From the NCBI GenBank assembly GCA_965208775.1, contig OZ242360.1:3145591-3209590 (forward strand): 64,000 bases of DNA. The letters are read 5' to 3'. The notes beneath the pieces are model-generated. The model was not told where the DNA came from. It saw only the letters and a program-made list of their open reading frames with translations, and made no database searches. This stretch comes from Chloroflexota bacterium. Its GTDB lineage: Bacteria; Chloroflexota; UBA11872; VXNJ01. Positions 1-64,000 of this stretch are shown here, piece by piece; the stretch's first letter is position 1; each line of letters opens with the position of its first letter. The translations under genes were made by a program, and so were the position numbers.

Positions 1-18
1 CGCGGCGAAGCTCAAGGA

Positions 19-699
19 TTAAAGCGGACCGAGCGCCTTGTAGGTGGTCCTGTCGGGGACCTCGGCATCAATGAACCCGCGCCTGCGCTCGCCGCACTTG
101 CCGCAGATTCCGCAGTGCTCGCCGTCGACCGGATCGGCGCAAGAGAGCGATAGCTCGATCGGGAAGCTCCGACCCGCTCGCAAGACGTCTGACTTTTGCA
201 TGTCGTGGAGGGGGGTAAGCACACGAAACTCACGATCAAGCGCGAGTCCCGCCGACCTTTCAAGGCTACGTAGAAACTCGGGCGTAGCATCGGGAAATGG
301 ATTGCTCTTGAGAATGCCGATCGCGATGTTCGGGACGTCCACGATCGATCCGTACGTCGCTGCGACGCTGAGCAGCAGTAGATTCCTGCCCGGCAAGAAA
401 AAGTCCGAGTCGGGCGCCATCGCGTCGGGTACAGCTTGGCCGCCCGTGCTCCAGTGCCCGCTGTACAGTCCGCCCCGGCCAAATTCGAGCTCGGCGACCG
501 ACCTTACACGCTCGGCGTCGAGCGCCTGGAAAAACTTGGCGAGCGCGTTCAGTTCGGCGTCCTCCCACTTCAGGCCGGAGCGTATGAAAAGCGGGGTTAC
601 TTCCCTATAGGTCTGTGCCAGAAGGGCGGTCATGATGCAGCTATCGAGTCCACTCACAAGCGCGATGACCCGGCTCTTTGGTTCCGGGCGATCATTCAT
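19..699 (-). CDS. queC: 7-cyano-7-deazaguanine synthase (QueC) family
   Basis: PP-loop-like SGLDS, FLPGRNLLLL, FPDAT and Zn-binding SC...HCGICGKCGERR. Likely ATG at 699 (MNDRPEP); the ORF-track extension to 939 overlaps the divergent gene. Confidence 0.85.
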   Translation of the reverse strand: MNDRPEPKSRVIALVSGLDSCIMTALLAQTYREVTPLFIRSGLKWEDAELNALAKFFQALDAERVRSVAELEFGRGGLYSGHWSTGGQAVPDAMAPDSDFFLPGRNLLLLSVAATYGSIVDVPNIAIGILKSNPFPDATPEFLRSLERSAGLALDREFRVLTPLHDMQKSDVLRAGRSFPIELSLSCADPVDGEHCGICGKCGERRRGFIDAEVPDRTTYKALGPL

Positions 700-835
700 G
701 CGTGTAGCTCCATGGAATTCCGCTTTGTAACGCGAAGGCGCGGAGCGCGCGTGGTAACTTAGTTTCGGTTGCTCCGGGTGATTTGCTCCGCGGTTTCGCG
801 GCCGGCAAAGAGACCCTACTCCTCGAAGATCGCGA

Positions 836-1570
836 ATGAAGCTTGATGGCGCGACGGTCGTTGTCACCGGCGGCGCGAGGCGTGTCGGGCGGCACGTGGC
901 CCGGCGCATGGCCGAACGCGGCGCGAATATCGTGGTCAACTACCGCACGTCGGCGGACGAGGCCGCCGAAGCCGTTGGGGAGTTCAAGGCGCTGGGCGTC
1001 GACGCTCTCGCAGTTCAGGGAGATGTTTCCACCTACGACGGGGTTGCGGCGGTGCGCGATGCCGCCATTCACAGCTTCGGCTCGGTCGCGGTGCTGGTCA
1101 ATAACGCGTCCATCTATTATCCGACTCCCATAGATGAGCTTACCGAGGACGATTTGGACCGCAATATCGCTGTCAACCTGAAGGGGCCGTTTCTCGGCTG
1201 CTGGCTTTTCGGGTTGCACATGCGGGATCACGGCGGGGGAAAGATAGTCAACGTGGCCGACTGGGCGGTAGATCGTCCTTACAAGAACTATGCCCCATAC
1301 TTCGCAGCTAAAGGCGGCGTGGTTGCGTTGACGAAAGTCATGGCCAAGGAACTCGCTCCGACCGTGCTTGTAAATGCCATAGCTCCCGGGCCAATCTTAT
1401 TGCCGGAGGACTTCACACCCGAAATGATCCGGGGCGTCGAGAGAGCCACGCTTGTAAAGCGAATCGGGAATCCGGAGGATATAGCGCAAACGGCACTGTA
1501 CTTGATCGAAGGCACCGACTTCGTGACGGGCGCCGTGATCACCGTCGATGGAGGACGGCAAGTCGTTTAG
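836..1570 (+). CDS. Pteridine reductase-like SDR (PTR1/FolM-like)
   Basis: TGGARRVG (Arg-containing Rossmann motif typical of pteridine reductases), NNAS, YFAAK, VNAIAPG, VDGG. Confidence 0.75.
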   Translation: MKLDGATVVVTGGARRVGRHVARRMAERGANIVVNYRTSADEAAEAVGEFKALGVDALAVQGDVSTYDGVAAVRDAAIHSFGSVAVLVNNASIYYPTPIDELTEDDLDRNIAVNLKGPFLGCWLFGLHMRDHGGGKIVNVADWAVDRPYKNYAPYFAAKGGVVALTKVMAKELAPTVLVNAIAPGPILLPEDFTPEMIRGVERATLVKRIGNPEDIAQTALYLIEGTDFVTGAVITVDGGRQVV

Positions 1571-1580
1571 TGATGATTGA

Positions 1581-2054
1581 GTGGACATGATGTATGAGAT
1601 CGTAAAACGCGTCGATTTTTCGTTCGGTCACCGGCTCGTCGACTATCAAGGCAAATGCAATCGGCCCCACGGCCATAACGGCGTGGCGGAGATCCGCCTT
1701 GCCACGGACACGCTCGACGAGGCCGGCATGGTGGCGGATTTCGGCGACGTTGGCGACGCGGTAGGCGGCTGGATAAAAGCCCACCTCGACCATCGAATGA
1801 TCCTGAGGGCGGACGATCCTCTGGCCCGGGCAGTGGCAGCGCTTGGTGACGACGCGTATCTCATGGCTGAAGAGCCAACTGCCGAGAACATGGCGAGAAT
1901 GATCTACGGCAAGGCCTCTGAAATGGGACTACCCGTAGTGAGCGTAACTATGTGGGAGACTTCCGACTCACGCGCGACCTATGCCCCAGCCCAGGCGGAG
2001 TCTGGCGCGGGCGATGGCGTGGTCGAAAGGCGTGCGGCGCTCGTTCAGACGTGA
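1581..2054 (+). CDS. queD: 6-carboxytetrahydropterin synthase (PTPS-I/QueD)
   Basis: FSFGHRL, CxxxHGH (KCNRPHGH), GMVADF, LDH, PTAEN, WET. Confidence 0.9.
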   Translation: MDMMYEIVKRVDFSFGHRLVDYQGKCNRPHGHNGVAEIRLATDTLDEAGMVADFGDVGDAVGGWIKAHLDHRMILRADDPLARAVAALGDDAYLMAEEPTAENMARMIYGKASEMGLPVVSVTMWETSDSRATYAPAQAESGAGDGVVERRAALVQT

Positions 2055-2136
2055 CGCTTCGTGTGTGAATATTGAAGCAATGCTCGTAAATCGGAGTGAG
2101 GCCGCGCGCGGGACGAATTGTGTGACATAATATGTT

Positions 2137-2169
2137 GACGGTCCGAAGCGGACCGTCTTGTTTGTGTTT
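2137..2169 (+). terminator. Hairpin with U-rich tail after queD (intrinsic terminator, or 5' hairpin of the rpmG transcript)
   Basis: Perfect 9-bp stem GACGGTCCG-AAG-CGGACCGTC followed by TTGTTTGTGTTT. Confidence 0.55.
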
Positions 2170-2186
2170 GGTGGGAGCGATTCGTA

Positions 2187-2351
2187 GTGCCTTCGAGAGA
2201 CGATAGGTCAGTTATAACCCTGGCTTGCGGGGAATGCAGTAGGCGCAATTACGCGACCACCAAGAATCGCCGAAACAATACGGGCAGGCTCCAGCTAAGG
2301 AAATATTGTCGTTGGTGCCGGCAGCATACCGACCACAGGGAGACGCGTTAG
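2187..2351 (+). CDS. rpmG: 50S ribosomal protein L33, Zn-ribbon type
   Basis: Translated by hand, absent from the ORF track (54 aa): [54 protein letters not shown]. Lies directly upstream of secE. Confidence 0.95.
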
Positions 2352-2362
2352 GCAAATACCCG

Positions 2363-2620
2363 ATGGCAGTCGCGAAGCGAAGAAGCAAGCGCCGGACCAG
2401 ACGCCGGTCTTCCGCCGGCGGATTCAGGTCGCTTCTCGACCGCGGGCCGTTTCGGTTTGTAAGGGACACTTATGGCGAGCTTCGCCGCTCGCACTGGCCC
2501 TCGCAGCAGGAGACGACCAGGCTTACGCTAATAGTTCTCGGGGTATGCCTGCTGCTTGCGGCCATTCTGGGGACCTTCGACTTTGGACTGTCCCGGTTGA
2601 GTGAATTGATATTCGGCTAG
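2363..2620 (+). CDS. secE: Preprotein translocase subunit SecE
   Basis: ELRRSHWPS motif plus one TM helix, between rpmG and nusG; ATG at 2363. Confidence 0.9.
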   Translation: MAVAKRRSKRRTRRRSSAGGFRSLLDRGPFRFVRDTYGELRRSHWPSQQETTRLTLIVLGVCLLLAAILGTFDFGLSRLSELIFG

Positions 2621-2639
2621 ATATGTTGAGGCGGTCGAG

Positions 2640-3206
2640 TTGATTGAGGAAGACAGAACACGCGGACAGTGGTATGTCCTAAACACGTATTCAGGCTACG
2701 AAAACAAAGTAAATGACAACCTCCGGCACAGAATCGAGACGATGGAAGCCGAGGACAAGGTCTTCGAGATCGTAGTGCCGGAGGAAGAGGTAGAGGAAGT
2801 CCGGCAGGGCGAACGGCGGCGTGTCAAGCGCAAGATGTATCAAGGTTACGTCCTGGTACGGATGGAGATGGACGACCAATCGTGGTTTGTCGTTAGAAAC
2901 ACTCCGGGCGTTGTTAACTTTGTCGGGACCGGCAACCGGCCGACGCCCTTGCCTCAGACAGAAGTCGATGAGATCTTCAAGCAGATCGCCGGCGAAGTCG
3001 CTCGCCCGCAGGTGAGCCTCGCGGTTGGCGAGATGGTCAAGATCATCGACGGTCCGTTCTCCGAGTTCCTGGGCACGGTGGACGAAGTCAACCAGGACAA
3101 AGGCAGAGTCCGCGTGATGGTCTCGTTCTTTGGCCGCGATACCCCTGTAGAGTTGGACTTTCTGCAGGTGGAGCGTGTCAAAGGCGGATCGCCCATTCCA
3201 GGTTAG
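2640..3206 (+). CDS. nusG: Transcription termination/antitermination factor NusG
   Basis: WYVLNTYSGYE, VRNTPGV, KOW motif IIDGPF, FGRDTPVELDF. Confidence 0.98.
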   Translation: MIEEDRTRGQWYVLNTYSGYENKVNDNLRHRIETMEAEDKVFEIVVPEEEVEEVRQGERRRVKRKMYQGYVLVRMEMDDQSWFVVRNTPGVVNFVGTGNRPTPLPQTEVDEIFKQIAGEVARPQVSLAVGEMVKIIDGPFSEFLGTVDEVNQDKGRVRVMVSFFGRDTPVELDFLQVERVKGGSPIPG

Positions 3207-3245
3207 AGCGACAACTTATTTTTATTAGTGAGGAATAGCTGAGAT

Positions 3246-3674
3246 TTGGCGAAGAAAGTTCTGACAGTGGTAAAGCTCCAGCTGTCAGCCGGCGAGGCGA
3301 CCGTAGCACCGCCGGTTGGCCCAAGCCTGGGGCAACATGGTGTAAACAGCGTTCAGTTTTGCAAGGAATACAACGAGCGGACACGAGCGCAGCAGGGATC
3401 GATTATTCCGGTAGAGATAACCATCTTTGCCGACAGGTCGTACTCGTTCATAACCAAGACGCCGCCGACCAGCGATTTGCTCAGAAAGGCCGCCGGCGTC
3501 GAAAAAGGAAGCGGCACTCCCCGCAATGAGATCGTAGGAAGCGTTTCCAGGAGTCAACTGCGCCAGATCGCCGAAGTCAAGATGCCCGATCTCAACGCGA
3601 TGGACGTGGAAGCGGCCGAAAGAGTCGTTGCCGGCACGGCTCGCAGCATGGGACTGAGTATCGGCTCCGAATAA
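3246..3674 (+). CDS. rplK: 50S ribosomal protein L11
   Basis: [26 protein letters not shown]. Confidence 0.98.
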
Positions 3675-3721
3675 GCAAGAAATAGACGGAGGTCAAATGA
3701 CAGTGAGATCGGAAATCGAAG

Positions 3722-4435
3722 GTGTCTAGAAAGGGAAAGCGCTACAAAGGCGCCGTGGAGCTCATAGAGAGGGACAAGTCATATTCGCCGGAAGAGGCCC
3801 TGGAGCTTGTGCCTGAGACGTCCATCACGAAATTCGACGCTTCGGTCGAGTTACACCTGAATCTGGGAGTCGACCCCACTCGTCAGGACCAGCAGGTGCG
3901 CGGTACTTTGACGCTCCCTCATGGAACCGGCAAGACACAACGAGTGGTCGTTTTCGCAGCCGGCGACAAAGCCAGCGAGGCGATGGAAGCGAACGCCGAC
4001 GAAGTGGGCGCCGAGGACCTCGCGAAGAAGATTCAAGGTGGATGGCTGGAGTTTGACGCTGCGGTTGCGACGCCAGACATGATGCGTGTCGTCGGCCCTT
4101 TGGGCCGCATTCTGGGACCGCGAGGTCTGATGCCAAATGCACGGGCGGGCACGGTTACGCAGAACGTAAAGCAGGCCGTGACCGAGTTGAAGGCCGGCAG
4201 GGTCGAGTTCCGGGTCGACCGGACCGGAAACGTGCACATGATCATTGGACGCGCGTCGTTTGCGACTGAACAGCTTCGGGAGAACCTTACGGCCGTGCTA
4301 GCCGCGATCGTCGCCGCAAGGCCGTCGGGCGCAAAAGGGACTTACGTAAGATCGGCTACACTGGCCTCGACTATGGGACCGGGTATCCCGCTGGACGTTC
4401 AGGAATCTCTGGCCATGACGAGGTCTGTCAATTGA
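3722..4435 (+). CDS. rplA: 50S ribosomal protein L1
   Basis: [32 protein letters not shown]. Confidence 0.98.
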
Positions 4436-4508
4436 TATTGTCACCCGGTCGCAGCTGTAAGTACGGAGAAGTCTAGACGGGAAAAGACGACACAACTCAA
4501 AACGATTA

Positions 4509-4620
4509 CGCCGAAGACGACGGGCGCGCCTGAATTGCTTAAACCGATACAGCCCGTCCAGGCGGGACTTGTGAAGGTTCGGCTTTCGCACCGCGCGGCG
4601 TAACCGCGCGGTTTTTATTT
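4509..4620 (+). promoter_or_regulatory. L10 leader (rplJL autoregulatory element) with downstream attenuator-like hairpin
   Basis: CGCCGAAGACGACGGG...TTAA...CCCGTCCAGGCG upstream of rplJ, then ACCGCGCGG-CGTAA-CCGCGCGGT followed by a T-rich tract (4590-4620). Confidence 0.75.
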
Positions 4621-4638
4621 GAGCGAAGGAGGAGCTTA

Positions 4639-5169
4639 TTGGCTAGTAGAGCGGTAAAACGCGCGCAGGTCGAGGAGATCAAGACCTTAATGACCGATGC
4701 CCCTTTGTGGATGGTGAGCGATTTTCGGGGATTGGGGGTCGCGGATCTCCAGGCATTGCGGCGACGGATCAAGGAAAGCGGCGGCAATATTCGCATAGCC
4801 AAGAACTCGCTGGCGCGTCGGGCCGCCGACGGCGTCGGCTTCGAATTCGCGAAAGCGCTATTTGAAGGTCCGTCGGCCATAACAGAGTGTCGCGAGGATC
4901 TCGTCGGTCCCACCAAGGCGCTCTGGCAGAATTACACTACTGACGAACGGTGGGTGATTCGGGGCGGTGTTCTCAACGGAGAACTGATTTCGACGGACGA
5001 AGTGCAGCGAATCGCGTCGCTGCCGGGTAGGGATCAACTGCTTGCGCAGGCGGTTTGGGGGATCGAGTCGCCCATTTCGAGTCTGGTGCATAGCCTCGAG
5101 GGGATCATCGCTAGTTTTGTTTACGCTCTCCAGGGGCGGATCGATCAGCTTGAAGAGTCGGAAGCGTAG
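4639..5169 (+). CDS. rplJ: 50S ribosomal protein L10
   Basis: DFRGLGV, LRR, KNSL, LPGRDQL; syntenic position. Confidence 0.95.
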   Translation: MASRAVKRAQVEEIKTLMTDAPLWMVSDFRGLGVADLQALRRRIKESGGNIRIAKNSLARRAADGVGFEFAKALFEGPSAITECREDLVGPTKALWQNYTTDERWVIRGGVLNGELISTDEVQRIASLPGRDQLLAQAVWGIESPISSLVHSLEGIIASFVYALQGRIDQLEESEA

Positions 5170-5199
5170 GCTTCCTTAGGAATCAGGAGTTTCATTCAG

Positions 5200-5601
5200 A
5201 TGGCCGCAAAAAACACTGCGACGGGGAGTTCGGTTGACAGCATTATCGAGAGTATCGAATCGATGACTGTTCTTGAACTGGCAGACCTTGTCGAAAAGCT
5301 CAAGGACAAATTCGGGGTCTCGGCAATGCCCGCGATGGTGGCGGCGCCAGCCGATGCGAACGGAGCCGCGGCGGCGGAAGTCGAAGAGCAGACCGAATTC
5401 GACGTACATCTCGCCGAAGTCGGCCCCAACAAGATTCCGGTGATCAAGGTCGTACGTAAGGCGACGGGTCTCGGACTCCGGGAAGCGAAGGCTGTTGTCG
5501 ACGAGGCGCCCGGGCCGGTGAAGGAAGGTATTTCGAAGCAGGACGCCGAGGAGCTTGGCAAGCTCCTCGAAGCGGAGGGCGCCAAGGTCGAAATCAAGTA
5601 G
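5200..5601 (+). CDS. rplL: 50S ribosomal protein L7/L12
   Basis: [34 protein letters not shown]. Confidence 0.98.
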
Positions 5602-5821
5602 CTCGGTCCATCCGGCGGACGGATCGGAAGGTCTTTCGAGACTACCAGAATTCTTGCCGCCGGCGGCGACAGGCCGTAACTTGAACCTCGTAATTCGCGT
5701 GATCTACGGCGATCTTGCAGGTCGGGTAGTGTAACGGCGCCCTGATAGGCTTTGCCCTCCGGGCTCGGCGTAGTTCGCGGGGAAAGCCGATTCAGACAGG
5801 ACCGATGCCGATTCTCTTCGA

Positions 5822-7948
5822 ATGGGAGTAATGGCGGGCTTCGCAGGTCGGTTCATTCCCGCTTTTGGTCGAGGCGCTTACACGCGCTTGGGCCGTGTGC
5901 GACTCGATCCGAGAGTCGTGGTCACGCTGGCGGCTCTCGTGGCGCTGTTCCTGAGAACGTGGCAACTGCCGGAGCTCGGCGACTTCGACTTCGATGAGGT
6001 GGCGAGCGTCTGGTACGCGCGTCTGGTCGCCGTAGACCTTCTACAAGCCATTAGCACAGCGCCGTTCGAACACCCGCCGCTCTACTATCTGACGCTTCAC
6101 TATTGGACCAAACTCCTCGGCGAGCAGGAGCCGCTCGTACGGCTACTTTCGGTGCCCGCGGGCGTTGCGCTCGTTCCGGTGACGTATGCGCTGGGAGCGC
6201 GTCTTTTGGGCACGCGTTCGGGGATGGTCGCTTCGGTCATCGTCGCAACGTCCCCTACGCTGATTTTTTACAGCCGCGAGGCGAGGATGTACATCTTCGC
6301 CACTCTGTTCGGATTTCTAGCCCTGTATCTGCTGATTCGCGCATTCGAGCGTGGCGGAATCCGCGCCTGGCTTGCGTACGGTCTCGTTTCGCTGGCCGGG
6401 GCGTTCCTGGACTACTCGGCTTTGATGGGGGTTCTAGCCGGAAATGTCTATCTGCTCTCAAATTGGAAGCGGAACAAGTGGGTCGTAGTGAGGCTGCTGG
6501 CGGCGCAGGCCGTAGTGATTGCGGCGCTCTTGAGCTGGATGCTCACTTCTCCGGGAGTGCAAGCGAGCGTGGGGGCGTTCGGTAAAGGGACGCTGACCTA
6601 CGGCCTTATAAGCCATGCCGCCCACGAGGGCTGGTTGAACATGACCACCGGTATCGGCAACGTTCGGGGCGGGCGCGCCTCGGTTGGGATCGCCGTCTTG
6701 CTGGGCGGGACTGCGCTGGTTGGCTTCATACTAGCCGCGTGGAGGCGGCGAGCCGGTTCCCTCCATGCCTATGCGGTTCTTGCAGGGATCGGTCTCTTGA
6801 TACTGCTGCTCTTCGGGCAGGAATATCAACCGCGCTACTTGATGATGGGCATTCCCATCATCGCTCTATTTGCCGGCTACGCCATCACGCGGCTGAAGTT
6901 GCCCGATCTTGCGATTGCGGGCTTGGCGGCGGTTTTGTTCGCCGCAGGCCCACTCTATGCCTCCCGCTTCTATTATTTTGGATACGAGCGCGGCGACTAC
7001 CGCGCCATTACGTCCGCCATAAATGAGCTGTCGCTTCCCATGGCTGAAGCGGAACGGCCCGGGAAGTTTCGCGACGCCGTGGTTCTGGCCGGTCCCTGGC
7101 AAGGCTGGTTCTGGCGGCACTACTACCCGGAATTCTTGGAAACTGTCGATGTTTGGTTGCTGCCGGACGAGGTTCCTCCCGCAGTGACCAAAGAAGAAGT
7201 TGAAGCGAAGCTGGGGCGTGCCGCCGAGAGTCACCAGCGGGTGTGGGTGATTCTTAGCGCGCTAAATCAGTCGGACCCAAACGGCTACGTTGAAGACTGG
7301 CTCAATTCCCGGTTGTGGAAGGCCCGCGACTCGGCGTACAGAAACGGGATGCTGCTTTTGTACATGACCAACGCAAGCGACATGGTGATTCGTGACCAAG
7401 GTTTCTTTGCCTTCGAGGGAGGGCCTGACGTGTTGTCGATCGAGTTTGCGGGTGCTCGGGAGGATCAGCCTCCCAAGGAGACCGGCAACGGGATCCGATT
7501 TACCTTCCGGTTGTTCTCTAGTGGCCCGGCGGCCCCCGATCTTGCTATTCGAGCCTGGCTCGAAGGTCCCGACGGCCAAGTCTACGAACGGACCTTCCGG
7601 CCGCTCGCGCAGGACGCCCGAAAGCCGCATCACTGGATCCCCGGAGAGCGGATCGCAGCGAAGACTGCCGTCTGGGTTCCCGCAGGCGCGCCGGCCGGGA
7701 CTTACAAGGCCTATGCGAGCTTCGTGTACGCCGACCGCGTGCCTATCTACCTGGAGGGCAGGATAAGAGGCGTCCATCAGAATGATCCTGGTGTTTTGTA
7801 TCTGGGGCCGGCTGAGATTGTCGAGTCGTCCCGCGGCCTGCTAGACGATGCGGAGATATACGAGCAATTCGGCGCGCCGCTACACGACCGCACAATGGAG
7901 GACGTAGAGAGCCGCAGCATCTATCACGGCTCGCTCCACGAACGCTAG
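5822..7948 (+). CDS. GT-C fold glycosyltransferase (PMT_2/ArnT-like) with C-terminal extracellular domain
   Basis: DFDE, HPPLYY, RLLS, YSREARMY motifs and many TM segments; start uncertain. Confidence 0.8.
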   Translation: MGVMAGFAGRFIPAFGRGAYTRLGRVRLDPRVVVTLAALVALFLRTWQLPELGDFDFDEVASVWYARLVAVDLLQAISTAPFEHPPLYYLTLHYWTKLLGEQEPLVRLLSVPAGVALVPVTYALGARLLGTRSGMVASVIVATSPTLIFYSREARMYIFATLFGFLALYLLIRAFERGGIRAWLAYGLVSLAGAFLDYSALMGVLAGNVYLLSNWKRNKWVVVRLLAAQAVVIAALLSWMLTSPGVQASVGAFGKGTLTYGLISHAAHEGWLNMTTGIGNVRGGRASVGIAVLLGGTALVGFILAAWRRRAGSLHAYAVLAGIGLLILLLFGQEYQPRYLMMGIPIIALFAGYAITRLKLPDLAIAGLAAVLFAAGPLYASRFYYFGYERGDYRAITSAINELSLPMAEAERPGKFRDAVVLAGPWQGWFWRHYYPEFLETVDVWLLPDEVPPAVTKEEVEAKLGRAAESHQRVWVILSALNQSDPNGYVEDWLNSRLWKARDSAYRNGMLLLYMTNASDMVIRDQGFFAFEGGPDVLSIEFAGAREDQPPKETGNGIRFTFRLFSSGPAAPDLAIRAWLEGPDGQVYERTFRPLAQDARKPHHWIPGERIAAKTAVWVPAGAPAGTYKAYASFVYADRVPIYLEGRIRGVHQNDPGVLYLGPAEIVESSRGLLDDAEIYEQFGAPLHDRTMEDVESRSIYHGSLHER

Positions 7949-9513
7949 CGGGAACCAGTCCGGATAGCCTGGTACGCCGACACCAGTTCTCTGCGACTGA
8001 CGCCGCCCGTGGCGACCATGACCGCCGCGTAGGCGACACCCCCGGCGACGGCTCCCGCGAACCAGCCGAACGAGCCGACCAGGAGCGCGATTCCCGCCAT
8101 CACCGCCGCTGCGAACGCGGGCTTCAGCAGCGGGCCGGGCACTCTCCCCAGCAGGCCTCTTCCGCGCAGCGCGGCACCGTAGAGAATCAGGAGAGCAATT
8201 TCAGCAAAAACCGTGGCGTAGGCGGCGGCGACTATGCCGAATACAGGCAGCAGCGTGAGGTTTAGCGCCAGGTTCAACGCGGTCGCCACAACGAACGAGG
8301 TTGCGATAGTGCGAAGCCTATCGATTGAAATGAGCACCTGCTGAAACATGGCGTTAAGGAATGCAAACGGCAGGAACCAAATGAAGATCCGCAGCACCTC
8401 GCCGCCTTCCGGCAGGAACTGGTCTCCCCAAAAGCTACGTACGATGCCTTCGGCGAACACCGTGAAAACAACCACAATGGGCAGTCCGATGAGTACGAGG
8501 AATCTCCACGCTCGCACGAACCACCGACCAAGCTCTTCCGGATTCGACGCTGCGCGAACCAGCGCCGGGAACAAAGGGAGCGCGACGGCGACGGGTATAA
8601 CCGTGAGGGCAGCAATGAATTTGTAGGAGGCATTGTATTTCCCGACCATCTCGGTGCCTTGCAACGATTGAATTACGAGAATGTCGATCTGGAAAAAGAC
8701 GTTTGCCAGCAACTCGTTGAGCATCAGCGGAGTCGCGCTGCGAGCCATTTCACCCAACTCGCGGCGCGCGGCCAGCTTATACGTGCCGAGCAGGTTGTAA
8801 CCGAGCGGGCGCGCGAGAGTCGCAAACGTCAAGACGCCAGCGACTATCGCGACCGCGCCGAGCCCAATCAAGCCTGCTCCCGTCAACAGCGCCAGCACTC
8901 CGGCTCCAACGGTAAATAGTGCGGTCCCTATCGCGACCGCGCCGCGAAAGTCGGCGCGCTCAAAACCCGCGTACACTGCCGCGTAGGCCTGGTTTATCGA
9001 GCTGGGTACTAGAGAGATGGCGATCAGGATAGTCACCGCGACAGTGACGTCGGAGATCGAATCCCCGACCCGGTACGCAACCGCCAAGAGGACCATCACG
9101 GGCGCGCCCGCAACCAGAACCAGGAGCCTCAAGACAAGCGCGTTGCCAAAGATGGTGAGAAGATCCTCGCGCCTTCGGGCGACCTCCCGCGACACCAGTG
9201 TGGATAACCCAAAGTTGGTGACTGCGGCGAAGTAGACGAAAAGATTAGTCGCGAAGGCATATTCACCGTTTCCGGTCGGACCGAGGATTCGCAGCGCGAC
9301 GATCCAAAAACCCCAGAACAACGCCCGCTCTGCCATTCCCGAGCCGAACAGGATGGCTGTGTTGCGGGCCGAGCGCTGGGCCACGGAGAAGTCGGCCAGG
9401 CTGGGACGAGTGTCCAGACGCCTTCTGGACAGCCACGTCATGTAGACAACACTGAATACCGTGGCGGCGGCGGCGACTATGCCGGCTGCGATCCGAGCTG
9501 CCTCCGGCAACAT
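7945..9513 (-). CDS. Wzx/MOP-superfamily flippase
   Basis: RILGPTGNGEY, FGLSTLVSREVAR, QIDILVI, VGKYNASYK, NLALNLTLLPVFGIVAAAYAT. Confidence 0.85.
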   Translation of the reverse strand: MLPEAARIAAGIVAAAATVFSVVYMTWLSRRRLDTRPSLADFSVAQRSARNTAILFGSGMAERALFWGFWIVALRILGPTGNGEYAFATNLFVYFAAVTNFGLSTLVSREVARRREDLLTIFGNALVLRLLVLVAGAPVMVLLAVAYRVGDSISDVTVAVTILIAISLVPSSINQAYAAVYAGFERADFRGAVAIGTALFTVGAGVLALLTGAGLIGLGAVAIVAGVLTFATLARPLGYNLLGTYKLAARRELGEMARSATPLMLNELLANVFFQIDILVIQSLQGTEMVGKYNASYKFIAALTVIPVAVALPLFPALVRAASNPEELGRWFVRAWRFLVLIGLPIVVVFTVFAEGIVRSFWGDQFLPEGGEVLRIFIWFLPFAFLNAMFQQVLISIDRLRTIATSFVVATALNLALNLTLLPVFGIVAAAYATVFAEIALLILYGAALRGRGLLGRVPGPLLKPAFAAAVMAGIALLVGSFGWFAGAVAGGVAYAAVMVATGGVSRRELVSAYQAIRTGSR

Positions 9514-9563
9514 TGGTCAGATGGTGTGCGGCGGCACGCAGATTAGCGAGTCAAAGCGGAGGG

Positions 9564-10553
9564 CTAACCCGTCGGTATAGCCATTTCCGCTACGTCGACG
9601 ATTGGGGCGAAGACTGGATGACTGAGGTACCTTTCACCGGTGTCGGGAAGAATGGTGACGATCAGCTTGCCTTCGTTTTCGGGACGGCTCCCGACTTCGA
9701 CTGCTGCGGCGACGGCCGCTCCCGCCGACACCCCAACGAAGAGTCCATCTTTTTCGGCAAGTTCGCGGGCCATGGCCTCAGATCTGTCGTCCGAAATCGG
9801 CAGGACCTCATCGAGAATATCCACGTCCAGAACTCCGGGAACGAAGCCGGCGCCGATTCCCTGGATGCGATGCGGGCCTGCCTGCTCACCGGATAGGACC
9901 GCGCTGCCTTGCGGTTCGACGCCCACCACTTTGACGGTGGGCTTCTTCTCTTTGAGGACCCGTCCACACCCGGTCGCCGTGCCGCCGGTGCCAATACCCG
10001 CCACCAGAATGTCGATTTCGCCGTTGGTGTCGTCCCAGAGTTCGAGGGCGGTCGTTTGTTGGTGTACCTTCGGGTTGGCCGGGTTCTCAAACTGCTGCGG
10101 AATCCAGGCGTCGGGGATCTGGTCCCGCAACTGCTCCGCCTTAGTGATTGAACCGTTCATCCCGGCGGGCCCCGGAGTCAGAACGACTTCAGCGCCAAGT
10201 AGCATCAGGAGCTTGCGCCGTTCGAGGCTCATCGTTTCCGGCATCGTGAGAACGCAACGGTATCCGCGGGCCGCGCATATCATGGCGAGCGCGATGCCGG
10301 TATTTCCGCTGGTTGGTTCAACGACTACGGTCTTGCCGCGCTGGATCAGTCCACGTTCCTCTGCGTCGTGGATCATTGCCAGTCCGATGCGGTCCTTAAC
10401 GCTGCCGCCGGGATTAAAGGCTTCGACTTTCCCGACTATGATCGACTTGCAGCCTTTGGTCGGACTGTTTATGCGTACCAAAGGGGTATTGCCGATCAAG
10501 CCCGTAACGTCTTCGGCTATCCCCGGCAAGTCTTTTCCCTTGATCCTTGCCAT
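9564..10553 (-). CDS. cysK: Cysteine synthase A
   Basis: PLP lysine motif [34 protein letters not shown]. Confidence 0.97.
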
Positions 10554-10789
10554 CGTTCCTCACTTTGATTTTGACCGAGCCGGGCGCGGGTTATCGTGAG
10601 ATCGGCCGCAGCCTGAGTCGTAAGGCGGGAGCAAAAATCCCTGCAACCCTCAGCATAGCCTGATTGTTACAACAGTCCTTCGCCGTAGCGGGTCCGAGGT
10701 CCAATTTTGGAGGACGTTGCGACAGACCGGCGGCATCCAAGTGGTCGTGGCAGTGCCGTTCGCGCCGCTGCGCCGTCGAAGCGCCTGGG

Positions 10790-11890
10790 CTAGCGAATAG
10801 TTATAGGCACGCCCGAATCGGCGAAGTTCCACATCCACTTGGCGTCCCATAACGTCATGTTTACGCATCCGTGGCTCATCTCGGAGCCGAAGTTGTTGTG
10901 CCAGTATGCGTAATGCAGAGCGTGTCCCTTCCACGTGAAATATTGCGTGAAATAGACGTTAGAGAGGTCGTAGTAGTCGTCGGTCCCAAACTCGCCGCCG
11001 ATCATCCGCTCGTTTTCCACGCGGCGGAGGATCGGGAAGATCCCAGTCGGAGTTGGCGTTAACTCGCGGCCAGTCGACACCAGCACGTCGTAGACACGCT
11101 TGTCCCCTTGAAACGCGGCGAGCCGTTGGAGCGAAAGGTCGATCTCGATTCTGCGATCCTGGACCCTACCGATTGGAACCGGATTGCTAACACCATCGAA
11201 CAGGAACGCACCGGGGCGCATCGGGACCCGGCGAGTATCGAGCTTCAGCTCGTCGGCCATCCACTCGCCCAATGGTGAGATTCCTACTTCATCGTTATCG
11301 TTCAGTTCAAGCCTGGTGTTCTGAAACCACTGAACCCGCGTTCCGGAGTCTTGCACGAGATGGGAAATCGGATATCCAAAGACAAATACGCCGCCACCGT
11401 CTAAGAACGTTTGCCAAAGCTGAGTGTGCGTTCCGAATTTCGTCTGCCAGAACCAGTAGCTGGCGGACGGGTCGCCGCGGCGCGGGTTTCCGGAGCCCAT
11501 GAAGCGTGGGGCCAAGGTAGATCCGACAGGCAGGATGTTGACCTTGCCGGGGAGTGGAGGGGTGAGCCAGTACTCGAGATCACGGTAAAGCACACCATTT
11601 CGGAACGCCTGATATTCGACGAAGGGCTTGGTCGTGGGCTCCGAAACCGGCGGGCCCAATGTGACCATGCCTCCCGTCCGTCCCCACATGCGCAAGTATT
11701 CTCCAGAGAGGTGGTGACCGGTTTCAGGAAAGTACAGCATCCGATCGTTGGTTGGATCACTTGCATTGGCGTCGAAATAGAGTGCGGTGGCGCCTGCCGT
11801 TGCCGGGGCCGCAACGGCGGAAGCAGCGAACAGCCCGCTCGCCATGATGAGTCGCCGGCGGGAGATGGGGTTTGGGAATCTACTGTTCAA
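10790..11890 (-). CDS. Tat-exported L,D-transpeptidase (YkuD domain) with N-terminal aromatic repeats
   Basis: SRRRLI Tat signal, YFPETGH and FGYPIS repeats, VSTG, TPTG, catalytic ALH...SHGCVN. Confidence 0.88.
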   Translation of the reverse strand: MNSRFPNPISRRRLIMASGLFAASAVAAPATAGATALYFDANASDPTNDRMLYFPETGHHLSGEYLRMWGRTGGMVTLGPPVSEPTTKPFVEYQAFRNGVLYRDLEYWLTPPLPGKVNILPVGSTLAPRFMGSGNPRRGDPSASYWFWQTKFGTHTQLWQTFLDGGGVFVFGYPISHLVQDSGTRVQWFQNTRLELNDNDEVGISPLGEWMADELKLDTRRVPMRPGAFLFDGVSNPVPIGRVQDRRIEIDLSLQRLAAFQGDKRVYDVLVSTGRELTPTPTGIFPILRRVENERMIGGEFGTDDYYDLSNVYFTQYFTWKGHALHYAYWHNNFGSEMSHGCVNMTLWDAKWMWNFADSGVPITIR

Positions 11891-11962
11891 TGGAGGGAGG
11901 CACTCCTTGGCTAACGAGCCGAGCCCGTTCTGCTTCAGGTTACGCAGGCCTCCCTACGAGAT

Positions 11963-11991
11963 ATTCTAATAGACATAATTGGTAATGCGAA
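11963..11991 (-). promoter_or_regulatory. Putative sigma70-type promoter of the L,D-transpeptidase
   Basis: Minus strand reads TTCGCA-N17-TAGAAT in an AT-rich intergenic stretch. Confidence 0.5.
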
Positions 11992-12130
11992 AGTAAAGGT
12001 CTAGGAGAAAGTCTTGATTCGTATTTCTGAGCATGTTGCCGATTGATCGGGGCGCGTTGACCTTGCTGGTTACTCTGTCCGAATCGACCGTTGCGCTGGA
12101 TCACCGGAGAGAAGACGTGCAGGTAGAAGT

Positions 12131-12979
12131 ATGACGGCCGCGATCTGGTTCCACGCCGATCACATCGATCCTGGCAGCGGGTTCACGGCTTGGAATCTGG
12201 ATCCCACCTTGCTGGGCGCGGTGATCTTGGGCGTCGGCCTGTACCTCTATGTCATTGGGCCTTACCGGGAACGTCGCCGGCTGGGGGCGCCGGTATCCGG
12301 GTACCGGGTCATTGCCTTCACGAGCGGGGTGTTCGTAATTTTCCTCGCGCTCGCTTCCCCGATCGACTCGATTGGGGAGCACTACCTTTTCAGTATTCAC
12401 ATGGTGCAGCATCTGGTGCTCATGTTCGTGGCGGCGCCGCTGGTGGTAATTGGAACTCCGCCGTGGGCGATAAGGCTATTTCCCTATAGCAGCGCTATTC
12501 ACTCCGTAACTCGATTCGTAACGCTGCCAATGGTGGCGTTTCTGGCCTCTTCGGGGGTCTTCCTCATCTGGCACGTACCGCTGTTCTACGAAGCGGCGCT
12601 AAAGATCAAGCTAATCCATGATTTCGAGCATCTGACGATTCTGGGCGTCGGAATGCTCATGTGGTGGCCGGCCTTGAGCCCGGTCAGAGCTCTGCCGTCA
12701 CTGTCGGCGCCAGCGCAGCTACTATACTTCTTCGTTCTTCCAATCCCGACGTCCATCGTTGGCGCCCTGATCACCTTTATGGACGAACCGCTCTACTCGG
12801 CCTACGTCGAGGCTCCACGACTCTGGGGGCTTTCGGCGCTTGTCGATCAGGAAATTGCAGGATTGCTCATGTGGGTGCCTGGCAAGCTGGTTTTCTGGGC
12901 GGCTATGGCCGTGGCCTTTTTCCGGTGGTTTAGCGATGCGGACGCGCCGGATTCGCCGCGGCTGCGGCGAAACCTCTAG
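12131..12979 (+). CDS. ctaG: Cytochrome c oxidase assembly factor (caa3-type CtaG)
   Basis: SPID, YLFSIHMVQH, WHVPLFY, EH, DQEIAGLLMWVPG. Confidence 0.9.
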   Translation: MTAAIWFHADHIDPGSGFTAWNLDPTLLGAVILGVGLYLYVIGPYRERRRLGAPVSGYRVIAFTSGVFVIFLALASPIDSIGEHYLFSIHMVQHLVLMFVAAPLVVIGTPPWAIRLFPYSSAIHSVTRFVTLPMVAFLASSGVFLIWHVPLFYEAALKIKLIHDFEHLTILGVGMLMWWPALSPVRALPSLSAPAQLLYFFVLPIPTSIVGALITFMDEPLYSAYVEAPRLWGLSALVDQEIAGLLMWVPGKLVFWAAMAVAFFRWFSDADAPDSPRLRRNL

Positions 12980-13761
12980 ACAGCCGTCCAGCCGCCGTCC
13001 ACGACGAGCGTGTGACCAGTAATCAAATCGGAGGCCGATGAGGCGAGAAACACAGCAACACTCGCCACTTCCTCCGGAACGCCCAGTCGGCCAATTGGCA
13101 TCTTCGGGAGCATTTCGGCGAGAAAAGCCCTCGAATTTACCCGCTCGGAGTTGAAGTCAGTCTCGACGTGAGTAGGGGCTATAGCGTTGACCTGAATCCC
13201 ATGGGGGGCCCATTCGGCCGCCAGGGCGCGGGTTAGCTGCTCTACGCCTCCCTTAGCTGAACAGTAGGCTGCCCTGCCCGGATAGCCGACCGAGCCGAAC
13301 TGGGACGACATATTGATGACCTTGCCGGAGCCGGCTTGCACCATCACCTCCGCCGCAGCCTGGCATCCGTAGAAGGCGCTGGTCAGGTTTCCGTCGATTA
13401 GCGCGCGCCACTCGTCGGGCTGCACCTCAAGGGTCGGCTTGCCAGCTAGCGGAATACCGGCATTGTTGATCATGACGTCCAGCCGGCCAAACTCGCGCAC
13501 GGTCGCGCCCACAAGTATCCGGCATTGTTCCCTATCGGTCATGTCGGTTGTAACCGCGATGGCCCGCCCGCCCGCGGAGTTAATCTTCTTGGCCAGCGCG
13601 ACAATGGCTCTCGTCGATCGCGCTGCGAGCGCGATCGAAGCTCCGGCCTGGGCGCAGGCCAACGCTATAGCCTCACCCAATCCCCGGCTGGCACCCGTGA
13701 CGACGACAACCCGCTCCTCCAGGGAATAGGAGAGCTTTTCGCGATTGAGGCCGAAATCCAT
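12976..13761 (-). CDS. SDR oxidoreductase (gluconate 5-dehydrogenase/KduD-like)
   Basis: TGASRGLG, NNAG, YCSAK, VDGGWTA; likely ATG at 13761. Confidence 0.85.
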   Translation of the reverse strand: MDFGLNREKLSYSLEERVVVVTGASRGLGEAIALACAQAGASIALAARSTRAIVALAKKINSAGGRAIAVTTDMTDREQCRILVGATVREFGRLDVMINNAGIPLAGKPTLEVQPDEWRALIDGNLTSAFYGCQAAAEVMVQAGSGKVINMSSQFGSVGYPGRAAYCSAKGGVEQLTRALAAEWAPHGIQVNAIAPTHVETDFNSERVNSRAFLAEMLPKMPIGRLGVPEEVASVAVFLASSASDLITGHTLVVDGGWTAV

Positions 13762-13806
13762 GGTGTCAGATTCTAAGGTCCTTCGCGGACCCGAACGTAG
13801 GTGCAA

Positions 13807-15333
13807 TCAAGCTGGGGACGATGGGCGAAGTAATCTCCGCGCACTGGCCATAATCGTTTGGACCGCCGTTCGTGCTTCCTGGACCCTGAAGAGCCATAGT
13901 GCGGCAGCATAAGCAGCCAGCCCAATTGAGCCGGCGATCACGAGTGTCACGAAGCTCGCTTCGGATCCCGGTTCGACTAGAAGAGCGACTTGAGTTCCCA
14001 AGAAGACGCCTGCCGCCAACGCCAGAGTCGCGGGCAGCATCCTGGCGGCGAACCGAAGAATCACCGCGTCGGGCCTCGCACGAAGCGCCCGCCACAGCAG
14101 AAGACCGAGCACGAGTCCGTGAAGACTGTTCTGGATCGTATTGGCCCAGACGAGGCCGTGAAATCCCGCGCTTTCAACCAGCGGCAGTGCGACCGCGAGA
14201 TAAACGAATCCTCCGGCGATACCCATGAGCACGGGAGTGAGCGTATTGCGAGCGGAGTAGTACGCGAATATGAAAATTTGGTCCAGGGCTACGAGAGGAA
14301 GCTGAAGCGCATAGATTACGAGTGCTATCGAAGTGGGGCTTGTAGCAGCGGGGACGAACTCGCCTCGTTGGTAGACGAACCGGACTAGTGGCTCCGACAT
14401 ACCGATCACGAGTACTGTTGCGGGAATTATCAGAAGAAGCATGTAGCGGATGATCCCGCTCAGGACCTGCTTGAAGTCGTGGGCCTTGGGAAGGTCCGCG
14501 AACCGGGCCGGCGCCGCGCGAGACAGGGCGGGCAGCGACGCCAGACTCACGGCGGCGACTACGATGCCCAACGGGAACTGCTGAAGCCGGGTGGCGAATC
14601 GCATCATGGCCAGGCTTCCCTCGCCGGCGCCCGAAGCAAGCCGCGTGTCTATTGACGTAATGAACTGCGTGAAAATCAGCCCTCCCAAAACGGGAGCGTA
14701 GAGCAGCATCGCAGTCCGGAGATCGGGGTTGCCAAACGGGTTCGGGCGGGATCGCGGGATTTTCTCGGCTATCAGCCCGGGGATTTGAATCGCGAGATGT
14801 GCCCCCGCCCCGGCCAGATAGCCGAGCGCCACGCCAGGCGGTCCGACGAGCGGAGTAAGGGCGAGCGCGCCAACGATCAACGTGCCGTTCAAAGCGGAGA
14901 CGCTGAATGCCGGAAAGGCGAATCTCTCGGCGGCGTACAGCCGTCCTGACGCCACCGCCGAAATACCCAGCAGAATCACCGCGGGCAACGTTATTCGAAG
15001 CATGGTCACAGCCATGTCGTGCGTTTCGTCGGAAAAGGCGGGTGCCAGGAGCGTTACAAAGGGATGTGCAAGCGCGATCAGCGCTCCGGCGACGGCGGCG
15101 ATGAGTACTCCCACAATCAGCAGAAGGGTGTAAAAGAGCCTGGCGGACCGCTCTCTATCATCGGCGAGTCCGCTGAAAACAGGGACCAGGACCGCGGAGA
15201 TCGCGCCGCCAACAACCACGTCGAACAGCATGTTCGGGACTCGCGTGGCAACTTCGAACGCGTCGGCCGTGCCTGTAGCCCCGAACAGGGCCGCGATGAC
15301 AGGTTCACGGATAAAACCGAGCAGTCTGCTCAA
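13807..15333 (-). CDS. murJ: Lipid II flippase MurJ (MviN)
   Basis: SRLLGFIRE, DAF, RVPN, GGA, RLQQFPLG, YQRGEF. The frame stays open upstream (ATLVAAGNV), so the true start is probably earlier. Confidence 0.9.
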   Translation of the reverse strand: MSRLLGFIREPVIAALFGATGTADAFEVATRVPNMLFDVVVGGAISAVLVPVFSGLADDRERSARLFYTLLLIVGVLIAAVAGALIALAHPFVTLLAPAFSDETHDMAVTMLRITLPAVILLGISAVASGRLYAAERFAFPAFSVSALNGTLIVGALALTPLVGPPGVALGYLAGAGAHLAIQIPGLIAEKIPRSRPNPFGNPDLRTAMLLYAPVLGGLIFTQFITSIDTRLASGAGEGSLAMMRFATRLQQFPLGIVVAAVSLASLPALSRAAPARFADLPKAHDFKQVLSGIIRYMLLLIIPATVLVIGMSEPLVRFVYQRGEFVPAATSPTSIALVIYALQLPLVALDQIFIFAYYSARNTLTPVLMGIAGGFVYLAVALPLVESAGFHGLVWANTIQNSLHGLVLGLLLWRALRARPDAVILRFAARMLPATLALAAGVFLGTQVALLVEPGSEASFVTLVIAGSIGLAAYAAALWLFRVQEARTAVQTIMASARRLLRPSSPA

Positions 15334-15385
15334 GACGTTTCCGGCGGCGACCAGCGTAGCCGCGAATGCTATCCGCTTACCTGTT

Positions 15386-15910
15386 TCAGGCTTGATCGGT
15401 GGGATCTCGCGGAACGGCGGCGGATGCGCGGCGGTACATGTCAGATGACGATGCGCCCGGAGTCAAATTGACGAAGTGGAGCTTGCATCCGGCTTTGGTT
15501 ACGGACTCCAATTCCGGAAGCGGACGGTCGCCGGAGGCCGGATCGTACTCGGCCCCTTTTACGTAGACATCCGGTCGCACGACCTCGATCAGGCGTCCGG
15601 CGGTCAACTGCTGAAATATGACGACGAGATCGACCCATCTGATCGCGGCGAGGACTTGGGCACGTTGATCGGCCGCAAGGACGGGGCGTCCCCGCCCCTT
15701 GAGCGTGGTGACGGATTCGTCGTCGTTCAGGCCAACTACGAGAACGTCCCCCAGGCTTGCGCACGCCTGCAGAAACTGCATATGGCCGTGGTGAATCAGA
15801 TCGAAACAGCCGTTCGTTAGTACGACAGTCTGCGACGATCGCCTCGGCGCTCCCAGGTAATTACCGGCATCGACAAGCTCGACGACTGGGGCCGAAGCCG
15901 AGTCAGTCAC
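15386..15910 (-). CDS. RfaE domain II/HldC-like nucleotidyltransferase
   Basis: TNGCFDLIHHGH, VGLNDD, KGRGRP, VKGAEY; likely GTG at 15910, overlapping the end of the kinase gene. Confidence 0.88.
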   Translation of the reverse strand: MTDSASAPVVELVDAGNYLGAPRRSSQTVVLTNGCFDLIHHGHMQFLQACASLGDVLVVGLNDDESVTTLKGRGRPVLAADQRAQVLAAIRWVDLVVIFQQLTAGRLIEVVRPDVYVKGAEYDPASGDRPLPELESVTKAGCKLHFVNLTPGASSSDMYRRASAAVPRDPTDQA

Positions 15911-16913
15911 CGGCCGCTTCGAACATCGCCGCCACTTCTTCCGGGCGGGTTGTCGACGCGCCGAGCCTGGAGACGACGGCCGCTCCCGCTGCGTTGGCGA
16001 TCTCCGCCGCCTCGACAGGGTCGGCATTGCCCAAGAGCGATAACGTGAAAGCGGAGGCCACGGTATCTCCGGCGCCGGTGGCGTCGACCAGTCCAGGCAC
16101 AGAGTGCGCGGCCACCCTCTTCATGGGCTCGCCACGGCTGAAGAGCGCCATTCCGTTACCGCCGAGCGTTATGAGGAGATGAGTGCAGTCCAGGCGCGCT
16201 CGCAGCTCGTTGCCACCCGATTCGAGTGCTCTGTCATCGGCCATAGCCATGCCGAGTTCGGCCTCGGCTTCCGGTTGATTGGGGGTTACCGCGGTCACTC
16301 CCTGAAAGCGCGCAAATCCGCCGTGGGAATCGACGACAACTTGCTTACCGTGTCGCTCGGCGCTGGAGAGGACGTATTCGAGGATCGGGGCATCTACGAC
16401 GCCGCTTTCGTAGTCCGAGACGATTACGGCGCCATATTCGGGAATAGCTCCTTCCAGATAGAGCAGCAACTCCTGCTGGGATGGCTCCGACATGGGTTCG
16501 CGATTGGACACGTCCACGCGGGCAACCTGTTGATAATGCATCTGTCCCGCACCGCCCGCCCACACGCGAAGCTTGACGCTGGTTGGCCGCGACGGCTCGG
16601 TGGCCAGACCGGCGGTGTGGATTCCAGCTTCATCCAGAATCCGGCGCAGCCGATGCCCCATCTCGTCGTCCCCGACGAGACCACAGACGGAGACATCCGA
16701 TCCGAGGCTCCGGGCGTTGTATGCGGGGTTTGCGGCTCCCCCTGGAACGAAGAGATGCCCTCGCCGCTCGATGACCGGCACTGGGGCCTCTCGGGACAAT
16801 CGGGTCGAATGTCCAATGATGTGTTCGTCCACGACCATGTCGCCCACCACGAGCACGCGCGTCCCTTGCGCCGCCGCGAGGATTTCACGACAGCGCCCCG
16901 CAGATATGGTCAC
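15903..16913 (-). CDS. RfaE domain I/HldA-like PfkB-family sugar-phosphate kinase
   Basis: VVGDMVVDE, RLSREAPVPV, GGAAN, SDY, TPN, DATGAGDTV. Confidence 0.88.
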   Translation of the reverse strand: MTISAGRCREILAAAQGTRVLVVGDMVVDEHIIGHSTRLSREAPVPVIERRGHLFVPGGAANPAYNARSLGSDVSVCGLVGDDEMGHRLRRILDEAGIHTAGLATEPSRPTSVKLRVWAGGAGQMHYQQVARVDVSNREPMSEPSQQELLLYLEGAIPEYGAVIVSDYESGVVDAPILEYVLSSAERHGKQVVVDSHGGFARFQGVTAVTPNQPEAEAELGMAMADDRALESGGNELRARLDCTHLLITLGGNGMALFSRGEPMKRVAAHSVPGLVDATGAGDTVASAFTLSLLGNADPVEAAEIANAAGAAVVSRLGASTTRPEEVAAMFEAAGD

Positions 16914-17097
16914 TGCCCGACTCCGAATTCGCGCTGACAGGTCAATTACTTAAAGGTTGAATGCAGGGTAATGCGTGACGCTCCTGTCCTCGCCGCTGCA
17001 CACGTACTCAAGAGTAAGTCGAAGCGGTTATCGGAAATGGGTCGCAGCCGACGAGCGTGGTTTGAGTCGCCAATGCGAGCCTCGCTCATCACGAGTG

Positions 17098-17868
17098 CTA
17101 GTGAACGTAGGAGCTTAGATAGTCGGAGGAATGTCCTAGCTCAGCGAGTGGAGGTCCATCCGCCAACCGGCACTCCAACGCCATAGCTCCGTCAAATCCG
17201 ATCGACTTCAAAGCTCGCATACCCGGTCCGAAATCAGTATGCCCGCGTCCGGGATTCAGTCTGTTCGAATCGGCGAGGTGAACGTGCTTGATCCAGCTTC
17301 CAGCGGCGGTGATGCTTTGGGCGATGTCGGCTTCCTCGACGTTCATGTGGAAGAAGTCGGCCATGATGCCTACACCCGGACTGCCGACGGATTCTGCGAT
17401 ATCCACGGCCTGCTCCAAACGGTTGACCAGATGAGTCTCGTACCGGATCAGCGGCTCAATCACGACCACCATGCCTTGCGACTCCGCGTGCTCACCCACA
17501 GCCCTGAGCGCGTCGCAATACCGATCAATCTCTTCCTGTTCAGTTACACCTTCCACGAGAGGTCCTCGTACGGGCACAGAAACTATTCGCTTAACGCCAA
17601 ACTGACCGGCGAAGTCGATGGTCTCCTTGAAGAAGGAGATTCTGGCGGCGAGGTCTGTGCCAACATCGCCGAGGTCGTGCTCAAGCGAAGTACACATACT
17701 CAGAGCCGCAATCGGCGAATCGGCGAGTGCGGACTTGGTCTCTTCAGGGCGTTGTATCGTGAAACGGTGTACCAGCTCGACAGCCTGGTAGCCGCAATTT
17801 TCAAGATTCCGCAGCTGCTCGGCGACTGATTCACCCGGTACTATCGACTCTTGGGCGGCTAACTTCAT
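17098..17868 (-). CDS. Sugar phosphate isomerase/epimerase (xylose isomerase-like TIM barrel)
   Basis: EPLIRYE, DFFHMNVEE, HVHLADSNR, PGRGH. Confidence 0.85.
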   Translation of the reverse strand: MKLAAQESIVPGESVAEQLRNLENCGYQAVELVHRFTIQRPEETKSALADSPIAALSMCTSLEHDLGDVGTDLAARISFFKETIDFAGQFGVKRIVSVPVRGPLVEGVTEQEEIDRYCDALRAVGEHAESQGMVVVIEPLIRYETHLVNRLEQAVDIAESVGSPGVGIMADFFHMNVEEADIAQSITAAGSWIKHVHLADSNRLNPGRGHTDFGPGMRALKSIGFDGAMALECRLADGPPLAELGHSSDYLSSYVH

Positions 17869-18080
17869 AAGTACCTTTTGCGCTTAGCGACTACTAATGG
17901 ACAACCCCGAACATCGACGGGAACCTATCAAGGTTACCCTTTCCGCCCAAGCGCCAGGCTCATCGTTGGTATCATTGCCTCGCGCTATCAAAGTAGCAGC
18001 GTGTAACCCATTCGAGTCTGCCCATCGCCAACCGTAAAACCGAAAGGCCTGACGCATCCAGGCTTTGGCGGAAAGCACCT

Positions 18081-19379
18081 TTGTTCGATATCGATACCCT
18101 AGATAATGGTCTCCGGGCCATCATCACGCCGATTGCGCATACCCAGGCAGTGACGATTCAGTTGGCGGTCGGGATCGGATTCGGCTACGAGTCGGAACGC
18201 ACTCACGGACTCGCCCATTTCGTCGAGCACATGCTTTTCAAGGGGACGGAGTCGCGGCCCACATTTTCCGACATCACAGGGTTAATCGAGTCGCTTGGCG
18301 GCTCGATTAACGGCGCAACCGACAAGGAGATGACGTTCATATACGTCAGATGCCCATCAGTCCACTTCGAGGCGGCGCTCGAGATTCTGTCGGACGTAGC
18401 ACAGAACTCGAAATTCGATCCGGAGGAGGTTGAGCGGGAGCGCCGGGTGCTTGTGGAAGAGGCCACGATGTCGCGCGACACGCCCGACGAGTGGGCCATG
18501 CAGCTATTGGAGCAGCTTTTGTGGCCCGGACACGGTCTCGGCCGGCCGATTTCCGACAATCTGGAAGTGATGCGGAATGCGACTCCGGACATGCTGCGCA
18601 ACTATGCGGCACGCAACTTCGGGGCCGCCAACTCGGTGGTCTCAATAGCTGGTGCCGTCGAACGGGAACACGCCTTGGAATCCATCGAAACCCGATTTCA
18701 CGGCTATCGATCCGGAGAAAGGGCTGAGTGGCCCAAAGTGGACTCGTCGAATCGTCACCTGGATACCCGGCTGACCATCGAGGAGCGTGACGTGCTGCAA
18801 GTCAACGTTGCGCTCGGAACCCACTCGCTCTCCCGAACGGATCCCGACCGCTATGCGCTTGAATTGCTCAACGCAGTTCTCGGCGAGGGCATGTGCTCAA
18901 GACTGTTCGCCGAAATCAGGGAGAGACGAGCGCTTACGTACGATGTCTTCTCATACACGTCGCAGAATCAGGAAGATGGTTCGATCGCCATTTTCGCCAA
19001 CTCAAACCCTGAAGACGTTGGAGCAATGACGAGCGCCATTTTCGAAGAATGCGAGCGCCTCAAATCTGAACCTCCGTCCGACTGGGAACTGAAGCGCGCT
19101 CGCGAATACGTTAACGGCGGTCTCATCCTTGGCATGGAAGAGAGTCACAACGTGGCGTCCTGGTACGCTCGCGAAGAAATCCTGGAATCGGAGCGGATGA
19201 CCGTCGATGCGGTCATACAACGCTTGAACTCAGTGACCGCGGACGACGTTTCGCGAGTCGCGCAACGCATATTCATGGGGGACTGGGTGCGGCTGGCCGC
19301 GGTCGGACCTGTTGAGGACGATAACCCGCTGACCCAAATGGTTGGAAGCGGACTTACCTCACTCGAATATGTCTCCTAA
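18081..19379 (+). CDS. M16 (pitrilysin/insulinase) family Zn peptidase
   Basis: Inverted zincin HFVEH, MLFKGT, SRLF...R, Y. Confidence 0.92.
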   Translation: MFDIDTLDNGLRAIITPIAHTQAVTIQLAVGIGFGYESERTHGLAHFVEHMLFKGTESRPTFSDITGLIESLGGSINGATDKEMTFIYVRCPSVHFEAALEILSDVAQNSKFDPEEVERERRVLVEEATMSRDTPDEWAMQLLEQLLWPGHGLGRPISDNLEVMRNATPDMLRNYAARNFGAANSVVSIAGAVEREHALESIETRFHGYRSGERAEWPKVDSSNRHLDTRLTIEERDVLQVNVALGTHSLSRTDPDRYALELLNAVLGEGMCSRLFAEIRERRALTYDVFSYTSQNQEDGSIAIFANSNPEDVGAMTSAIFEECERLKSEPPSDWELKRAREYVNGGLILGMEESHNVASWYAREEILESERMTVDAVIQRLNSVTADDVSRVAQRIFMGDWVRLAAVGPVEDDNPLTQMVGSGLTSLEYVS

Positions 19380-20706
19380 GAAAATCGTCGATCAGGCGCA
19401 CGAGCATCTCCACGGCGGCGACCCCGACGGTTGCATGCGCATCATCGATTACGTGCTGGATATTTTCCCCAACTACTACCAAGCGCGACTGGTACGCGCC
19501 CTGGCCTTCGAATCGCTTGAGCGGATGGCCGACTCTGCCGACGATGCGGCTTTCGTTCTGGGCGTCGTGCCGCACAACGGGACCGCGCTCCTGCTGAGCG
19601 CGCGCCTGCAAAGCGGAAAGGGTGACGGTCAGCAGGCGCAAAAGTTGTGGACCCGCGCCTCGGAGACGGATCCCTGTCATGCGGACCTCAGTAACTCGAT
19701 CGATGGAGTGAATCTCACTCCCCGGATAACTCACGGCTTGCTCGGCTACACCTATCTGCGCTCAGGATGGCCTGAGCTCGCGGAGCGTCAGTTGAGAGCT
19801 GCAATCGAGTCCGATTCGGTCCGGACCGACATCCGCTTGGCGCTGGCTGAGTCGCTTTGGAGCATCGGCAGGCTCGAGGACTGCCGGCGTCATAGCCGGA
19901 CCGTACTGGACCACCATCCGGATTGCCTGAAGGCGCTCCTGATGATGGCCCATATCTTTACTGAGATCGGCCGAACGAATCATGCCGCTGAGCTACTCGA
20001 CCGAGCTTCGTCTCTGGACCCCGAACAGCGGTTGGCCCGAGAGATGTACGGTCGCCTTGAATTCGACCGCATTAACCTGGCGGAGCCTGCGTCGATAGCG
20101 CCGCCGCCGGGCGAAAGCAGCCGCGCCAAAATCGAGGCGGAAGCTGGCGAGCAATATCAGAAATCTTCACCGGAGCGGGACTCGACGCCAGAGCAATCGG
20201 TGAAAACTGTGGCTGACAGTGCAGAACCCGAAGAGGCTAAAGTCGCCGCACCACCACCTTCAACTGAGCCTTACCTTGACGATACGCCCGCTCCGGTCGC
20301 TCCCGACTCGGAAGCCGGAGAGCAAGAGCAGTTGGCGGACGCGTCGGCGGAAATCGATAGTGGCGGCGTGGATGTGGAGATGTCCGGGGAGCCCATGGTC
20401 CCGGCGATGGAGGCACAGTCTCCTGAAACTGAAGAGCCACTTCCACCCTCAGCGATTGCGGCGATCGAACTGGCCAGAGAAGGGTACTGGGACGAGGCGA
20501 TGAACCTCGTGAGAGTGCATTCCGCCGAAGACGACTTGCAGGCTTGGGAAGCGGCGCTCCGTGAGATTTGCGGCCTTGACGAAGCGCCTGCAACTGCCTG
20601 GGAGATTTTGGGCGACGTCTACATGCGTCAGAGTCTCCCCCAAGACGGGGCGCGTGCCTATGCACGAGCTAATGAACTAAAGGACCGAGCCGTTAAGCGT
20701 GAATGA
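19369..20706 (+). CDS. TPR-repeat protein with acidic Pro/Ala/Glu-rich linker
   Basis: Helical TPR-like repeats (LGYTYLRSG, LAESLWSIG, LGDVYMRQ) around a low-complexity linker. Confidence 0.7.
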   Translation: MSPKKIVDQAHEHLHGGDPDGCMRIIDYVLDIFPNYYQARLVRALAFESLERMADSADDAAFVLGVVPHNGTALLLSARLQSGKGDGQQAQKLWTRASETDPCHADLSNSIDGVNLTPRITHGLLGYTYLRSGWPELAERQLRAAIESDSVRTDIRLALAESLWSIGRLEDCRRHSRTVLDHHPDCLKALLMMAHIFTEIGRTNHAAELLDRASSLDPEQRLAREMYGRLEFDRINLAEPASIAPPPGESSRAKIEAEAGEQYQKSSPERDSTPEQSVKTVADSAEPEEAKVAAPPPSTEPYLDDTPAPVAPDSEAGEQEQLADASAEIDSGGVDVEMSGEPMVPAMEAQSPETEEPLPPSAIAAIELAREGYWDEAMNLVRVHSAEDDLQAWEAALREICGLDEAPATAWEILGDVYMRQSLPQDGARAYARANELKDRAVKRE

Positions 20707-21076
20707 GCCTGAGACTGAGCTGGCAGAGTCGCTGGCCTCTCTGGAGGGAGTCCGGTCGGCGGTCGTATGGCGGTCCGGCGGAGTGCCGGTTGACGCTCAC
20801 AGTCATAAAGACTTCTCGTCGTTGCACGGCCGAATGCTGTCGGCCGCGGTCGGCGCCTTCGAGGCGGATGTCGACAGGCTTGGCTTAGGTCAGGTCAGCC
20901 AGATCTGGTGGCAATCCGACGACGCGCAATGTGTCGGATTCCGGGCGGGTGAGTGGCAGGTTCTGGTCGTGGCCGAGGCAGAACTTGGCATAGCGACTCT
21001 GAGGTCAAACGTGGCTGAAACGGTCGGCAAATTCTGGGATGAAACTGCAAAAGAAAGTGAGAATGGAGTCAACTGA
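20699..21076 (+). CDS. Roadblock/LC7 (MglB-like) domain protein
   Basis: 125 aa; LEGVRSAVVWRSGGVPV, LGLGQVSQ and alpha/beta pattern typical of the roadblock fold. Confidence 0.65.
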   Translation: MNEPETELAESLASLEGVRSAVVWRSGGVPVDAHSHKDFSSLHGRMLSAAVGAFEADVDRLGLGQVSQIWWQSDDAQCVGFRAGEWQVLVVAEAELGIATLRSNVAETVGKFWDETAKESENGVN

Positions 21077-21530
21077 AATGGAACAAACTTTTGTGCTTCT
21101 TAAGCCCGATGCCGTGCAACGCGGCCTGGCGGGACAGATCCTTGCCCGGTTCGAGCGGCGCGGATATCGCGTTGTGGCCTTGAAAATGCTCCTAGCGGAC
21201 CGGAATCTCGCCGAACGACACTACGAAGTGCATAAGGGCAAGTTCTTTTTCGAAGGGCTTGTGCAACACCTGACTTCCGGTCCGGTTGTAGCGATGGTCC
21301 TGGAGGGAGAAAACGTCATCCAGGCAGTGCGGACGATGGTCGGTTCCACCATCCCGAACCAGGCGGCGGCCGGCACTATAAGGGGCGATCTTGCCGTCGC
21401 CGGCCTTCGCAACCTTGTTCACGCGTCGGACGCGCCCGAAAGCGCAGAACACGAGATGTCGCTTTATTTCGACGACGTGGAGGTCTTGGAGTACCAGCGG
21501 GATATGGACCGGTGGGTTTTCGAGTCCTGA
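21063..21530 (+). CDS. ndk: Nucleoside diphosphate kinase
   Basis: KPDAVQRGL, SGPVVAMV, GTIRGD, NLVHASD; start at 21063 or 21078. Confidence 0.97.
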   Translation: MESTEMEQTFVLLKPDAVQRGLAGQILARFERRGYRVVALKMLLADRNLAERHYEVHKGKFFFEGLVQHLTSGPVVAMVLEGENVIQAVRTMVGSTIPNQAAAGTIRGDLAVAGLRNLVHASDAPESAEHEMSLYFDDVEVLEYQRDMDRWVFES

Positions 21531-21582
21531 ACGGCCCGCTGTGTCAACATACGCGGGGCACGACGATAGCTAGGAGCGAGCG

Positions 21583-23328
21583 ATGGCGGTAGAGCGTGAA
21601 AACGAGAACATCCGCTACGAACCGGATGAGAACCCGCCCTCCCCAATAGCGGTTGGCGCCGGCCTTCAGGCCGCGGCGATCATTCTGACGCCGGTGGTAT
21701 TGACCGTTGTGATTGTGTTTCGGATCGCCGACCAGCCCGATGCGTACGTGTCGTGGGGCGTCTTCGCCGCGCTTTTGGTAAGCGGAATTACCACCGTGCT
21801 CCAGGCGGTGCGGGTAGGGCGGATTGGAGCCGGGCACGTGTTGATTATGGGCACGTCGGGGGCATTCATCGCGGTGTGCGTCGCGGCGCTGGTCGAAGGT
21901 GGGCCGGCCACCATGGCGAGCCTCGTCGTGGTGTCATCGCTGTTTCAGTTTGCGCTGGCGGCGCGGCTCTCGCTGCTACGCCGGATATTCACTCCAGTCG
22001 TCTCCGGCACGGTGATCATGCTGATCACCGCCACGGTAGCGCCGGTTGTATACGACACGATGCAGTCGGTGCCTGAAGGCACTTCCGCGGCTGCCGCGCC
22101 ACTAGCCACGGTGGCGACGCTGGTGGTGGTCGCGGCGCTCGTGCTGCGCGGTCCTCCGGGATTGCGACTATGGTCGCCCGTCATCGGCATAGCGGTCGGT
22201 TGCGTGGTGTCCGCCCCCTTTGGGTTGTACGACGTTCAGCAGATACTGGACGCGCCCTGGGTGGGCGTTTCGTTTGGCGCTTGGCCGGGATTCGATCTAA
22301 CTCCTGGTCCGGCGTTTTGGGCGCTGTTGCCGGCGTTCGTGGCAGTTACTCTCGTCGGCGCTATCGAGACGATTGGCGACGGAGTGGCAATTCAACGGGT
22401 TTCCCGACGCAAGCCGCCGGCAACCGATTTCCGCGTAGTGCAGGGCGCCCTCAATGCCGACGGCGTGGGAAATCTACTGTCGGGGATTCTGGGCACGCTT
22501 CCCAACACTACCTATTCAACCAGCGTTGCCCTTCCCGAGGTGACTGGAATCGCCGCGCGGAGGGTGGGCGTGATTATCGGCGTGATCTTCCTGGTGCTGG
22601 CCTTCCTGCCGAAGGTCACGGCCATATTGATAGCAATCCCCGCCCCCGTTGCCGCCGCCTACATCATGGTTCTTCTCGGACTGCTCTTCGTCCAGGGCAT
22701 GAAGATCATCATCCAGGATGGGGTCGATCACCGTAAGGCTGCAGTTGCCGGGTTGGCGTTCTGGATCGGCGTGGGCTTCCAGAATCAGTGGATCTTCGCC
22801 GAGCAACTGGGGGATGGGTTTCTGAACGTTCTACTCGGCAACGGCATGACTTCGGGGGCCATCGTCGCGATCATCATGATGGTGTTCCTGGAGCTGACGG
22901 GGCCCCGGCGCAGACGCCTAAGCATCCCGCTGGATGCGGAAGCCCTGCCAAAGCTGGTGGAATTCCTTCGCGAGTTCGCGTCGAAGGCTGGATGGAACGA
23001 GGCTTCGAGGGACCGTGTGGTCCTGGTCGGCGAGGAAACACTGGCGAGCTTGTCATCTGAAGAAGACGAGGACGTGGAAAGGACGCGAGCGCGGCGTCTC
23101 ATCGTGACCGCCCGCCCCGACGGCCGTGGAGCCGAATTGGAGTTTGTATCGGGATATGAGGGGGAGAATCTGGAGGACCGGCTGGCGTATCTAGGCGAAA
23201 CGCCGGACATACGGGACGACCGGGAAATATCGTTCCGCCTGCTGCGTCACTACGCGTCGTCGGTGCGCCATCAGAAATACCACGGGGAAGACGTGGTTAC
23301 GGTGCGGGTGGAGAACCCGCGCAAATAG
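21583..23328 (+). CDS. NCS2 (xanthine/uracil/ascorbate) permease fused to a C-terminal HATPase_c/RsbW-like domain
   Basis: IMGTSGAF, FTPVVSG, ETIGD, ADG, IPAPV, plus a soluble C-terminal tail of about 140 aa. Confidence 0.8.
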   Translation: MAVERENENIRYEPDENPPSPIAVGAGLQAAAIILTPVVLTVVIVFRIADQPDAYVSWGVFAALLVSGITTVLQAVRVGRIGAGHVLIMGTSGAFIAVCVAALVEGGPATMASLVVVSSLFQFALAARLSLLRRIFTPVVSGTVIMLITATVAPVVYDTMQSVPEGTSAAAAPLATVATLVVVAALVLRGPPGLRLWSPVIGIAVGCVVSAPFGLYDVQQILDAPWVGVSFGAWPGFDLTPGPAFWALLPAFVAVTLVGAIETIGDGVAIQRVSRRKPPATDFRVVQGALNADGVGNLLSGILGTLPNTTYSTSVALPEVTGIAARRVGVIIGVIFLVLAFLPKVTAILIAIPAPVAAAYIMVLLGLLFVQGMKIIIQDGVDHRKAAVAGLAFWIGVGFQNQWIFAEQLGDGFLNVLLGNGMTSGAIVAIIMMVFLELTGPRRRRLSIPLDAEALPKLVEFLREFASKAGWNEASRDRVVLVGEETLASLSSEEDEDVERTRARRLIVTARPDGRGAELEFVSGYEGENLEDRLAYLGETPDIRDDREISFRLLRHYASSVRHQKYHGEDVVTVRVENPRK

Positions 23329-23337
23329 ATTGACTCC

Positions 23338-25629
23338 TTAGGCGACACTCCGCCTTAACACGTTCAGGGCGGATCCGGCCCAAATCCACTCTATCTGCTG
23401 CTCGTTCAGCGTGTGCGCCAGCTCGATGGCGTGAGTTGAGCCGTTGGCGTGTCGAAGCACCGCGGTTACGGGTTCCCCCGGGGCCAGCTCGTGGATGTCG
23501 ACGAGGTCGATTCGGTCGGTTTTTTCGATCTTGTCGTAGTCGTCGGGATTGACGAACGTAAACGGGAGCAAGCCCTGTTTCTTGAGGTTCGATTCGTGGA
23601 TTCGCGCGAAGCTCCGCACGATGATCACGGAGCCGCCCAGGTGTCTGGGTGACATGGCCGCGTGCTCGCGGCTGCTGCCCTCGCCGTAGTTTTCATCACC
23701 GACGGCTACCCAGCGCAGCCCGTGCTTGTGGTAGGACTTGGCTATCTCGGGAATCGGCTCTTCGTCGGCCCCGGAAATCTGGTTGTAACCTGTCCCCGGT
23801 GTTGCCGAGAACGAATTGTTAGCGCCGGTGAACATGTTATCGCTGAGATTGGTCAGGTGCCCGCGGAACCGCAGCCACGGTCCCGCTGGGGATATGGCGT
23901 CCGTGGTGCACTGTCCGGCGGCCTTCAGCAGCACGGGCATGTCTTGAAAATGCTCCGGGGATTGCTCGGGAAACGGGTGGAGGATCTCCAGCCGCTTGCT
24001 CTCCGGATCGACCTTGATTTCGACCGACGACGCGTCGCCACTGGGAGGTTCGTATCCGTAGCCTTTACCGGTAAAGCCGTCGGCCGGGACTTCAGGCGCG
24101 GGAGCGGGAGGATCGAGCCGGAACCCGTCGGAGCCAGCGGATTCGATACGGTCGACTAGCGGGTTGAACGAAAGTCGCCCGGCCAACCCGTAAGCGACGG
24201 CGATCTCCGGGCTTACAAGAAACGAATGCGTGCTCGCGTTCCCGTCGTTGCGGCGGGGGAAGTTGCGGTTGAAGGACGAGATTATCGAATTGACCTTCAC
24301 GGGCCGACTCCCGTCCGGGCCGGCTTCCCGCCTGCGCCACTGCCCGATGCAGGGTCCGCAAGCGTTCGCGAGGACCGTCGCTCCAATCGATTCGAGGACA
24401 CCGAGTTGACCATCGCGCTCTATGGTCGCACGCACCGTTTCGGAGCCGGGCGTGACGAGCAGCGGAGTAACAGCCCGCGCGCCGCGCGCCGCGGCCTGAG
24501 CGGCGACATCGGCGGCACGTGAAACGTCTTCGTATGACGAGTTGGTGCAGCTTCCGATGAGCGCCGCGGAGAGCTCGTTCGGATAGCCATGAGCTTCGAC
24601 CTCCGCCGCCATCTCGGATACCGGCCGTGCCAGATCTGGCCGGTGCGGACCGACGACGTGCGGCTCAAGCTCGCTGAGATCGATTTCTATGACCTCTTGA
24701 TAGAACCGTGTTGGGGTCTCATTGACCTCCTCGTCCACGGTGAGCAGGTCGAGGGCCTGGCCGGCCAAGTCCGCCAGTTCACCGCGACCGGTGGCCCGCA
24801 GATAGGTTGCCATTCGTCCGTCGAAAGGAAATACGGAGCTTGTAGCGCCAAGCTCCGCGCCCATGTTGGTTATCGTCGCCTTGCCGGTGCAGGAGAGTGA
24901 TCGAGTTCCCGGACCGAAGTATTCGATAATCCGGTTCGTCCCGCCACTGGTCGTCAAAATCCCGAGTAGCTTTAGGATCACGTCCTTAGGCGCGGTCCAG
25001 CCGCTCAGCTCACCCGTGAGTCGTACGCCCACAACGTGCGGGTTCTTCACTTCCCACGGGAATCCGACCATCGCGTCGACTGCGTCGGCTCCACCGACGC
25101 CCACGGCCAGCATTCCGAGGCCGCCGGCGTTGGGCGTGTGCGAGTCGGTCCCGATCATCAGACCGCCGGGAAACGCGTAGTTCTCGAGTACCACCTGGTG
25201 GATTATTCCGGCACCCGGTCTCCAGAATCCGAGTCCGTACTTGCGGGAGACAGAGGCGAGGAACTGGAATACTTCGGCGTTCTCGGTGCGAGCGACGTGC
25301 AGGTCGGATGCGGACCCGTTGTGCGCGCGGATGAGGTGGTCGCAGTGAACGGTCGTCGGCACGGCCGCCTCGTCGCGGGCGGCCAGCATGAACTGGAGCA
25401 GCGCCATCTGTCCGGTCACGTCCTGGAGCGCAACCCGGTCCGGCCGAAGCTGCAAGTAACTGTCGCCGGGCGTCAGGTCGTCTCCGGATGGATCGTCCAG
25501 ATGGCCGAAGACGATTTTCTCGGCCAGAGTCAGCGGGCGTCCCAGGCGGGTCCGCACGATCTCCAACGTCTCACGCATCCGCGCGTAGATTCCCGCCACT
25601 AACTCGGGCGTCGACTCGATGGTTGGCAT
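23338..25629 (-). CDS. acnA: Aconitate hydratase (mitochondrial-like type)
   Basis: LRPDRVALQD, HCDHLI, GTDSHT, IGSCTNSSY, ACGPCIG, GSSREHAA; ATG at 25629 with SD. Confidence 0.95.
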   Translation of the reverse strand: MPTIESTPELVAGIYARMRETLEIVRTRLGRPLTLAEKIVFGHLDDPSGDDLTPGDSYLQLRPDRVALQDVTGQMALLQFMLAARDEAAVPTTVHCDHLIRAHNGSASDLHVARTENAEVFQFLASVSRKYGLGFWRPGAGIIHQVVLENYAFPGGLMIGTDSHTPNAGGLGMLAVGVGGADAVDAMVGFPWEVKNPHVVGVRLTGELSGWTAPKDVILKLLGILTTSGGTNRIIEYFGPGTRSLSCTGKATITNMGAELGATSSVFPFDGRMATYLRATGRGELADLAGQALDLLTVDEEVNETPTRFYQEVIEIDLSELEPHVVGPHRPDLARPVSEMAAEVEAHGYPNELSAALIGSCTNSSYEDVSRAADVAAQAAARGARAVTPLLVTPGSETVRATIERDGQLGVLESIGATVLANACGPCIGQWRRREAGPDGSRPVKVNSIISSFNRNFPRRNDGNASTHSFLVSPEIAVAYGLAGRLSFNPLVDRIESAGSDGFRLDPPAPAPEVPADGFTGKGYGYEPPSGDASSVEIKVDPESKRLEILHPFPEQSPEHFQDMPVLLKAAGQCTTDAISPAGPWLRFRGHLTNLSDNMFTGANNSFSATPGTGYNQISGADEEPIPEIAKSYHKHGLRWVAVGDENYGEGSSREHAAMSPRHLGGSVIIVRSFARIHESNLKKQGLLPFTFVNPDDYDKIEKTDRIDLVDIHELAPGEPVTAVLRHANGSTHAIELAHTLNEQQIEWIWAGSALNVLRRSVA

Positions 25630-25889
25630 TGCCCCTACCTCATTAAGCAAACGTGCGCTGTTTACAGAGTAAGCGTTTCGATTGGCGCACGGCCGCGCCA
25701 GTCTCCCAGTCTATCGCCTGCACGATATGACCTCAGGACCCAATGGACGTACCTTCTGCTATTCACAGTTCACCCAGTGCGAGTAATTTGACGCGGTCTC
25801 CCGCGAGCACAAACACCGCATGGATAGCGCGGGTATCATTTAGCCCGGCATCGTCCTAACTCACTATTTAACGGAACTTAACGGAACAA

Positions 25890-26975
25890 ATGACATATAG
25901 CGTCACACTAATTCCCGGCGATGGAACAGGCCCGGAAATCGCCGAGGCTATGCGCCGAGTCCTCGACGCGACCGGCGTCGAATTCGATTGGCAAATCCAG
26001 AACGCCGGAGCCGAAGTTGCGGAGAAGACCGGAGAGCCGCTGCCGGAGTCGGTACTAAATTCGATTCGAGAGAACAAACTTGCCATCAAGGGACCACTCA
26101 CAACTCCCGTGGGAACGGGCTTTCGCAGCGTGACCGTAGCCATGCGCAAAGAGCTGGACCTCTACGCATGCCTGCGTCCCTGCAAGATGTACAAGGGAGT
26201 TCGCTCGTTCTACGACGAGATCGATCTCGTGATCGTTCGAGAGAACACAGAAGACCTCTATGCGGGAATCGAGTTCGAGAGAGGATCCCAGGCCGCGTCG
26301 GACTTAATCCGACATCTGAGCAGCCTGAACGGATCGGCCATTCCGTCGGACTCGGGCATCAGCATAAAACCGATATCGGTAGAGGCTACGGACCGCATCG
26401 TCCGTTTCGCCTTCGACTACGCAATCGCGAACGGTCGCAAAAAGGTAACGGCCGTCCACAAAGCCAACATCATGAAGTTCTCGGACGGGCTGTTTCTCGA
26501 AGTTGCCCGCGACGTTGCGCGGGACTATCCCGAAGTCGAGTTCGAGGACCGGATCGTGGACAACATGTGCATGCAGCTGGTCCAAAAGCCGGAACTCTAC
26601 GACGTGATGGTCTTACCGAACCTGTACGGCGACATCGTTTCGGATCTGTGCGCCGGGTTGATTGGAGGACTCGGCGTCGCCCCGGGAGCGAATATCGGAG
26701 ACGACTTCGCGGTATTCGAGGCCACGCACGGGAGCGCGCCCCGCTATACCGGTATGAACAAAGTCAACCCGCTCGCCATGATCCTGTCGGGTCTAATGAT
26801 GCTGCGCCACATTGGCGAAACCGCCGCCGCCGACATGCTCGACAGCGCCATCGCGCGACTGATCGAAGCCGGCGATTCCGTGACGTACGATATGAAACCC
26901 CACCGCGACGACCCGACCGCGGTCGGTACGTCCGACGTTGCGGACGCGCTTATAAGGCTCATGCACGACGCTTGA
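25890..26975 (+). CDS. icd: Isocitrate dehydrogenase (isocitrate/isopropylmalate DH family)
   Basis: [47 protein letters not shown]; TCA context. Confidence 0.92.
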
Positions 26976-28105
26976 AGCTCCACGAATACCAGGCGAGAGC
27001 GCTGTTTGCCGAGGCCGGCATCCCTGTACCCGCGAGCAACGTAGCCTTCTCGGCCAGTGAGGCGAGAGAGATTGCGGAGCAGCTAGGCAAGCCGGTCGTC
27101 GTCAAAGCGCAGGTCCTGGTCGGCGGACGGGGCAAGGCGGGCGGAGTGAAACTGGCCCAGACTCCCGCCGCCGCGCAGGAAGCGGCGGATAAGATTCTCG
27201 GACTGACAATCGGTGGCTATCCGGTGGAGCAAGTGCTCGTCGCCGAAGCGTCGGATATAGAACGGGAGATTTATCTCGGCGCGATCGTCGACCGTGATGC
27301 GAAACGCATACTGCTCATGGTCAGCGGCGAGGGCGGAGTCGAGATCGAAGAGGTGGCGCGAACCAATCCGTCCGCCATTCACAGGGAGTACGTTCAACCG
27401 TCCGGCGTGCTGGAAGCTCAGCAGGGACGCCGCCTGGGGTTCATGCTTGGCCTCGACTGGAAGCAGGTCCGCAAGTTCGAGTCGATAGCCCGCTCGCTGG
27501 TGGAGCTTGCGGTGCGGATCGATGCCTCACTGGCGGAAATCAATCCATTGATCGTCACTCCGGAAGGCGACCTCCGGGCCATCGACGCCAAGGTGAATAT
27601 CGACGACAACGCGCTCTTCCGACGGCCGGAATTAGCCGGGCTTCGAAATCCCGAAGAGGAGACGGGGCCTGAGCGTCGGGCGCGAGAATCGGGCATCAGC
27701 TACGTCAAGCTCGACGGCAATATCGGCTGCATGGTCAATGGGGCGGGGCTGGCGATGGCGCTGCTCGACGTAATAAAGCTCCAGGGAGGCGAGCCTGCTA
27801 ACTTCCTGGACGTCGGAGGCGGAGCCGACGCCGCGCAAGTACGTACGGCGATGGAGATCATCCTCGCCGACCCGGCGGTGAAGCTGGTACTGGTGAACAT
27901 CTTCGGCGGGATTACCCGATGCGACGAAGTCGCGCGGGGCGTCGTCGCGGCGACTACCGGTCTGGACCGCGACGTTCCGCTGGTTGTCAGGTTGGTCGGA
28001 ACCAATGAAGAAGAGGGACTGGAAGTCCTCCGCGACGCTGGAATATCAGCGTATACCGGCATGGTCGACGCCGTGAACGAAGCGGTTAGTCGAGCGGCCG
28101 CTTGA
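26972..28105 (+). CDS. sucC: Succinyl-CoA synthetase beta subunit
   Basis: TTG start overlapping the icd stop: (M)[33 protein letters not shown]. Confidence 0.96.
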
Positions 28106-28974
28106 GCATCCTCGTCGACGCCGACACGCGAGTGCTCGTGCAGGGTATTACGGGCAATCAGGGTTCGTTTCATGCGCGGCTCATGCTCGACTACGGCTCC
28201 AACGTCGTGGCGGGTGTGGTGCCAGGACGGGGCGGGCAGTCAGTCCATGACGTGCCGGTGTTCGATACGGTCGAGGAAGCCGTCGACCGCACCCAGCCGA
28301 ACTGCGGAATAATCTTCGTACCCGCGTTCGCCGCGCCTGACGCGATTCTGGAACAGGCCGCCGCCAACATTCCCCTGATCGTCTGCATCACCGAGGGCAT
28401 TCCAGTGATCGACATGATTCCCGTCTGTCACCGGGTGAAGGCGGCGGGATCGCGTTTGATCGGACCGAACTGCCCGGGCGTGATATCGCCCGCGCACAAG
28501 GTCAAAGTCGGAATACTGCCCGGACAGATTCACATGCCCGGGCCGGTGGGGGTTGTCAGCCGCAGCGGAACGCTGACATACGAAGTAGTCCAGTCGCTTT
28601 CAGCTTCAGGCCTGGGACAGAGCACGTGCGTGGGGATAGGAGGCGACCCGATTATCGGCACGTCTTTTATCGACGTCGTAGACATGTTCGAGCGTGATCC
28701 GTCAACCGAAGCGATAGTCGTGATCGGTGAAATCGGCGGAACGGATGAAGAGCAGTGCGCCGAGCACATCGCCGCGAACGTGAGCAAACCCGTCCTTGCA
28801 TTCATCGCCGGGCGAACGGCCCCGCCGGAGAAGCGCATGGGGCACGCGGGGGCTATCGTTTCAGGGGGATCGGGAACGGCGACGGAAAAAATAGAGGCGT
28901 TCGAGCGCGCGGGCGTGCGCGTTGCGGCTATACCGGACGAAATCGCAGCCGCCGTTCGGTCTACGATTCCTTGA
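28102..28974 (+). CDS. sucD: Succinyl-CoA synthetase alpha subunit
   Basis: [20 protein letters not shown], phospho-His motif MGHAGA. Confidence 0.97.
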
Positions 28975-29108
28975 TTTTTCGCGATTGCGGCGGTGTGACT
29001 GGCAGCTTTTGGCAAAATCGACCAAAATCACCGGTGTCATCTTTCTAAGCTAATTGGTGGAGCATTTCTTGGCATGACGATCCGGCTGACGAAAGGCACG
29101 CGGCGCTG

Positions 29109-30794
29109 ATGCTCGAATTTGACGTGGTTGTTATCGGCGGCGGTGTTGCGGGTATGCGCGCGGCTCTGGCCGCTTCGGCATCCGCCGGGGTCGCGTTGAT
29201 ATCGAAGGATCATCCTGTCCGATCAGGTTCGACATCTTCGGGAGGCGGGATCAACGCGCCGCTCGATCCTTCGGACGATCTGGAAACTTATGCAACCGAC
29301 ACCGTTCGGGCGGGAGACTTTCTGTCGGAGAGGGATGCGGTCGAGACGCTTTGCGCGGATGCTGCGAGCGCCGTTATCGAGATGGAAAACAGCGGCGTCG
29401 CGTTCGACCGCGATCCGACCGGCCGCCTTGCGCTTCACAGGCTTGGCGGCACGAGCCGGTCCCGCGCGGCCCATGGCGCCGACTGGACAGGTGTTCTCCT
29501 GGCACAGACTCTCTGGGCAGAGCTTGTCAAAGCGGGCGTCACCGTTCTGGACGAATGGTATGTAACACGCTTGGTCGTGCGCGACGAGGAAGTACTGGGA
29601 GTGGTCGCAACGGACTTGCGGTCGGGCGAGCTGCACGCAGTCGGGGCCCGGGCGGTCATACTGGCGACGGGCGGTGCGGCGGGTGTTTACGAGATCAACA
29701 CAAGTCCAGTTTCCAACACCGCCGACGGCCTTGCGCTTGCATATCGCGAGGGACTTCCCTTGCGCGACATGGAGTTCGTTCAATTCAACCCTACGGGCCT
29801 TTACGCCGCCGGGAACGCGCTAGCCCGCGGGATATCGATAACCGAGGCGGCGCGGTCGCACGGATCGCTACTGCGCAATTCAGAGGGCGAGCGTTTCATG
29901 GAGCGCTACGCTTCCGAAAGCCTGGAGCTCGCGCCCCGCGACATCGTCTCCCGCGCGGTGCAGACCGAGATCGACGCAGGCCGCGGCGTAAACGGCGGGT
30001 GCGTGAGTCTCGACGCGAGCGGCAACGGGGATATGGCCTCCTCGCTGCCGAATTTCCAGCACCTCTGCGGGGACCTGCTTAATCTCGATCCGAGCGAGAA
30101 TCCTGTTCCCGTCGTTCCTTCCGCGCACTCCAGCGCGGGTGGAATACCCACCGACCTTGACGGCTCCACTGCGGTTGCCGGGCTTTATGCGGTGGGCGAA
30201 TGTGCAAGCACAGGAGTCCATGGAGCCGGTCCGCTGGCTGGAAACGGACTGGCCGAGGCGCTTGTCTTTGGCCGACTGGCCGGCAACGCAGCCGCCAACC
30301 GGGCATCGGAAGGAGTTCTCCACTTCGCTGACTTGAGCGCCGCGCGTGACGACGAGGCTGATCGAGTCGGTCGGTTGATGGCGCATCCCGGCGCGGAGAG
30401 GGTGTCGGCGCTGACGGGCGAAATGCGTTCGGTCATGTCATCTCACGTCGGAGTCTTCCGCGACGGCGAAGGGCTGGCGAGCGCTCGATTCGCTCTCGAC
30501 TCCATCTCCGAACGGCTCGCCGACATCGGCGTAAGCAGCAAGTCCAAGCGGTTCAACCTCGAAGTTAGGGCGGCGCTCGAGCTGCTCAACATGGTGGAGG
30601 TTGCTGGAGTCGTGATCGATAGCGCTGGCAACCGCACGGAGTCGCGCGGCAGTCACTTCAGGCGAGACCACGCGGAACGAGATGACGAGAACTGGCGACT
30701 CCACACACTCGCCTACAAAAACTGCGATGGGGCTCGAATCGAAACCGAAGAGCTGACAGCAAAGACCGACGATCCCGACGCGAGGGCTTATTAA
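29109..30794 (+). CDS. SdhA/FrdA/NadB-family flavoprotein with substituted active site
   Basis: GGGVAG, LATGG, MEFVQF, LAPRDIVSR and RTESRGSHFR are present, but RSG replaces RSH, QFNPT replaces QFHPT and HGAGPL replaces HGANRL. Confidence 0.85.
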   Translation: MLEFDVVVIGGGVAGMRAALAASASAGVALISKDHPVRSGSTSSGGGINAPLDPSDDLETYATDTVRAGDFLSERDAVETLCADAASAVIEMENSGVAFDRDPTGRLALHRLGGTSRSRAAHGADWTGVLLAQTLWAELVKAGVTVLDEWYVTRLVVRDEEVLGVVATDLRSGELHAVGARAVILATGGAAGVYEINTSPVSNTADGLALAYREGLPLRDMEFVQFNPTGLYAAGNALARGISITEAARSHGSLLRNSEGERFMERYASESLELAPRDIVSRAVQTEIDAGRGVNGGCVSLDASGNGDMASSLPNFQHLCGDLLNLDPSENPVPVVPSAHSSAGGIPTDLDGSTAVAGLYAVGECASTGVHGAGPLAGNGLAEALVFGRLAGNAAANRASEGVLHFADLSAARDDEADRVGRLMAHPGAERVSALTGEMRSVMSSHVGVFRDGEGLASARFALDSISERLADIGVSSKSKRFNLEVRAALELLNMVEVAGVVIDSAGNRTESRGSHFRRDHAERDDENWRLHTLAYKNCDGARIETEELTAKTDDPDARAY

Positions 30795-31552
30795 TGGCGG
30801 AACAACGACTCGGACTGCAGATAAGCAGGTACGATCCCGAAACGCACGACCGGCCTGAAGCGCGCAACTATGAGGTGGCGGTTGGGGAGTCGATGACCGT
30901 TCTCGACGCGTTGGTGTCGATACATGAAGAACAGGACTCGTCCCTGGCGATTCGTTACTCGTGCCGGGGCGGTGTCTGCGGAGCCTGCGGCGTACAGGTC
31001 AACGGCCTGCCCGTGCTGGCGTGTCGAACGCGCGTATCGTCCCTCGATTGCAACGGGTCCCCCGTCGAGATAGCCCCCTTGCAAAACCATCCGGTTATTC
31101 GGGACCTCGTCGCCGACTTCGATCCCACCTTCCTGACGCTCGGGGCGGGGGAGCCGTGGATTCAACCCGATGCAGGATCGCCCGGGAGCGGCATGGACTC
31201 GGACATGACGCAGGAGGAGGTTGACCGTCTGGGACGGTCCCAGGCGTGCATTTCCTGCGGTCTTTGCGACGCGGCCGTCACCGGCGCAAATGCGTCCGCG
31301 GGCTTCATCGGCCCGGCTGCGCTCGTTCGGGAGTTCCGGTTGGCGGCCGACGTGCGCGACGGGTCGGACCGGGACCGCCTCGAAAAGATCAACGACAGCG
31401 GCGGAATTTGGGACTGCGATCCCGACAAGTCGTGGGACGACGCTTGCCCCGTGGGAATAGACCCGGCAAACAAGATCGAACTGCTTCGAGAGGCTTCGAT
31501 TGCAAACAAGATCGCCGGTCGCAAACGAGTGGAGTCCGAAGCGGCCGCATAG
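30794..31552 (+). CDS. SdhB/FrdB-like Fe-S subunit lacking two [3Fe-4S] ligands
   Basis: SCRGGVCGAC...LAC (2Fe-2S), IRDLVAD, CISCGLCDAAV, CDPDKSWDDACP. Confidence 0.85.
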   Translation: MAEQRLGLQISRYDPETHDRPEARNYEVAVGESMTVLDALVSIHEEQDSSLAIRYSCRGGVCGACGVQVNGLPVLACRTRVSSLDCNGSPVEIAPLQNHPVIRDLVADFDPTFLTLGAGEPWIQPDAGSPGSGMDSDMTQEEVDRLGRSQACISCGLCDAAVTGANASAGFIGPAALVREFRLAADVRDGSDRDRLEKINDSGGIWDCDPDKSWDDACPVGIDPANKIELLREASIANKIAGRKRVESEAAA

Positions 31553-31618
31553 AGTAATGCGAAAAAGCCCGGAAGGGCGTCTTCACGGCTATACAAGAAG
31601 ACTGATGCGGAGGGGTTT

Positions 31619-32548
31619 TTGGCACGCACCAAGGTAACTATTGCGGGCGCTGGGCAGACGGGAGGATCTATCGCCCGTCGGGTAGCCGAGAGAGGTTATG
31701 CCGACGTCGTGATGATCGACGTAGTCGAGGGATTTGCCGCTGGCAAGGCGCTCGACCTCAATCAGACCGGCCCGCTGATGGGGTATCCACCGAACCTGAT
31801 CGGATCCACGGGCTATGACGAGTCCGAGAACTCCGACATTTGCGTAATCACGTCGGGGTTTCCGCGTCAGCCCGGAATGTCGCGGGACGACCTCCTGCTG
31901 AAGAATAAAGAGATCGTCGAGGACGTAGCAGGCCGGCTTGCCGAGAAGTCTCCCGACTGCAAGTTCATCGTACTGACCAATCCGGTCGACGCCATGGCCC
32001 AGCTCGTCCACTCCGTAACGTCGTTTTCCAAGGAGCGCGTGATAGGACAGGGCGGCATTCTGGATTCGGCGCGGTATCGAACGTTCATCGCCTGGGAACT
32101 GGGCGTATCGCCTGAAGACGTGTCGGGATTCGTTCTCGGAGGGCATGGGGACGCGATGGTGCCGGTGCCTCGTTACACGTCCGTGGCGGGTGTCCCCGTC
32201 GGCGAGCTGCTGCCCCAGGACCGCCTCGACGCGATTATCCAGAGGACGCGGGACGGGGGAGCCGAGATCGTAAAGCTCCTGCAGCGCGGCAGCGCCTACG
32301 AAGCTCCGGGCGAGGCCGTGATGCTGATGATCGATTCGATTGTCCTGGACCAGAAGCGGCTGTTCCCATGCTCGGTCCTGCTCGAAGGCGAATATGGGAT
32401 AAACGGCACGTTTGTGGGTGTGCTGGTGAAGCTGGGGGCGCAAGGTTACGAGGGGATGATCGACGTTTCCTTGACCGAGGAAGAGCTGGCTGCTTTACAT
32501 AAATCTGCGGACGGTGTGCGGGAGCTCGTGGAGATAATGGGCGTCTGA
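31619..32548 (+). CDS. mdh: Malate dehydrogenase (LDH-like)
   Basis: GAGQTG, PRQPGMSRDDL (MDH Arg), LDSAR, GGHGD, GSAY. Confidence 0.95.
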   Translation: MARTKVTIAGAGQTGGSIARRVAERGYADVVMIDVVEGFAAGKALDLNQTGPLMGYPPNLIGSTGYDESENSDICVITSGFPRQPGMSRDDLLLKNKEIVEDVAGRLAEKSPDCKFIVLTNPVDAMAQLVHSVTSFSKERVIGQGGILDSARYRTFIAWELGVSPEDVSGFVLGGHGDAMVPVPRYTSVAGVPVGELLPQDRLDAIIQRTRDGGAEIVKLLQRGSAYEAPGEAVMLMIDSIVLDQKRLFPCSVLLEGEYGINGTFVGVLVKLGAQGYEGMIDVSLTEEELAALHKSADGVRELVEIMGV

Positions 32549-32640
32549 CCGCGACTCCCGGCAGATAGAATCGAACGGCCCCCTGATAACCGGTCGCGGC
32601 CCGGTTGATTATGATCCCGCGAAGCAAAGGATATGAATTG

Positions 32641-34053
32641 ATGGCAACACGGACTGAGCGCGATCCGCTCGGCGAAGTCGAGGTCCCGTCCGAAGCCTTA
32701 TACGGCGTTCAGACTCAGCGTGCGGTCGATAATTTCCCAATCAGCGCAATCGGTCCGCATCCGGCGTTCGTCTGGGCGACGGTGCTCATCAAGAAGGCCG
32801 CGGCCGTTACGCATCGTGAGACGGGACGCCTAGATCCGACGCTTGCCGACGCGATCATCCGGGCCGCGGATGAGGTGCTCGACGGGCTGCACGGCGATCA
32901 GTTCGTGGTCGACGTGTTCCAGGCCGGGGCGGGCACGTCGCACAACATGAACGCGAACGAATTGCTGGCCAATCGCGCGAACGAGCTGTTGGGCGGATCG
33001 CGCGGCGACTACGATCCCGTGCATCCCAACGACCATGTAAACATGGCGCAGTCGACCAACGACATCATCCCGACCGCCATCGCACTCGCCGCGCTGCGTC
33101 TCTTGCAGCCGCTCTACGAGGCGCTTGACGGACTTGCCGACTCGCTGGAGCAGAAGTCGGAGGAATGGGACGGCATCGTCAAGTCTGGCCGGACGCACGT
33201 GCAGGACGCCACCCCGGTCCGGCTGGGACAGGAGTTCGGGGCCTACGCAGTCGCCGTGCGCCGGGGTCGTGAGCGAATCGCCGCAGCGGAAGTAGATGTC
33301 CAGGAGCTGAGCATCGGAGGGACTGCCGTGGGAAGCGGTCTCAACGCGGAGCCTCGGTATCAGGAGCGGGTTGTCGAGGTGCTGGGCGAGCTGAGCGGTC
33401 TGACCGTGCGGCGTTCCGAAAACCTGTTCTACTCGATGCAGAGCATGTCGCGGTTCGCGATGCTGTCGGCGGCGCTCAAGGCGCTTGCGGTCGACCTGGG
33501 CAAGCTGGCCAACGATATCCGCCTACTGGGATCGGGACCTCGCACGGGGATTTCCGAGATCAGGATGCCGGCGGTCCAGCCGGGTTCGTCGATCATGCCG
33601 GGCAAGGTCAACCCGGTGATGGCCGAGTGCCTGAACATGATCTGCTTTCAGGTTTTCGGAAACGACCTCGCTGTCACGATGGCGGCAGAGGCCGGGCAGC
33701 TTCAGTTGAACGTGATGATGCCGGTCATAGCCCACAACCTCTCGCAATCGATCGACATCCTGGCGAATGGCTGCAAGCAGTTCCACGAGCTAGGCGTCCG
33801 CGGTCTGGAGCCGGACGGAACGATGATCCGCCACTGGCTGGAGCGCAACACCATGCTGGCGACGGCCCTGGCGCCAAGAATCGGTTACGCGGCGGCGGCG
33901 GAAATCGCCAAAGAAGCCGTCCGCACGGGCGAGAGCATCCCCGACGTAGCCAAACGGATGACCGACCTCCCCGAAGACGAGCTGGCGAGTGCGCTCGACC
34001 CCGCGCCCATGACTGAACCGGGCGTTCGCGCGGGTGGTGGAGGCGGCGGTTAA
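32641..34053 (+). CDS. Class II fumarase/aspartate ammonia-lyase family
   Basis: YGVQTQRA, HPNDHVN, STND, GRTH, signature GSSIMPGKVNP; context suggests fumarase. Confidence 0.9.
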   Translation: MATRTERDPLGEVEVPSEALYGVQTQRAVDNFPISAIGPHPAFVWATVLIKKAAAVTHRETGRLDPTLADAIIRAADEVLDGLHGDQFVVDVFQAGAGTSHNMNANELLANRANELLGGSRGDYDPVHPNDHVNMAQSTNDIIPTAIALAALRLLQPLYEALDGLADSLEQKSEEWDGIVKSGRTHVQDATPVRLGQEFGAYAVAVRRGRERIAAAEVDVQELSIGGTAVGSGLNAEPRYQERVVEVLGELSGLTVRRSENLFYSMQSMSRFAMLSAALKALAVDLGKLANDIRLLGSGPRTGISEIRMPAVQPGSSIMPGKVNPVMAECLNMICFQVFGNDLAVTMAAEAGQLQLNVMMPVIAHNLSQSIDILANGCKQFHELGVRGLEPDGTMIRHWLERNTMLATALAPRIGYAAAAEIAKEAVRTGESIPDVAKRMTDLPEDELASALDPAPMTEPGVRAGGGGGG

Positions 34054-34101
34054 GCGTCGTCGAACGGCGGGGCTAAAGCTGGCCGCTGATCCGAGTAATC
34101 G

Positions 34102-35586
34102 CTACCAGGGCCAGACCTGAGGCTCGCCCGGGTCCATATCGAGCGTCCAGGCCTCAAACGACCTGCTGATTAGCTCGTTGCGAATCGGGTCCCGACCGGG
34201 CTCAAGCCAAAGATCGTCGAATTCGTGCGGGTCGTTTTGGAGATCGAAGAGCTCGCCCAAACCGGCGCCGTGATAACAGACAAGCTTCCAGCGCTCGTCG
34301 CGGTACATCGTGGCGTAGGCGGGTCGTCCGTCCGCGGAATGGTAGAAGTACTCGCACCGCACGAAGTCCTTGTGGTGATCGGGGGGCGCGCTGCCCGTGA
34401 GAATGGGCAACAGCGACCGTCCCTGAACGTGGGCGGGAACGGGCAGACCGCTGATCTCCAGAAGAGTCGGGACGATATCGACAAGCTCGACCAAGGCGTT
34501 GCTCTGCAGCCCCGCCGTCGCTCCCGCGGGCCAGGACCACAGCAGGGGCACTCGCACAAGTCCTTCGTAAAACCGCGCTCCCTTCATCACCAGCCCATGG
34601 TCGCCCAGCGCCTCACCATGATCGCTTGTGAAGATGATTACGGTGTTTTCGCGCAGACCGGCCGATTCGAGCCAGTCCAACAGCCGTCCTATTTCACAGT
34701 CGATCAGCTCGATCATCGCGTAGTAAGCGGCTTTTAGCTGGCGGGCTCTGATCACGTCGAGCGGGTACGGTCCCACGGCAAATGGGACTTGCGCTAAACG
34801 CTCCTGCCGGTGGAGATCGCTTTCGCGAAAGGGGGGATCGCTCAACGTCTCCGGCGGATAACGCTTGTAGTAGTCCCAGGGAGGATCCGAGGGAGGATGC
34901 GGGTCGAACGCATTGACGCTGAGGAACCAGGGGCGCTCGCGGGGCTGGGATATGAACTCGATAGCCTTGTCGGTACACCACCTGGTCTGGTGCAGCTCCG
35001 GCGGCGCATTATCCGAACCGGGCGTGGGTACCTTTAGTCCAGCCCATCCGTTGTCAGGAGTTACCACCCTCAAACCGGGCGAGTCGTATGTGTCGATTGC
35101 GTCAACGGGATCGTGGCCCTGAAGCCGTACCCATTCGAGGTATGAGTCGCCTTCGGGCCAGTATCGATACGGCATGTGGCTGTATTGGAAATAGTCGAAG
35201 CCGTCGTCGCGGCGGTTCTCGGGTCCGTTGTGCGCGCCTGCCAGGTGCAGCTTGCCGATCAGACCGCAGTCGTAACCGGCGTCGGACATGATACGGCTTA
35301 TGAGTTTGTCGACAAGGCTCGCGGGGTAGGTCTCGCACCCGTTGCGAATGACGTGATTGGCGCTCGGGTACATTCCGGTCAAGAAGCTGGCACGGCTCGG
35401 CGTGCATACGGGGTTCTGGCAATAGGCATGGGTGAAAGCCGCGCCCTCGGCCGCCAGCCTGTCGAGATGGGGCGTGCGAATCTCGGAATTTCCGAGAGCG
35501 GCTATTGTGTCAAAACGCTGCTGATCGGTGCAATACAGCAGTATGTTCGGACGCTCGTTAGAGCCGCCTTGGCCGGAGCCCGCCAC
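34102..35586 (-). CDS. Cys-type sulfatase, no signal peptide seen
   Basis: PNILLYCTDQQR, CTPSRAS, GKLH, PHPP, SDHG. Confidence 0.93.
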   Translation of the reverse strand: MAGSGQGGSNERPNILLYCTDQQRFDTIAALGNSEIRTPHLDRLAAEGAAFTHAYCQNPVCTPSRASFLTGMYPSANHVIRNGCETYPASLVDKLISRIMSDAGYDCGLIGKLHLAGAHNGPENRRDDGFDYFQYSHMPYRYWPEGDSYLEWVRLQGHDPVDAIDTYDSPGLRVVTPDNGWAGLKVPTPGSDNAPPELHQTRWCTDKAIEFISQPRERPWFLSVNAFDPHPPSDPPWDYYKRYPPETLSDPPFRESDLHRQERLAQVPFAVGPYPLDVIRARQLKAAYYAMIELIDCEIGRLLDWLESAGLRENTVIIFTSDHGEALGDHGLVMKGARFYEGLVRVPLLWSWPAGATAGLQSNALVELVDIVPTLLEISGLPVPAHVQGRSLLPILTGSAPPDHHKDFVRCEYFYHSADGRPAYATMYRDERWKLVCYHGAGLGELFDLQNDPHEFDDLWLEPGRDPIRNELISRSFEAWTLDMDPGEPQVWPW

Positions 35587-35657
35587 CTTCTACGCCGCCC
35601 TCGCAAGCGACGCCGGAACGGGGACGTCTGCGGTCTCGGAACGGTGGGGCGGCACGG

Positions 35658-36548
35658 CTATCCCTTTATTCCCGTCAGCGTCACGCCCTGCGTGAAGTAG
35701 CGCTGCGCGAAGCCGAATACGACCACCATGGGCGCGACGGAAGCGAAAGCCGCGGCCATCATGAGGTTCCAGAACTGGATGTCCTCGCCCGTCGCGTCGA
35801 TCATGGCGCTAAGGGCGATGCTTATCGTCCATTTCGTCCTGTCGGTCAGAAAGACGAGCGGGTAGAGGAAGTCGTTCCAGACGTTGGCAAACGCGAATAT
35901 GCCGATAGCGATCAGCACCGGCCTCGAGAGCGGCACCATGATTTGCCACCAGATCCTGAATTCCGACGCGCCGTCGACTCTGGCGGCGTCGGAGAGCTCC
36001 TGTGGAATCGTCCTATAGAACTGCCGAACGAAGAAGATGAAATAAGGCGTGCCGAAGAAGGCCGGCACGATCAGCGGCAGAAACGTGTTGACCCAGCCCA
36101 TCCACTTGAAGAGCAGAAACGTCGGAAGCAGCCTGACGGCCAGCGGGACGATCATCGTGCTGATCATGACTATGAAGAGGAAGTTCCGTCCTGGCGCGCG
36201 CAGCCGTGCAAAACCGTAAGCGACGAAAGAGGCCGACAGAATATCACCGACGATCACGAGCGCTGAGATCAGCGTCGTGTTGAAGAAGTATTGATGGAAC
36301 GGCAGGAAGGTTAGCGCCTCAACGTAGTTTTTCCACACAACCGGCGTGGGAATGTAGACGGGCGGGTAGCTTTCAACCTGAGTGGCTTCCTTGAGCGACG
36401 TCGACGCCATCCACAGGAACGGCAGGGCGAAGACAAACGCCACAATGAGAAGAACAAAATGGATGGCGGCGTGGCGCCCCACTCCGGGCGCGGACTGGAA
36501 TAGTCCGCGCCGGACGTGCGTGGCGATTACCGCGACTCGATCACTCAT
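35658..36548 (-). CDS. Carbohydrate ABC transporter permease (MalG-like)
   Basis: YGFARL, EAA loop ELSDAARVDGA, WNDF, FTQG. Confidence 0.93.
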   Translation of the reverse strand: MSDRVAVIATHVRRGLFQSAPGVGRHAAIHFVLLIVAFVFALPFLWMASTSLKEATQVESYPPVYIPTPVVWKNYVEALTFLPFHQYFFNTTLISALVIVGDILSASFVAYGFARLRAPGRNFLFIVMISTMIVPLAVRLLPTFLLFKWMGWVNTFLPLIVPAFFGTPYFIFFVRQFYRTIPQELSDAARVDGASEFRIWWQIMVPLSRPVLIAIGIFAFANVWNDFLYPLVFLTDRTKWTISIALSAMIDATGEDIQFWNLMMAAAFASVAPMVVVFGFAQRYFTQGVTLTGIKG

Positions 36549-37471
36549 GTCTCGTAGTGCACCCAGTGCCGGCTTGTGCCGAACGTAATTCCGGTTACGG
36601 CGAGCACCAAAACGAACAGCACCGTCGCCATTGCCGACGCGTAGCCCATCTCAAAGTTCTTGAAGGCGTAACGGTAGAGATAGAGGACGTAGAAGAGCGT
36701 TGAATTCAAAGGCCCGCCCCGCGTCATGATGTACGCGAAGGTGAAAACCTGGAAGTGGGTAACGAGACCGATCACGAGCAGAAAGAAGGTCGTCGGGCTG
36801 AGCATGGGAATCGTTACGTGCCACATGCGCCGCAGGACGTTGGCCCCGTCGATGGACGCCGCTTCGTACAGGTGGGTCGGAATATTCTGCAAGCCCGCCA
36901 GCATGATCACCATCGTCTGACCGACATACCAGAACGAGAGCAGAATTATTCCGGGCTTTGACCAGTTCTCGTCTTGAAACCAGAGCGGGCTTGGAATTCC
37001 GAAGATGTCCAACAGGTGCTTGACCACGCCCAGCTCCGCGTGCAGCAGCCACAGGAAAATCACCGATGCCGCAGCGTGCGGCACGATCATGGGTAGATAG
37101 AACAGCGTTCGGTAGGCGCCTCTGCCATGAATACGGGTGTTGAGGAACATCGCGAGCGTGAACGCGATCAAAAGCTGTCCGGGCACGGATATCACGACGA
37201 AGTAGATGGTATTGAGCAGCGTGATGGTGAAAAGGCGGTCGTCGGTGAAGATCCCGACGTAGTTGTCCAGCCCAACCCACAGCGGCGCCTTGAAAACGTT
37301 GTAGCGCGTGAAGCCAAGATAGAAGACGGCCACGATGGGGCCGGCGGTAAACACCAGGAACCCCAGAAGCCACGGCGAAAGGAACGTATAGCACCAGAGG
37401 GCCTCTCGCTGGCCCGCCGACAGGCGGACTCTGCCGCTCGCCCTAGGCGCGGGAGCGCCTACAGTCGCCAT
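36545..37471 (-). CDS. Carbohydrate ABC transporter permease (MalF-like)
   Basis: WVGLDNY, LYEAASIDGA, MGYASA. Confidence 0.93.
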   Translation of the reverse strand: MATVGAPAPRASGRVRLSAGQREALWCYTFLSPWLLGFLVFTAGPIVAVFYLGFTRYNVFKAPLWVGLDNYVGIFTDDRLFTITLLNTIYFVVISVPGQLLIAFTLAMFLNTRIHGRGAYRTLFYLPMIVPHAAASVIFLWLLHAELGVVKHLLDIFGIPSPLWFQDENWSKPGIILLSFWYVGQTMVIMLAGLQNIPTHLYEAASIDGANVLRRMWHVTIPMLSPTTFFLLVIGLVTHFQVFTFAYIMTRGGPLNSTLFYVLYLYRYAFKNFEMGYASAMATVLFVLVLAVTGITFGTSRHWVHYET

Positions 37472-37593
37472 GGCATGGTCCGCCCCGGGTCGGCTACGCC
37501 GATAGATCCCTTAAGCGCCCGCTGATACACGGCCGCGGCGCAACTCTCAGAAATCGAAGGCAGTGTTGGTTACAGAAGGGTTCGACGCTATAT

Positions 37594-39144
37594 CTAGCCT
37601 CGCTGCTCCCACCACTTGTCAACTTCCTTCTGGGACTCGGTGGCGCCCCATTCGACGGCATCCTCGGGCGTGCGCTTGTGCAGCAGGGCCTCTTCCTGCA
37701 TCTGAATCGTGATATCGTTCAGCTTCTCTTGAACTGGCGATGCCGGGGAATGGACACTTAGTTCCATTACTTCGAGCGCGAGTTTCCATTCGTCCGGGAA
37801 CTCCTCGCCGAAGCGCGGGTCCTTATTGAATTCCTTAACCGGCGACGGTCTGACCTGTGGGATAAAGAACTCGCGGTTGCCTTCGTCGGTCGTGGTCCAT
37901 TTGAGAAACTCCCAGGCCCCGTCGGGATTTTTCACGCCGGTCGGAATGGCGTATCCCCACCCGCCTTCGACAACGTATTGGGTCTTGGCCGCCGGATTCC
38001 GGTCGTTGTAAGGAACGTGGGCGACTCCCCAATCGACGTCGGGAGCCTGAGCTCCCATGATCAGGAACATCCAGATACCGTCGAAAAGGCTCGACACCTT
38101 GCCTTCGAGGAAGGAGTTGCGGAATGCCGAGCCTCCGCCCACGATTGGCCGGACGTTCTCGAATCCGCCGTAGGTCGTGTCATAGAAATCGATGAGCCAG
38201 CGCAGCGCGCCCTTGCCCTCGTCCGAGTTGTAGAGCACCTGCTTACGGTCGGGGCTGCTGATGAGTCCGTTGTTCATAAAGGTCCACGCGCGGAACCAGT
38301 AGTTCGAGCGGACACCGCCGAGCAGCGGATCGACGCCGACTCGCTCGACCTTGTCGCCATCGAGCACCGTCAGCTTTTCCGCCGCTTCTTCCAACTCGCT
38401 CCACGTTTGCGGCTGCATGTCGGGATCGAGGCCCACTTCCTGTGCTTGGGCTTTATTCCAGAAGAACAGGTTCACATTGGTGCTCGTGGAAAACGGAGCG
38501 GCGAACATCTTGCCGTCCCACGTGTAGACGTCGACCTCGTAGTCGAACCAAGTGTCCTTGGAAATGTTGTCGATTCGCAGCAACTCGTCGATCGGCGTCA
38601 GCACGCCGTTGTCGGAGAATGCTACTAGGTGACGCTGGCCGTGGAGCATGATCACGTCGGGCGGATCGCCGCCGGCGATCGCGGTGAGGTACTTCTCGTC
38701 CATACCTGTTTGCGAGATGAGCGTGTGCCTGACTTTGATGTGGGGGTTCCGCTCCTCGAATCCCGCCGCCTGGGCCTCAATCAGCGGTAAGCGAGGACCG
38801 CCCCAAACGTGCCAATAGGTCACCGCCTGCGCCTTGACCATGGGCGCGGCTTCCCGAACAACCTTGGTGACGACTTTCTCGACGACCGTCTCTTTTTCGA
38901 CTTCGACGACCCTCTCGACCTCTACGACTTTCTCGACTTCCTTTTCGACCTCGACGGGGACTTCCTTGACGACCTCCCTTGTCACGACCCGCTCGACCGG
39001 CACTTCCTTGGTGACGACTTCGACGACCCGCTCGGTGACTGTCTGCACCTCGCCGCATCCGGCGATTGCAGCAGTGGCGAGTCCTAGACCGCCCGCCGAT
39101 CCGATAAGAAACTTGCGACGCAATATCTGGTTACGCGAGTTCAT
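37594..39144 (-). CDS. Family-1 sugar-binding Tat lipoprotein with V/E/K-rich linker
   Basis: RRKFL, lipobox IAGC, repeat linker, AIAGGDPPDV, GGWGYAIP, AWEFLKW. Confidence 0.9.
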   Translation of the reverse strand: MNSRNQILRRKFLIGSAGGLGLATAAIAGCGEVQTVTERVVEVVTKEVPVERVVTREVVKEVPVEVEKEVEKVVEVERVVEVEKETVVEKVVTKVVREAAPMVKAQAVTYWHVWGGPRLPLIEAQAAGFEERNPHIKVRHTLISQTGMDEKYLTAIAGGDPPDVIMLHGQRHLVAFSDNGVLTPIDELLRIDNISKDTWFDYEVDVYTWDGKMFAAPFSTSTNVNLFFWNKAQAQEVGLDPDMQPQTWSELEEAAEKLTVLDGDKVERVGVDPLLGGVRSNYWFRAWTFMNNGLISSPDRKQVLYNSDEGKGALRWLIDFYDTTYGGFENVRPIVGGGSAFRNSFLEGKVSSLFDGIWMFLIMGAQAPDVDWGVAHVPYNDRNPAAKTQYVVEGGWGYAIPTGVKNPDGAWEFLKWTTTDEGNREFFIPQVRPSPVKEFNKDPRFGEEFPDEWKLALEVMELSVHSPASPVQEKLNDITIQMQEEALLHKRTPEDAVEWGATESQKEVDKWWEQRG

Positions 39145-39177
39145 CTTCTACCTCCTCATCGCCGGCAATCCGACAGC

Positions 39178-39510
39178 CTACTCTTTCAAGACCAGATAGA
39201 TAATCAGCTTCACTTCCGGATCGGAGCCGTCGAGCTCCGCGCGCAGGCGGAGCCACCCTCCGAATTCCCGGAGCTTTATCGAGTAAAGACCTTCCTCGCG
39301 CATGACGGGCAACTCAGTCCCCTCGTCGATCCAAAACATGCCGTCCGGGGAAATCTGCGCGCTAGCCCTAAGCTCGGCGCCTTGTCTCATGTTGAGTATT
39401 CGGACGAACCATCTGGCTTCCGACGCCCAGGCGCACTCGTGCGGCTCGGTGTCGAAACTCGAAGTGAAGATCGAGTTTCGTTCGACCACCGCAGTGTGCG
39501 AAGTTCTCAT
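39178..39510 (-). CDS. Small conserved hypothetical protein, beta-rich
   Basis: 110 aa, 5 nt from the upstream gene; TEPHECAWASEA, ISPDG..W, FGGWLR motifs recalled from neighbours of DUF6772 genes. Confidence 0.7.
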   Translation of the reverse strand: MRTSHTAVVERNSIFTSSFDTEPHECAWASEARWFVRILNMRQGAELRASAQISPDGMFWIDEGTELPVMREEGLYSIKLREFGGWLRLRAELDGSDPEVKLIIYLVLKE

Positions 39511-39515
39511 GCTCG

Positions 39516-40469
39516 CTACCAGTCAGCCGAAACAAGCAATGAATCGACGTAAAGGAAATTGCGCACCGGCACGCGCGTGCGAACGTTGATTTCGAGATTC
39601 AACAGCCGGGCCAGCCCCCAATACGGGGAATCGTGCACCGGAACCGGGATGTCGCGTAGGTCCATGACCTTGTCGTTGACTTGAAGCTCGACATTGCGAC
39701 CCCTGCCGATGTCAAACACCCACCGCAGGTAGTGCCAGTTCACTTTGGACGGAATCTCGTTGTAGCAGAGCGGCTGATATCCATCGGGAACGTCCTCCCA
39801 GTCCGCCGGGTCCTGCACCTGGAAGTCCTCGAGCGGACGGTCGAGATAGTCGTCGGGAAACATGTCTCTGATCGTCCTGCGCGTTACCTGCAGCGACGTC
39901 TTGTATTTCCAACGCCGAATCAAGTTGCCCTGAGCATCGGCGTTGACGTAGCGAAGCGCGCAGTGAGTTCGCCGTCCCTCGTCGTCGATTTGAATGTCGT
40001 TACCGATCATGATGTCGCCGAACTGCGCTTCCGAGGGATGGAAGTTTCCATCCCATTCCCGTCCGCCTTCGGGCACCGGCTCGAAGTTCCATTCGGACTT
40101 GTAGCTGAAGTACATCTCCATTTGCACCGGCCCAAGGTCTTGCCACGTGAGTCGCTTGCACATTACCGCCATATGGTCGGGAACGGGCCGGGTAGCAGCC
40201 TTGAGGGCGTATGTACCCGACATCGGCCCGTGCGTGCCCTGGTCGAAGTACGTGCACGTGCTCAACTGGGCGGGATGAAAGTCACGGACGTAGCGGGCCA
40301 TGTTGTCGAGATTTCCGTCTGTGTTGCCGATCAGCTCGCACCAGCCGTTGACGCCGTTGTCGAAGTCGTCGAAGCACAGGATTCGCGGGAGGGGATTGAA
40401 CTTGCTCAGCTTCGGATCGGCCCGAAGCAACGCCAGCCTGAGGGCGTCTGCATCGATCACTCGGCGCAC
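39516..40469 (-). CDS. DUF6772-like protein of unknown function
   Basis: DPKLSKFNPLPRILCFDDFDNG, GTHG...GTYALK, KVNWHYLR; family recognised from memory. Confidence 0.65.
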   Translation of the reverse strand: MRRVIDADALRLALLRADPKLSKFNPLPRILCFDDFDNGVNGWCELIGNTDGNLDNMARYVRDFHPAQLSTCTYFDQGTHGPMSGTYALKAATRPVPDHMAVMCKRLTWQDLGPVQMEMYFSYKSEWNFEPVPEGGREWDGNFHPSEAQFGDIMIGNDIQIDDEGRRTHCALRYVNADAQGNLIRRWKYKTSLQVTRRTIRDMFPDDYLDRPLEDFQVQDPADWEDVPDGYQPLCYNEIPSKVNWHYLRWVFDIGRGRNVELQVNDKVMDLRDIPVPVHDSPYWGLARLLNLEINVRTRVPVRNFLYVDSLLVSADW

Positions 40470-40524
40470 CTCCCGCCTTCAAGTCGTTGGGGCTGCGAGA
40501 GTACCACACACTCCCCCAAGAATG

Positions 40525-41424
40525 TCAAGCGCTGAGCTCTACTCCTGCGACCTCCTCCCAAAGCCTTACCGCAGAGGTGAAGTTCTCCTCACCGAAACCC
40601 TTGGCGGTCGATGCCGTGAACATCTGCTGGGTCACGGCAGCCAACGGGGTTATCGATCCGATTCGAGAGGCGAACTCCGTCGCCAGGCGGAGATCCTTCA
40701 ATGCGTGGCGAGTGAGAAATCCGGGCTTGAAGTCGCGCTCGAAGACCGAGCCTTCGAATACGGCTTCGAGCGACCTGTTCCAGACGACCGTCTTTCGGAA
40801 CAGGTCGACCATGAAACCGATGTCCAGGCCAGCCTTGGCGCCCAGCGTCAGAGCCTCGGCGTCGGCCAGGATGATCGTAAACGCGAGCATGTTGTGGATC
40901 AGCTTGAGTGTGGACGCGGTGCCGAGCGGGCCGCAATACACGATCTCCTCGCTTAGCAGGTCCATGACGTGACGAACTTCGTCCAGATCGGAAATCTCGC
41001 CGCCGGCGAGGAGCCGCATGGTGGCGTTCTCGGCGTCACGCGAAGAGCCGGTTATCTTGCACTCAAGCATTCGCACATCCTCCAGGCGGAGGCGCTCGGC
41101 AACGCGCAAGGTGGTGTCGGGGTCTACGGTGCTGAGGTCGATTAGCATCCGTGGCGGCTCTTGGGCACTCGCAATTCCGTCTTCACCGGTGACGGCGTCA
41201 TCCAGATGCTTGGGTTCAGGCAGCGCGGTCATCACGTAGTCCGTCTTCTCCGCCGCAAGTCTGGGCGAGGCCGCCGCCCTGCCGCCGGCCGCGGCCAGCT
41301 CCCCGGAGCGCTCCGATACGAGATCGAACCCAACAACGTCATGGCCTGCCTTCAGAAGGTTCTTGGCCACGCCGGAGCCGATAGCTCCGAGGCCGACAAA
41401 GCCGATAGTGAGACTCTGTTCCAT
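40525..41424 (-). CDS. Beta-hydroxyacid dehydrogenase (3-hydroxyisobutyrate DH family)
   Basis: GFVGLGAIG, IDLST, catalytic K in LKLIHN, KDL. Confidence 0.88.
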   Translation of the reverse strand: MEQSLTIGFVGLGAIGSGVAKNLLKAGHDVVGFDLVSERSGELAAAGGRAAASPRLAAEKTDYVMTALPEPKHLDDAVTGEDGIASAQEPPRMLIDLSTVDPDTTLRVAERLRLEDVRMLECKITGSSRDAENATMRLLAGGEISDLDEVRHVMDLLSEEIVYCGPLGTASTLKLIHNMLAFTIILADAEALTLGAKAGLDIGFMVDLFRKTVVWNRSLEAVFEGSVFERDFKPGFLTRHALKDLRLATEFASRIGSITPLAAVTQQMFTASTAKGFGEENFTSAVRLWEEVAGVELSA

Positions 41425-41609
41425 CACTGCAAGCTCCTGCAAGGGCAACTCTTAAGTTCGAGCCGAGATCCCGCCAGAGTGTACCCAAGACGGAGACCAG
41501 GACGAGGCGGCCTGGGATACTATTTCCCGGCTATGGCAGTGCTAAATCACGAGTACCGGGTGGTTTTGGCTGATTGCGGCGCGCCCGCCGAGTCGAGAGG
41601 CCGTCTTCC

Positions 41610-43141
41610 GTGACGAGTAGCGCCCGGCCTAACATCTTGTGGTACTGCACCGATCAGCAGCGCTTCGACACGGTCGGCGCGCTCGGCAATCGCCACGTGC
41701 ATACACCCAATCTCGACCGCCTGGTGGAGGGGGCGTTGCCTTCACCCACGCGTATTGTCAGAGTCCTATCTGCACACCCAGCCGCGCCAGTTTCCTAACC
41801 GGTATGTACCCGAGCACGCTCCACGTCCACAGCAACGGGTCGCTGTACTTCCCCAGCGAACACACAATGGTGACCCGAATGCTTGCCGACTCGGGCTACG
41901 ACTGCGGCCTGGTTGGAAAGCTTGGGCTGGCAAACGGCGAGGGAGCCGAAGAGCCGCGCAACCAAAGTGGCTATCGATACTACGAATACTCGAACGGTCC
42001 GAAGGTGGGGCTGTCCAATGGCAACGACTATCTGAGGTGGATTCGTGATAGAGGGCTGGACCCTGTCTCTATCCTCGGTCCGCCATCCGACATCGGGCGG
42101 TGCGACCGCGCCGCCTTCGCGGGCTTCACGTCGAGCTTGCACCGCGGCGGGCTGAAGTTACCGACGCCCGACAAAGACAACGCGCCCGTCGCCCTTCACC
42201 AGACGACCTGGTGCACGGAAAAGGCCGTCGAGTTCATCTCGGAATCGCGGCGCTCCGACCAACCATGGCTGCTGTCGGTAAACCCGTTCGATCCTCACCC
42301 TCCGTTCGATCCGCCGTGGGAGCACTTCCGCCGGTTCGACCCGGAGACGATGCCCGGACCGCATTTCAGGGAGAGCGACCGGGGCCAGCAAGAACGCTTG
42401 AAGAACATCGACTTTCAGACCAAAGCCCGCAACCCGGAGGAATTTGACGCTCGCTCGGTACAGGCCGCTTACTACGCGATGATCGAGCCAATCGACGATC
42501 GGCTTGGCGCCATTCTCGACGCCTTGGACGAGACCGGACAGCGCGAACGCACCGTCGTGGTGTTCACAACCGATCATGGCGAGGCCCTGGGAGATCACGG
42601 ACTGTTGCTGAAGGGTTGCCGATTCTACGAAGGGCTTGTGCGGGTGCCGCTGATATGGTCGTGGCCGGGGCACTTCAGCACGGGATTGCGCAGCGATGCG
42701 CTGGTCGAGCTGCTGGACATCGCTCCCACGCTGCTGGATCTGGCCGGACTCCCGATTCCGGAACGAATGCAAGGACGGAGCCTTCTGCCGATTCTTGCCG
42801 GCAGAGCCGATCCCGATGAGCACCGGGATTTCGTCCGAAGCGAGTACTACGACGCGCTGCCGCTTCCCGATGGAACCATGGCGACCGTGTACCGCGACCG
42901 GCGTTGGAAGCTGGTCGTGTATCACAGCCACGGATTCGGGGAGCTGTTCGATCTGCGAAACGATCCGCACGAGTTCGAGAATCTGTGGGACGATTCGGCG
43001 TGCCAGGCGGTGCGGGAGGACCTCTTACTCAAGTCCTACGACGCCTCGGTGATGGCCATGGACTGGGGGCCGCCGCTGGTTCAGAAGTATGAGGACCGGC
43101 CAGCCTTTCGGCGGCCGCTGGGCAGGTGGGGCCGGAGATAG
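41610..43141 (+). pseudogene. Sulfatase with a 1-nt frameshift (pseudogene, phase-variable gene or sequencing error)
   Basis: From GTG 41610 the frame reads [13 protein letters not shown]...LDRLVEG; it continues in another frame as [18 protein letters not shown]. The shift lies in the G5 run at 41729-41733. Confidence 0.85.
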
Positions 43142-43164
43142 CGGTCGGCAAGGAGGCTTTGGCG

Positions 43165-44334
43165 ATGGGAGCACAGAGACGACCGACGATCACCCGAATC
43201 GAGGCCGTTGAGTTCTTCGTGGAGTTGGAGAATCTGGGGATGACGCCGGACGGCTGCGAAATGCAATACCAACCGGGAGAAACACTCCGGCCCATGCGCT
43301 ACGCGCTCACGATCGATACCGACGTGGGCGTGCGGGGAGAGTTCGTTGGTCGAAGACCGGAAAGCTACAACCAGCTGCAGCGAGTAGCCGGGCGGATGCT
43401 GGGACGGAGCGCTCTCGACCGCGAAGGGATTTACGGCGAATTGAAGCGCCAGTTCAGGGCGACGATCAATTTGGCCGTGGCTCCCCTCGATATCGCGCTT
43501 TGGGACCTCGCGGGCAAGCTGTACGGAGCGCCAGTCTACGAATTACTGGGGGGCAGCGACCGTCCCCTGCCGGCATACGCCAGCACCCACTTCGGGGACG
43601 CCAGCGGAGGACTTGACAGCCCCGAGGCGTTTGCCGATTTCGCGGTCCGCTGCAAGGAGATGGGCTATCCCGCCTTCAAGATACATAGCTGGGGCGCTCC
43701 CATCGAGAGGGAAGTGCGGCTGGTGACCACCGTCCGCGAGGCAGTAGGCGACGGAATGCAGCTCATGCACGATCCGGGCTGCACGTATCGAACGTTCCTC
43801 GAAGCCTTGACGGTGGGCAAGGCGCTGGACGAGGCGAACTACCTCTGGTACGAGGATCCTTACATGGACGGCGGCATGTCGGCGTTTGGCAACAAGAAGC
43901 TGAGAGAGCTGCTCCGAATTCCAATAATGATTACGGAACACATCCGCGGGCTGGAGCAGCACGTAGACGTGATCGTCGCGGGTGGAACAGACCTCGTGCG
44001 AGTCGACGCTAACCTGGACGGCGGGCTGACGGGGGCGCTCAAAATCTGCCATGCCGCAGAAGGCTTTGGGTTGGACGTCGAGATACACTCGCCCGGCCCG
44101 GCGCACCGGCACCTAATGGCGTCGATTCCCAACTCGAACTACTACGAAATGTCGCTGGTCCACCCGATGGCCCCCACTCACAATGGGAAGGCATATCTCG
44201 ATTACGACGACGAGCTGGAGTCGATAGACGCCAACGGATGCGTGTCCGTCCCGACTGGGCCGGGCCTGGGTGTGTCGATTGACTGGGACCTCGTGAGAAG
44301 GAATCAGACCGGCGGGTTCGTGTTCGAGACGTAA
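43165..44334 (+). CDS. Mandelate racemase/muconate lactonizing enzyme (enolase superfamily)
   Basis: DIALWDLAGK, LLGG, AYAST, FKIH, WYEDP, PTGPGLG; AGGAGG SD. Confidence 0.9.
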   Translation: MGAQRRPTITRIEAVEFFVELENLGMTPDGCEMQYQPGETLRPMRYALTIDTDVGVRGEFVGRRPESYNQLQRVAGRMLGRSALDREGIYGELKRQFRATINLAVAPLDIALWDLAGKLYGAPVYELLGGSDRPLPAYASTHFGDASGGLDSPEAFADFAVRCKEMGYPAFKIHSWGAPIEREVRLVTTVREAVGDGMQLMHDPGCTYRTFLEALTVGKALDEANYLWYEDPYMDGGMSAFGNKKLRELLRIPIMITEHIRGLEQHVDVIVAGGTDLVRVDANLDGGLTGALKICHAAEGFGLDVEIHSPGPAHRHLMASIPNSNYYEMSLVHPMAPTHNGKAYLDYDDELESIDANGCVSVPTGPGLGVSIDWDLVRRNQTGGFVFET

Positions 44335-44391
44335 TTCGGCGCAGGTGGTTGCCCGCTTGTTTGCCGCTCGTCTATTTTTGATTATCGACAA

Positions 44392-44464
44392 GCCCCCGTA
44401 GCTCAGTGGACAGAGCAACTGCCTTCTAAGCAGTGGGTCGTGTGTTCGAATCGCACCGGGGGTA
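44392..44464 (+). tRNA. tRNA-Arg(TCT)
   Basis: Acceptor stem GCCCCCG/CGGGGGT, D-arm TAGCTCAGTGGACAGAGC, anticodon arm ACTGC-CTTCTAA-GCAGT, T-loop GTTCGAATC; CCA not encoded. Confidence 0.96.
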
Positions 44465-44784
44465 CCGGACCGTACAGAATCAAGAATCTTGCCTTTGTAG
44501 GCTCGGATCGGCACCGTATGGCGCTAGCTATCGCGGACGCTTGAGCAACCTCGGTCGTCCCGACCACAAGGCCTGCCTGGCCGGGCTCCAGGGGCACAGG
44601 AGGTGTCGATGGATCCTGGCGGTACCGGGTTGACAGGATGGCACGACTAAAGCATCTGAGAGAATGGCACGCGCCGCTCCGCACCGAACGAAGGGGGCCG
44701 CACCCCGGCCGGGAGCCGGAGACGTGGGCCGTGACTCGGCGTACTCCCCGGTGGATGGGGATCGGTTGAGGGCGGCATGAGTCC

Positions 44785-45921
44785 GTGACCGCGCAGTCAC
44801 CGAGTGGCGACCCCTGGTTGCTGACTCCGGGGCCGCTCACTACCTCACCGGAAGTAAAGGAAGCGGCGCGGCACGACTACGGCTCTCGCGATCACCGCTT
44901 CATCGGCATCAACCGGCGGGTGCGCGAGCGTCTCGTCGACGTCGTGGGCGGGCACGATACCCACGTCTGCATTCCCCTCCAGGGCAGCGGCACGTTCGCG
45001 GTGGAGGCCATGCTCGGCTCTTTTGTCCCCCGTGACGGGAAGCTGCTGATCCTCGTCAACGGTGCCTACGGCCGGCGGATGGCGAAGATCTGTGAAGTAG
45101 CGGGCCGTCGCAGCGTCCTGGTGGAGACGGGAGAAGACGTGCCCAACGACCCGAGAGCGCTCGACCGCGTGCTGGCGAACGACGCAGGCATATCCCACGT
45201 GGCGGCCGTCTACTGCGAAACTACCTCGGGCATCCTGAACCCCATCGAGGCGATCGCCCGCGTCGCCGTGCGCCACGGCCGTGGTCTTCTCATCGACGCC
45301 ATGAGCGCCTTCGGAGCCCTGCCTCTCGACGCACGCACCGTGCCCTTCGACGCGATGGCAGCTTGTTCCAATAAATGCCTCGAGAGCACGCCGGGCGTGG
45401 GCTTTTGCATTGCACGGCGCGAGGCCCTCGAGCACAGCGCCGACAATGCACACTCGCTCAGCTTAGACCTGCGAGACCAGTACCTCGCGATGGAGAAGGA
45501 CGGTCAATGGCGTTTCACCCCACCGGTCCAGACCATTCTCTCCCTCGACCGTGCTCTTCATGAGTTCGAGGCCGAGGGCGGCACCGCGGGACGCGGCGCG
45601 CGCTACCGGGAGAATCTGCGCGTTCTGGTGGAGGGCGTGCGCCGGCTCGGCTTCGAGACCCTGTTGCCGGACGCCGTGCAGGCGCCGATCATCGTCACCT
45701 TCCACATGCCGGCCGACCCGCGTTTCGAGTTCGAGGCGTTCTACGAGCGGTTGCAGCGCCGGGGCTACGTCATCTATCCCGGCAAGCTCACTGCCGCCCC
45801 GTCCTTCCGCATCGGCTGCATCGGTCGCCTTGGGGTAAAGGAGATGCGCGGCGTCCTGGCCGCGGTCGAAGATATGCTGGACGAAATGGGAGTCAAGAGC
45901 GGTGCGCCCGCCGCCGCATAA
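44785..45921 (+). CDS. phnW: 2-aminoethylphosphonate-pyruvate transaminase
   Basis: LLTPGPLTT, QGSGT, CETTSGILNP, DAMSAFG, SNKC, QWRFTPP, IYPGKL. Confidence 0.95.
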   Translation: MTAQSPSGDPWLLTPGPLTTSPEVKEAARHDYGSRDHRFIGINRRVRERLVDVVGGHDTHVCIPLQGSGTFAVEAMLGSFVPRDGKLLILVNGAYGRRMAKICEVAGRRSVLVETGEDVPNDPRALDRVLANDAGISHVAAVYCETTSGILNPIEAIARVAVRHGRGLLIDAMSAFGALPLDARTVPFDAMAACSNKCLESTPGVGFCIARREALEHSADNAHSLSLDLRDQYLAMEKDGQWRFTPPVQTILSLDRALHEFEAEGGTAGRGARYRENLRVLVEGVRRLGFETLLPDAVQAPIIVTFHMPADPRFEFEAFYERLQRRGYVIYPGKLTAAPSFRIGCIGRLGVKEMRGVLAAVEDMLDEMGVKSGAPAAA

Positions 45922-45970
45922 CAGGCGGGCCGGGACTCGACATCATTGGCACAGCAAAAGGAGACAGGAA

Positions 45971-46819
45971 TTGGCGCTAACCTGCGACTTCGTTTTTAGC
46001 CGCAGCTACCGCGGCAGGGTCAAGGCCGCGATCCTCGACTGGAGCGGCACCACCGCGGATGCCTACGTGCTCGCTCCCGCGGTTGTGTTCGTCGACGTGT
46101 TCAGGAAGCACGGAGTCGAGATCACGATGCCGGAGGCACGGGGGCCGATGGGCCTGCGCAAGGACCTGCATATCAAGGCCCTCACCGAGGTGCCGGAGAT
46201 CGCCGAGCGCTGGGAAAGTGTGCACGGCAAGCGCCCCGGCCAGGCGGAGGTCGACGCGATGTTCGCCGACTTCGTGCCGATGCAGATCGCCTGCCTGCGC
46301 GAGTACACCACTCTCCTGCCCGGAGTCGCCGAGACGACCCAGCGCCTGCAGGCGGAGGGGATCAAGCTTGGCAGCACCACCGGCTTCGTGCGCCCGATGG
46401 TGGATATCCTGGAAGCGGATGCGAAGAAGCAGGGCTACGTGCCCGATGCCTCCGTCGCCGGCGACGAGGTGATCAACGGCGCCCGTCCCAAGCCCTTCAT
46501 GGTCTACCGCAACCTCGATCTCCTCGATGTGCACCCCATCCAGTCCGTGGTCAAGGTCGACGACACCGTGACGGGGGTGGGCGAAGCGCTGGAGGCGGGC
46601 TGCTGGGGGGTGGGCATCGCCCGCTACAGCAACTACATGGACATCGACAGCCTGGAGCACGCAGAGAGCCTCTCGGAGGCGGAGATGCAACGCCGGCTCG
46701 CGTACACCCGGGAGATCCTGATCAAAACGGGCGCCCACTACGTCATCGACACCATCGACGAGCTGCCGGCAGTGATCGACGATGTGAATGCCCGCCTCGC
46801 GAGGGGTGAGAGGCCGTGA
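45971..46819 (+). CDS. phnX: Phosphonoacetaldehyde hydrolase (HAD family)
   Basis: DWSGT nucleophile, Schiff-base Lys motif PMGLRKDLHI, VKVDDT, GAHYVID; TTG start after AGGAG. Confidence 0.93.
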   Translation: MALTCDFVFSRSYRGRVKAAILDWSGTTADAYVLAPAVVFVDVFRKHGVEITMPEARGPMGLRKDLHIKALTEVPEIAERWESVHGKRPGQAEVDAMFADFVPMQIACLREYTTLLPGVAETTQRLQAEGIKLGSTTGFVRPMVDILEADAKKQGYVPDASVAGDEVINGARPKPFMVYRNLDLLDVHPIQSVVKVDDTVTGVGEALEAGCWGVGIARYSNYMDIDSLEHAESLSEAEMQRRLAYTREILIKTGAHYVIDTIDELPAVIDDVNARLARGERP

Positions 46820-46902
46820 TTGCGGCACGCTTTCTCCGCGGTGGCGGCGCGGCTGGAGCGAACGCCAATGGCGTCCGTGGGAGTTCCGTCAGATAGACGC
46901 CG

Positions 46903-48060
46903 TCATCTGAGCCATGGGCCGTAGCGACCTGTTCTGGAGTGGGCGAGGATGCCTTCGTCGAGAAGCGGCTCAACGAATTCCGGGGAGTAGCGGGTAGCCC
47001 GGTAGACGTTGACGAACTGATCGCCGAAAAACGGTGAGTAGTAGTCCCAGACCACGTCGCCCTCCATCGTGACTTCGAAGATGCGACCGCAGTCCGCTTC
47101 GCAAATGAGCGTGTTGCCGTTGGGCAGGCGCTGCTGACCCGCCCTGAACGGGCTGAAGAAGCCTTTGGGATCGCTGTATTCCCAAAGGAAGACCTCCGGC
47201 TCGCGAGGATCGAATTCGATGACCCTCGAATATCCTCGTAAAGTCCCGTTATCGAAGAGCAGGATATTGCCGTTGGGGAGCATCTGAGGCTGATGCTGAC
47301 CGTCGAGCACGCCGAGTCCCCACGCCCAGATGATCTCGCGGGTGTCGCTATCGACGATTGAGATGATGTCGATCGATCGGTGGCTGAGCATGTAGTTTCC
47401 CGCCCGGAATCGTCTGTCGGCGCGTCCGACCGGCGTGTCTGGTAACACGGTGAGCGTGTTGGTGTGCGACCAGTCGGCGGCGGGTCTCGGCAGCTCCAGA
47501 CCGGCAAGATCAACCAGCTCGTCGACGTGGTCGCTGAGCCACCATTCCCAATGGACGAACGTCTTGCGGTCGACTTTCAATATCAGGTCGTCCTGGATGG
47601 GACCTCGGGGGAAAATGTCGGGACGGTCGCGGTCGCGTTGGTACAGGGTGAGGAGCGTACCGTCGTCGAAGCGGTGAAAGTCGTGATGAACCCGCCCGTA
47701 CCACGCCCAGGTGACGTTTCCCTCGAAGTCCGTCTCGAACAGGCCGCTGAAGCACCGATCGCGGTCTTGGTTCCAATCCATGAAGTTGTCCCAGAAGATG
47801 GTGCCGTCGCTGTCGAGCTCCGCCCACTGGCTCCTGACGACGGGCCAGGTGTGAACGACCCGGCCGTTCATGTCGATGAGGTATTCGGTGTAGCCGAATG
47901 CCGGCGAGAAAAGCGTATAGCCGGGCCAAGCCCGGTCGCGGTCCCAAACGCGGACCCCGCGGAGCCCGTTGTCGACGCGCGGAGGGAGCGGCGTCGGCAG
48001 CTCGCCGTAATCTCGCGGGGCGTTCTCTCCGACTTCCGACTTTGACTGCTCTGCCCCCAT
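46903..48060 (-). CDS. Arylsulfate sulfotransferase (ASST)-like beta-propeller
   Basis: GYTLF, LIDMNG, HHDF, WSHTN, QH, FDNG, QRLPNGNTLI. Confidence 0.8.
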   Translation of the reverse strand: MGAEQSKSEVGENAPRDYGELPTPLPPRVDNGLRGVRVWDRDRAWPGYTLFSPAFGYTEYLIDMNGRVVHTWPVVRSQWAELDSDGTIFWDNFMDWNQDRDRCFSGLFETDFEGNVTWAWYGRVHHDFHRFDDGTLLTLYQRDRDRPDIFPRGPIQDDLILKVDRKTFVHWEWWLSDHVDELVDLAGLELPRPAADWSHTNTLTVLPDTPVGRADRRFRAGNYMLSHRSIDIISIVDSDTREIIWAWGLGVLDGQHQPQMLPNGNILLFDNGTLRGYSRVIEFDPREPEVFLWEYSDPKGFFSPFRAGQQRLPNGNTLICEADCGRIFEVTMEGDVVWDYYSPFFGDQFVNVYRATRYSPEFVEPLLDEGILAHSRTGRYGPWLR

Positions 48061-48225
48061 GACGCGACCTCTCCAACCGGCGGACTTATCGAACGCGAGC
48101 TGGACTAATTATGAGCGATCCCAAACCTGCCAAGCAGGCGGTTGGCGAGAGGCGTTACTCATCCGCCGCAGCATTGCCGCCCGATTGACAAGCTACACTA
48201 ATTGCCGTTCAAAAGGAGATTGACG

Positions 48226-49113
48226 ATGCCGGTGTTCAACGACCGCGATCTGGCGTTTTGGAGAGAGAACGGGTACGTGGTGCTGCACAATGCCGTGCCC
48301 CCCGAGCAGCTCGATAATCTCGTTGCGGCCATCTGGGACTTCCTGGAGATCGATCCAGATGATCGGGACGATTGGTACCGGTGGGAGCCGTTCGACTACG
48401 ACGATCCGCAGACGCCGATTTGCCCGGCGGGAATGGTCTCGCTCTACCAGCACCAGGCGCTATGGGACAACCGGCAGTATCCGCGAGTCTACGAGGCGTT
48501 CACGGAGATTCTGGGGACCACGAAGCTCTGGGTCTCGCTCGACCGGGCGAACATGAAGCCGCCCGCACGCCCCGACCGGCCGCTGTGGGGACACACGGGG
48601 ATGGTGCATTGGGACGTGGATACGTCGCAAACGCCGATACCGTTCGCCGTTCAGGGGGTGCTGTATCTGAGGGACACGGCCGAAAACCAGGGCGGTTTCC
48701 AGTGCGTTCCGGGTTTCCACAACATCTTCGACGAATGGGTCAAGACGCAGCCGGCGGACCGCAACGCCAGGTTTCCAGCGCTTGACGGGCTGGAGGTCAA
48801 GTCGATCCCCGGCAAGGCCGGAGACCTGCTGATTTGGGACCAGATGCTGCCACACGGCAACGGACACAACAGGTCCGATAAGCCGCGATTGGCGCAGTAC
48901 ATAACCATGAGGCCCGCGGAGGAGGACGACGAGGAGCTGCGGCAGATGCGCCTCGACGCGTGGCGAGATCGCCGACCTGTCGCGCCATCAGAGTCGAGGG
49001 GCTATCGCTGGCCGAGCGATCCAAGAGATTGGGAGCATAAGACCCAGTCGCCGGCCGCCCTGACCAGCCTCGGCCGGAAGCTGCTCGGCGTGGACTCGTG
49101 GGGAGACGCTTAA
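48226..49113 (+). CDS. Phytanoyl-CoA dioxygenase (PhyH) family Fe/2OG oxygenase
   Basis: GYVVL, HxD (HWD), GGFQCVPG, AGDLLIW, distal PHG, R. Confidence 0.88.
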   Translation: MPVFNDRDLAFWRENGYVVLHNAVPPEQLDNLVAAIWDFLEIDPDDRDDWYRWEPFDYDDPQTPICPAGMVSLYQHQALWDNRQYPRVYEAFTEILGTTKLWVSLDRANMKPPARPDRPLWGHTGMVHWDVDTSQTPIPFAVQGVLYLRDTAENQGGFQCVPGFHNIFDEWVKTQPADRNARFPALDGLEVKSIPGKAGDLLIWDQMLPHGNGHNRSDKPRLAQYITMRPAEEDDEELRQMRLDAWRDRRPVAPSESRGYRWPSDPRDWEHKTQSPAALTSLGRKLLGVDSWGDA

Positions 49114-49272
49114 CCCTCGAAGACGCGGGTCGGGATCTCATGCGCCCAGCGTGACTGTCCTGCCCGACTTTCGCCGAGGGCTGCATGATTTCATCAGCCG
49201 GCAGAAGGCACGGGGGTCCGGATCGCCCTATGGCGCGGGGCGGCCAGACACCTTCGTCAGATCTTCGGACAC

Positions 49273-50151
49273 ATGGGAGTCGTGATGAGTCAAAGCATCC
49301 TTGAGCGCGCAGAGCAGTTCATCTGGAAGAACGCCCGGCTGCTGGAGCGGCAGATGTTCGCTTTCCACTTCAAAGACGGCTCACCTGACTCTGTAGTCGA
49401 TGCGCTTCGTCCCTATCAGAACGCTGACGGCGGATTTGGACACGCACTCGAGCCGGACATTCGCTGTCCGGATAGCCAGCCCGTGCCGGTGCAGCACGCC
49501 CTCGAGATTCTCGATAAGGTCGGGTTTGACGGAGAGATGGTGAAGGCCGCTTGCGATTACTTGAAGTCCATCACTACGTCTGAAGGCGGCGTGCCGTGGC
49601 TCTTACCCTCGGCGCATGGATACCCTCGGGCGCCGTGGTGGAATACCGATGTCGCGCCTCCGGCGTCCGTGAATCCGACGGCGGCCATCGCCGGGATGCT
49701 GCACCGGAACCGCTTTCAGCATGAATGGCTGGAAGGAGCCACGTCTTTTTGCTGGTCGAAGATCGCGGAGATGGAACTTACCGACCCCCACGACATGGCG
49801 GTGGCACTGACGTTCCTAAACGACGTACCGGACCGTGAACGGGCCGACGCCGAACTGCCGCGTGTGATCGATCAACTCTTCTCGTTCGGTCTGGTGGCTG
49901 ACGCGGATGCGGAAGGGTATGTGTCCAAACCTCTGGACTGGGCACCAACACCCGATCACCCACTCCGAAAGCACTTCCGGGACGACGATGTCGCCGCGAA
50001 TCTGGACGTCCTAGTCGCGGGGCAGCAGGCAGACGGGGGATGGAACATCACGTGGGAGCCGATAAGTCCGGCGTGTGAGCTCGAATGGCGCGGCGGCGTT
50101 ACGCTGGACGCGCTGCTGACGCTGCAGGCCAACGGGCGGCTAAACACGTAG
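49273..50151 (+). CDS. Conserved hypothetical protein with prenyltransferase/squalene-oxidase-like repeats
   Basis: YQNADGGFG and QQADGGW QW-like motifs. Confidence 0.65.
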   Translation: MGVVMSQSILERAEQFIWKNARLLERQMFAFHFKDGSPDSVVDALRPYQNADGGFGHALEPDIRCPDSQPVPVQHALEILDKVGFDGEMVKAACDYLKSITTSEGGVPWLLPSAHGYPRAPWWNTDVAPPASVNPTAAIAGMLHRNRFQHEWLEGATSFCWSKIAEMELTDPHDMAVALTFLNDVPDRERADAELPRVIDQLFSFGLVADADAEGYVSKPLDWAPTPDHPLRKHFRDDDVAANLDVLVAGQQADGGWNITWEPISPACELEWRGGVTLDALLTLQANGRLNT

Positions 50152-50191
50152 CCAACTTATTCGTTACTTTCAGAGGCCCTTGCCGCTCGAG

Positions 50192-51040
50192 CTAGCCTTT
50201 GATCCCGGTGAGAGCCAGTCCCTGAACGAAGTAGCGCTGCAAGAACGCGAATACGGCAATGACCGGCACTGAGCTCAAGGTCGCTCCCGCAAGCTGGAGC
50301 GGTATCGCCTCTTCGGTCGCGAAATATTGCTGCAAGAGGTTCAGACCGATCGGGACCGTGAACAGGTCTCGCGAGCGCAGCACCACAAGCGGCCACAAGA
50401 ACGAGTTCCAGGTGAACACGAAGGTGATAACGGCCAGGGCGCCCAGAGCCGGGCGCACCAGCGGCACCACTATGCGCCAGTAGGTGCCGAACTCGGAGCT
50501 GCCGTCGATGCGCGCCGCGTCGATGAGTTCGTCGGGGATGCTGAGCATGTTCTGTCGCATCAGGAAGATCCCGAAGGCCGTGACCAGGTTGGGGACGATC
50601 AGGCCCATGTAGGAATCCACCCAGCCGAAGGTCCGCACGATGTAGAGAACCGGGATCAAGACGACGAAAAAGGGAACCATCATGGTGGCCAGCACCATCA
50701 GGAACAGCTTGTCGCGGCCCGGGAACCGAAACTTGGCGAAACCGTAACCGGCAAGGGAACTGGTAAACAGAATGCCGACCAGCACGCTGGCGGTCACAAT
50801 CGCGCTGTTCAGGTACATGCGCGCCACGGGTATCGCCTCTGCCAGCGCCTCATAGTTGTTCCATTTGGGAGTGTGCGGATACCAGTCCATGGGCCGGGAC
50901 GTGATCTCCTGCGTGGTCATTAGCGATCCGCCGGCCATCCAGTAAAAGGGTAATAACGTCAGAAAGCCGCCCAGGGCCAAGAAGCCATACTTGCCAATCA
51001 GGGTAACTATTCGCATCGGATCGACGCGGACTACCGTCAT
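50192..51040 (-). CDS. Carbohydrate ABC transporter permease (MalG-like)
   Basis: GYGFAK, ELIDAARIDG, WNSFLWP. Confidence 0.93.
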   Translation of the reverse strand: MTVVRVDPMRIVTLIGKYGFLALGGFLTLLPFYWMAGGSLMTTQEITSRPMDWYPHTPKWNNYEALAEAIPVARMYLNSAIVTASVLVGILFTSSLAGYGFAKFRFPGRDKLFLMVLATMMVPFFVVLIPVLYIVRTFGWVDSYMGLIVPNLVTAFGIFLMRQNMLSIPDELIDAARIDGSSEFGTYWRIVVPLVRPALGALAVITFVFTWNSFLWPLVVLRSRDLFTVPIGLNLLQQYFATEEAIPLQLAGATLSSVPVIAVFAFLQRYFVQGLALTGIKG

Positions 51041-51936
51041 TCTCTCTCCCGAAAGAGTCTTATCTGGATGATCGTGAGGACCAGGATTATCACGAAGAGT
51101 ATGAACGACATCGCCGACGCCCGGCCCATGCGCGCGAACGTGAACGCAGTGTCATACAGATACAAGACAACCGTCTCGGTCGCGTCGATGGGACCGCCCT
51201 CGGTGATGAGGAATGGCAGATCGAAGATCTGGAGCGACCCAATGGTGCTTACAACCGCCACGAAAAAGAGGGTGGGCTTGAGCAGCGGCATCGTGATATG
51301 CCGAAACCTCGACCAGTCGCCCGCTCCGTCCACCTTGGCCGCCTCGTAGTATTCGAGAGGTATGTTCTGAAGTCCGGCCACGAAGATGATGACCAGATAC
51401 CCCATGCCGTGCCAGATCGACACGCCTATGATGCTTGGAAGCGCCTGATCGACGCTGGCGAGGAATCTCTGACTCGGTATTCCGCCCAGGCTGAGTAGCC
51501 GGTTTAACAGGCCGAACGGGTGGTAGAGGTTTTCCCAGACAATCGCCACTGCGACAGACGAAGTGACGTACGGCAGGAAATAGACAACGCGCCAGAACGT
51601 CCGCCCTTTGACCCGGGTGTTGACCAGCAGCGCGACCGAGAGCGCCAGGCCCAGCCCGATCAGGACATTCGCCGCCGTAAAGACGAACGTATTGCCGAGC
51701 GACTTGCGGAATAACGAGTCGTCGAGGATCAGATGGGAATAGTTATCAGCCCCGGCAAACCGCATTTCGCTCACGGGAGTCACCATGTTCCAGTTGTGCA
51801 GGCTGATCCCGAACGCGAACACGATCGGGAAAACCCCGAACAGGAGGAGAAACGCCAGCGCCGGGGCGACAAACAGATACCCCGTAACAACGTGCCGCTG
51901 GGCGTACCTAACCTTGAGTCGGTCGCCCAGCAGCAC
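51037..51936 (-). CDS. Carbohydrate ABC transporter permease (MalF-like)
   Basis: YYEAAKVDGA, ITMPLLKP, MGRASA. Confidence 0.93.
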   Translation of the reverse strand: MLLGDRLKVRYAQRHVVTGYLFVAPALAFLLLFGVFPIVFAFGISLHNWNMVTPVSEMRFAGADNYSHLILDDSLFRKSLGNTFVFTAANVLIGLGLALSVALLVNTRVKGRTFWRVVYFLPYVTSSVAVAIVWENLYHPFGLLNRLLSLGGIPSQRFLASVDQALPSIIGVSIWHGMGYLVIIFVAGLQNIPLEYYEAAKVDGAGDWSRFRHITMPLLKPTLFFVAVVSTIGSLQIFDLPFLITEGGPIDATETVVLYLYDTAFTFARMGRASAMSFILFVIILVLTIIQIRLFRERE

Positions 51937-51960
51937 GATACGCTCCGAGGGGAGCGGTTC

Positions 51961-53490
51961 CTATGCCTGCATCCGCTCCTCGATGATGGCGTTGCCGTCC
52001 TCGACGACCTTGTCAAGAGCGGCCTGAGGCTCCGACTCTCCGAAGTAGACAGCCTGGAGCTGCTTATGCAGGATGTCGGTGACCTCCGACACGCCAGGCA
52101 TGATCGGCTGCGGGCGAGACCCTTCCTGGATGGCCTGTATGAACGGTCGGAAGAAGTCATCGCTCAGCCGTTCCGCGAGGGCTTCCTGGTCGCTGAGTCG
52201 CGACGGGATGATGTTGAACCTGGTCGACATGAACTCGCCCTGCGGGGAGGCCTGGCCCGGTCCTCTCGGACTGTTGACCCACTCGAGAAAGTCCCAGCTT
52301 GCGTCCGAGTTCTTGGTCAGGCTGTCAACGCCCCACAACCAGTTGTAGGCCAACGAAACGCCTGCGGTTCCACTCGGGCCCGCGGGAATCGGACCGACGC
52401 CAACGTTTTCAAAGCCATCGGCGAAACCCGTTCGCAGTGGCCCTCCTCGCCAGTTGGCGCCCACGAACATCGCCACGTTGCCGGACATGAAGTCGGGCGG
52501 CCTGAACGCCAGGTCAACCGACCCTTGCTCGATCATATCCACGCCCATCTGCGCGGTCTCAACCGCCGGCGGTTCGTTGAGGCGCAACTTCAGAGTGCCA
52601 GGGTCGAGATACTCGCCACCGTTTGACCACAGGTACGAAATCCAGGGGTGAATGAAGGCGGAAGTGGAGGCCATGAACCACAGGTAGCCGGCCTGCTCGA
52701 TAGTGCCGTTGCTGGATTTCGTGGTCCTGGCGGCCGTCTCGAGCATCTCGTCCCAGGTGGTCGGCGGTTCGTCAACTCCCGCCTCATCAAAGATCCTCTT
52801 GTTGTAGAGAGTCAGGTACGCATTGCTCTCAGTGGGATAGCCCCACAGCTTGCCCCGATATGAAGCGCCGTCGATCGCGCTTTGCGCCCAGTTTTCGTCG
52901 ATCACGCTTTTTATCTCTGTGGGCACTTCCGCCATGAATCCGGTCGGCGCGAAATCGGGCGTCCAGAGGTTGTAGTAGTGATACATGTCGGGGAAGTTGC
53001 CCGCGGCGTGGCCAGTGGTAATCCTGGTCAGCATCTGACTGCCCGGAACGGTCTGATACTCGATTCGCGCGTTGGGAACGGCCGCCTCGTACTCGTCGAG
53101 GATGTCGTGCCAGAGCGCAACCGATTGCTCCGACCCCCAGTGGGTCAGCACAGACAGGTTTACAGCCTCGGCCCTGGATACGCGAGATTGCACCGTCACT
53201 ACCTTCTCGACTTCGACCTCGACGGTCTGAGTGACGACCCTCTCCGTCTCTACCTCTACCTCGACGACTTTCTCTTTTTCTACCTCGACGACGACTTCCT
53301 TCTCGACGACGACTTCCTTGACGACCTCCTGGGTAACCACCTTTTCAACAGGGACTTCCTTGATGATCTCCTGGACCTTGGTCTCAGTCACGACCTGGGT
53401 CTCGCCGCAGCCGGCGAGCGCCGCCGTTGCCACTACACCAAGGGCCCCAGCTTTTATGATTCTGCGTCTCGTCAGATGTTTACGACTCAT
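51961..53490 (-). CDS. Family-1 sugar-binding Tat lipoprotein with V/E/K-rich linker
   Basis: TRRRII, lipobox LAGC, repeat linker, YNKRIF, PPTTWDE; ATG at 53490. Confidence 0.9.
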   Translation of the reverse strand: MSRKHLTRRRIIKAGALGVVATAALAGCGETQVVTETKVQEIIKEVPVEKVVTQEVVKEVVVEKEVVVEVEKEKVVEVEVETERVVTQTVEVEVEKVVTVQSRVSRAEAVNLSVLTHWGSEQSVALWHDILDEYEAAVPNARIEYQTVPGSQMLTRITTGHAAGNFPDMYHYYNLWTPDFAPTGFMAEVPTEIKSVIDENWAQSAIDGASYRGKLWGYPTESNAYLTLYNKRIFDEAGVDEPPTTWDEMLETAARTTKSSNGTIEQAGYLWFMASTSAFIHPWISYLWSNGGEYLDPGTLKLRLNEPPAVETAQMGVDMIEQGSVDLAFRPPDFMSGNVAMFVGANWRGGPLRTGFADGFENVGVGPIPAGPSGTAGVSLAYNWLWGVDSLTKNSDASWDFLEWVNSPRGPGQASPQGEFMSTRFNIIPSRLSDQEALAERLSDDFFRPFIQAIQEGSRPQPIMPGVSEVTDILHKQLQAVYFGESEPQAALDKVVEDGNAIIEERMQA

Positions 53491-53691
53491 GGCGCCCCCA
53501 CGGTAACTGTCCTTATGGACATGCCTCGCCCGAACGATGCTTGAATTTGCGTGAATTGTCAAACCTTTTGGTAGGCCGGCACACGTGACACAGCGGGGCC
53601 TACCAGCGCGGTGAGATCTAGATCACCGATTCGGCGCGGTTAGGAAAAGACGGCTAACTGTTCGGCGCGACTGAGAATCAGCTGCTGAATA

Positions 53692-53720
53692 TTGCTTATG
53701 GGAATCATTCGCAATACTAT
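53692..53720 (+). promoter_or_regulatory. Putative sigma70 promoter containing a Fur-family-like 7-1-7 box
   Basis: TTGCTT-N17-TACTAT, with TGGGAAT-C-ATTCGCA (53699-53713) in the spacer. Confidence 0.55.
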
Positions 53721-53794
53721 ACGCGGTGGCATTGATAGTGAGCGCATCTTTCAAATCGTCGAATCAGGGGATGCGAGGAGATTAGAGGAGACAT

Positions 53795-55522
53795 ATGGAC
53801 TCAATCGAAAAGCCAGCCAGACGGAGATCGCGTCGCTGGATGCTAACCGCGGCCGCGGGCTCTGCCGCTCTTGGGGCCGCTGCCCTGGTCGGCTGCGTGG
53901 AAACCGAGGTCGTTGAGGTCGTCAAGGAAGTCCCGGTCGAGAAGGTCGTAACACAGGAAGTCGACCGGGTCGTCGTCCAGGAGAAGGTTGTAACGCAGGA
54001 AGTCGAACGCGTCGTTACGCGAATCGTGGAGAAAGTCGTTGAACGATCTCCTGACGCCGGACGTGCGGATGAGTTCGTCTGGGTGAATGGCGAGATCTTT
54101 TATGGCCTGGATCCCGTACACGAATTCAGCGCGAGCTACATGTTGTGGGTAGGACTAGCCGAAACGCTGATGACGGTCGATGACGATGGCACGATCATCC
54201 CGTGGCTGGCGCAGTCTTACGAACTAATCGACGCGAACACCGCCAGCATTGCGCTCAGGCAGAACGCGACATTTTGGAGCGGCGCTCCGGTCAACGCGGC
54301 GGCGGTAAAGGCGAGTCTGGAAAGATCGATCGAGTTGGCGCCTCCGGCGGCGGCTCTTCTGAAAGGCGTCAATATTGAGGTCGCCGGCGACTGGGATTTG
54401 CGATTCGTGGGCGACGCACCCATTCCGCAGCTGCCGTTCAATCTGACCGACCCGTGGCTGGCCATACACAACGCGGCCTCGTACGGACCCGCTGACAACG
54501 CGTTCGATATCGATGCAGCAGACCTGACTGGCCCGTACCGATTGGTCGAGTTCAAGCCTCGCGAAGAGGCCCGGCTCAAGCTTTGGGACGGCTACTGGGG
54601 GACCCAGCCGAACTTCTCCACAGTGCACTACCGAGAGGTGCCGGACCCGCAGGCGAGGGCTCTGATCGCCCTCAGCGGAGAGGCAGACATGGTAAAGAGA
54701 CTTCCATCTGAAACCGCCGCTCTGGTACGCGCGAGCGACAAGGTCGAGCTGGCGCTTCAGGTCGGAACCGGTACCGCCAGCATGTATCTCAATTTGCAGC
54801 GTCCGCCGTTCGACGACCGAGCCGTGCGGGAAGCCATCGGGTGGGCGCTTGATCGCAACGAGATCGTGGAACTCGCCTGGAGCGGATTGGCGAAACCGGC
54901 GTCGAGCTGGCTTTCGACGAATGCAGCCTATCCGGAGGCCGCCGAGATCGGGTTTACAGAGTATGACCCGGAACGGGCCGGGCAGATACTGGATGAGGCC
55001 GGCTGGGTTCTCGGAGGCGACGGCATCAGGGCCAAGGACGGCAATCAACTCAAGTTCCGGTACCTCTGGTGGGGCACCGAAAAGCCTGTCGCCGAGGTCA
55101 TTCAAGACCAGTTGAAGCGGATTGGCATTCCGATAGAGGTCATCGGTTCGCCCGACTACGGAGTGCTGGACGGGGCGCGCGCCTCCGGCGATTGGGAAGC
55201 GCTCGTCGAAGGATGGGGCCATTTCGGAGATCCATTCAGTCCGCTCGATCGACACTTTGGAGCGAACGGCGATATCAACTACGGGCGATATCGAACCGAC
55301 GAAATGGATGCTTTGTTCGCGCAATTCGCAGACGCGATAAGTCTCGACGAACGACGGAAGATCGCTGTGCAAATCAACGAGTTGGTCTTCCGAGACGTGA
55401 TCCTTATTCCTTTGTACGCGAGGGCGAGAATCGCGGCAGTCTCCAGTTCGCTGGCCGGATACAAGCTGCCCTCCCAAGAGATCCGCGTATTAGAGATAAC
55501 TCCGGAACTCTCTCGCAAGTAA
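53795..55522 (+). CDS. Family-5 (NikA/DppA/OppA-like) binding Tat lipoprotein with V/E/K linker
   Basis: SRRWML, lipobox LVGC, ETL, PWLA, TGPY, YWG, VREAI, YDP...LDEAGW. Confidence 0.9.
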   Translation: MDSIEKPARRRSRRWMLTAAAGSAALGAAALVGCVETEVVEVVKEVPVEKVVTQEVDRVVVQEKVVTQEVERVVTRIVEKVVERSPDAGRADEFVWVNGEIFYGLDPVHEFSASYMLWVGLAETLMTVDDDGTIIPWLAQSYELIDANTASIALRQNATFWSGAPVNAAAVKASLERSIELAPPAAALLKGVNIEVAGDWDLRFVGDAPIPQLPFNLTDPWLAIHNAASYGPADNAFDIDAADLTGPYRLVEFKPREEARLKLWDGYWGTQPNFSTVHYREVPDPQARALIALSGEADMVKRLPSETAALVRASDKVELALQVGTGTASMYLNLQRPPFDDRAVREAIGWALDRNEIVELAWSGLAKPASSWLSTNAAYPEAAEIGFTEYDPERAGQILDEAGWVLGGDGIRAKDGNQLKFRYLWWGTEKPVAEVIQDQLKRIGIPIEVIGSPDYGVLDGARASGDWEALVEGWGHFGDPFSPLDRHFGANGDINYGRYRTDEMDALFAQFADAISLDERRKIAVQINELVFRDVILIPLYARARIAAVSSSLAGYKLPSQEIRVLEITPELSRK

Positions 55523-55665
55523 GGCTCGGAGGGAAGCAGATCCATGGCGCCGCGTTTGGCGGCGACTAATGGCAAGGCTGTGTCAACAGCCCATGCGATG
55601 AAGTCGCCGCCAAGCGCGATTGAGTCGTCACATCTGGCGGCGCGCCATGTCCGGCAACAGGCGAA

Positions 55666-56625
55666 ATGCTGAAGTACGCACTGCGACGGATTCTGATCGT
55701 GATTCCGGCTGTTGTCGCGGCGTCGCTGATCATTTTTGCGCTCATTCGATTCGCTCCCGGTGACCCTGTTGACATTATGTTCGGCCCCGCCGCGATGGGG
55801 CATTCGACCGCCACCATAAGCCAGGAGGCGCGGGACAAGGTCAGGAAGGAACTGGGTTTACTGGAGCCTGCTCCCATCCAATATGCGATCTGGCTCGGCA
55901 GAATGGCGCGGCTCGATCTTGGCACGACGTTCAAAACTCGCCGTCCAGTCATTGATGAACTCGCCGAACGCTTGCCAACCACGGCAAAACTGGCGTTCCT
56001 CTCGTTCGGTATTTTGCTGGTAACGGCCATCCCTCTTGGAGTCTTGTCGGCGGTAAATCAAGGCAAGGCGGCCGATCATGGCGTGCGGTTCATCGCGCTG
56101 GTGTTCTCAGCGATGCCGAGTTTCTGGCTCGGCTTGCTGCTTCTATACCTGCTCGGCGTCCAGTGGAAGGTCATCGACATTTCGGGCGGATCCGAGCTCA
56201 AACACCTGATACTTCCCGCGATCGTTATGGCGCTCGGAATCGTGCCTACAATTTCGAGGCTGTTGCGGGCAAGCCTCATCTCCGAGCTTGGTCAACTCTA
56301 CATAGTATTTGCTCGCGCACAGGGGCTTTCCGATGGGGTGGTTCTATGGCGGCATGCGGTAAGAGTCGCGGTCCTGCCCATCATGGCCCTTCTGGGTCTC
56401 TATCTCGGCGGGGCTTTAGGAGGATCGGTGATCGTTGAATCCATATTCTCGATACCCGGGGTCGGCAAGTGGGTGCTGGATTCAATCCTCGGCCGCGATT
56501 TCCCGGTCGTGCAAGCCTACATGCTGCTTGCCGTGGTGATCATTGCCACCGCAAACCTTGTTGTGGATTTGAGCTATGCGGTTCTCGATCCGCGAATCCG
56601 GTTTGGAGGCCGCCAGGTTGCTTAG
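55666..56625 (+). CDS. ABC permease (NikB/DppB-like)
   Basis: APGDP, DLG, PSFWLG, ARAQGL, VESIFSIPGVG, LDPRI. Confidence 0.93.
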   Translation: MLKYALRRILIVIPAVVAASLIIFALIRFAPGDPVDIMFGPAAMGHSTATISQEARDKVRKELGLLEPAPIQYAIWLGRMARLDLGTTFKTRRPVIDELAERLPTTAKLAFLSFGILLVTAIPLGVLSAVNQGKAADHGVRFIALVFSAMPSFWLGLLLLYLLGVQWKVIDISGGSELKHLILPAIVMALGIVPTISRLLRASLISELGQLYIVFARAQGLSDGVVLWRHAVRVAVLPIMALLGLYLGGALGGSVIVESIFSIPGVGKWVLDSILGRDFPVVQAYMLLAVVIIATANLVVDLSYAVLDPRIRFGGRQVA

Positions 56626-57481
56626 GGTAGTGGCAGGTCCCCTGCTAAATCGATTTGCAGCTCGAACCAACTTCCTTATCGTGACAGGCGGGGCGGCGCT
56701 AGGACTAATCCTCCTCGCCGTGTCGATAGGACCGTTGGTGATGCAAACTGATGCACTTTCGTTCGAGCGAGGCAAGGAGCTTCTGCCTCCATCGTCGGAT
56801 CACTGGTTCGGTACCGATCGATTCGGTCGCGATTTTTTCGCCCGAGTTCTGGAGGGAGGCCGAGTCTCGTTGGCCGCCGCGTTTATAGCGATGTCGCTGA
56901 TCCTTGCGATAGGAATAACGCTCGGCGCCATCGCAGGGTATCTAGGCTCGTGGGTCGATGGAGCTGTAATGAGAGTCGTGGACGTTTTGCTCGCACTGCC
57001 GCCGTTTGTCGCGGCAATCGCGATTGCCGGGCTGTTTGGCACCGGGTTGCAGGTGATTCTCATCGGAGTCGTCACCCTCTGGTGGGCGTGGTACGCGCGG
57101 ATTACCCGAGGAATCGTGCTGCAGGTCAAAGAACGGCTTCATGTAGACGCCGCAAAGGCCGCAGGAGCGACGACATTTTCGATCGTATTTCGCGAAATCG
57201 TGCCCCTGGCAGCCGGGCCGGTGATCGTGGTTGCAACGCTTGATCTGGGCAGCCTGATACTCACGATAGCCGGCCTGTCGTTTCTCGGACTCGGAGAACA
57301 ACCGCCCAATCCGGAATGGGGAACGCTTCTGTCCGAGGGCCGAGCATATTTCCTAGTAACTCCCCACCTGACGCTGTTTCCGGGACTGATGATATTTCTT
57401 ACGGTTCTGGCGCTGAACCTCCTTGGGGAAGGTCTCCACGAGCGCCTCGATCCATATAACCTAGCCGGCCGAGGGAGATAG
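56618..57481 (+). CDS. ABC permease (NikC/DppC-like)
   Basis: HWFGTDRFGRD, GRVSL, LSFLGLG, PEWG; probable TTG start. Confidence 0.92.
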   Translation: MLRVVAGPLLNRFAARTNFLIVTGGAALGLILLAVSIGPLVMQTDALSFERGKELLPPSSDHWFGTDRFGRDFFARVLEGGRVSLAAAFIAMSLILAIGITLGAIAGYLGSWVDGAVMRVVDVLLALPPFVAAIAIAGLFGTGLQVILIGVVTLWWAWYARITRGIVLQVKERLHVDAAKAAGATTFSIVFREIVPLAAGPVIVVATLDLGSLILTIAGLSFLGLGEQPPNPEWGTLLSEGRAYFLVTPHLTLFPGLMIFLTVLALNLLGEGLHERLDPYNLAGRGR

Positions 57482-57487
57482 ACGGTC

Positions 57488-59518
57488 ATGGAGACGCTAG
57501 CCACTTCCGATTCGAATCTCGTCCGGCTTACCAACTTTTCCGTCGGTTATCCCACGAGCAATGGGGTTGTTCCGGCGCTGCGCGACATTTCCCTGGACAT
57601 TTGCGAGGGGGAGTCGTTGGCGCTTGTCGGCGAGAGCGGGAGCGGCAAAAGCACCCTGGCCAGGGCGCTCATCGGCTTAGTGGAAGCTCCGGGGCGTGCC
57701 ACCGGGGGAGAGATCGAGCTCGCCAGTGTAGGTAGATCGACAAGCGCTGCCCGTCGCACGGGGGTTGCGGGCAAGATCATGACTATGGTGCTTCAGGAGC
57801 CACGTGACTCGCTGAACCCCGTTTTGTCGATTGGAAGCCAGATGGCGATGGTGCTGGCCCGACGTGGAGTCCCCAGGCGCAAACGTCGTTCCGCGGCGTC
57901 GGAGTTGCTGCGGAGTGTGCGACTCGAGGACGCGCCCCGAGTTCTTCGATCGTATCCCTTTCAGCTCAGCGGTGGCATGTGCCAACGAGTCGCGATCGCA
58001 ATAGCGCTCGCGGGCCAAGCGAAGCTGCTGATCGCGGACGAGCCGACGACGGCGCTGGACGTCCGCGTGCAAGCCTCGATCCTGCGGCTGCTGAGTGAGT
58101 TGCAGCAGGAACACGGGTTTGCGCTGCTGCTTGTATCCCATGATTTCGGCGTGGTTGCCGAGGTGTCGCAGACAGTGGCCGTAATGTATGCGGGACGGCT
58201 GGTCGAATACGGTCCGACCGCCGAGGTCCTGGGCAATCCGCGACACCCCTACACAGCCGCACTGCTGAACGCACGCCCGACCCTTGGGGCAGGGTTGCCG
58301 ATTCGTCCTATCGGGCAGGCGCCCGATGCCGGCAAGGTCCACGATCAGTGCGCGTATATTCCACGCTGCCAGCACGCTGACGCGCTGTGCTCGGAAAGCC
58401 CGCATCCGCTGCCTGACGGTAGCTTGTCTCACAGCGCGGCATGCTATCACCCAATCGAGTTCGTCGGTGAAAAGAGCGTGGACGCGGCCGCCACGCGACG
58501 ATCACGAGAGATTCCGAAGCTGCCGCACGAGCCGGCGAAACTCCTTGAAGTTCGAGATCTAAACAAGAGATTCCGCGTGGGAGGAGCGCTCGGCAAGCAG
58601 AGCGTCCAGGCACTCAAGGATGTGTCTCTAGACGTGTCTCCAGGTGAGATCGTCGGCATAGCCGGCGAAACGGGATGCGGGAAGTCTACGCTGGCCAAAT
58701 GCGTTCTCGGCCTCGAATATCCCGATGCCGGCTCTATTCGGATCGACGGGGTCGATTTGACGAAATTGGGTAAATCCGAACTACGTAAATTGCGGCGCCG
58801 AGTCCAGGCGGTATTTCAGGATGCTAGGGCGTCGATGAATCCGAATCGGAAGATCATCGATGTCGTGCAGGAGCCGCTGCGAAACTTTGGGATCGGCGAG
58901 CGCCATGAACGGTCGGAGCGGGCGCGGGAGATGCTCTCGCGCGTTGGACTTAGCGACGACCTCTTCGAGCGTTCGCCAGGGCAATTGAGTTCCGGTCAGT
59001 GCCAGCGTGCTGCGCTCGCTCGAGCGCTTGTCCTGAGCCCCAGGCTCTTGATTTGCGACGAGCCGTTCTCGTCATTGGACCTGTCAGCGCAGGCTCAATT
59101 GATGCATTTGCTGAGTGATCTACAAGCAGACTACGGCTTCGGATTGCTTCTGATATCGCACGATCTGGCGGTGCTGACCTCGCTCGGCAGTCGTATCGTC
59201 GTAATGCTGGGCGGGAGGGTCCTGGAGATCCTTCCTGCAGGCCAGACCGAGCATCGTTTCTTTCACCCTTATACAAGTGCTCTCCTTCAGTCGATCCCGG
59301 GTTTAAGCGGCAATGAGCGTCGTGTTGGTCGACCTCACTATGCGGCCAAGATGATGGACCCGTCCGGCTGTCCGTTCGTGTCGGATTGCGACCTGGCGAT
59401 TGATCTGTGCGGCGAGGTTATGCCGGCGATGTTGACCACGGCGGCGGGCCACGAAATGGCCTGTCATCGCTCCGCTGACCTGCCGGACCTCCAACTCGCT
59501 TCGACAACTCACCACTGA
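57488..59518 (+). CDS. Fused double ABC ATPase (DppD/F-like) with Cys-rich C-terminal tails
   Basis: Walker A GESGSGKS and [13 protein letters not shown] and LSSGQ, two HPYT motifs, Cys-containing tails. Confidence 0.93.
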
Positions 59519-59627
59519 AACAGCATCGGTCCGATAGAACCGTTGCCGACGTTGTTCTCCGGCTTTCGCTGCTGATCAGTGCGGCGGGCCGTGCTAGAGT
59601 CGCCCGCGAGTCGGAAGTCGGGAGCAC

Positions 59628-61208
59628 ATGAAGCCGCCAAACATACTCTTCGCCTTCGCCGACGACTGGGGGCGATACGCCAGCACCTACCGCCGGTATG
59701 AGGGCGACAACTCGCTCAACGCGCTTATCGACACTCCCACCTTCGACCGGATCGCGAACGAGGGGGCGCTCTTCCTCAACGGCTTTGTTCCAGCTCCGAG
59801 CTGCACGCCTTGCCGGAGCTCGATCCTTTCGGGCCGGTACTTCTGGCAGACGGGAATGGGAGCGATCTTGCAGGGCGCAGTGTGGGACGAGTCTATTCCA
59901 ACCTATCCCCTCATTCTCGAGCAGGCCGGCTACCACATCGGCTATACGTACAAGGTGTGGTCGCCGGGGCGCAACGTGAATGCTCCCTACGGCGGTGATC
60001 GAACCCAGTACGAAGGAGAGGGGAAGCTCTTCAACTATTTCTCCCACGTCGTTACTGAAAAGGCTTCCGAAGTGGGCGTCGAGGGAGCCAAGCAGATGCT
60101 GCTGGACGAGGTACGGGGGAACTTCGACTCGTTCCTGGAAGCCAGACCCGAAGGCGCGCCTTTTTGCTACTGGTGGGGTCCTACCAACACCCATCGGACG
60201 TGGGAGCAGGAATCCGGCAAGTTGCTATGGGGAATCGAGCCGGACGATCTCAAAGGGCGACTTCCCGAGTTTCTGCCCGACGTGCACGAAGTGCGCGAGG
60301 ACGTTGGCGACTACCTGGGCGAGTGTATGGCCGTAGACGCCGGACTGGCGGTGCTGATAGAGCGGCTGGAGGCCATCGGAGAGCTTGAAAACACACTGAT
60401 CGTTGTCAGCGGCGATCACGGCATACCCGGGTTTCCTCGCGCCAAGTGCAACCTCTACGACATCGGCTGCGAGGTTGCCCTGGCCGCCCGCTGGCCGGGA
60501 CGCATACCATCCGGGCGCGTGGTGGAGGACTTCGTGAACCTGATGGACCTGGCGCCGACCTTTCTGGAGGCGGCGGGCGTGGACGTTCCCGACGGCATGA
60601 CAGCGGAAAGCCTGATGCCAGTGCTCGAAAGCGACCGCAGCGGGCAGGTCGATCCCAAGAGAACGGCGGTCGTCACGGGACGGGAGCGCCACGTGGCGGC
60701 GGCGCGAGAGGGAAACCTGCCCTATCCAATGCGGGCAATCCGCACCCGCGAGTTCCTGTACATCCACAACTTCGAGCCGGACCGCTGGCCTTTGGGAGAC
60801 CCTGGAGGTCTCGACGACCTGGAAGCTGAAGCGCCGTCCCATGAGGACCTCTGCTGGGATACGCACGTGGTATTGAAGGACCTGGATGCCGGACCGACGA
60901 AGGCCTGGCTGGTGCTCAACCGCGCCCGCGAGGACGTGCGGCCGCTGTTCGAGATAGCCATCGGTAAACGCCCTCTGGAAGAGCTGTACGACCTTCGGAT
61001 CGATCCCGACCACATGAACAACGTGGCCGACGACCCAGACTATGCGGATACACGCCGAGAGCTCGCCAGCAGACTGGAATCCGTCCTTACGGAGAACGAC
61101 GATCCGCGAGTTGTCGAGTCGCCGTGCAGATTCGAGCTGCCGCCGTTCGCAGGCCCAATCGAAGAGAACAAACAGAAGGCGCATATTCCACCGTGGCGGC
61201 CACGTTAG
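59628..61208 (+). CDS. Cys-type sulfatase (sulfamidase-like)
   Basis: PNILFAFADD, CTPCRS, GDHG, PRAKCNLY, GRERH, YPMRAIRT. Confidence 0.92.
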   Translation: MKPPNILFAFADDWGRYASTYRRYEGDNSLNALIDTPTFDRIANEGALFLNGFVPAPSCTPCRSSILSGRYFWQTGMGAILQGAVWDESIPTYPLILEQAGYHIGYTYKVWSPGRNVNAPYGGDRTQYEGEGKLFNYFSHVVTEKASEVGVEGAKQMLLDEVRGNFDSFLEARPEGAPFCYWWGPTNTHRTWEQESGKLLWGIEPDDLKGRLPEFLPDVHEVREDVGDYLGECMAVDAGLAVLIERLEAIGELENTLIVVSGDHGIPGFPRAKCNLYDIGCEVALAARWPGRIPSGRVVEDFVNLMDLAPTFLEAAGVDVPDGMTAESLMPVLESDRSGQVDPKRTAVVTGRERHVAAAREGNLPYPMRAIRTREFLYIHNFEPDRWPLGDPGGLDDLEAEAPSHEDLCWDTHVVLKDLDAGPTKAWLVLNRAREDVRPLFEIAIGKRPLEELYDLRIDPDHMNNVADDPDYADTRRELASRLESVLTENDDPRVVESPCRFELPPFAGPIEENKQKAHIPPWRPR

Positions 61209-61283
61209 CGCTGGGATTGACTACGGACTATTGCTGGAAAACCCGACAACTTAGCTCGTCCCAAACTAGTGCAACACGAGGAT

Positions 61284-61311
61284 TTGACAGCCCGCCAGCG
61301 GCGGTCATAAT
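61284..61311 (+). promoter_or_regulatory. Putative promoter upstream of the cobalamin riboswitch
   Basis: TTGACA-N16-CATAAT. Confidence 0.55.
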
Positions 61312-61345
61312 GTTCCCTGCGAGCGTAAGCTTGAGATCACTGCTC

Positions 61346-61500
61346 GTTCAGGTGCCCGTCCCAGGGAGAATAGGGAAGGCGGTGAAAATCCGCCGCGGTA
61401 GCGCCACTGTAATCGGGATTTGGAGCCGACGTTCACTGTCGTAGTTTCGATGGGAAGGACCCGGCGAAAACCACCCGTGAGCCAGGAGACCTGCCTGAAC
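61346..61500 (+). promoter_or_regulatory. Cobalamin riboswitch
   Basis: P1 GTTCAGG/CCTGAAC, AATAGGGAA, GGTGAAAATCC, GCCACTGTAA, CACTG...GGGAAGG, B12 box GAGCCAGGAGACCTGCC; upstream of btuC. Confidence 0.95.
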
Positions 61501-61575
61501 GGAAGGTGACCACTCTCCGCAATAGAGAGGGGCCCTCGGCCTTCGGGTTGGAATCCGTGGCAGAGTGAAATTTCG

Positions 61576-61607
61576 ACCTCCAGCGGAGAGCCGCTGGAGG
61601 TTTTGTC
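61576..61607 (+). terminator. Riboswitch expression platform hairpin (terminator and/or SD sequestration)
   Basis: ACCTCCAGCGG-AGAG-CCGCTGGAGGT followed by TTT; the 3' arm contains the GGAGG SD of btuC. Confidence 0.75.
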
Positions 61608-62687
61608 TTGTTGAGAGCCGTTGGACGCGCCAGGTTGCGTCGCTACCGTCAGGCGAGCGTCGCCGCCCGGCTGGCGATTGGTATCTCGGTTCTCGTTCTG
61701 CTAATTCTGGCAACCGGCCTTGTCTCGCTGAGCATGGGGCCCGTCAACATTCCGGCCGATCACGTGGCTTCGATTGTGTTGTCGACGTTCGGACTCGACT
61801 TCGTGGAGTTCGGCCGCACCGAGCAACTCGTGGTCGAGCAGATTCGGCTGCCGAGGATTGTCGTCGGCGCGTCGGTCGGTATGGCCCTGGGGATTGCGGG
61901 AGCGACCATGCAAGGGCTGTTTCGCAACCCGATGGCCGATCCCGGGATCATCGGCGTTTCAACGGGTGCCGCCGTCGGTGCGGTCATATCCATCGCAACA
62001 GGTTTGGCGGGTCTCTTCTTCCTCGCGCTCCCGAGCTTCGCGTTCATGGGCGCCGTGGCGGCTTCGTTCCTGGTCTATGGCATCGCGGCAGTTGGCGGGC
62101 ACTTTTCGATGGCGACGCTTTTGCTTGCGGGAGTTGCGGTGAACGCGTTTCTAGGCGCCATCGTCTCCGCGATCATCATCTTCCTGCCCGATAACGAAGC
62201 GCTGCGAGAGATTCTGTTCTGGCTCGCGGGCGGACTCGATTCGCGAGCCTGGGACCACGTCTGGATTTCGGCGCCGCTGATTCTGGGCGGCGCCGCCGTG
62301 ATTCTGCTGATGGCCCGCGATCTAAACCTGCTGATGCTTGGCGATGATGAGGCCCGCTCCATGGGGGTTCAAGTGGGCGCGGCGCGAGTGATTCTCTTGA
62401 GCGCGGCGGCACTGGTGACCGGAGCCGCCGTTGCCGTAAGCGGAACCATAGCGTTCGTGGGCCTCGTGACGCCGCACGTCCTACGGCTTTTGCTGGGGCC
62501 GGACCATCGCGTGTTGATCCCGATGAGCGCCGCGGGTGGAGCCGTCTTCATAATCGTCGCCGATACGGTTGCGAGAACCATCATCCAGCCGGCCGAATTC
62601 CGGATCGGCATCTTAACGGCATTCGTCGGCGCCCCGTTCTTCATCTTCCTGCTGATCCGTAACAAACGTCAGGTCCATTCGCTATGA
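61608..62687 (+). CDS. btuC: Cobalamin ABC permease (FecCD/BtuC family)
   Basis: IRLPR, QGLFRNPMADP, GTIAFVGLVTPH, GAPFF; under a cobalamin riboswitch. Confidence 0.88.
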   Translation: MLRAVGRARLRRYRQASVAARLAIGISVLVLLILATGLVSLSMGPVNIPADHVASIVLSTFGLDFVEFGRTEQLVVEQIRLPRIVVGASVGMALGIAGATMQGLFRNPMADPGIIGVSTGAAVGAVISIATGLAGLFFLALPSFAFMGAVAASFLVYGIAAVGGHFSMATLLLAGVAVNAFLGAIVSAIIIFLPDNEALREILFWLAGGLDSRAWDHVWISAPLILGGAAVILLMARDLNLLMLGDDEARSMGVQVGAARVILLSAAALVTGAAVAVSGTIAFVGLVTPHVLRLLLGPDHRVLIPMSAAGGAVFIIVADTVARTIIQPAEFRIGILTAFVGAPFFIFLLIRNKRQVHSL

Positions 62688-63961
62688 GACGCAGACTTTC
62701 AAAAGGAGTCACCTTGTTGATTCGACAGATTCGCATCCTTGTCCTTCCGCTGATACTCGCGCTCGCGCTGGCGGCCTGCGATCCGTTTGCGCCGGCTGAA
62801 ACGCCGGAAGCGGTAGCACCCACGCCGACCGCTGCACCCACAACCCCGCCAACCATGACGCCGACTCAGGCGCCTACCGCGACTCCGATTCCGACCTCGA
62901 CACCCGCGCCGACGGCAGTGGCCACTGCGACGCCGACGATGACGCCGACCCAGGCACCCACGGCGACACCAGTTCCGACATCGACGCCGGCGCCTACGGC
63001 AACCCCATTGCCGACCGCGACGCCCGAGCCCGAGGTGCAGCAGTTCGACGGCGTGCCTGGGATCGTAGATCCCTCCAACAGCGGCTGGCCGCGCCAGGTC
63101 GAGGGGTTGAACGGACTTGTGACCATTCCGTCCAAGCCGCTGCGTATCATCACGGCTTCGGTAGGACATGACGAAATGACGCTCGCGTTGGTGCCTCAAG
63201 AGCGGCTTGTCGCAGTAGGAAGCCCCTCGCAGAATTCGACCTACTCGAACGTCGCCTCGCTGGTGCAGGACAAACCCCAGATTTCACGAGACCCGGAGAC
63301 GATAATCGCCCAGGCGCCCGACGTTGTCGTGACGAGTCCGTTCTTTCCGGCCGAAGCGATTGCAGCCTTGTCGAAGGCCGGCATTCCGGTGATCCAAACA
63401 GACTTGAAGCACGATCCGGAGGCGCGGATCAACAACATTCTGTTCATGGGTTACATTTTCGGGGAGGAAGAACGCGCCCTGGAGTTTGCCGCGGAAGTGC
63501 GTGATCGCTACGAGTCCCTAATTGCGGTGACCAGCGTTGCGGAGCCTCGTCCACGAGTTCTGGCGCTTACGCAATACTCGGACAAGCTTTGGGTTGCGGG
63601 AGCCAACTCGACCGAGGGGTCCGTCATAACGGCCGCCGGCGGGATTAATGCCGCCGAAGAGGCCGGCATTGAAGGAAACCAGACGACGAGCCTCGAAGGC
63701 GTGATAGCGATGAATCCGGACATCATCATAATTGCGCAGCCTATCGAGTTCGGCGCCGAAGACTTCCTACAGAGCCTTCTCGATAATGAGGCACTCGCAG
63801 AGGTTCCGGCAGTCAAGGATGGCAGGGTGCACATCGTCGAAGGCAAGCACTTTACAACGCTGTCCTACTGGAACATTCGCGGGGCCGAAGACCTGGCCCG
63901 GATGCTCTGGCCTGATCAGTTCACCGAGCCGCCTGCCTCCGGTTTCAGTCTGGCGGAGTAG
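62684..63961 (+). CDS. btuF: Cobalamin-binding lipoprotein (BtuF-like) with Pro/Thr linker
   Basis: Lipobox LAAC, P/T repeats, PLRII, NPDIII, PAVKDGRV. Confidence 0.8.
   Translation: MRRRLSKGVTLLIRQIRILVLPLILALALAACDPFAPAETPEAVAPTPTAAPTTPPTMTPTQAPTATPIPTSTPAPTAVATATPTMTPTQAPTATPVPTSTPAPTATPLPTATPEPEVQQFDGVPGIVDPSNSGWPRQVEGLNGLVTIPSKPLRIITASVGHDEMTLALVPQERLVAVGSPSQNSTYSNVASLVQDKPQISRDPETIIAQAPDVVVTSPFFPAEAIAALSKAGIPVIQTDLKHDPEARINNILFMGYIFGEEERALEFAAEVRDRYESLIAVTSVAEPRPRVLALTQYSDKLWVAGANSTEGSVITAAGGINAAEEAGIEGNQTTSLEGVIAMNPDIIIIAQPIEFGAEDFLQSLLDNEALAEVPAVKDGRVHIVEGKHFTTLSYWNIRGAEDLARMLWPDQFTEPPASGFSLAE
62820..63030 (+). repeat. Pro/Thr-rich tandem repeat, two copies of PTMTPTQAPTATP(I/V)PTSTPAPTA
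   Basis: Visible in the translation; synonymous codons differ between the copies. Confidence 0.85.
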
Positions 63962-63967
63962 CCAACG

Positions 63968-64000
63968 ATGAACGGCAATCCACCGCCAGCGCTAAGCGCA
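63968..64000 (+). CDS. Start of the next gene, probably the BtuD-like ATPase (truncated by the window)
   Basis: ATG 6 nt after the btuF stop; identity rests on operon context only. Confidence 0.35.
   Translation, partial: MNGNPPPALSA

Follow-up and report, generated by a model that had tools for sequence, protein, structure and literature searches.

The citric-acid-cycle operon of a Chloroflexota bacterium contains a catalytic SdhAB-type gene pair, here called sdhA'B' (products A' and B'), which is the second such copy in the genome and lies within the 64,000-nucleotide stretch of DNA that was analysed, referred to here as the window. The best reading of the pair is that of a cytoplasmic, quinone-disconnected flavo-iron-sulfur enzyme, in all probability not a quinone-linked one but a reductase of low potential whose pocket has been remodelled. 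The explanation that we favour as a whole, with slightly better than even confidence, is that sdhA'B' encodes a cytoplasmic heterodimer derived from the catalytic half of complex II, that this heterodimer is accessory to an FrdABCD-type complex, and that in this genus it would act as a low-potential reductase.

The genes, gaps, codons and motifs on which the argument turns are listed in Table 1. The gene order acn|icd-sucC-sucD-A'-B'-mdh-lyase is identical in all five of the related loci. The TAA stop of sdhA' and the ATG of sdhB' share one base (a TAATG overlap), and sdhB' is, judged from this stretch of sequence, translationally coupled to sdhA'. The first-pass annotation had reported gaps of 134 and 66 nt on either side of the pair, which the coordinates of the open reading frames reproduce. 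A scan of positions 25600-34300, including the 134-nt gap, gave no promoter or terminator exceeding shuffled expectation, and no ferredoxin, cytochrome or other plausible partner was found among 26 flanking open reading frames. Three sequencing runs, all from one study, were listed as containing this DNA, and no RNA run was among them. A Pfam search returned no Fer4 family match for the sdhB' product. The lyase downstream of mdh passes the aspartate ammonia-lyase subfamily model PRK12273 (610 vs a cut-off of 510) and lies below the fumC_II cut-off (492 vs 665).

Table 1. Features of the sdhA'B' locus, in window positions
Feature	Position	Strand	Description
icd	25890-26975	+	Upstream in operon; Pfam match
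sucC	26972-28105	+	Upstream in operon; Pfam match, start located separately
sucD	28102-28974	+	Upstream in operon; Pfam match
sucD-sdhA' gap	28975..29108		134 nt; no room for an anchor gene
sdhA'	29109..30794	+	561 aa; SdhA/FrdA-type flavoprotein paralogue, non-covalent FAD predicted; Pfam FAD_binding_2 8.6e-88, Succ_DH_flav_C 5.6e-35
Codon G40	29226..29228	+	Stands where E. coli SdhA has H45, the 8-alpha-histidyl-FAD ligand; G in 5/6, A in 1/6 orthologues
Codon N227	29787..29789	+	Stands where E. coli has the substrate-orienting His (H242 of SdhA, H232 of FrdA); N in 6/6 orthologues
Codon P375	30231..30233	+	Stands where E. coli has the carboxylate-binding Arg (R399 of SdhA, R390 of FrdA); P in 4/6, S in 2/6 orthologues
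sdhB'	30794..31552	+	252 aa; SdhB-type iron-sulfur subunit; Pfam Fer2_3 8.5e-31
[2Fe-2S] motif C57-x4-C62-x2-C65...C77	30962..31024	+	Intact; invariant in 10/10 sequences
CISCGLCDAAV	31247..31279	+	Three [4Fe-4S] Cys kept; fourth Cys ([3Fe-4S] ligand) is V, next Pro lost
CDPDKSWDDACP	31415..31450	+	C208 kept; W214 in place of second [3Fe-4S] Cys; C218-P219 ([4Fe-4S] ligand) kept
sdhB'-mdh gap	31553..31618		66 nt; no room for an anchor gene
mdh	31619-32548	+	Downstream in operon; product passes TIGR01763
Class II fumarase/aspartase-family lyase	32605-34053	+	Downstream in operon

B' retains nine of the eleven cluster cysteines of a complex II iron-sulfur subunit. In a HMMER alignment to 1NEK_B, its C152, C155, C158 and C218 correspond to C149, C152, C155 and C216 of E. 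coli SdhB, the [4Fe-4S] ligands all being kept, and V162, C208 and W214 stand at C159, C206 and C212, with the loss of two of the three [3Fe-4S] ligands. Where B' has CDPDKSWDDACP, an acidic stretch at a position that is hydrophobic in canonical subunits, the canonical FrdB of the same genome reads CTFVGECSVVCP. The [2Fe-2S] cysteines of B' are C57, C62, C65 and C77. The first-pass annotation had described a complete [2Fe-2S] motif, replacement of the canonical motifs by CISCGLCDAAV (from 31247) and CDPDKSWDDACP (from 31415), and retention of the [4Fe-4S] ligands alongside changes of C159 to V and C212 to W, all of which agree with the translation and the alignment. It had also held that its reading would depend on conservation of the cysteine losses in homologues, and they are conserved: in ten sequences, namely the window and P0001-P0009 (60-93% identical), position 162 is V in nine and A in one and position 214 is W throughout, with P0009 also carrying R at position 208. 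All eleven cysteines are kept in 129 of the best 150 representative SdhB-like proteins drawn from a library of 1.84 billion proteins. Among NCBIfam models, B' passes only the generic subfamily dhsB model TIGR00384 (182.8 vs a cut-off of 88) and no equivalog.

The flavoprotein is altered to match, as had been proposed, since A' carries G40, N227 and P375 at the positions of E. coli SdhA H45, H242 and R399. In an alignment to 1NEK_A the dicarboxylate pocket keeps T254, E255, R286 and H354 (E. coli SdhA numbering), H242 being replaced by N and R399 by P or S. No basic residue conserved among the orthologues makes up for these changes; the Arg of a six-residue insertion is N in two of the six. The available excerpt of one account describes FrdA H232, H355 and R390, together with T244 and R287, as positioning and activating fumarate, and mutation of E. 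coli FrdA H232 as abolishing both activities (PMC5773532), and an excerpt of another states that homologues with non-covalent FAD carry out fumarate reduction only (PMC9557727). With two dicarboxylate-orienting residues lost, ordinary fumarate/succinate chemistry by A' is doubtful. A' is below every NCBIfam cut-off, coming nearest to the subfamily model TIGR01812 (553.2 vs 567.3) and scoring far below all equivalogs, and, apart from B' with the generic TIGR00384, neither subunit reaches the score of a curated SdhA/FrdA or SdhB/FrdB model.

A complete FrdABCD-type operon lies ~75 kb upstream of sdhA'B', outside the window. Its frdA encodes RSHT, with the FAD histidine, at the covalent-FAD site where A' has G40; its frdB encodes all 11 Cys and passes the PRK12385 equivalog (344 vs a cut-off of 333); and both anchor subunits are present (FrdC, PF02300, 5.5e-30; FrdD, PF02313, 8.7e-23), these being the only anchors found in the genome. 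Full-length FAD_binding_2 genes number two in this genome, frdA and sdhA'. B' and the co-resident FrdB fall into different SdhB lineages in our tree, and both types are present in five of five related genomes tested. Given a complete FrdABCD complex in the same genome, sdhA'B' is an extra paralogue and thus an accessory enzyme or a relic, not the respiratory complex II of the cell. A reading of the pair as the organism's succinate dehydrogenase is therefore set aside, and the statement of the first-pass annotation that no membrane anchor is encoded is true of the locus but not of the genome. Automatic annotation would name sdhA'B' as the succinate dehydrogenase of the citric-acid-cycle operon and so lead to wrong metabolic reconstructions of these Chloroflexota, in which the respiratory enzyme is the FrdABCD-type complex, encoded apart from that operon.

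The presence of FrdC and FrdD, and the homology of B' to FrdB (5e-37 to 1KF6_B), might suggest that A'B' docks on these anchors to form an alternative respiratory complex II. We regard this as very improbable. Without a [3Fe-4S] cluster, the geometry of complex II would place the quinone site beyond physiological electron-transfer distance of the [4Fe-4S] cluster; moreover, the anchor- and quinone-facing stretch CDPDKSWDDACP is acidic rather than hydrophobic, and B' comes from the other SdhB lineage than the FrdB with which those anchors are encoded.

A'B' has neither signal peptide nor transmembrane segment, and its sequence fits the soluble FAD-[2Fe-2S]-[4Fe-4S] heterodimer of the first-pass annotation. 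The modelled A'/B' interface reaches an ipSAE of 0.94 (best control 0.01), with runs sharing at least 91% of their contacts and a partner pLDDT of at least 86, and thereby passes a mark that 116 of 157 solved complexes and 2 of 215 mismatched pairs also pass, although the source of this pass may be likeness to solved complex II structures. The former [3Fe-4S] site lies outside the predicted interface. Lacking both the [3Fe-4S] cluster and an anchor, the pair should pass no electrons to quinone, and a non-covalent, low-potential FAD should make it inefficient at oxidising succinate. The mechanism that we consider most likely in the window's genus, though at roughly even chances, is that of a low-potential reductase, in which electrons would enter from a soluble donor at the now solvent-facing [4Fe-4S] cluster and would pass via [2Fe-2S] and FAD to a fumarate-like substrate, gripped otherwise than fumarate is in complex II. 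An obvious candidate for the donor would be the ferredoxin of the genome's single, POR_N-type 2-oxoacid:ferredoxin oxidoreductase; a search of the genome for the 2-oxoglutarate dehydrogenase E1 C-terminal domain found none.

Several observations count against a reductase. The substitutions H242N and R399P/S leave A' with one of the three flavin-domain residues by which the dicarboxylate is oriented, and A' conserves no basic residue in compensation. The acidic surface around the lost cluster would disfavour an acidic ferredoxin, and no candidate partner gene is conserved beside the pair across related loci; the search for the different redox partner that the first-pass annotation anticipated yielded none. 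The relatives raise a further objection. The pair occupies the same operon position in four genera (g1, the window's genus, g2, g3 and g5) of one Chloroflexota family, f1, which comprises g1-g5, and the g1 pair is the least degenerate of them. In the syntenic orthologues of g2 and g5 (A'' and B''), the [2Fe-2S] cysteines have also gone, along with most or all catalytic residues, yet purifying selection persists there (dN/dS 0.10-0.31). The selected role in g2 and g5 cannot be electron transfer from FAD to cluster, and the same non-redox role could apply in g1.

These relatives also bear on whether sdhA'B' is simply a decaying pair of pseudogenes, with open frames surviving by chance in GC-rich DNA. 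The pair does diverge faster than every neighbouring gene (57% identity for A' and 62% for B' in locus L011, vs 75-83% for the neighbours), its functional residues are lost stepwise, and one examined g4 genome has no pair between sucD and mdh. Against this, the pair is under purifying selection in all four genera, with dN/dS of about 0.1-0.3: values are 0.12-0.16 for A' and 0.12-0.22 for B', compared with 0.04-0.19 for neighbouring genes, and 0.10-0.17 for B'' and 0.19-0.31 for A'' with almost no indels. Across this range dS is as high as 1.9 and only 0-4 codons are gapped over 520-560; translational coupling is retained and the cluster ligands are invariant. Chance survival is thus hardly credible.

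The main rival is that A'B' is a non-catalytic pseudo-enzyme whose structural or regulatory role, for instance as a partner of the co-transcribed citric-acid-cycle enzymes or as a redox or oxygen sensor, would require no more than the fold, bound FAD and the [4Fe-4S] cluster, the residual catalytic residues and the [2Fe-2S] cluster being relics. Three observations favour such a role: the FAD-binding glycine motifs, the C-terminal ESRGxHxRxD motif and the four [4Fe-4S] cysteines are the only cofactor features invariant across g1, g2, g3 and g5; the A'' and B'' copies remain constrained although their [2Fe-2S] ligands are gone, as are all or most of their catalytic residues; and A'B' outpaces its neighbours in divergence. 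However, in g1 and g3, where only 47% of A' and 41% of B' positions are invariant, the six residual active-site residues of A' (N227, T245, E246, R249, R277 and H340) are unchanged in all six sequences, and the eight remaining cluster cysteines of B', the four of the [2Fe-2S] cluster among them, are unchanged together with W214 in all ten. That these residues hold while most positions vary points to continuing selection on the cofactors and the residual active site in g1 and g3; nor are the residual active-site and [2Fe-2S] residues structurally indispensable, as they are freely replaced in g2 and g5. We therefore judge a pseudo-enzyme unlikely in the window's genus, while giving it serious weight.

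With [2Fe-2S] ligands and catalytic residues lost in g2 and g5, and the pair absent from the g4 genome, the family looks like a stepwise loss trajectory; the sister family (g6, g7 and g8) has no second SdhB. The first-pass annotation had offered the pair as a candidate for an undescribed system, and its unusual cofactor pattern is upheld, but the losses in sister genera and the absence in g4 suggest a series of losses rather than a finished new system. Such a natural series, in which the catalytic dimer of complex II gives up in steps its quinone link, its covalently bound flavin, some of its active site and its [2Fe-2S] cluster under purifying selection throughout, would be a tractable case for asking to what uses a complex II module can be put.

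A different catalytic role has also to be considered for g1 and g3, where the pair could substitute for L-aspartate oxidase/dehydrogenase, making iminoaspartate for the quinolinate synthase NadA and passing electrons out through its iron-sulfur subunit. Put more broadly, it might be an iron-sulfur-wired dehydrogenase of L-aspartate, or of another C4 amino or hydroxy acid, derived from complex II and feeding NadA or aspartate metabolism, with electrons running from non-covalent FAD through [2Fe-2S] and the exposed [4Fe-4S] to a soluble carrier. Both the narrower and the broader version seem to us improbable. Of the 57 genomes of the order, 56 carry NadA, and NadB exceeds the TIGR00551 cut-off only in g2 (1/1), g4 (4/5) and g5 (7/7), being found in 0/5 genomes of g1 and 0/1 of g3, so that NadB and the better-preserved A'B' are complementary within the family. 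Moreover, NadX (PF01958) is missing from all 19 family-f1 genomes, frdA and sdhA' are the only candidates of full length in the window's own genome, A' is predicted to be soluble with non-covalent FAD as NadB is, and the downstream lyase scores in the aspartate ammonia-lyase subfamily. If the proposal were true, acquisition of NadB in sister genera would have freed the pair to decay, which would explain the loss series.

The complementary pattern, however, requires no more than one or two events in the evolution of related genomes, and the order manages without NadB, NadX or A'B', since 13 sister-family genomes (g6, g7 and 11 of 12 in g8) have NadA and none of the three. With the NadB model A' reaches 365.5 (cut-off 452.75), on a par with the ordinary FrdA of its genome (372 bits). 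The equivalents of NadB H244 and R386 are lost in A' (N and P), and on our own reading of the alignment a Leu presumably stands in A' where NadB has the Glu that binds the amino group. Finally, NadB needs no iron-sulfur partner.

Loss of the [3Fe-4S] ligands from SdhB-like proteins is found beyond the B'/B'' clade. P0198, P0224, P0263 and P0255 each have four [2Fe-2S] and four [4Fe-4S] Cys with two or three [3Fe-4S] positions non-Cys; they differ from B' in the residues that replace the Cys and in their genomic surroundings. All four were recovered only as separate representatives at 50% identity, with scores far under those of the three clusters into which the B'/B'' clade falls, and NCBIfam gives them no name beyond the generic dhsB model. 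In locus L032, an sdhA precedes a 76%-identical relative of P0224; a GntR-type gene and an aminotransferase gene come after it, and there is no anchor. A metagenome scan with P0224 gave 68 loci, including three close relatives on short contigs; the other 65 are not [3Fe-4S]-less, 60 having Cys at all positions called (six of these with Asp at the third [2Fe-2S] position) and five being truncated. The P0263-type family was not found in the 401 Chloroflexota genomes sampled, which gave one weak match of 42% identity. These cases show that SdhB proteins lacking a [3Fe-4S] cluster arise repeatedly.

Full-text literature searches returned no description of an anchorless SdhAB without [3Fe-4S] ligands, and the available portion of the Iverson review names, among soluble homologues, flavocytochrome c, yeast Osm1 and NadB and no others. 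NadB, which an excerpt describes as having non-covalent FAD and reductase-type behaviour (PMC9557727), resembles A' in its flavoprotein family, in being soluble and in its FAD, which in A' is predicted to be non-covalent, and differs in dispensing with an iron-sulfur subunit, in keeping the His and Arg that A' has lost, and in the TIGR00551 cut-off that A' does not reach. In our tree the B'/B'' clade has as its closest sisters (SH-aLRT 96) the Type E-like SdhB proteins (~320 aa; PRK12576/PRK12577-like), which have all cluster cysteines and a C-terminal extension, whereas B' has neither. A Type E anchor (the CCG-domain SdhE) was considered and rejected, as the genome encodes just two CCG proteins, one GlcF-like and the other a LutB-LutA fusion. 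Thiol:fumarate reductase TfrAB of methanogens is, like A'B', a soluble SdhA/SdhB-derived enzyme without a membrane anchor, and it takes electrons from a non-quinone donor. TfrB, however, is ~490 aa long with CCG domains, whereas B' has 252 aa and none; B' scores 119.9 against the TfrB model NF004898 (cut-off 385; profile positions 4-220 of 488) and A' scores 408 against the TfrA model (cut-off 718), and assignment of A'B' to TfrAB was rejected on both grounds. Compared with the complex II dimer (E. coli SdhAB/FrdAB; 1NEK, 1KF6), A'B' lacks the covalent-FAD His and a dedicated anchor, carries H242N and R399P/S, has lost two of the three [3Fe-4S] ligands and scores under all equivalog cut-offs, but it shares the two-subunit architecture and folds (A' to 1NEK_A, 2.3e-104; B' to 1KF6_B as above), the [2Fe-2S] and [4Fe-4S] ligands, T254, E255, R286 and H354, and the predicted A/B interface.

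The SdhA/SdhB-type pair of the window (sdhA' and sdhB', encoding A' and B') is embedded in a cluster of TCA genes, with spacers of 134 nt and 66 nt on either side and with the stop of sdhA' overlapping the start of sdhB' (TAATG). Beyond the cluster, at 34102-46819, there are two sulfatases, a sugar-type ABC transporter, a DUF6772 protein, an enolase-superfamily enzyme and a 3-hydroxyisobutyrate-dehydrogenase-like gene, which together look like a sulfated-glycan utilisation locus.

Members of the TCA gene cluster (window coordinates, nt)
Gene	Position	Strand
acn	23338-25650	minus
icd	25890-26975	
sucC	26972-28105	
sucD	28102-28974	
sdhA'	29109-30794	
sdhB'	30794-31552	
mdh	31619-32548	
fumarase/aspartase-family lyase	32605-34053	

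The [2Fe-2S] motif of SdhB' is complete (C57, C62, C65 and C77), and its other cluster segments read CISCGLCDAAV (from nt 31247) and CDPDKSWDDACP (from nt 31415). When aligned with E. coli SdhB (1NEK_B) using HMMER, C152, C155, C158 and C218 fall on C149, C152, C155 and C216, while V162 falls on C159, C208 on C206 and W214 on C212. This reproduces exactly the mapping of the first-pass annotation, in which all [4Fe-4S] ligands are kept and two of the three [3Fe-4S] ligands are replaced. Pfam finds Fer2_3 but no match to the Fer4 family in SdhB', and among NCBIfam models it passes just the generic dhsB subfamily model.

That no membrane anchor is encoded, as had also been claimed, is correct for the locus but not for the genome. 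The window is part of a single 3.24-Mb contig (estimated completeness 95%), on which a second operon about 75 kb upstream of the pair encodes FrdA (597 aa, with RSHT, FHPTG and GANRLG), FrdB (258 aa, 11/11 cysteines, above the PRK12385 equivalog cut-off with 344 vs 333), FrdC (PF02300) and FrdD (PF02313). The sdhA'B' pair is an extra copy beside this normal complex II, and frdA and sdhA' are the only two full-length FAD_binding_2 genes of the genome. A type E anchor is absent, since CCG domains occur in just two proteins, one GlcF-like and the other a LutB-LutA fusion. The latter (G000:C1:557309-559510) is a single 733-aa protein with a LUD domain, a 4Fe-4S dicluster domain and two CCG domains.

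We aligned A' with E. coli SdhA (1NEK_A, numbering used below), five orthologues and the co-resident paralogue. Three residues are lost, with G40 at the covalent-FAD His45, N227 at H242 and P375 at R399, whereas T254, E255, R286 and H354 are retained; six extra residues, among them a non-conserved Arg, are inserted after the PTGL motif, and A' scores under all NCBIfam cut-offs. According to PMC5773532, fumarate is aligned and activated by FrdA H232, H355 and R390 of the flavin domain and T244 and R287 of the capping domain, and mutation of H232 abolishes both activities. PMC9557727 attributes a raised FAD potential to the covalent bond and describes homologues with non-covalent FAD as able to reduce fumarate but not to oxidise succinate.

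Among 5.8 billion proteins, a word-indexed search returned nine close B' homologues (60-93% identity), beyond which identity falls to at most 41%, in proteins with Pfam Fer4 domains. Both [3Fe-4S]-site substitutions occur in 9/9 (one additionally has R at position 208), so that the cysteine losses first read from one sequence are conserved in its homologues. Gene order is identical in five Chloroflexota genomes, all five of which also have the canonical FrdB type. A' and B' evolve faster than the neighbouring genes (57% and 62% identity at the most distant locus vs 75-83%), yet dN/dS is 0.12-0.22. Within the window's genus (g1) and g3, in counts over related genomes that are not independent samples, invariant positions make up 47% of A' and 41% of B', and the six residual active-site residues, the eight remaining cluster cysteines and W214 never vary; this invariance of the active site argues for a working enzyme.

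We surveyed 57 genomes of the order, comprising two families. In the window's own family a second, B'-like gene is present in 5/5 genomes of g1 (71-100% identical), 1/1 of g3 (61%), 1/1 of g2 (45%) and 6/7 of g5 (39-44%), and was not found in g4 (0/5), one genome of which has sucD directly adjoining mdh with no pair between. No second SdhB was found in the sister family (0/38), where in four genomes the sole SDH, of frdABCD type, shares 68-74% identity with the canonical copy of the window's organism and does not adjoin sucCD. The orthologues of g2 and g5 (A'' and B'') keep the position sucC-sucD-A''-B''-mdh, with a complete second sdhAB directly downstream on the opposite strand. Their B'' retains CxxCxxC...CP, but of the [2Fe-2S] cysteines three are gone in g2 and all four in g5, and the [3Fe-4S] cysteines are gone as well, apart from the C208 equivalent at one g5 locus (L029). 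A'' lacks T254, E255, R286, H354 and R399 in both genera, plus H242 in g5, which has a capping-domain deletion too. These copies are nevertheless under purifying selection (A'' 0.19-0.31, B'' 0.10-0.17, 0-4 gapped codons). At four g5 loci (L026-L029) the complete SDH beside the degenerate pair has a PRK12386-type iron-sulfur subunit (371 bits vs a cut-off of 256); g1, g2 and the sister family have the FrdABCD type instead, and the functional complex II has therefore been exchanged within the family.

Canonical fumarate chemistry would be impaired or dispensable, judging from the missing H242 and R399 and from the condition of the g2/g5 orthologues. A'B' might be non-catalytic in the window's genus too, which is the main rival reading but less probable given the residual active site of g1 and g3; we lean towards an enzyme that is soluble, still redox-active and altered in its pocket.

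The predicted A'/B' complex has an ipSAE of 0.94 (three runs, 0.93-0.95) vs 0.01 for the best control, with at least 91% of contacts common to the runs and partner pLDDT of at least 86; the pass mark was reached by 116/157 solved complexes and 2/215 mismatched pairs. Since complex II structures are already solved, the model shows an interface retained in sequence and does not demonstrate binding itself. B' residues 162 and 208-218 lie outside the predicted interface and 219-220 inside. Without [3Fe-4S] and anchor, the chain FAD-[2Fe-2S]-[4Fe-4S] would terminate at an acidic surface, which fits solvent exposure; the acidic CDPDKSWDDACP stands where the canonical copy has CTFVGECSVVCP. Non-covalent FAD would favour reductase chemistry (PMC9557727). 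Only one 2-oxoacid:ferredoxin oxidoreductase is encoded in the genome (alpha subunit, POR_N, at G000:C1:2794788-2795504), and a search for the 2-oxoglutarate dehydrogenase E1 C-terminal domain found nothing, so reduced ferredoxin is a plausible electron donor. The same findings suggest a ferredoxin-dependent 2-oxoglutarate step in an organism that is apparently aerobic, because CtaG is encoded in the window (12131-12979) and ORFs read by eye as putative alternative complex III genes adjoin frdABCD.

A NadB-like role for A'B' was also considered. NadA is present in 56/57 genomes of the order (in our genome at G000:C1:1077713-1078663), while above-cut-off NadB is restricted to g2, g4 and g5 (12 genomes) and NadX to 25 sister-family genomes, neither being found in g1 and g3. 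The better-preserved pair and NadB are thus complementary within the family, and the downstream lyase, first read as fumC, belongs by model to the aspartate ammonia-lyase subfamily (PRK12273, 610 vs 510) and fails fumC_II (492 vs 665). However, A' lacks the NadB-type His and Arg and scores on the nadB model like an ordinary FrdA, and NadA occurs without NadB, NadX or the pair in 13 sister-family genomes (g6, g7 and 11/12 of g8). No other gene of the genome carries FumaraseC_C, and no class I fumarase turned up. This leaves two readings: the lyase is the TCA fumarase despite its subfamily label, or aspartate is used to close the cycle.

Returning to the pair itself, we found no description of an anchorless SdhAB lacking [3Fe-4S] ligands in full-text searches covering the main text of openly available papers. 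A B'/B'' profile searched against 1.84 billion representatives found three clusters of this clade only, and all 11 cysteines are kept in 129 of the 150 best representatives. Four unrelated representatives (P0198, P0224, P0263 and P0255), none with a dedicated NCBIfam family, keep the [2Fe-2S] and [4Fe-4S] ligands and lack two or three [3Fe-4S] ligands, as read from single columns of one MAFFT alignment. On a 3.5-kb metagenome contig (L032) sdhA is followed by a [3Fe-4S]-less sdhB (a P0224 relative, 519-1211) and then by unrelated genes, with no anchor. These genes encode a GntR-type regulator and a class III aminotransferase. We also built a quick maximum-likelihood tree (SH-aLRT support only, midpoint root) of 56 SdhB rows, namely nine B', five B'', five co-resident copies and 37 others, the last being every third of 111 matches (P0010-P0120). 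Although exact placement is uncertain owing to long branches, B' groups with B'' in a single clade (support 95), whose sister group is formed by PRK12576/PRK12577-like SdhBs about 320 aa long (support 96) rather than by the co-resident FrdB; the pair therefore did not arise by a recent duplication of the resident operon.

Follow-up and report, generated by a model that had tools for sequence, protein, structure and literature searches.

The 64,000-nt stretch of DNA analysed here, hereafter the window (Chloroflexota bacterium GCA_965208775.1, contig OZ242360.1, positions 3,145,591-3,209,590, forward strand), carries within a TCA-cycle operon a flavoprotein gene (A') and an iron-sulfur protein gene (B') whose products are almost certainly not the succinate:quinone oxidoreductase of the cell. 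A'B' may instead have stayed redox-active as a soluble flavo-iron-sulfur oxidoreductase of low potential that acts on a substrate other than succinate/fumarate, or on one held differently, a reading to which we give a probability of roughly 45 %. Complex II ranks among the most thoroughly studied enzymes of respiration, with active-site residues regarded as invariant; the pair described here is a natural SdhAB that no longer has the covalent flavin, two of the substrate ligands, the distal cluster or the anchor (five losses in all), yet it is still under selection in a TCA operon and coexists with a normal FrdABCD in one genome. Two observations are new: orthologues of the pair occupy the same slot in sister genera, where they are far more decayed and still under purifying selection, and NadB is missing, despite the presence of NadA and NadC, from just two genera of the family, those with the mildly altered pair (g1 and g3).

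The gene order acn/icd-sucC-sucD-A'-B'-mdh-fumC is identical in 4/4 related loci (Table 1). A gap of 134 bases separates sucD from A', the TAA stop of A' and the ATG start of B' have one base in common (TAATG), indicating translational coupling, and mdh starts 66 bases downstream of B', with no anchor genes after B'. A scan of the operon returned one promoter-like site (2.0 expected) and five terminator-like sites (6.4 expected), which are uninformative at these numbers. The last gene falls below the cut-offs of both TIGR00979 (fumC) and TIGR00839 (aspA); the genome has no other FumaraseC_C match, and no class I fumarase was found.

Table 1. Genes of the TCA operon and its divergent neighbour (window coordinates)
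Feature	Coordinates	Strand	Details
Aconitase	23338..25650	-	TIGR01340 1011.6 bits (cut-off 825); divergent from operon; same position in 4/4 related loci
Isocitrate/isopropylmalate dehydrogenase family	25890..26975	+	PF00180 1.4e-104; first gene of operon; same position in 4/4 related loci
sucC, succinyl-CoA ligase beta subunit	26972..28105	+	NF001913 482.5 bits (cut-off 370); Pfam
sucD, succinyl-CoA ligase alpha subunit	28102..28974	+	NF004230 420.4 bits (cut-off 336)
A', SdhA/FrdA-like flavoprotein	29109..30794	+	561 aa, ATG start; PF00890 8.6e-88, PF02910 5.6e-35
B', SdhB-like iron-sulfur protein	30794..31552	+	252 aa; Fer2_3/Fer2 Pfam matches
mdh, malate dehydrogenase	31619..32548	+	TIGR01763 387.2 bits (cut-off 351.85)
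Class II fumarase/aspartase family	32605..34053	+	PF00206, PF10415; NF008909 610 bits (cut-off 510)

A' coincides with a single listed ORF whose translation is free of stops, so the full-length intact frame reported in the preliminary description holds over all 561 aa. The Pfam matches cover positions 1-414 of 414 (PF00890) and 3-130 of 130 (PF02910), indicating a full-length FAD_binding_2 plus Succ_DH_flav_C fold. The translation reads RSGSTSSGGGI at residues 38-48, QFNPTG at 225-230 and HGAGPLAGNGL at 371-381, and a HMMER alignment with E. coli SdhA (1nek_A) pairs these with the canonical segments (rsGstssGggi/rsHtvsaQggi, qfNptg/qfHptg and hgaGPlagn/hgaNRlggn). Gly40 therefore stands in place of the covalent-FAD His, Asn227 in place of the first substrate His and Gly374-Pro375 in place of the Asn-Arg of HGANRL. 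Codon 40 was read directly from the bases (GGT at 29226-29228), while codons 227 (AAC at 29787) and 375 (CCG at 30231) were placed by frame arithmetic and are consistent with the translation. Without a His at position 40, covalent attachment of FAD to A' is impossible. The protein retains LAPRD (274-278), ITEAAR (244-249) and AHSSAGG (339-345), whose proton-donor Arg, Thr-Glu pair and second His, respectively, line up with the canonical residues, and it carries a six-residue insert after PTGL. Translation, HMMER alignment and a 25-row alignment thus agree with the earlier description of the loss of the covalent-FAD His and two substrate-binding residues, and alignment likewise bears out its statement that the LAPRD Arg, the TE pair, the AHSSAGG His and the FAD motifs are intact.

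According to the accessible text of PMC5773532, fumarate is oriented by FrdA H232, H355, R390, T244 and R287. Judged by alignment, A' lacks two of these five side chains: in the dicarboxylate-orienting triad (H232, H355, R390) only the H355 equivalent (His340) is left, the other two positions being Asn227 and Pro375. The capping-domain Thr and Glu and the proton-shuttle Arg (FrdA T244, Glu245 and R287) are retained, ITEAAR and LAPRD being present in 12/12 rows of the clade described below. An AF2 model of A' (pLDDT 86.6, pTM 0.91) found its best PDB match by Foldseek in E. coli FrdA (5vpn_A, TM 0.93, 36 % identity), with low confidence at the three changed loops (41-50, 231-250 and 371-380).

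The substitutions G/N/(G/S)(P/S) occur throughout a small Chloroflexota clade (12/12 members, 57-92 % identity). In the 25-row alignment, the covalent-FAD site is Gly or Ala in 12/12 clade rows and His in the 13 others, and the combination of His, His and Asn-Arg at the three sites occurs in 13/13 non-clade rows vs 0/12 clade rows, a split not due to chance. All three sites fall within 98 columns that are invariant or nearly so across 27 canonical rows. The dN/dS values (NG86; indicative at most where dS exceeds about 1.5 and is saturated) are 0.125-0.184 for A' and 0.115-0.219 for B' (six pairs each), showing that purifying selection acts on A' and B' alike across six species-level genomes. 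Since the homologues share the changes (12/12 members), with open frames and an A' dN/dS well below 1 (<0.2), recent decay or sequencing error in A' can be ruled out.

A' scored below the cut-off of every one of 25 listed NCBIfam models, including the curated SdhA/FrdA, TfrA and NadB models (TIGR01812: 553.2 bits, cut-off 567.3; TIGR00551 for NadB: 365.5 bits, cut-off 452.75). At the NadB-defining positions Glu121, His244 and Arg386, A' has Leu, Asn and Pro/Ser; Glu121 is the base of NadB according to the accessible text of PMC10249383. The cut-offs and the defining residues together rule out A' as NadB or TfrA, and the earlier proposal that A' is neither an ordinary succinate dehydrogenase nor an L-aspartate oxidase is supported by the failure to reach any of these cut-offs. 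That proposal had also held that NadB keeps the QFHPT His and the HGANRL Arg; 4/4 NadB rows from the same family do keep the second His and the Asn-Arg pair.

The degeneracy of the adjoining B' gene goes beyond what the preliminary description had observed. B' scores above the cut-off of TIGR00384 (182.8 vs 88 bits) but below that of NF004616 (197.4 vs 228), and a Pfam search returned Fer2_3/Fer2 alone and no Fer4 family, whereas the canonical FrdB of the genome matches Fer4_8, Fer4_10 and others. It retains every Cys of the first two clusters (four for [2Fe-2S] and four for [4Fe-4S]), but only one of three third-cluster ligands, with Val in place of the fourth Cys of CxxCxxCxxxC and Trp in place of the middle Cys of the second motif. 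All eight Cys of clusters 1 and 2 are present, and the third-cluster ligands lost, in 10/10 B' rows. Going by its ligands, B' is without the cluster from which quinone or a CCG subunit receives electrons. We found no CCG-domain gene near A'B', the CCG domains of the genome lying only in two distant large ORFs. The one-base overlap and the co-inheritance of the two genes suggest that A' and B' bind one another.

A genome-wide search for a canonical succinate dehydrogenase located frdABCD elsewhere: canonical FrdA, FrdB, FrdC (PF02300) and FrdD (PF02313) are encoded together 106 kb upstream of A'B', and FrdC and FrdD were found only at this locus. FrdABCD is likely the complex II of the cell, and its presence rules out A' as the sole succinate dehydrogenase. 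Genome-scale models would count A'B' as succinate dehydrogenase, almost certainly wrongly. The complete FrdABCD also argues against the idea that A'B' is a weak fumarate reductase fed by a soluble low-potential donor, in which Asn227 would replace His as hydrogen-bond donor and His340, Thr245 and Arg277 would hold the substrate. This idea draws on the position of the gene within a TCA operon, with sucCD on one side and mdh on the other, and on the retention of fumarate reduction by complex II variants that have lost the His ligand of the flavin (accessible text of PMC5773532). In addition, PDB entry 1knp is, by its title, a crystal structure of E. coli NadB R386L with bound succinate, so loss of the Arg need not abolish dicarboxylate binding. 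However, the same text of PMC5773532 states that mutation of FrdA H232 abolishes both activities and that R390 stabilises charge at flavin N1/C2, and position 375 is Pro or Ser across the clade, with no conserved compensating basic residue found near it or in the insert (where the insert position is R, C, H or N). We regard a weak fumarate reductase as improbable.

We favour a still redox-active A'B'. Its FAD motifs, Arg, second His and Thr-Glu pair and the eight-Cys FAD-[2Fe-2S]-[4Fe-4S] wire are intact, which is why we read it in this way. The pair would be a heterodimer without an anchor, descended from a type-E-like SdhAB, whose [4Fe-4S] cluster, now terminal, trades electrons with a soluble partner and whose substrate would differ from succinate/fumarate or be bound in a different way. 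The covalent flavin link raises Em by about 100 mV, and removal of the His ligand abolishes succinate oxidation with fumarate reduction staying (both from the accessible text of PMC5773532); with its non-covalent FAD, A'B' would be able to reduce, not oxidise, at the succinate/fumarate potential. Such a non-covalent starting point is plausible, since natural His-less lineages of type-E-like SdhA exist. Several points count against this reading. Pocket positions vary within the A' clade (375 is P/S, 251 is H/E, 40 is G/A and 341 is S/N/F/T), which is unusual for a defined substrate site. The dN of A' exceeds that of canonical FrdA in the same genomes (0.355 vs 0.138 between the present genome and G040), and this faster evolution, the low-confidence loops of the model and the inactivity of the E. 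coli H232 mutant (as given in the accessible text of PMC5773532) weigh in the same direction, as does the selection on orthologues without catalytic residues in genera g2 and g5.

The sucD-A-B-mdh slot of g2 (1/1 genome) and g5 (7/7 genomes) is occupied by orthologues (A''/B'' and A'''/B''') in which neither catalytic residues nor ligands for [2Fe-2S] are left. Missing from them are the Thr-Glu pair, the catalytic Arg, the Cys that bind [2Fe-2S] and some of the FAD-motif residues. Purifying selection persists (dN/dS 0.14-0.20 for A''' and 0.09-0.13 for B''' where dS is <1.2). In genus g4 the pair is absent (0/5 genomes have it), and in locus L091 sucD abuts mdh. A', A'' and A''' group as a single clade in each of two trees (SH-aLRT 99 and 95) and have in common the insert that follows PTGL, the changes F112L, N374G and G377A, and the absence of His40 and Arg375. 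An alternative tree forcing A'' and A''' to NadB was 19.75 lnL worse but was not rejected (p-AU 0.101), and orthology therefore rests also on synteny and the shared indel. The result is a graded series across four genera of one family, from intact redox parts, through loss of the catalytic residues and [2Fe-2S], to deletion of the pair. Such a natural time course of an enzyme turning into something else is rare, and it offers matched proteins for comparison.

Decay under purifying selection in g2 and g5 means that selection in the wider lineage acts on a property for which catalysis is not required, and these orthologues raise the odds of a pseudo-enzyme or partner protein above those drawn from the window alone. 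A'B' could thus be a non-catalytic pseudo-enzyme kept as a structural or regulatory partner, with the FAD site and clusters serving for folding only; it might then be part of a TCA enzyme assembly or work as an Fe-S/flavin sensor, as the least decayed stage of a family-wide decay. We consider this somewhat less probable than a redox-active pair but a serious contender. The dN/dS of the g2/g5 slot orthologues (0.09-0.20) was obtained at unsaturated dS, a single lineage-wide function is the more parsimonious for one clade of A', A'' and A''' with shared changes, and the [4Fe-4S] Cys are the sole cofactor ligands retained in 12/12 B-type rows, alongside the variable pocket residues of A'. A' does combine loss of essential residues with purifying selection, a combination expected of a pseudo-enzyme, but this does not imply a total loss of catalysis. 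Across 57 % identity, A'B' has kept its catalytic residues (Arg, His, Thr and Glu), every FAD motif and the eight Cys of a working wire. Furthermore, A' retains family-critical columns as well as NadB, a real enzyme: 69 of the 98 near-invariant columns are retained in all 12 A' members and 64 in true NadB enzymes of the same family, and the variability of critical columns, taken relative to the rest, stands at 0.38 in A', close to the 0.40 of NadB and between the 0.11 of canonical FrdA and the 0.67 of the dead g5 form. Loss of the pair in g4 indicates that any structural role is dispensable. The two alternatives offered in the preliminary description, an oxidoreductase for another substrate and a pseudo-enzyme or partner subunit, are the two readings that survive.

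NadB scored above the cut-off in 12/13 genomes of g2, g4 and g5 and in 0/6 genomes of g1 and g3; NadA was present in 18/19 genomes and NadC in 19/19. In genome G000 there was no Asp_DH_C match and neither nadB nor a replacement gene was found beside nadC, and tblastn with four NadB proteins of the family matched FrdA and A' only. It is conceivable, if unlikely, that A'B' is an Fe-S-wired L-aspartate dehydrogenase derived from succinate dehydrogenase, which makes iminoaspartate for NadA, passes electrons to a soluble acceptor and has displaced NadB in g1 and g3, the NadB-keeping sister genera having let their copy decay to a non-catalytic protein. This would fit the loss of NadB with NadA and NadC kept, the homology of A' to NadB with non-covalent FAD and the fact that the only NadB-losing lineage is also the only one whose pair retains its redox parts. 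However, g1 and g3 are sister genera (support 100/100), so the absence of NadB counts as one loss event, and with four lineages such a coincidence has a probability of about 1 in 4. The absence of the NadB residues Glu121, His244 and Arg386 from A' also speaks against it, and canonical FrdA could instead cover the missing step, as could non-enzymatic iminoaspartate formation.

A full-text literature search listed no paper on such a pair, and the accessible text of the complex II review PMC10238741 makes no mention of one. E. coli FrdABCD and SdhABCD share with A'B' the fold, the proton-shuttle Arg, Thr, Glu, second His and the [2Fe-2S] and [4Fe-4S] ligands, but A'B' is without the covalent His, the H232/H242 and R390/R399 equivalents, the [3Fe-4S] cluster and the anchor genes. 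NadB is, like A', a soluble SdhA homologue with non-covalent FAD, and Gly369 and Ala377 of A' match NadB; unlike A', it has no Fe-S partner and retains His244, Arg386 and the defining Glu121. The nearest canonical sequences to A' (42-46 % identity) are the type-E ('non-classical') SdhABE(F) and TfrAB. The type-E rows near A' come from Chloroflexota, Dehalococcoidia, ANME-2, Methanosarcinales and Nitrospira, one of them annotated at source as 'Fumarate reductase (CoM/CoB) subunit A'. In the Dehalococcoidia locus L014, SdhA, SdhB and a CCG-domain protein are encoded in a row, with the same flavoprotein plus Fe-S architecture as A'B'. These type-E/TfrAB relatives retain RSH, HPT and GANRL (13/13 rows), the full third-cluster motif and a CCG partner or fusion, none of which is found in A'B'. 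Also comparable is an uncharacterised His-less type-E-like SdhABE that stands beside FrdABCD in Candidatus Binatia and others, with RS/TNS and HGAGRLAGN and thus the same Asn-to-Gly change as A'; a His-less type-E-like SdhA with HGAGRLAGN also occurs in Dehalococcoidia. The Binatia-type SdhA is 40-42 % identical to A' and the coexisting FrdABCD 65 % identical to that of the present genome. In the tree, this SdhA and the A' lineage form an open trichotomy, a sister relation not being recovered. Unlike A'B', the Binatia-type SdhABE has kept both His, both Arg, the three-Cys third-cluster motif and the CCG subunit.

A', the SdhA/FrdA-like flavoprotein of the TCA operon, is a single ORF whose translation contains RSGSTSSGGGI, QFNPTG and HGAGPLAGNGL exactly as the preliminary description had given them, and LAPRD, the TE pair (ITEAAR) and the second His (AHSSAGG), which it had called intact, are all present, as is the full-length frame (561 aa, with full-length PF00890 and PF02910). 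A' can be aligned over its whole length with SdhA/FrdA chains of solved structure, its three changed sites (codon 40; Asn, codon 227; Pro, codon 375, by frame arithmetic and translation) lying opposite the His, His and Asn-Arg of E. coli SdhA (1nek_A), with Gln50 opposite Gly. The best curated family was TIGR01812 (553.2 bits, cut-off 567.3), and A' fell short of the cut-off of every one of the 25 NCBIfam models listed, TfrA and four for NadB among them; these misses support the earlier reading that A' is not an ordinary succinate dehydrogenase or L-aspartate oxidase. The AF2 model has high overall confidence (pLDDT 86.6, pTM 0.91), and its lowest-confidence spots coincide exactly with the loops that hold the three changes (41-50, 231-250 and 371-380); among known structures E. 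coli FrdA comes closest (TM 0.93), and NadB ranks 41st (TM 0.81).

Coordinates of the features discussed (window positions unless a contig or locus is named)
Feature	Location	Strand	Remark
A'	29109..30794	+	SdhA/FrdA-like
A' codon 40	29226-29228	+	GGT
B'	30794..31552	+	SdhB-like partner
Last operon gene	32605-34053		fumarase/aspartase type
Three sulfatase genes and an arylsulfotransferase-like gene	34102-35586, 41639-43141, 59628-61208, 46903-48060		downstream of operon
DUF6772 gene	39516-40469	-	317 aa
nadA	C1:1077713-1078663		window genome (G000)
nadC	C1:611120-611920		window genome (G000)
Canonical complex II, genus g5	L092 6258-9600		
His-less trio and FrdABCD	L129 7001-14143		Candidatus Binatia

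A search of 5.8 billion clustered proteins returned 11 clusters 57-92% identical to A', the next matches being <=46%. In a 25-row alignment, Gly/Ala, Asn and (Gly/Ser)(Pro/Ser) occupy the three sites in 12/12 clade rows, which rules out an allele defect; the same rows share a 6-residue insert after PTGL, and 13/13 non-clade rows have the canonical residues. NG86 dN/dS, which is saturated where dS exceeds about 1.5, was 0.125-0.184 for A', 0.115-0.219 for B', 0.043-0.138 for the operon neighbours and 0.041-0.079 for canonical FrdA of the same genomes; A' is thus under constraint, though its neighbours and canonical paralogue are some two to three times more tightly constrained. Shared substitutions at dN/dS below 1 were what the preliminary description had proposed to look for. 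Between the window genome and genome G040, dN was 0.355 for A' vs 0.138 for FrdA. The operon acn / icd-sucC-sucD-A'-B'-mdh-fumC is identical in four species-level Chloroflexota MAG loci (92, 83, 72 and 57% identity), and the A' type occurs in 6/57 genomes of the order (genus g1, 5/5; genus g3, 1/1), accompanied by a canonical copy in all six. The last operon gene is the only one of its type in the genome; its score clears the cut-off of NF008909, a subfamily model named 'aspartate ammonia-lyase', and stays below those of both the fumC and the aspA equivalogs.

Retention was scored over 98 columns nearly invariant in 27 canonical rows (kept: canonical residue in all group members), and the variability of 114 critical columns, defined on 21 outgroup rows, was taken relative to other columns. 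A' keeps 69/98 (relative variability 0.38), near the true NadB enzymes of the same family (64/98; 0.40); the counterparts A'' of genus g2 (one sequence) and A''' of genus g5 keep 63/98 and 39/98 (A''', 0.67), and canonical FrdA has a relative variability of 0.11. On these values, A' looks like a family member with altered function, not a wreck, although several pocket positions vary inside its clade.

The B' ATG overlaps the A' TAA by one base. Pfam detects only the [2Fe-2S] domain; in alignments, B' has four [2Fe-2S] Cys and four [4Fe-4S] Cys (CxxCxxC plus the final Cys-Pro). Val or Ala replaces the fourth Cys of the first motif and Trp the middle Cys of the second (10/10 clade members), positions that are Cys in all 10 canonical rows. 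Because of these replacements, B' lacks the third cluster, the one from which quinone, haem or a CCG subunit receives electrons; its electron chain ends at [4Fe-4S], which points to a soluble partner and not to quinone. No anchor gene follows B', and mdh begins 66 bases downstream.

According to PMC5773532, the covalent link lifts the FAD potential by ~100 mV (-145 to -55 mV in FrdABCD), and variants without the His ligand keep fumarate reduction and lose succinate oxidation; the residues that orient fumarate are H232, H355 and R390, with T244 and R287, mutants of H232 lose both activities, and R390 serves to stabilise charge at N1/C2 of the flavin. From these roles we infer that A' would be unable to act as a succinate dehydrogenase and would at best be a poor fumarate reductase. 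That A'B' is a residual fumarate reductase would agree with the activity kept by His-ligand-less variants and sits poorly with the changes at the first substrate His and the Asn-Arg pair; we consider it unlikely. The reading that we favour, with a rough probability of 0.45, is of a soluble protein with two clusters, non-covalent FAD and no membrane anchor, which may still be redox-active on some substrate or partner. Such a pair is not described in the literature searched, nor in the portion consulted of a 2023 review.

The canonical complex II for which the preliminary description had suggested a search is present as FrdABCD 106 kb upstream of A', outside the window and directly downstream of alternative-complex-III genes. 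The 3.24-Mb single-contig genome has only two full-length FAD_binding_2 genes, A' and this FrdA (597 aa; RSH, YHPTG, GANRLG), and only two SdhB-like genes; FrdA is followed by FrdB (both Cys motifs full), FrdC (PF02300) and FrdD (PF02313). Genus g5 (locus L092) has a different canonical complex II, comprising a 600-aa SdhA with KAH, a 252-aa SdhB and a 260-aa membrane ORF with no Pfam match, which adjoins the TCA operon on the opposite strand; an FrdABCD-type copy was not seen there.

NadB reached cut-off in 12/13 genomes of g2, g4 and g5, adjoining nadC, and in 0/6 of g1 and g3; NadA was found in 18/19 genomes and NadC in 19/19. In the window genome, family NadB queries match only FrdA and A', no nadB replacement lies beside nadC and no aspartate dehydrogenase domain was found. 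The lineage without NadB is the only one whose pair retains redox parts, as might be expected had A'B' replaced NadB as the source of iminoaspartate in g1 and g3; this is a single event, with coincidence odds of roughly 1 in 4, and A' lacks NadB's Glu121, His244 and Arg386 (alignment; residues from PMC10249383). Replacement thus seems improbable, and is cheap to test.

Between sucD and mdh, g2 (L090) carries a 559-aa A'' and a 237-aa B'', and g5 (L092) a 520-aa A''' and B''' (7/7 genomes), sister-genus forms that we present as new; genus g4 lacks the pair (0/5 genomes), and sucD abuts mdh in L091. One A''' copy (L105, genome G051 of g5) has a TAA inside the match near the N-terminus, with residues 50-519 open, which could reflect truncation or faulty assembly, the MAG being 80% complete. 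A'' and A''' are far more degenerate than A': the covalent-FAD His and proton-shuttle Arg are both gone, the Thr-Glu-Ala-Ala-Arg-Gly-Glu-Gly stretch is past recognition, A'' has Arg instead of the second His, and A''' has T(D/E)G(S/A) in place of ATGG and has lost GDG. The [2Fe-2S] Cys are missing from B'' and B''' (no more than one stays in register), the four [4Fe-4S] Cys being retained in 12/12 B-type rows. His227Asn is confined to A', A'' still having His. The decayed A'''/B''' is under purifying selection (dN/dS 0.14-0.20 and 0.09-0.13; pairs with dS < 1.2). These forms, together with the variable pocket positions, are what would be seen if A'B' were a partner protein without catalysis and represented the least advanced stage of a decay running through the whole family; the NadB-like column retention of A' and the two complete Cys sets of B' point the other way. 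We regard this as the main alternative, only somewhat less probable, and retain the putatively redox-active protein as our preferred reading.

Trees unite A', A'' and A''' in a single clade with long branches (SH-aLRT 99 with 50 rows, 95 with 63 rows). A tree forcing A'' and A''' to NadB was not rejected (p-AU 0.101), so their orthology also rests on synteny and shared characters, namely the operon slot, the insert, F112L, N374G, G377A and the losses of His40 and Arg375. The Acn + SucC + SucD + Mdh tree, (g2, g5, (g4, (g3, g1))), with support of 100/100 for the g1+g3 node and 89/87 for the g4 node, indicates that the family's ancestor already had the pair and that a single loss took place, in g4.

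Downstream of the operon, the sulfatase and arylsulfotransferase-like genes alternate with ABC sugar or peptide transporters, and the DUF6772 gene (full-length match, 2.8e-109) is flanked by a transporter cluster and a 3-hydroxyisobutyrate-dehydrogenase-like gene.

The nearest canonical relatives of A' are type-E / TfrA-like proteins (42-46% identity); at the Dehalococcoidia locus L014, SdhA is encoded together with a CCG protein and an SdhB of 330 aa. With A''' as the query, a search brought up another natural His-less SdhA group (RS/TNS and HGAGRLAGN; about 17 species-level loci in Candidatus Binatia and others, 57-77% identity), which no source names. Locus L129 holds a complete His-less type-E trio, SdhA-SdhB-CCG, directly upstream of a canonical FrdABCD 65% identical to that of the window genome; the pair is followed by FrdAB in four of six such loci examined (L136, L137 and L141 noted beside L129), and the Dehalococcoidia loci L144 and L145 are also His-less. 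The tree gives no resolved sister relation between the His-less groups and the A' lineage. A non-covalent type-E-like SdhA beside FrdABCD is thus a recurring arrangement, of which A'B' would be a further stripped version.
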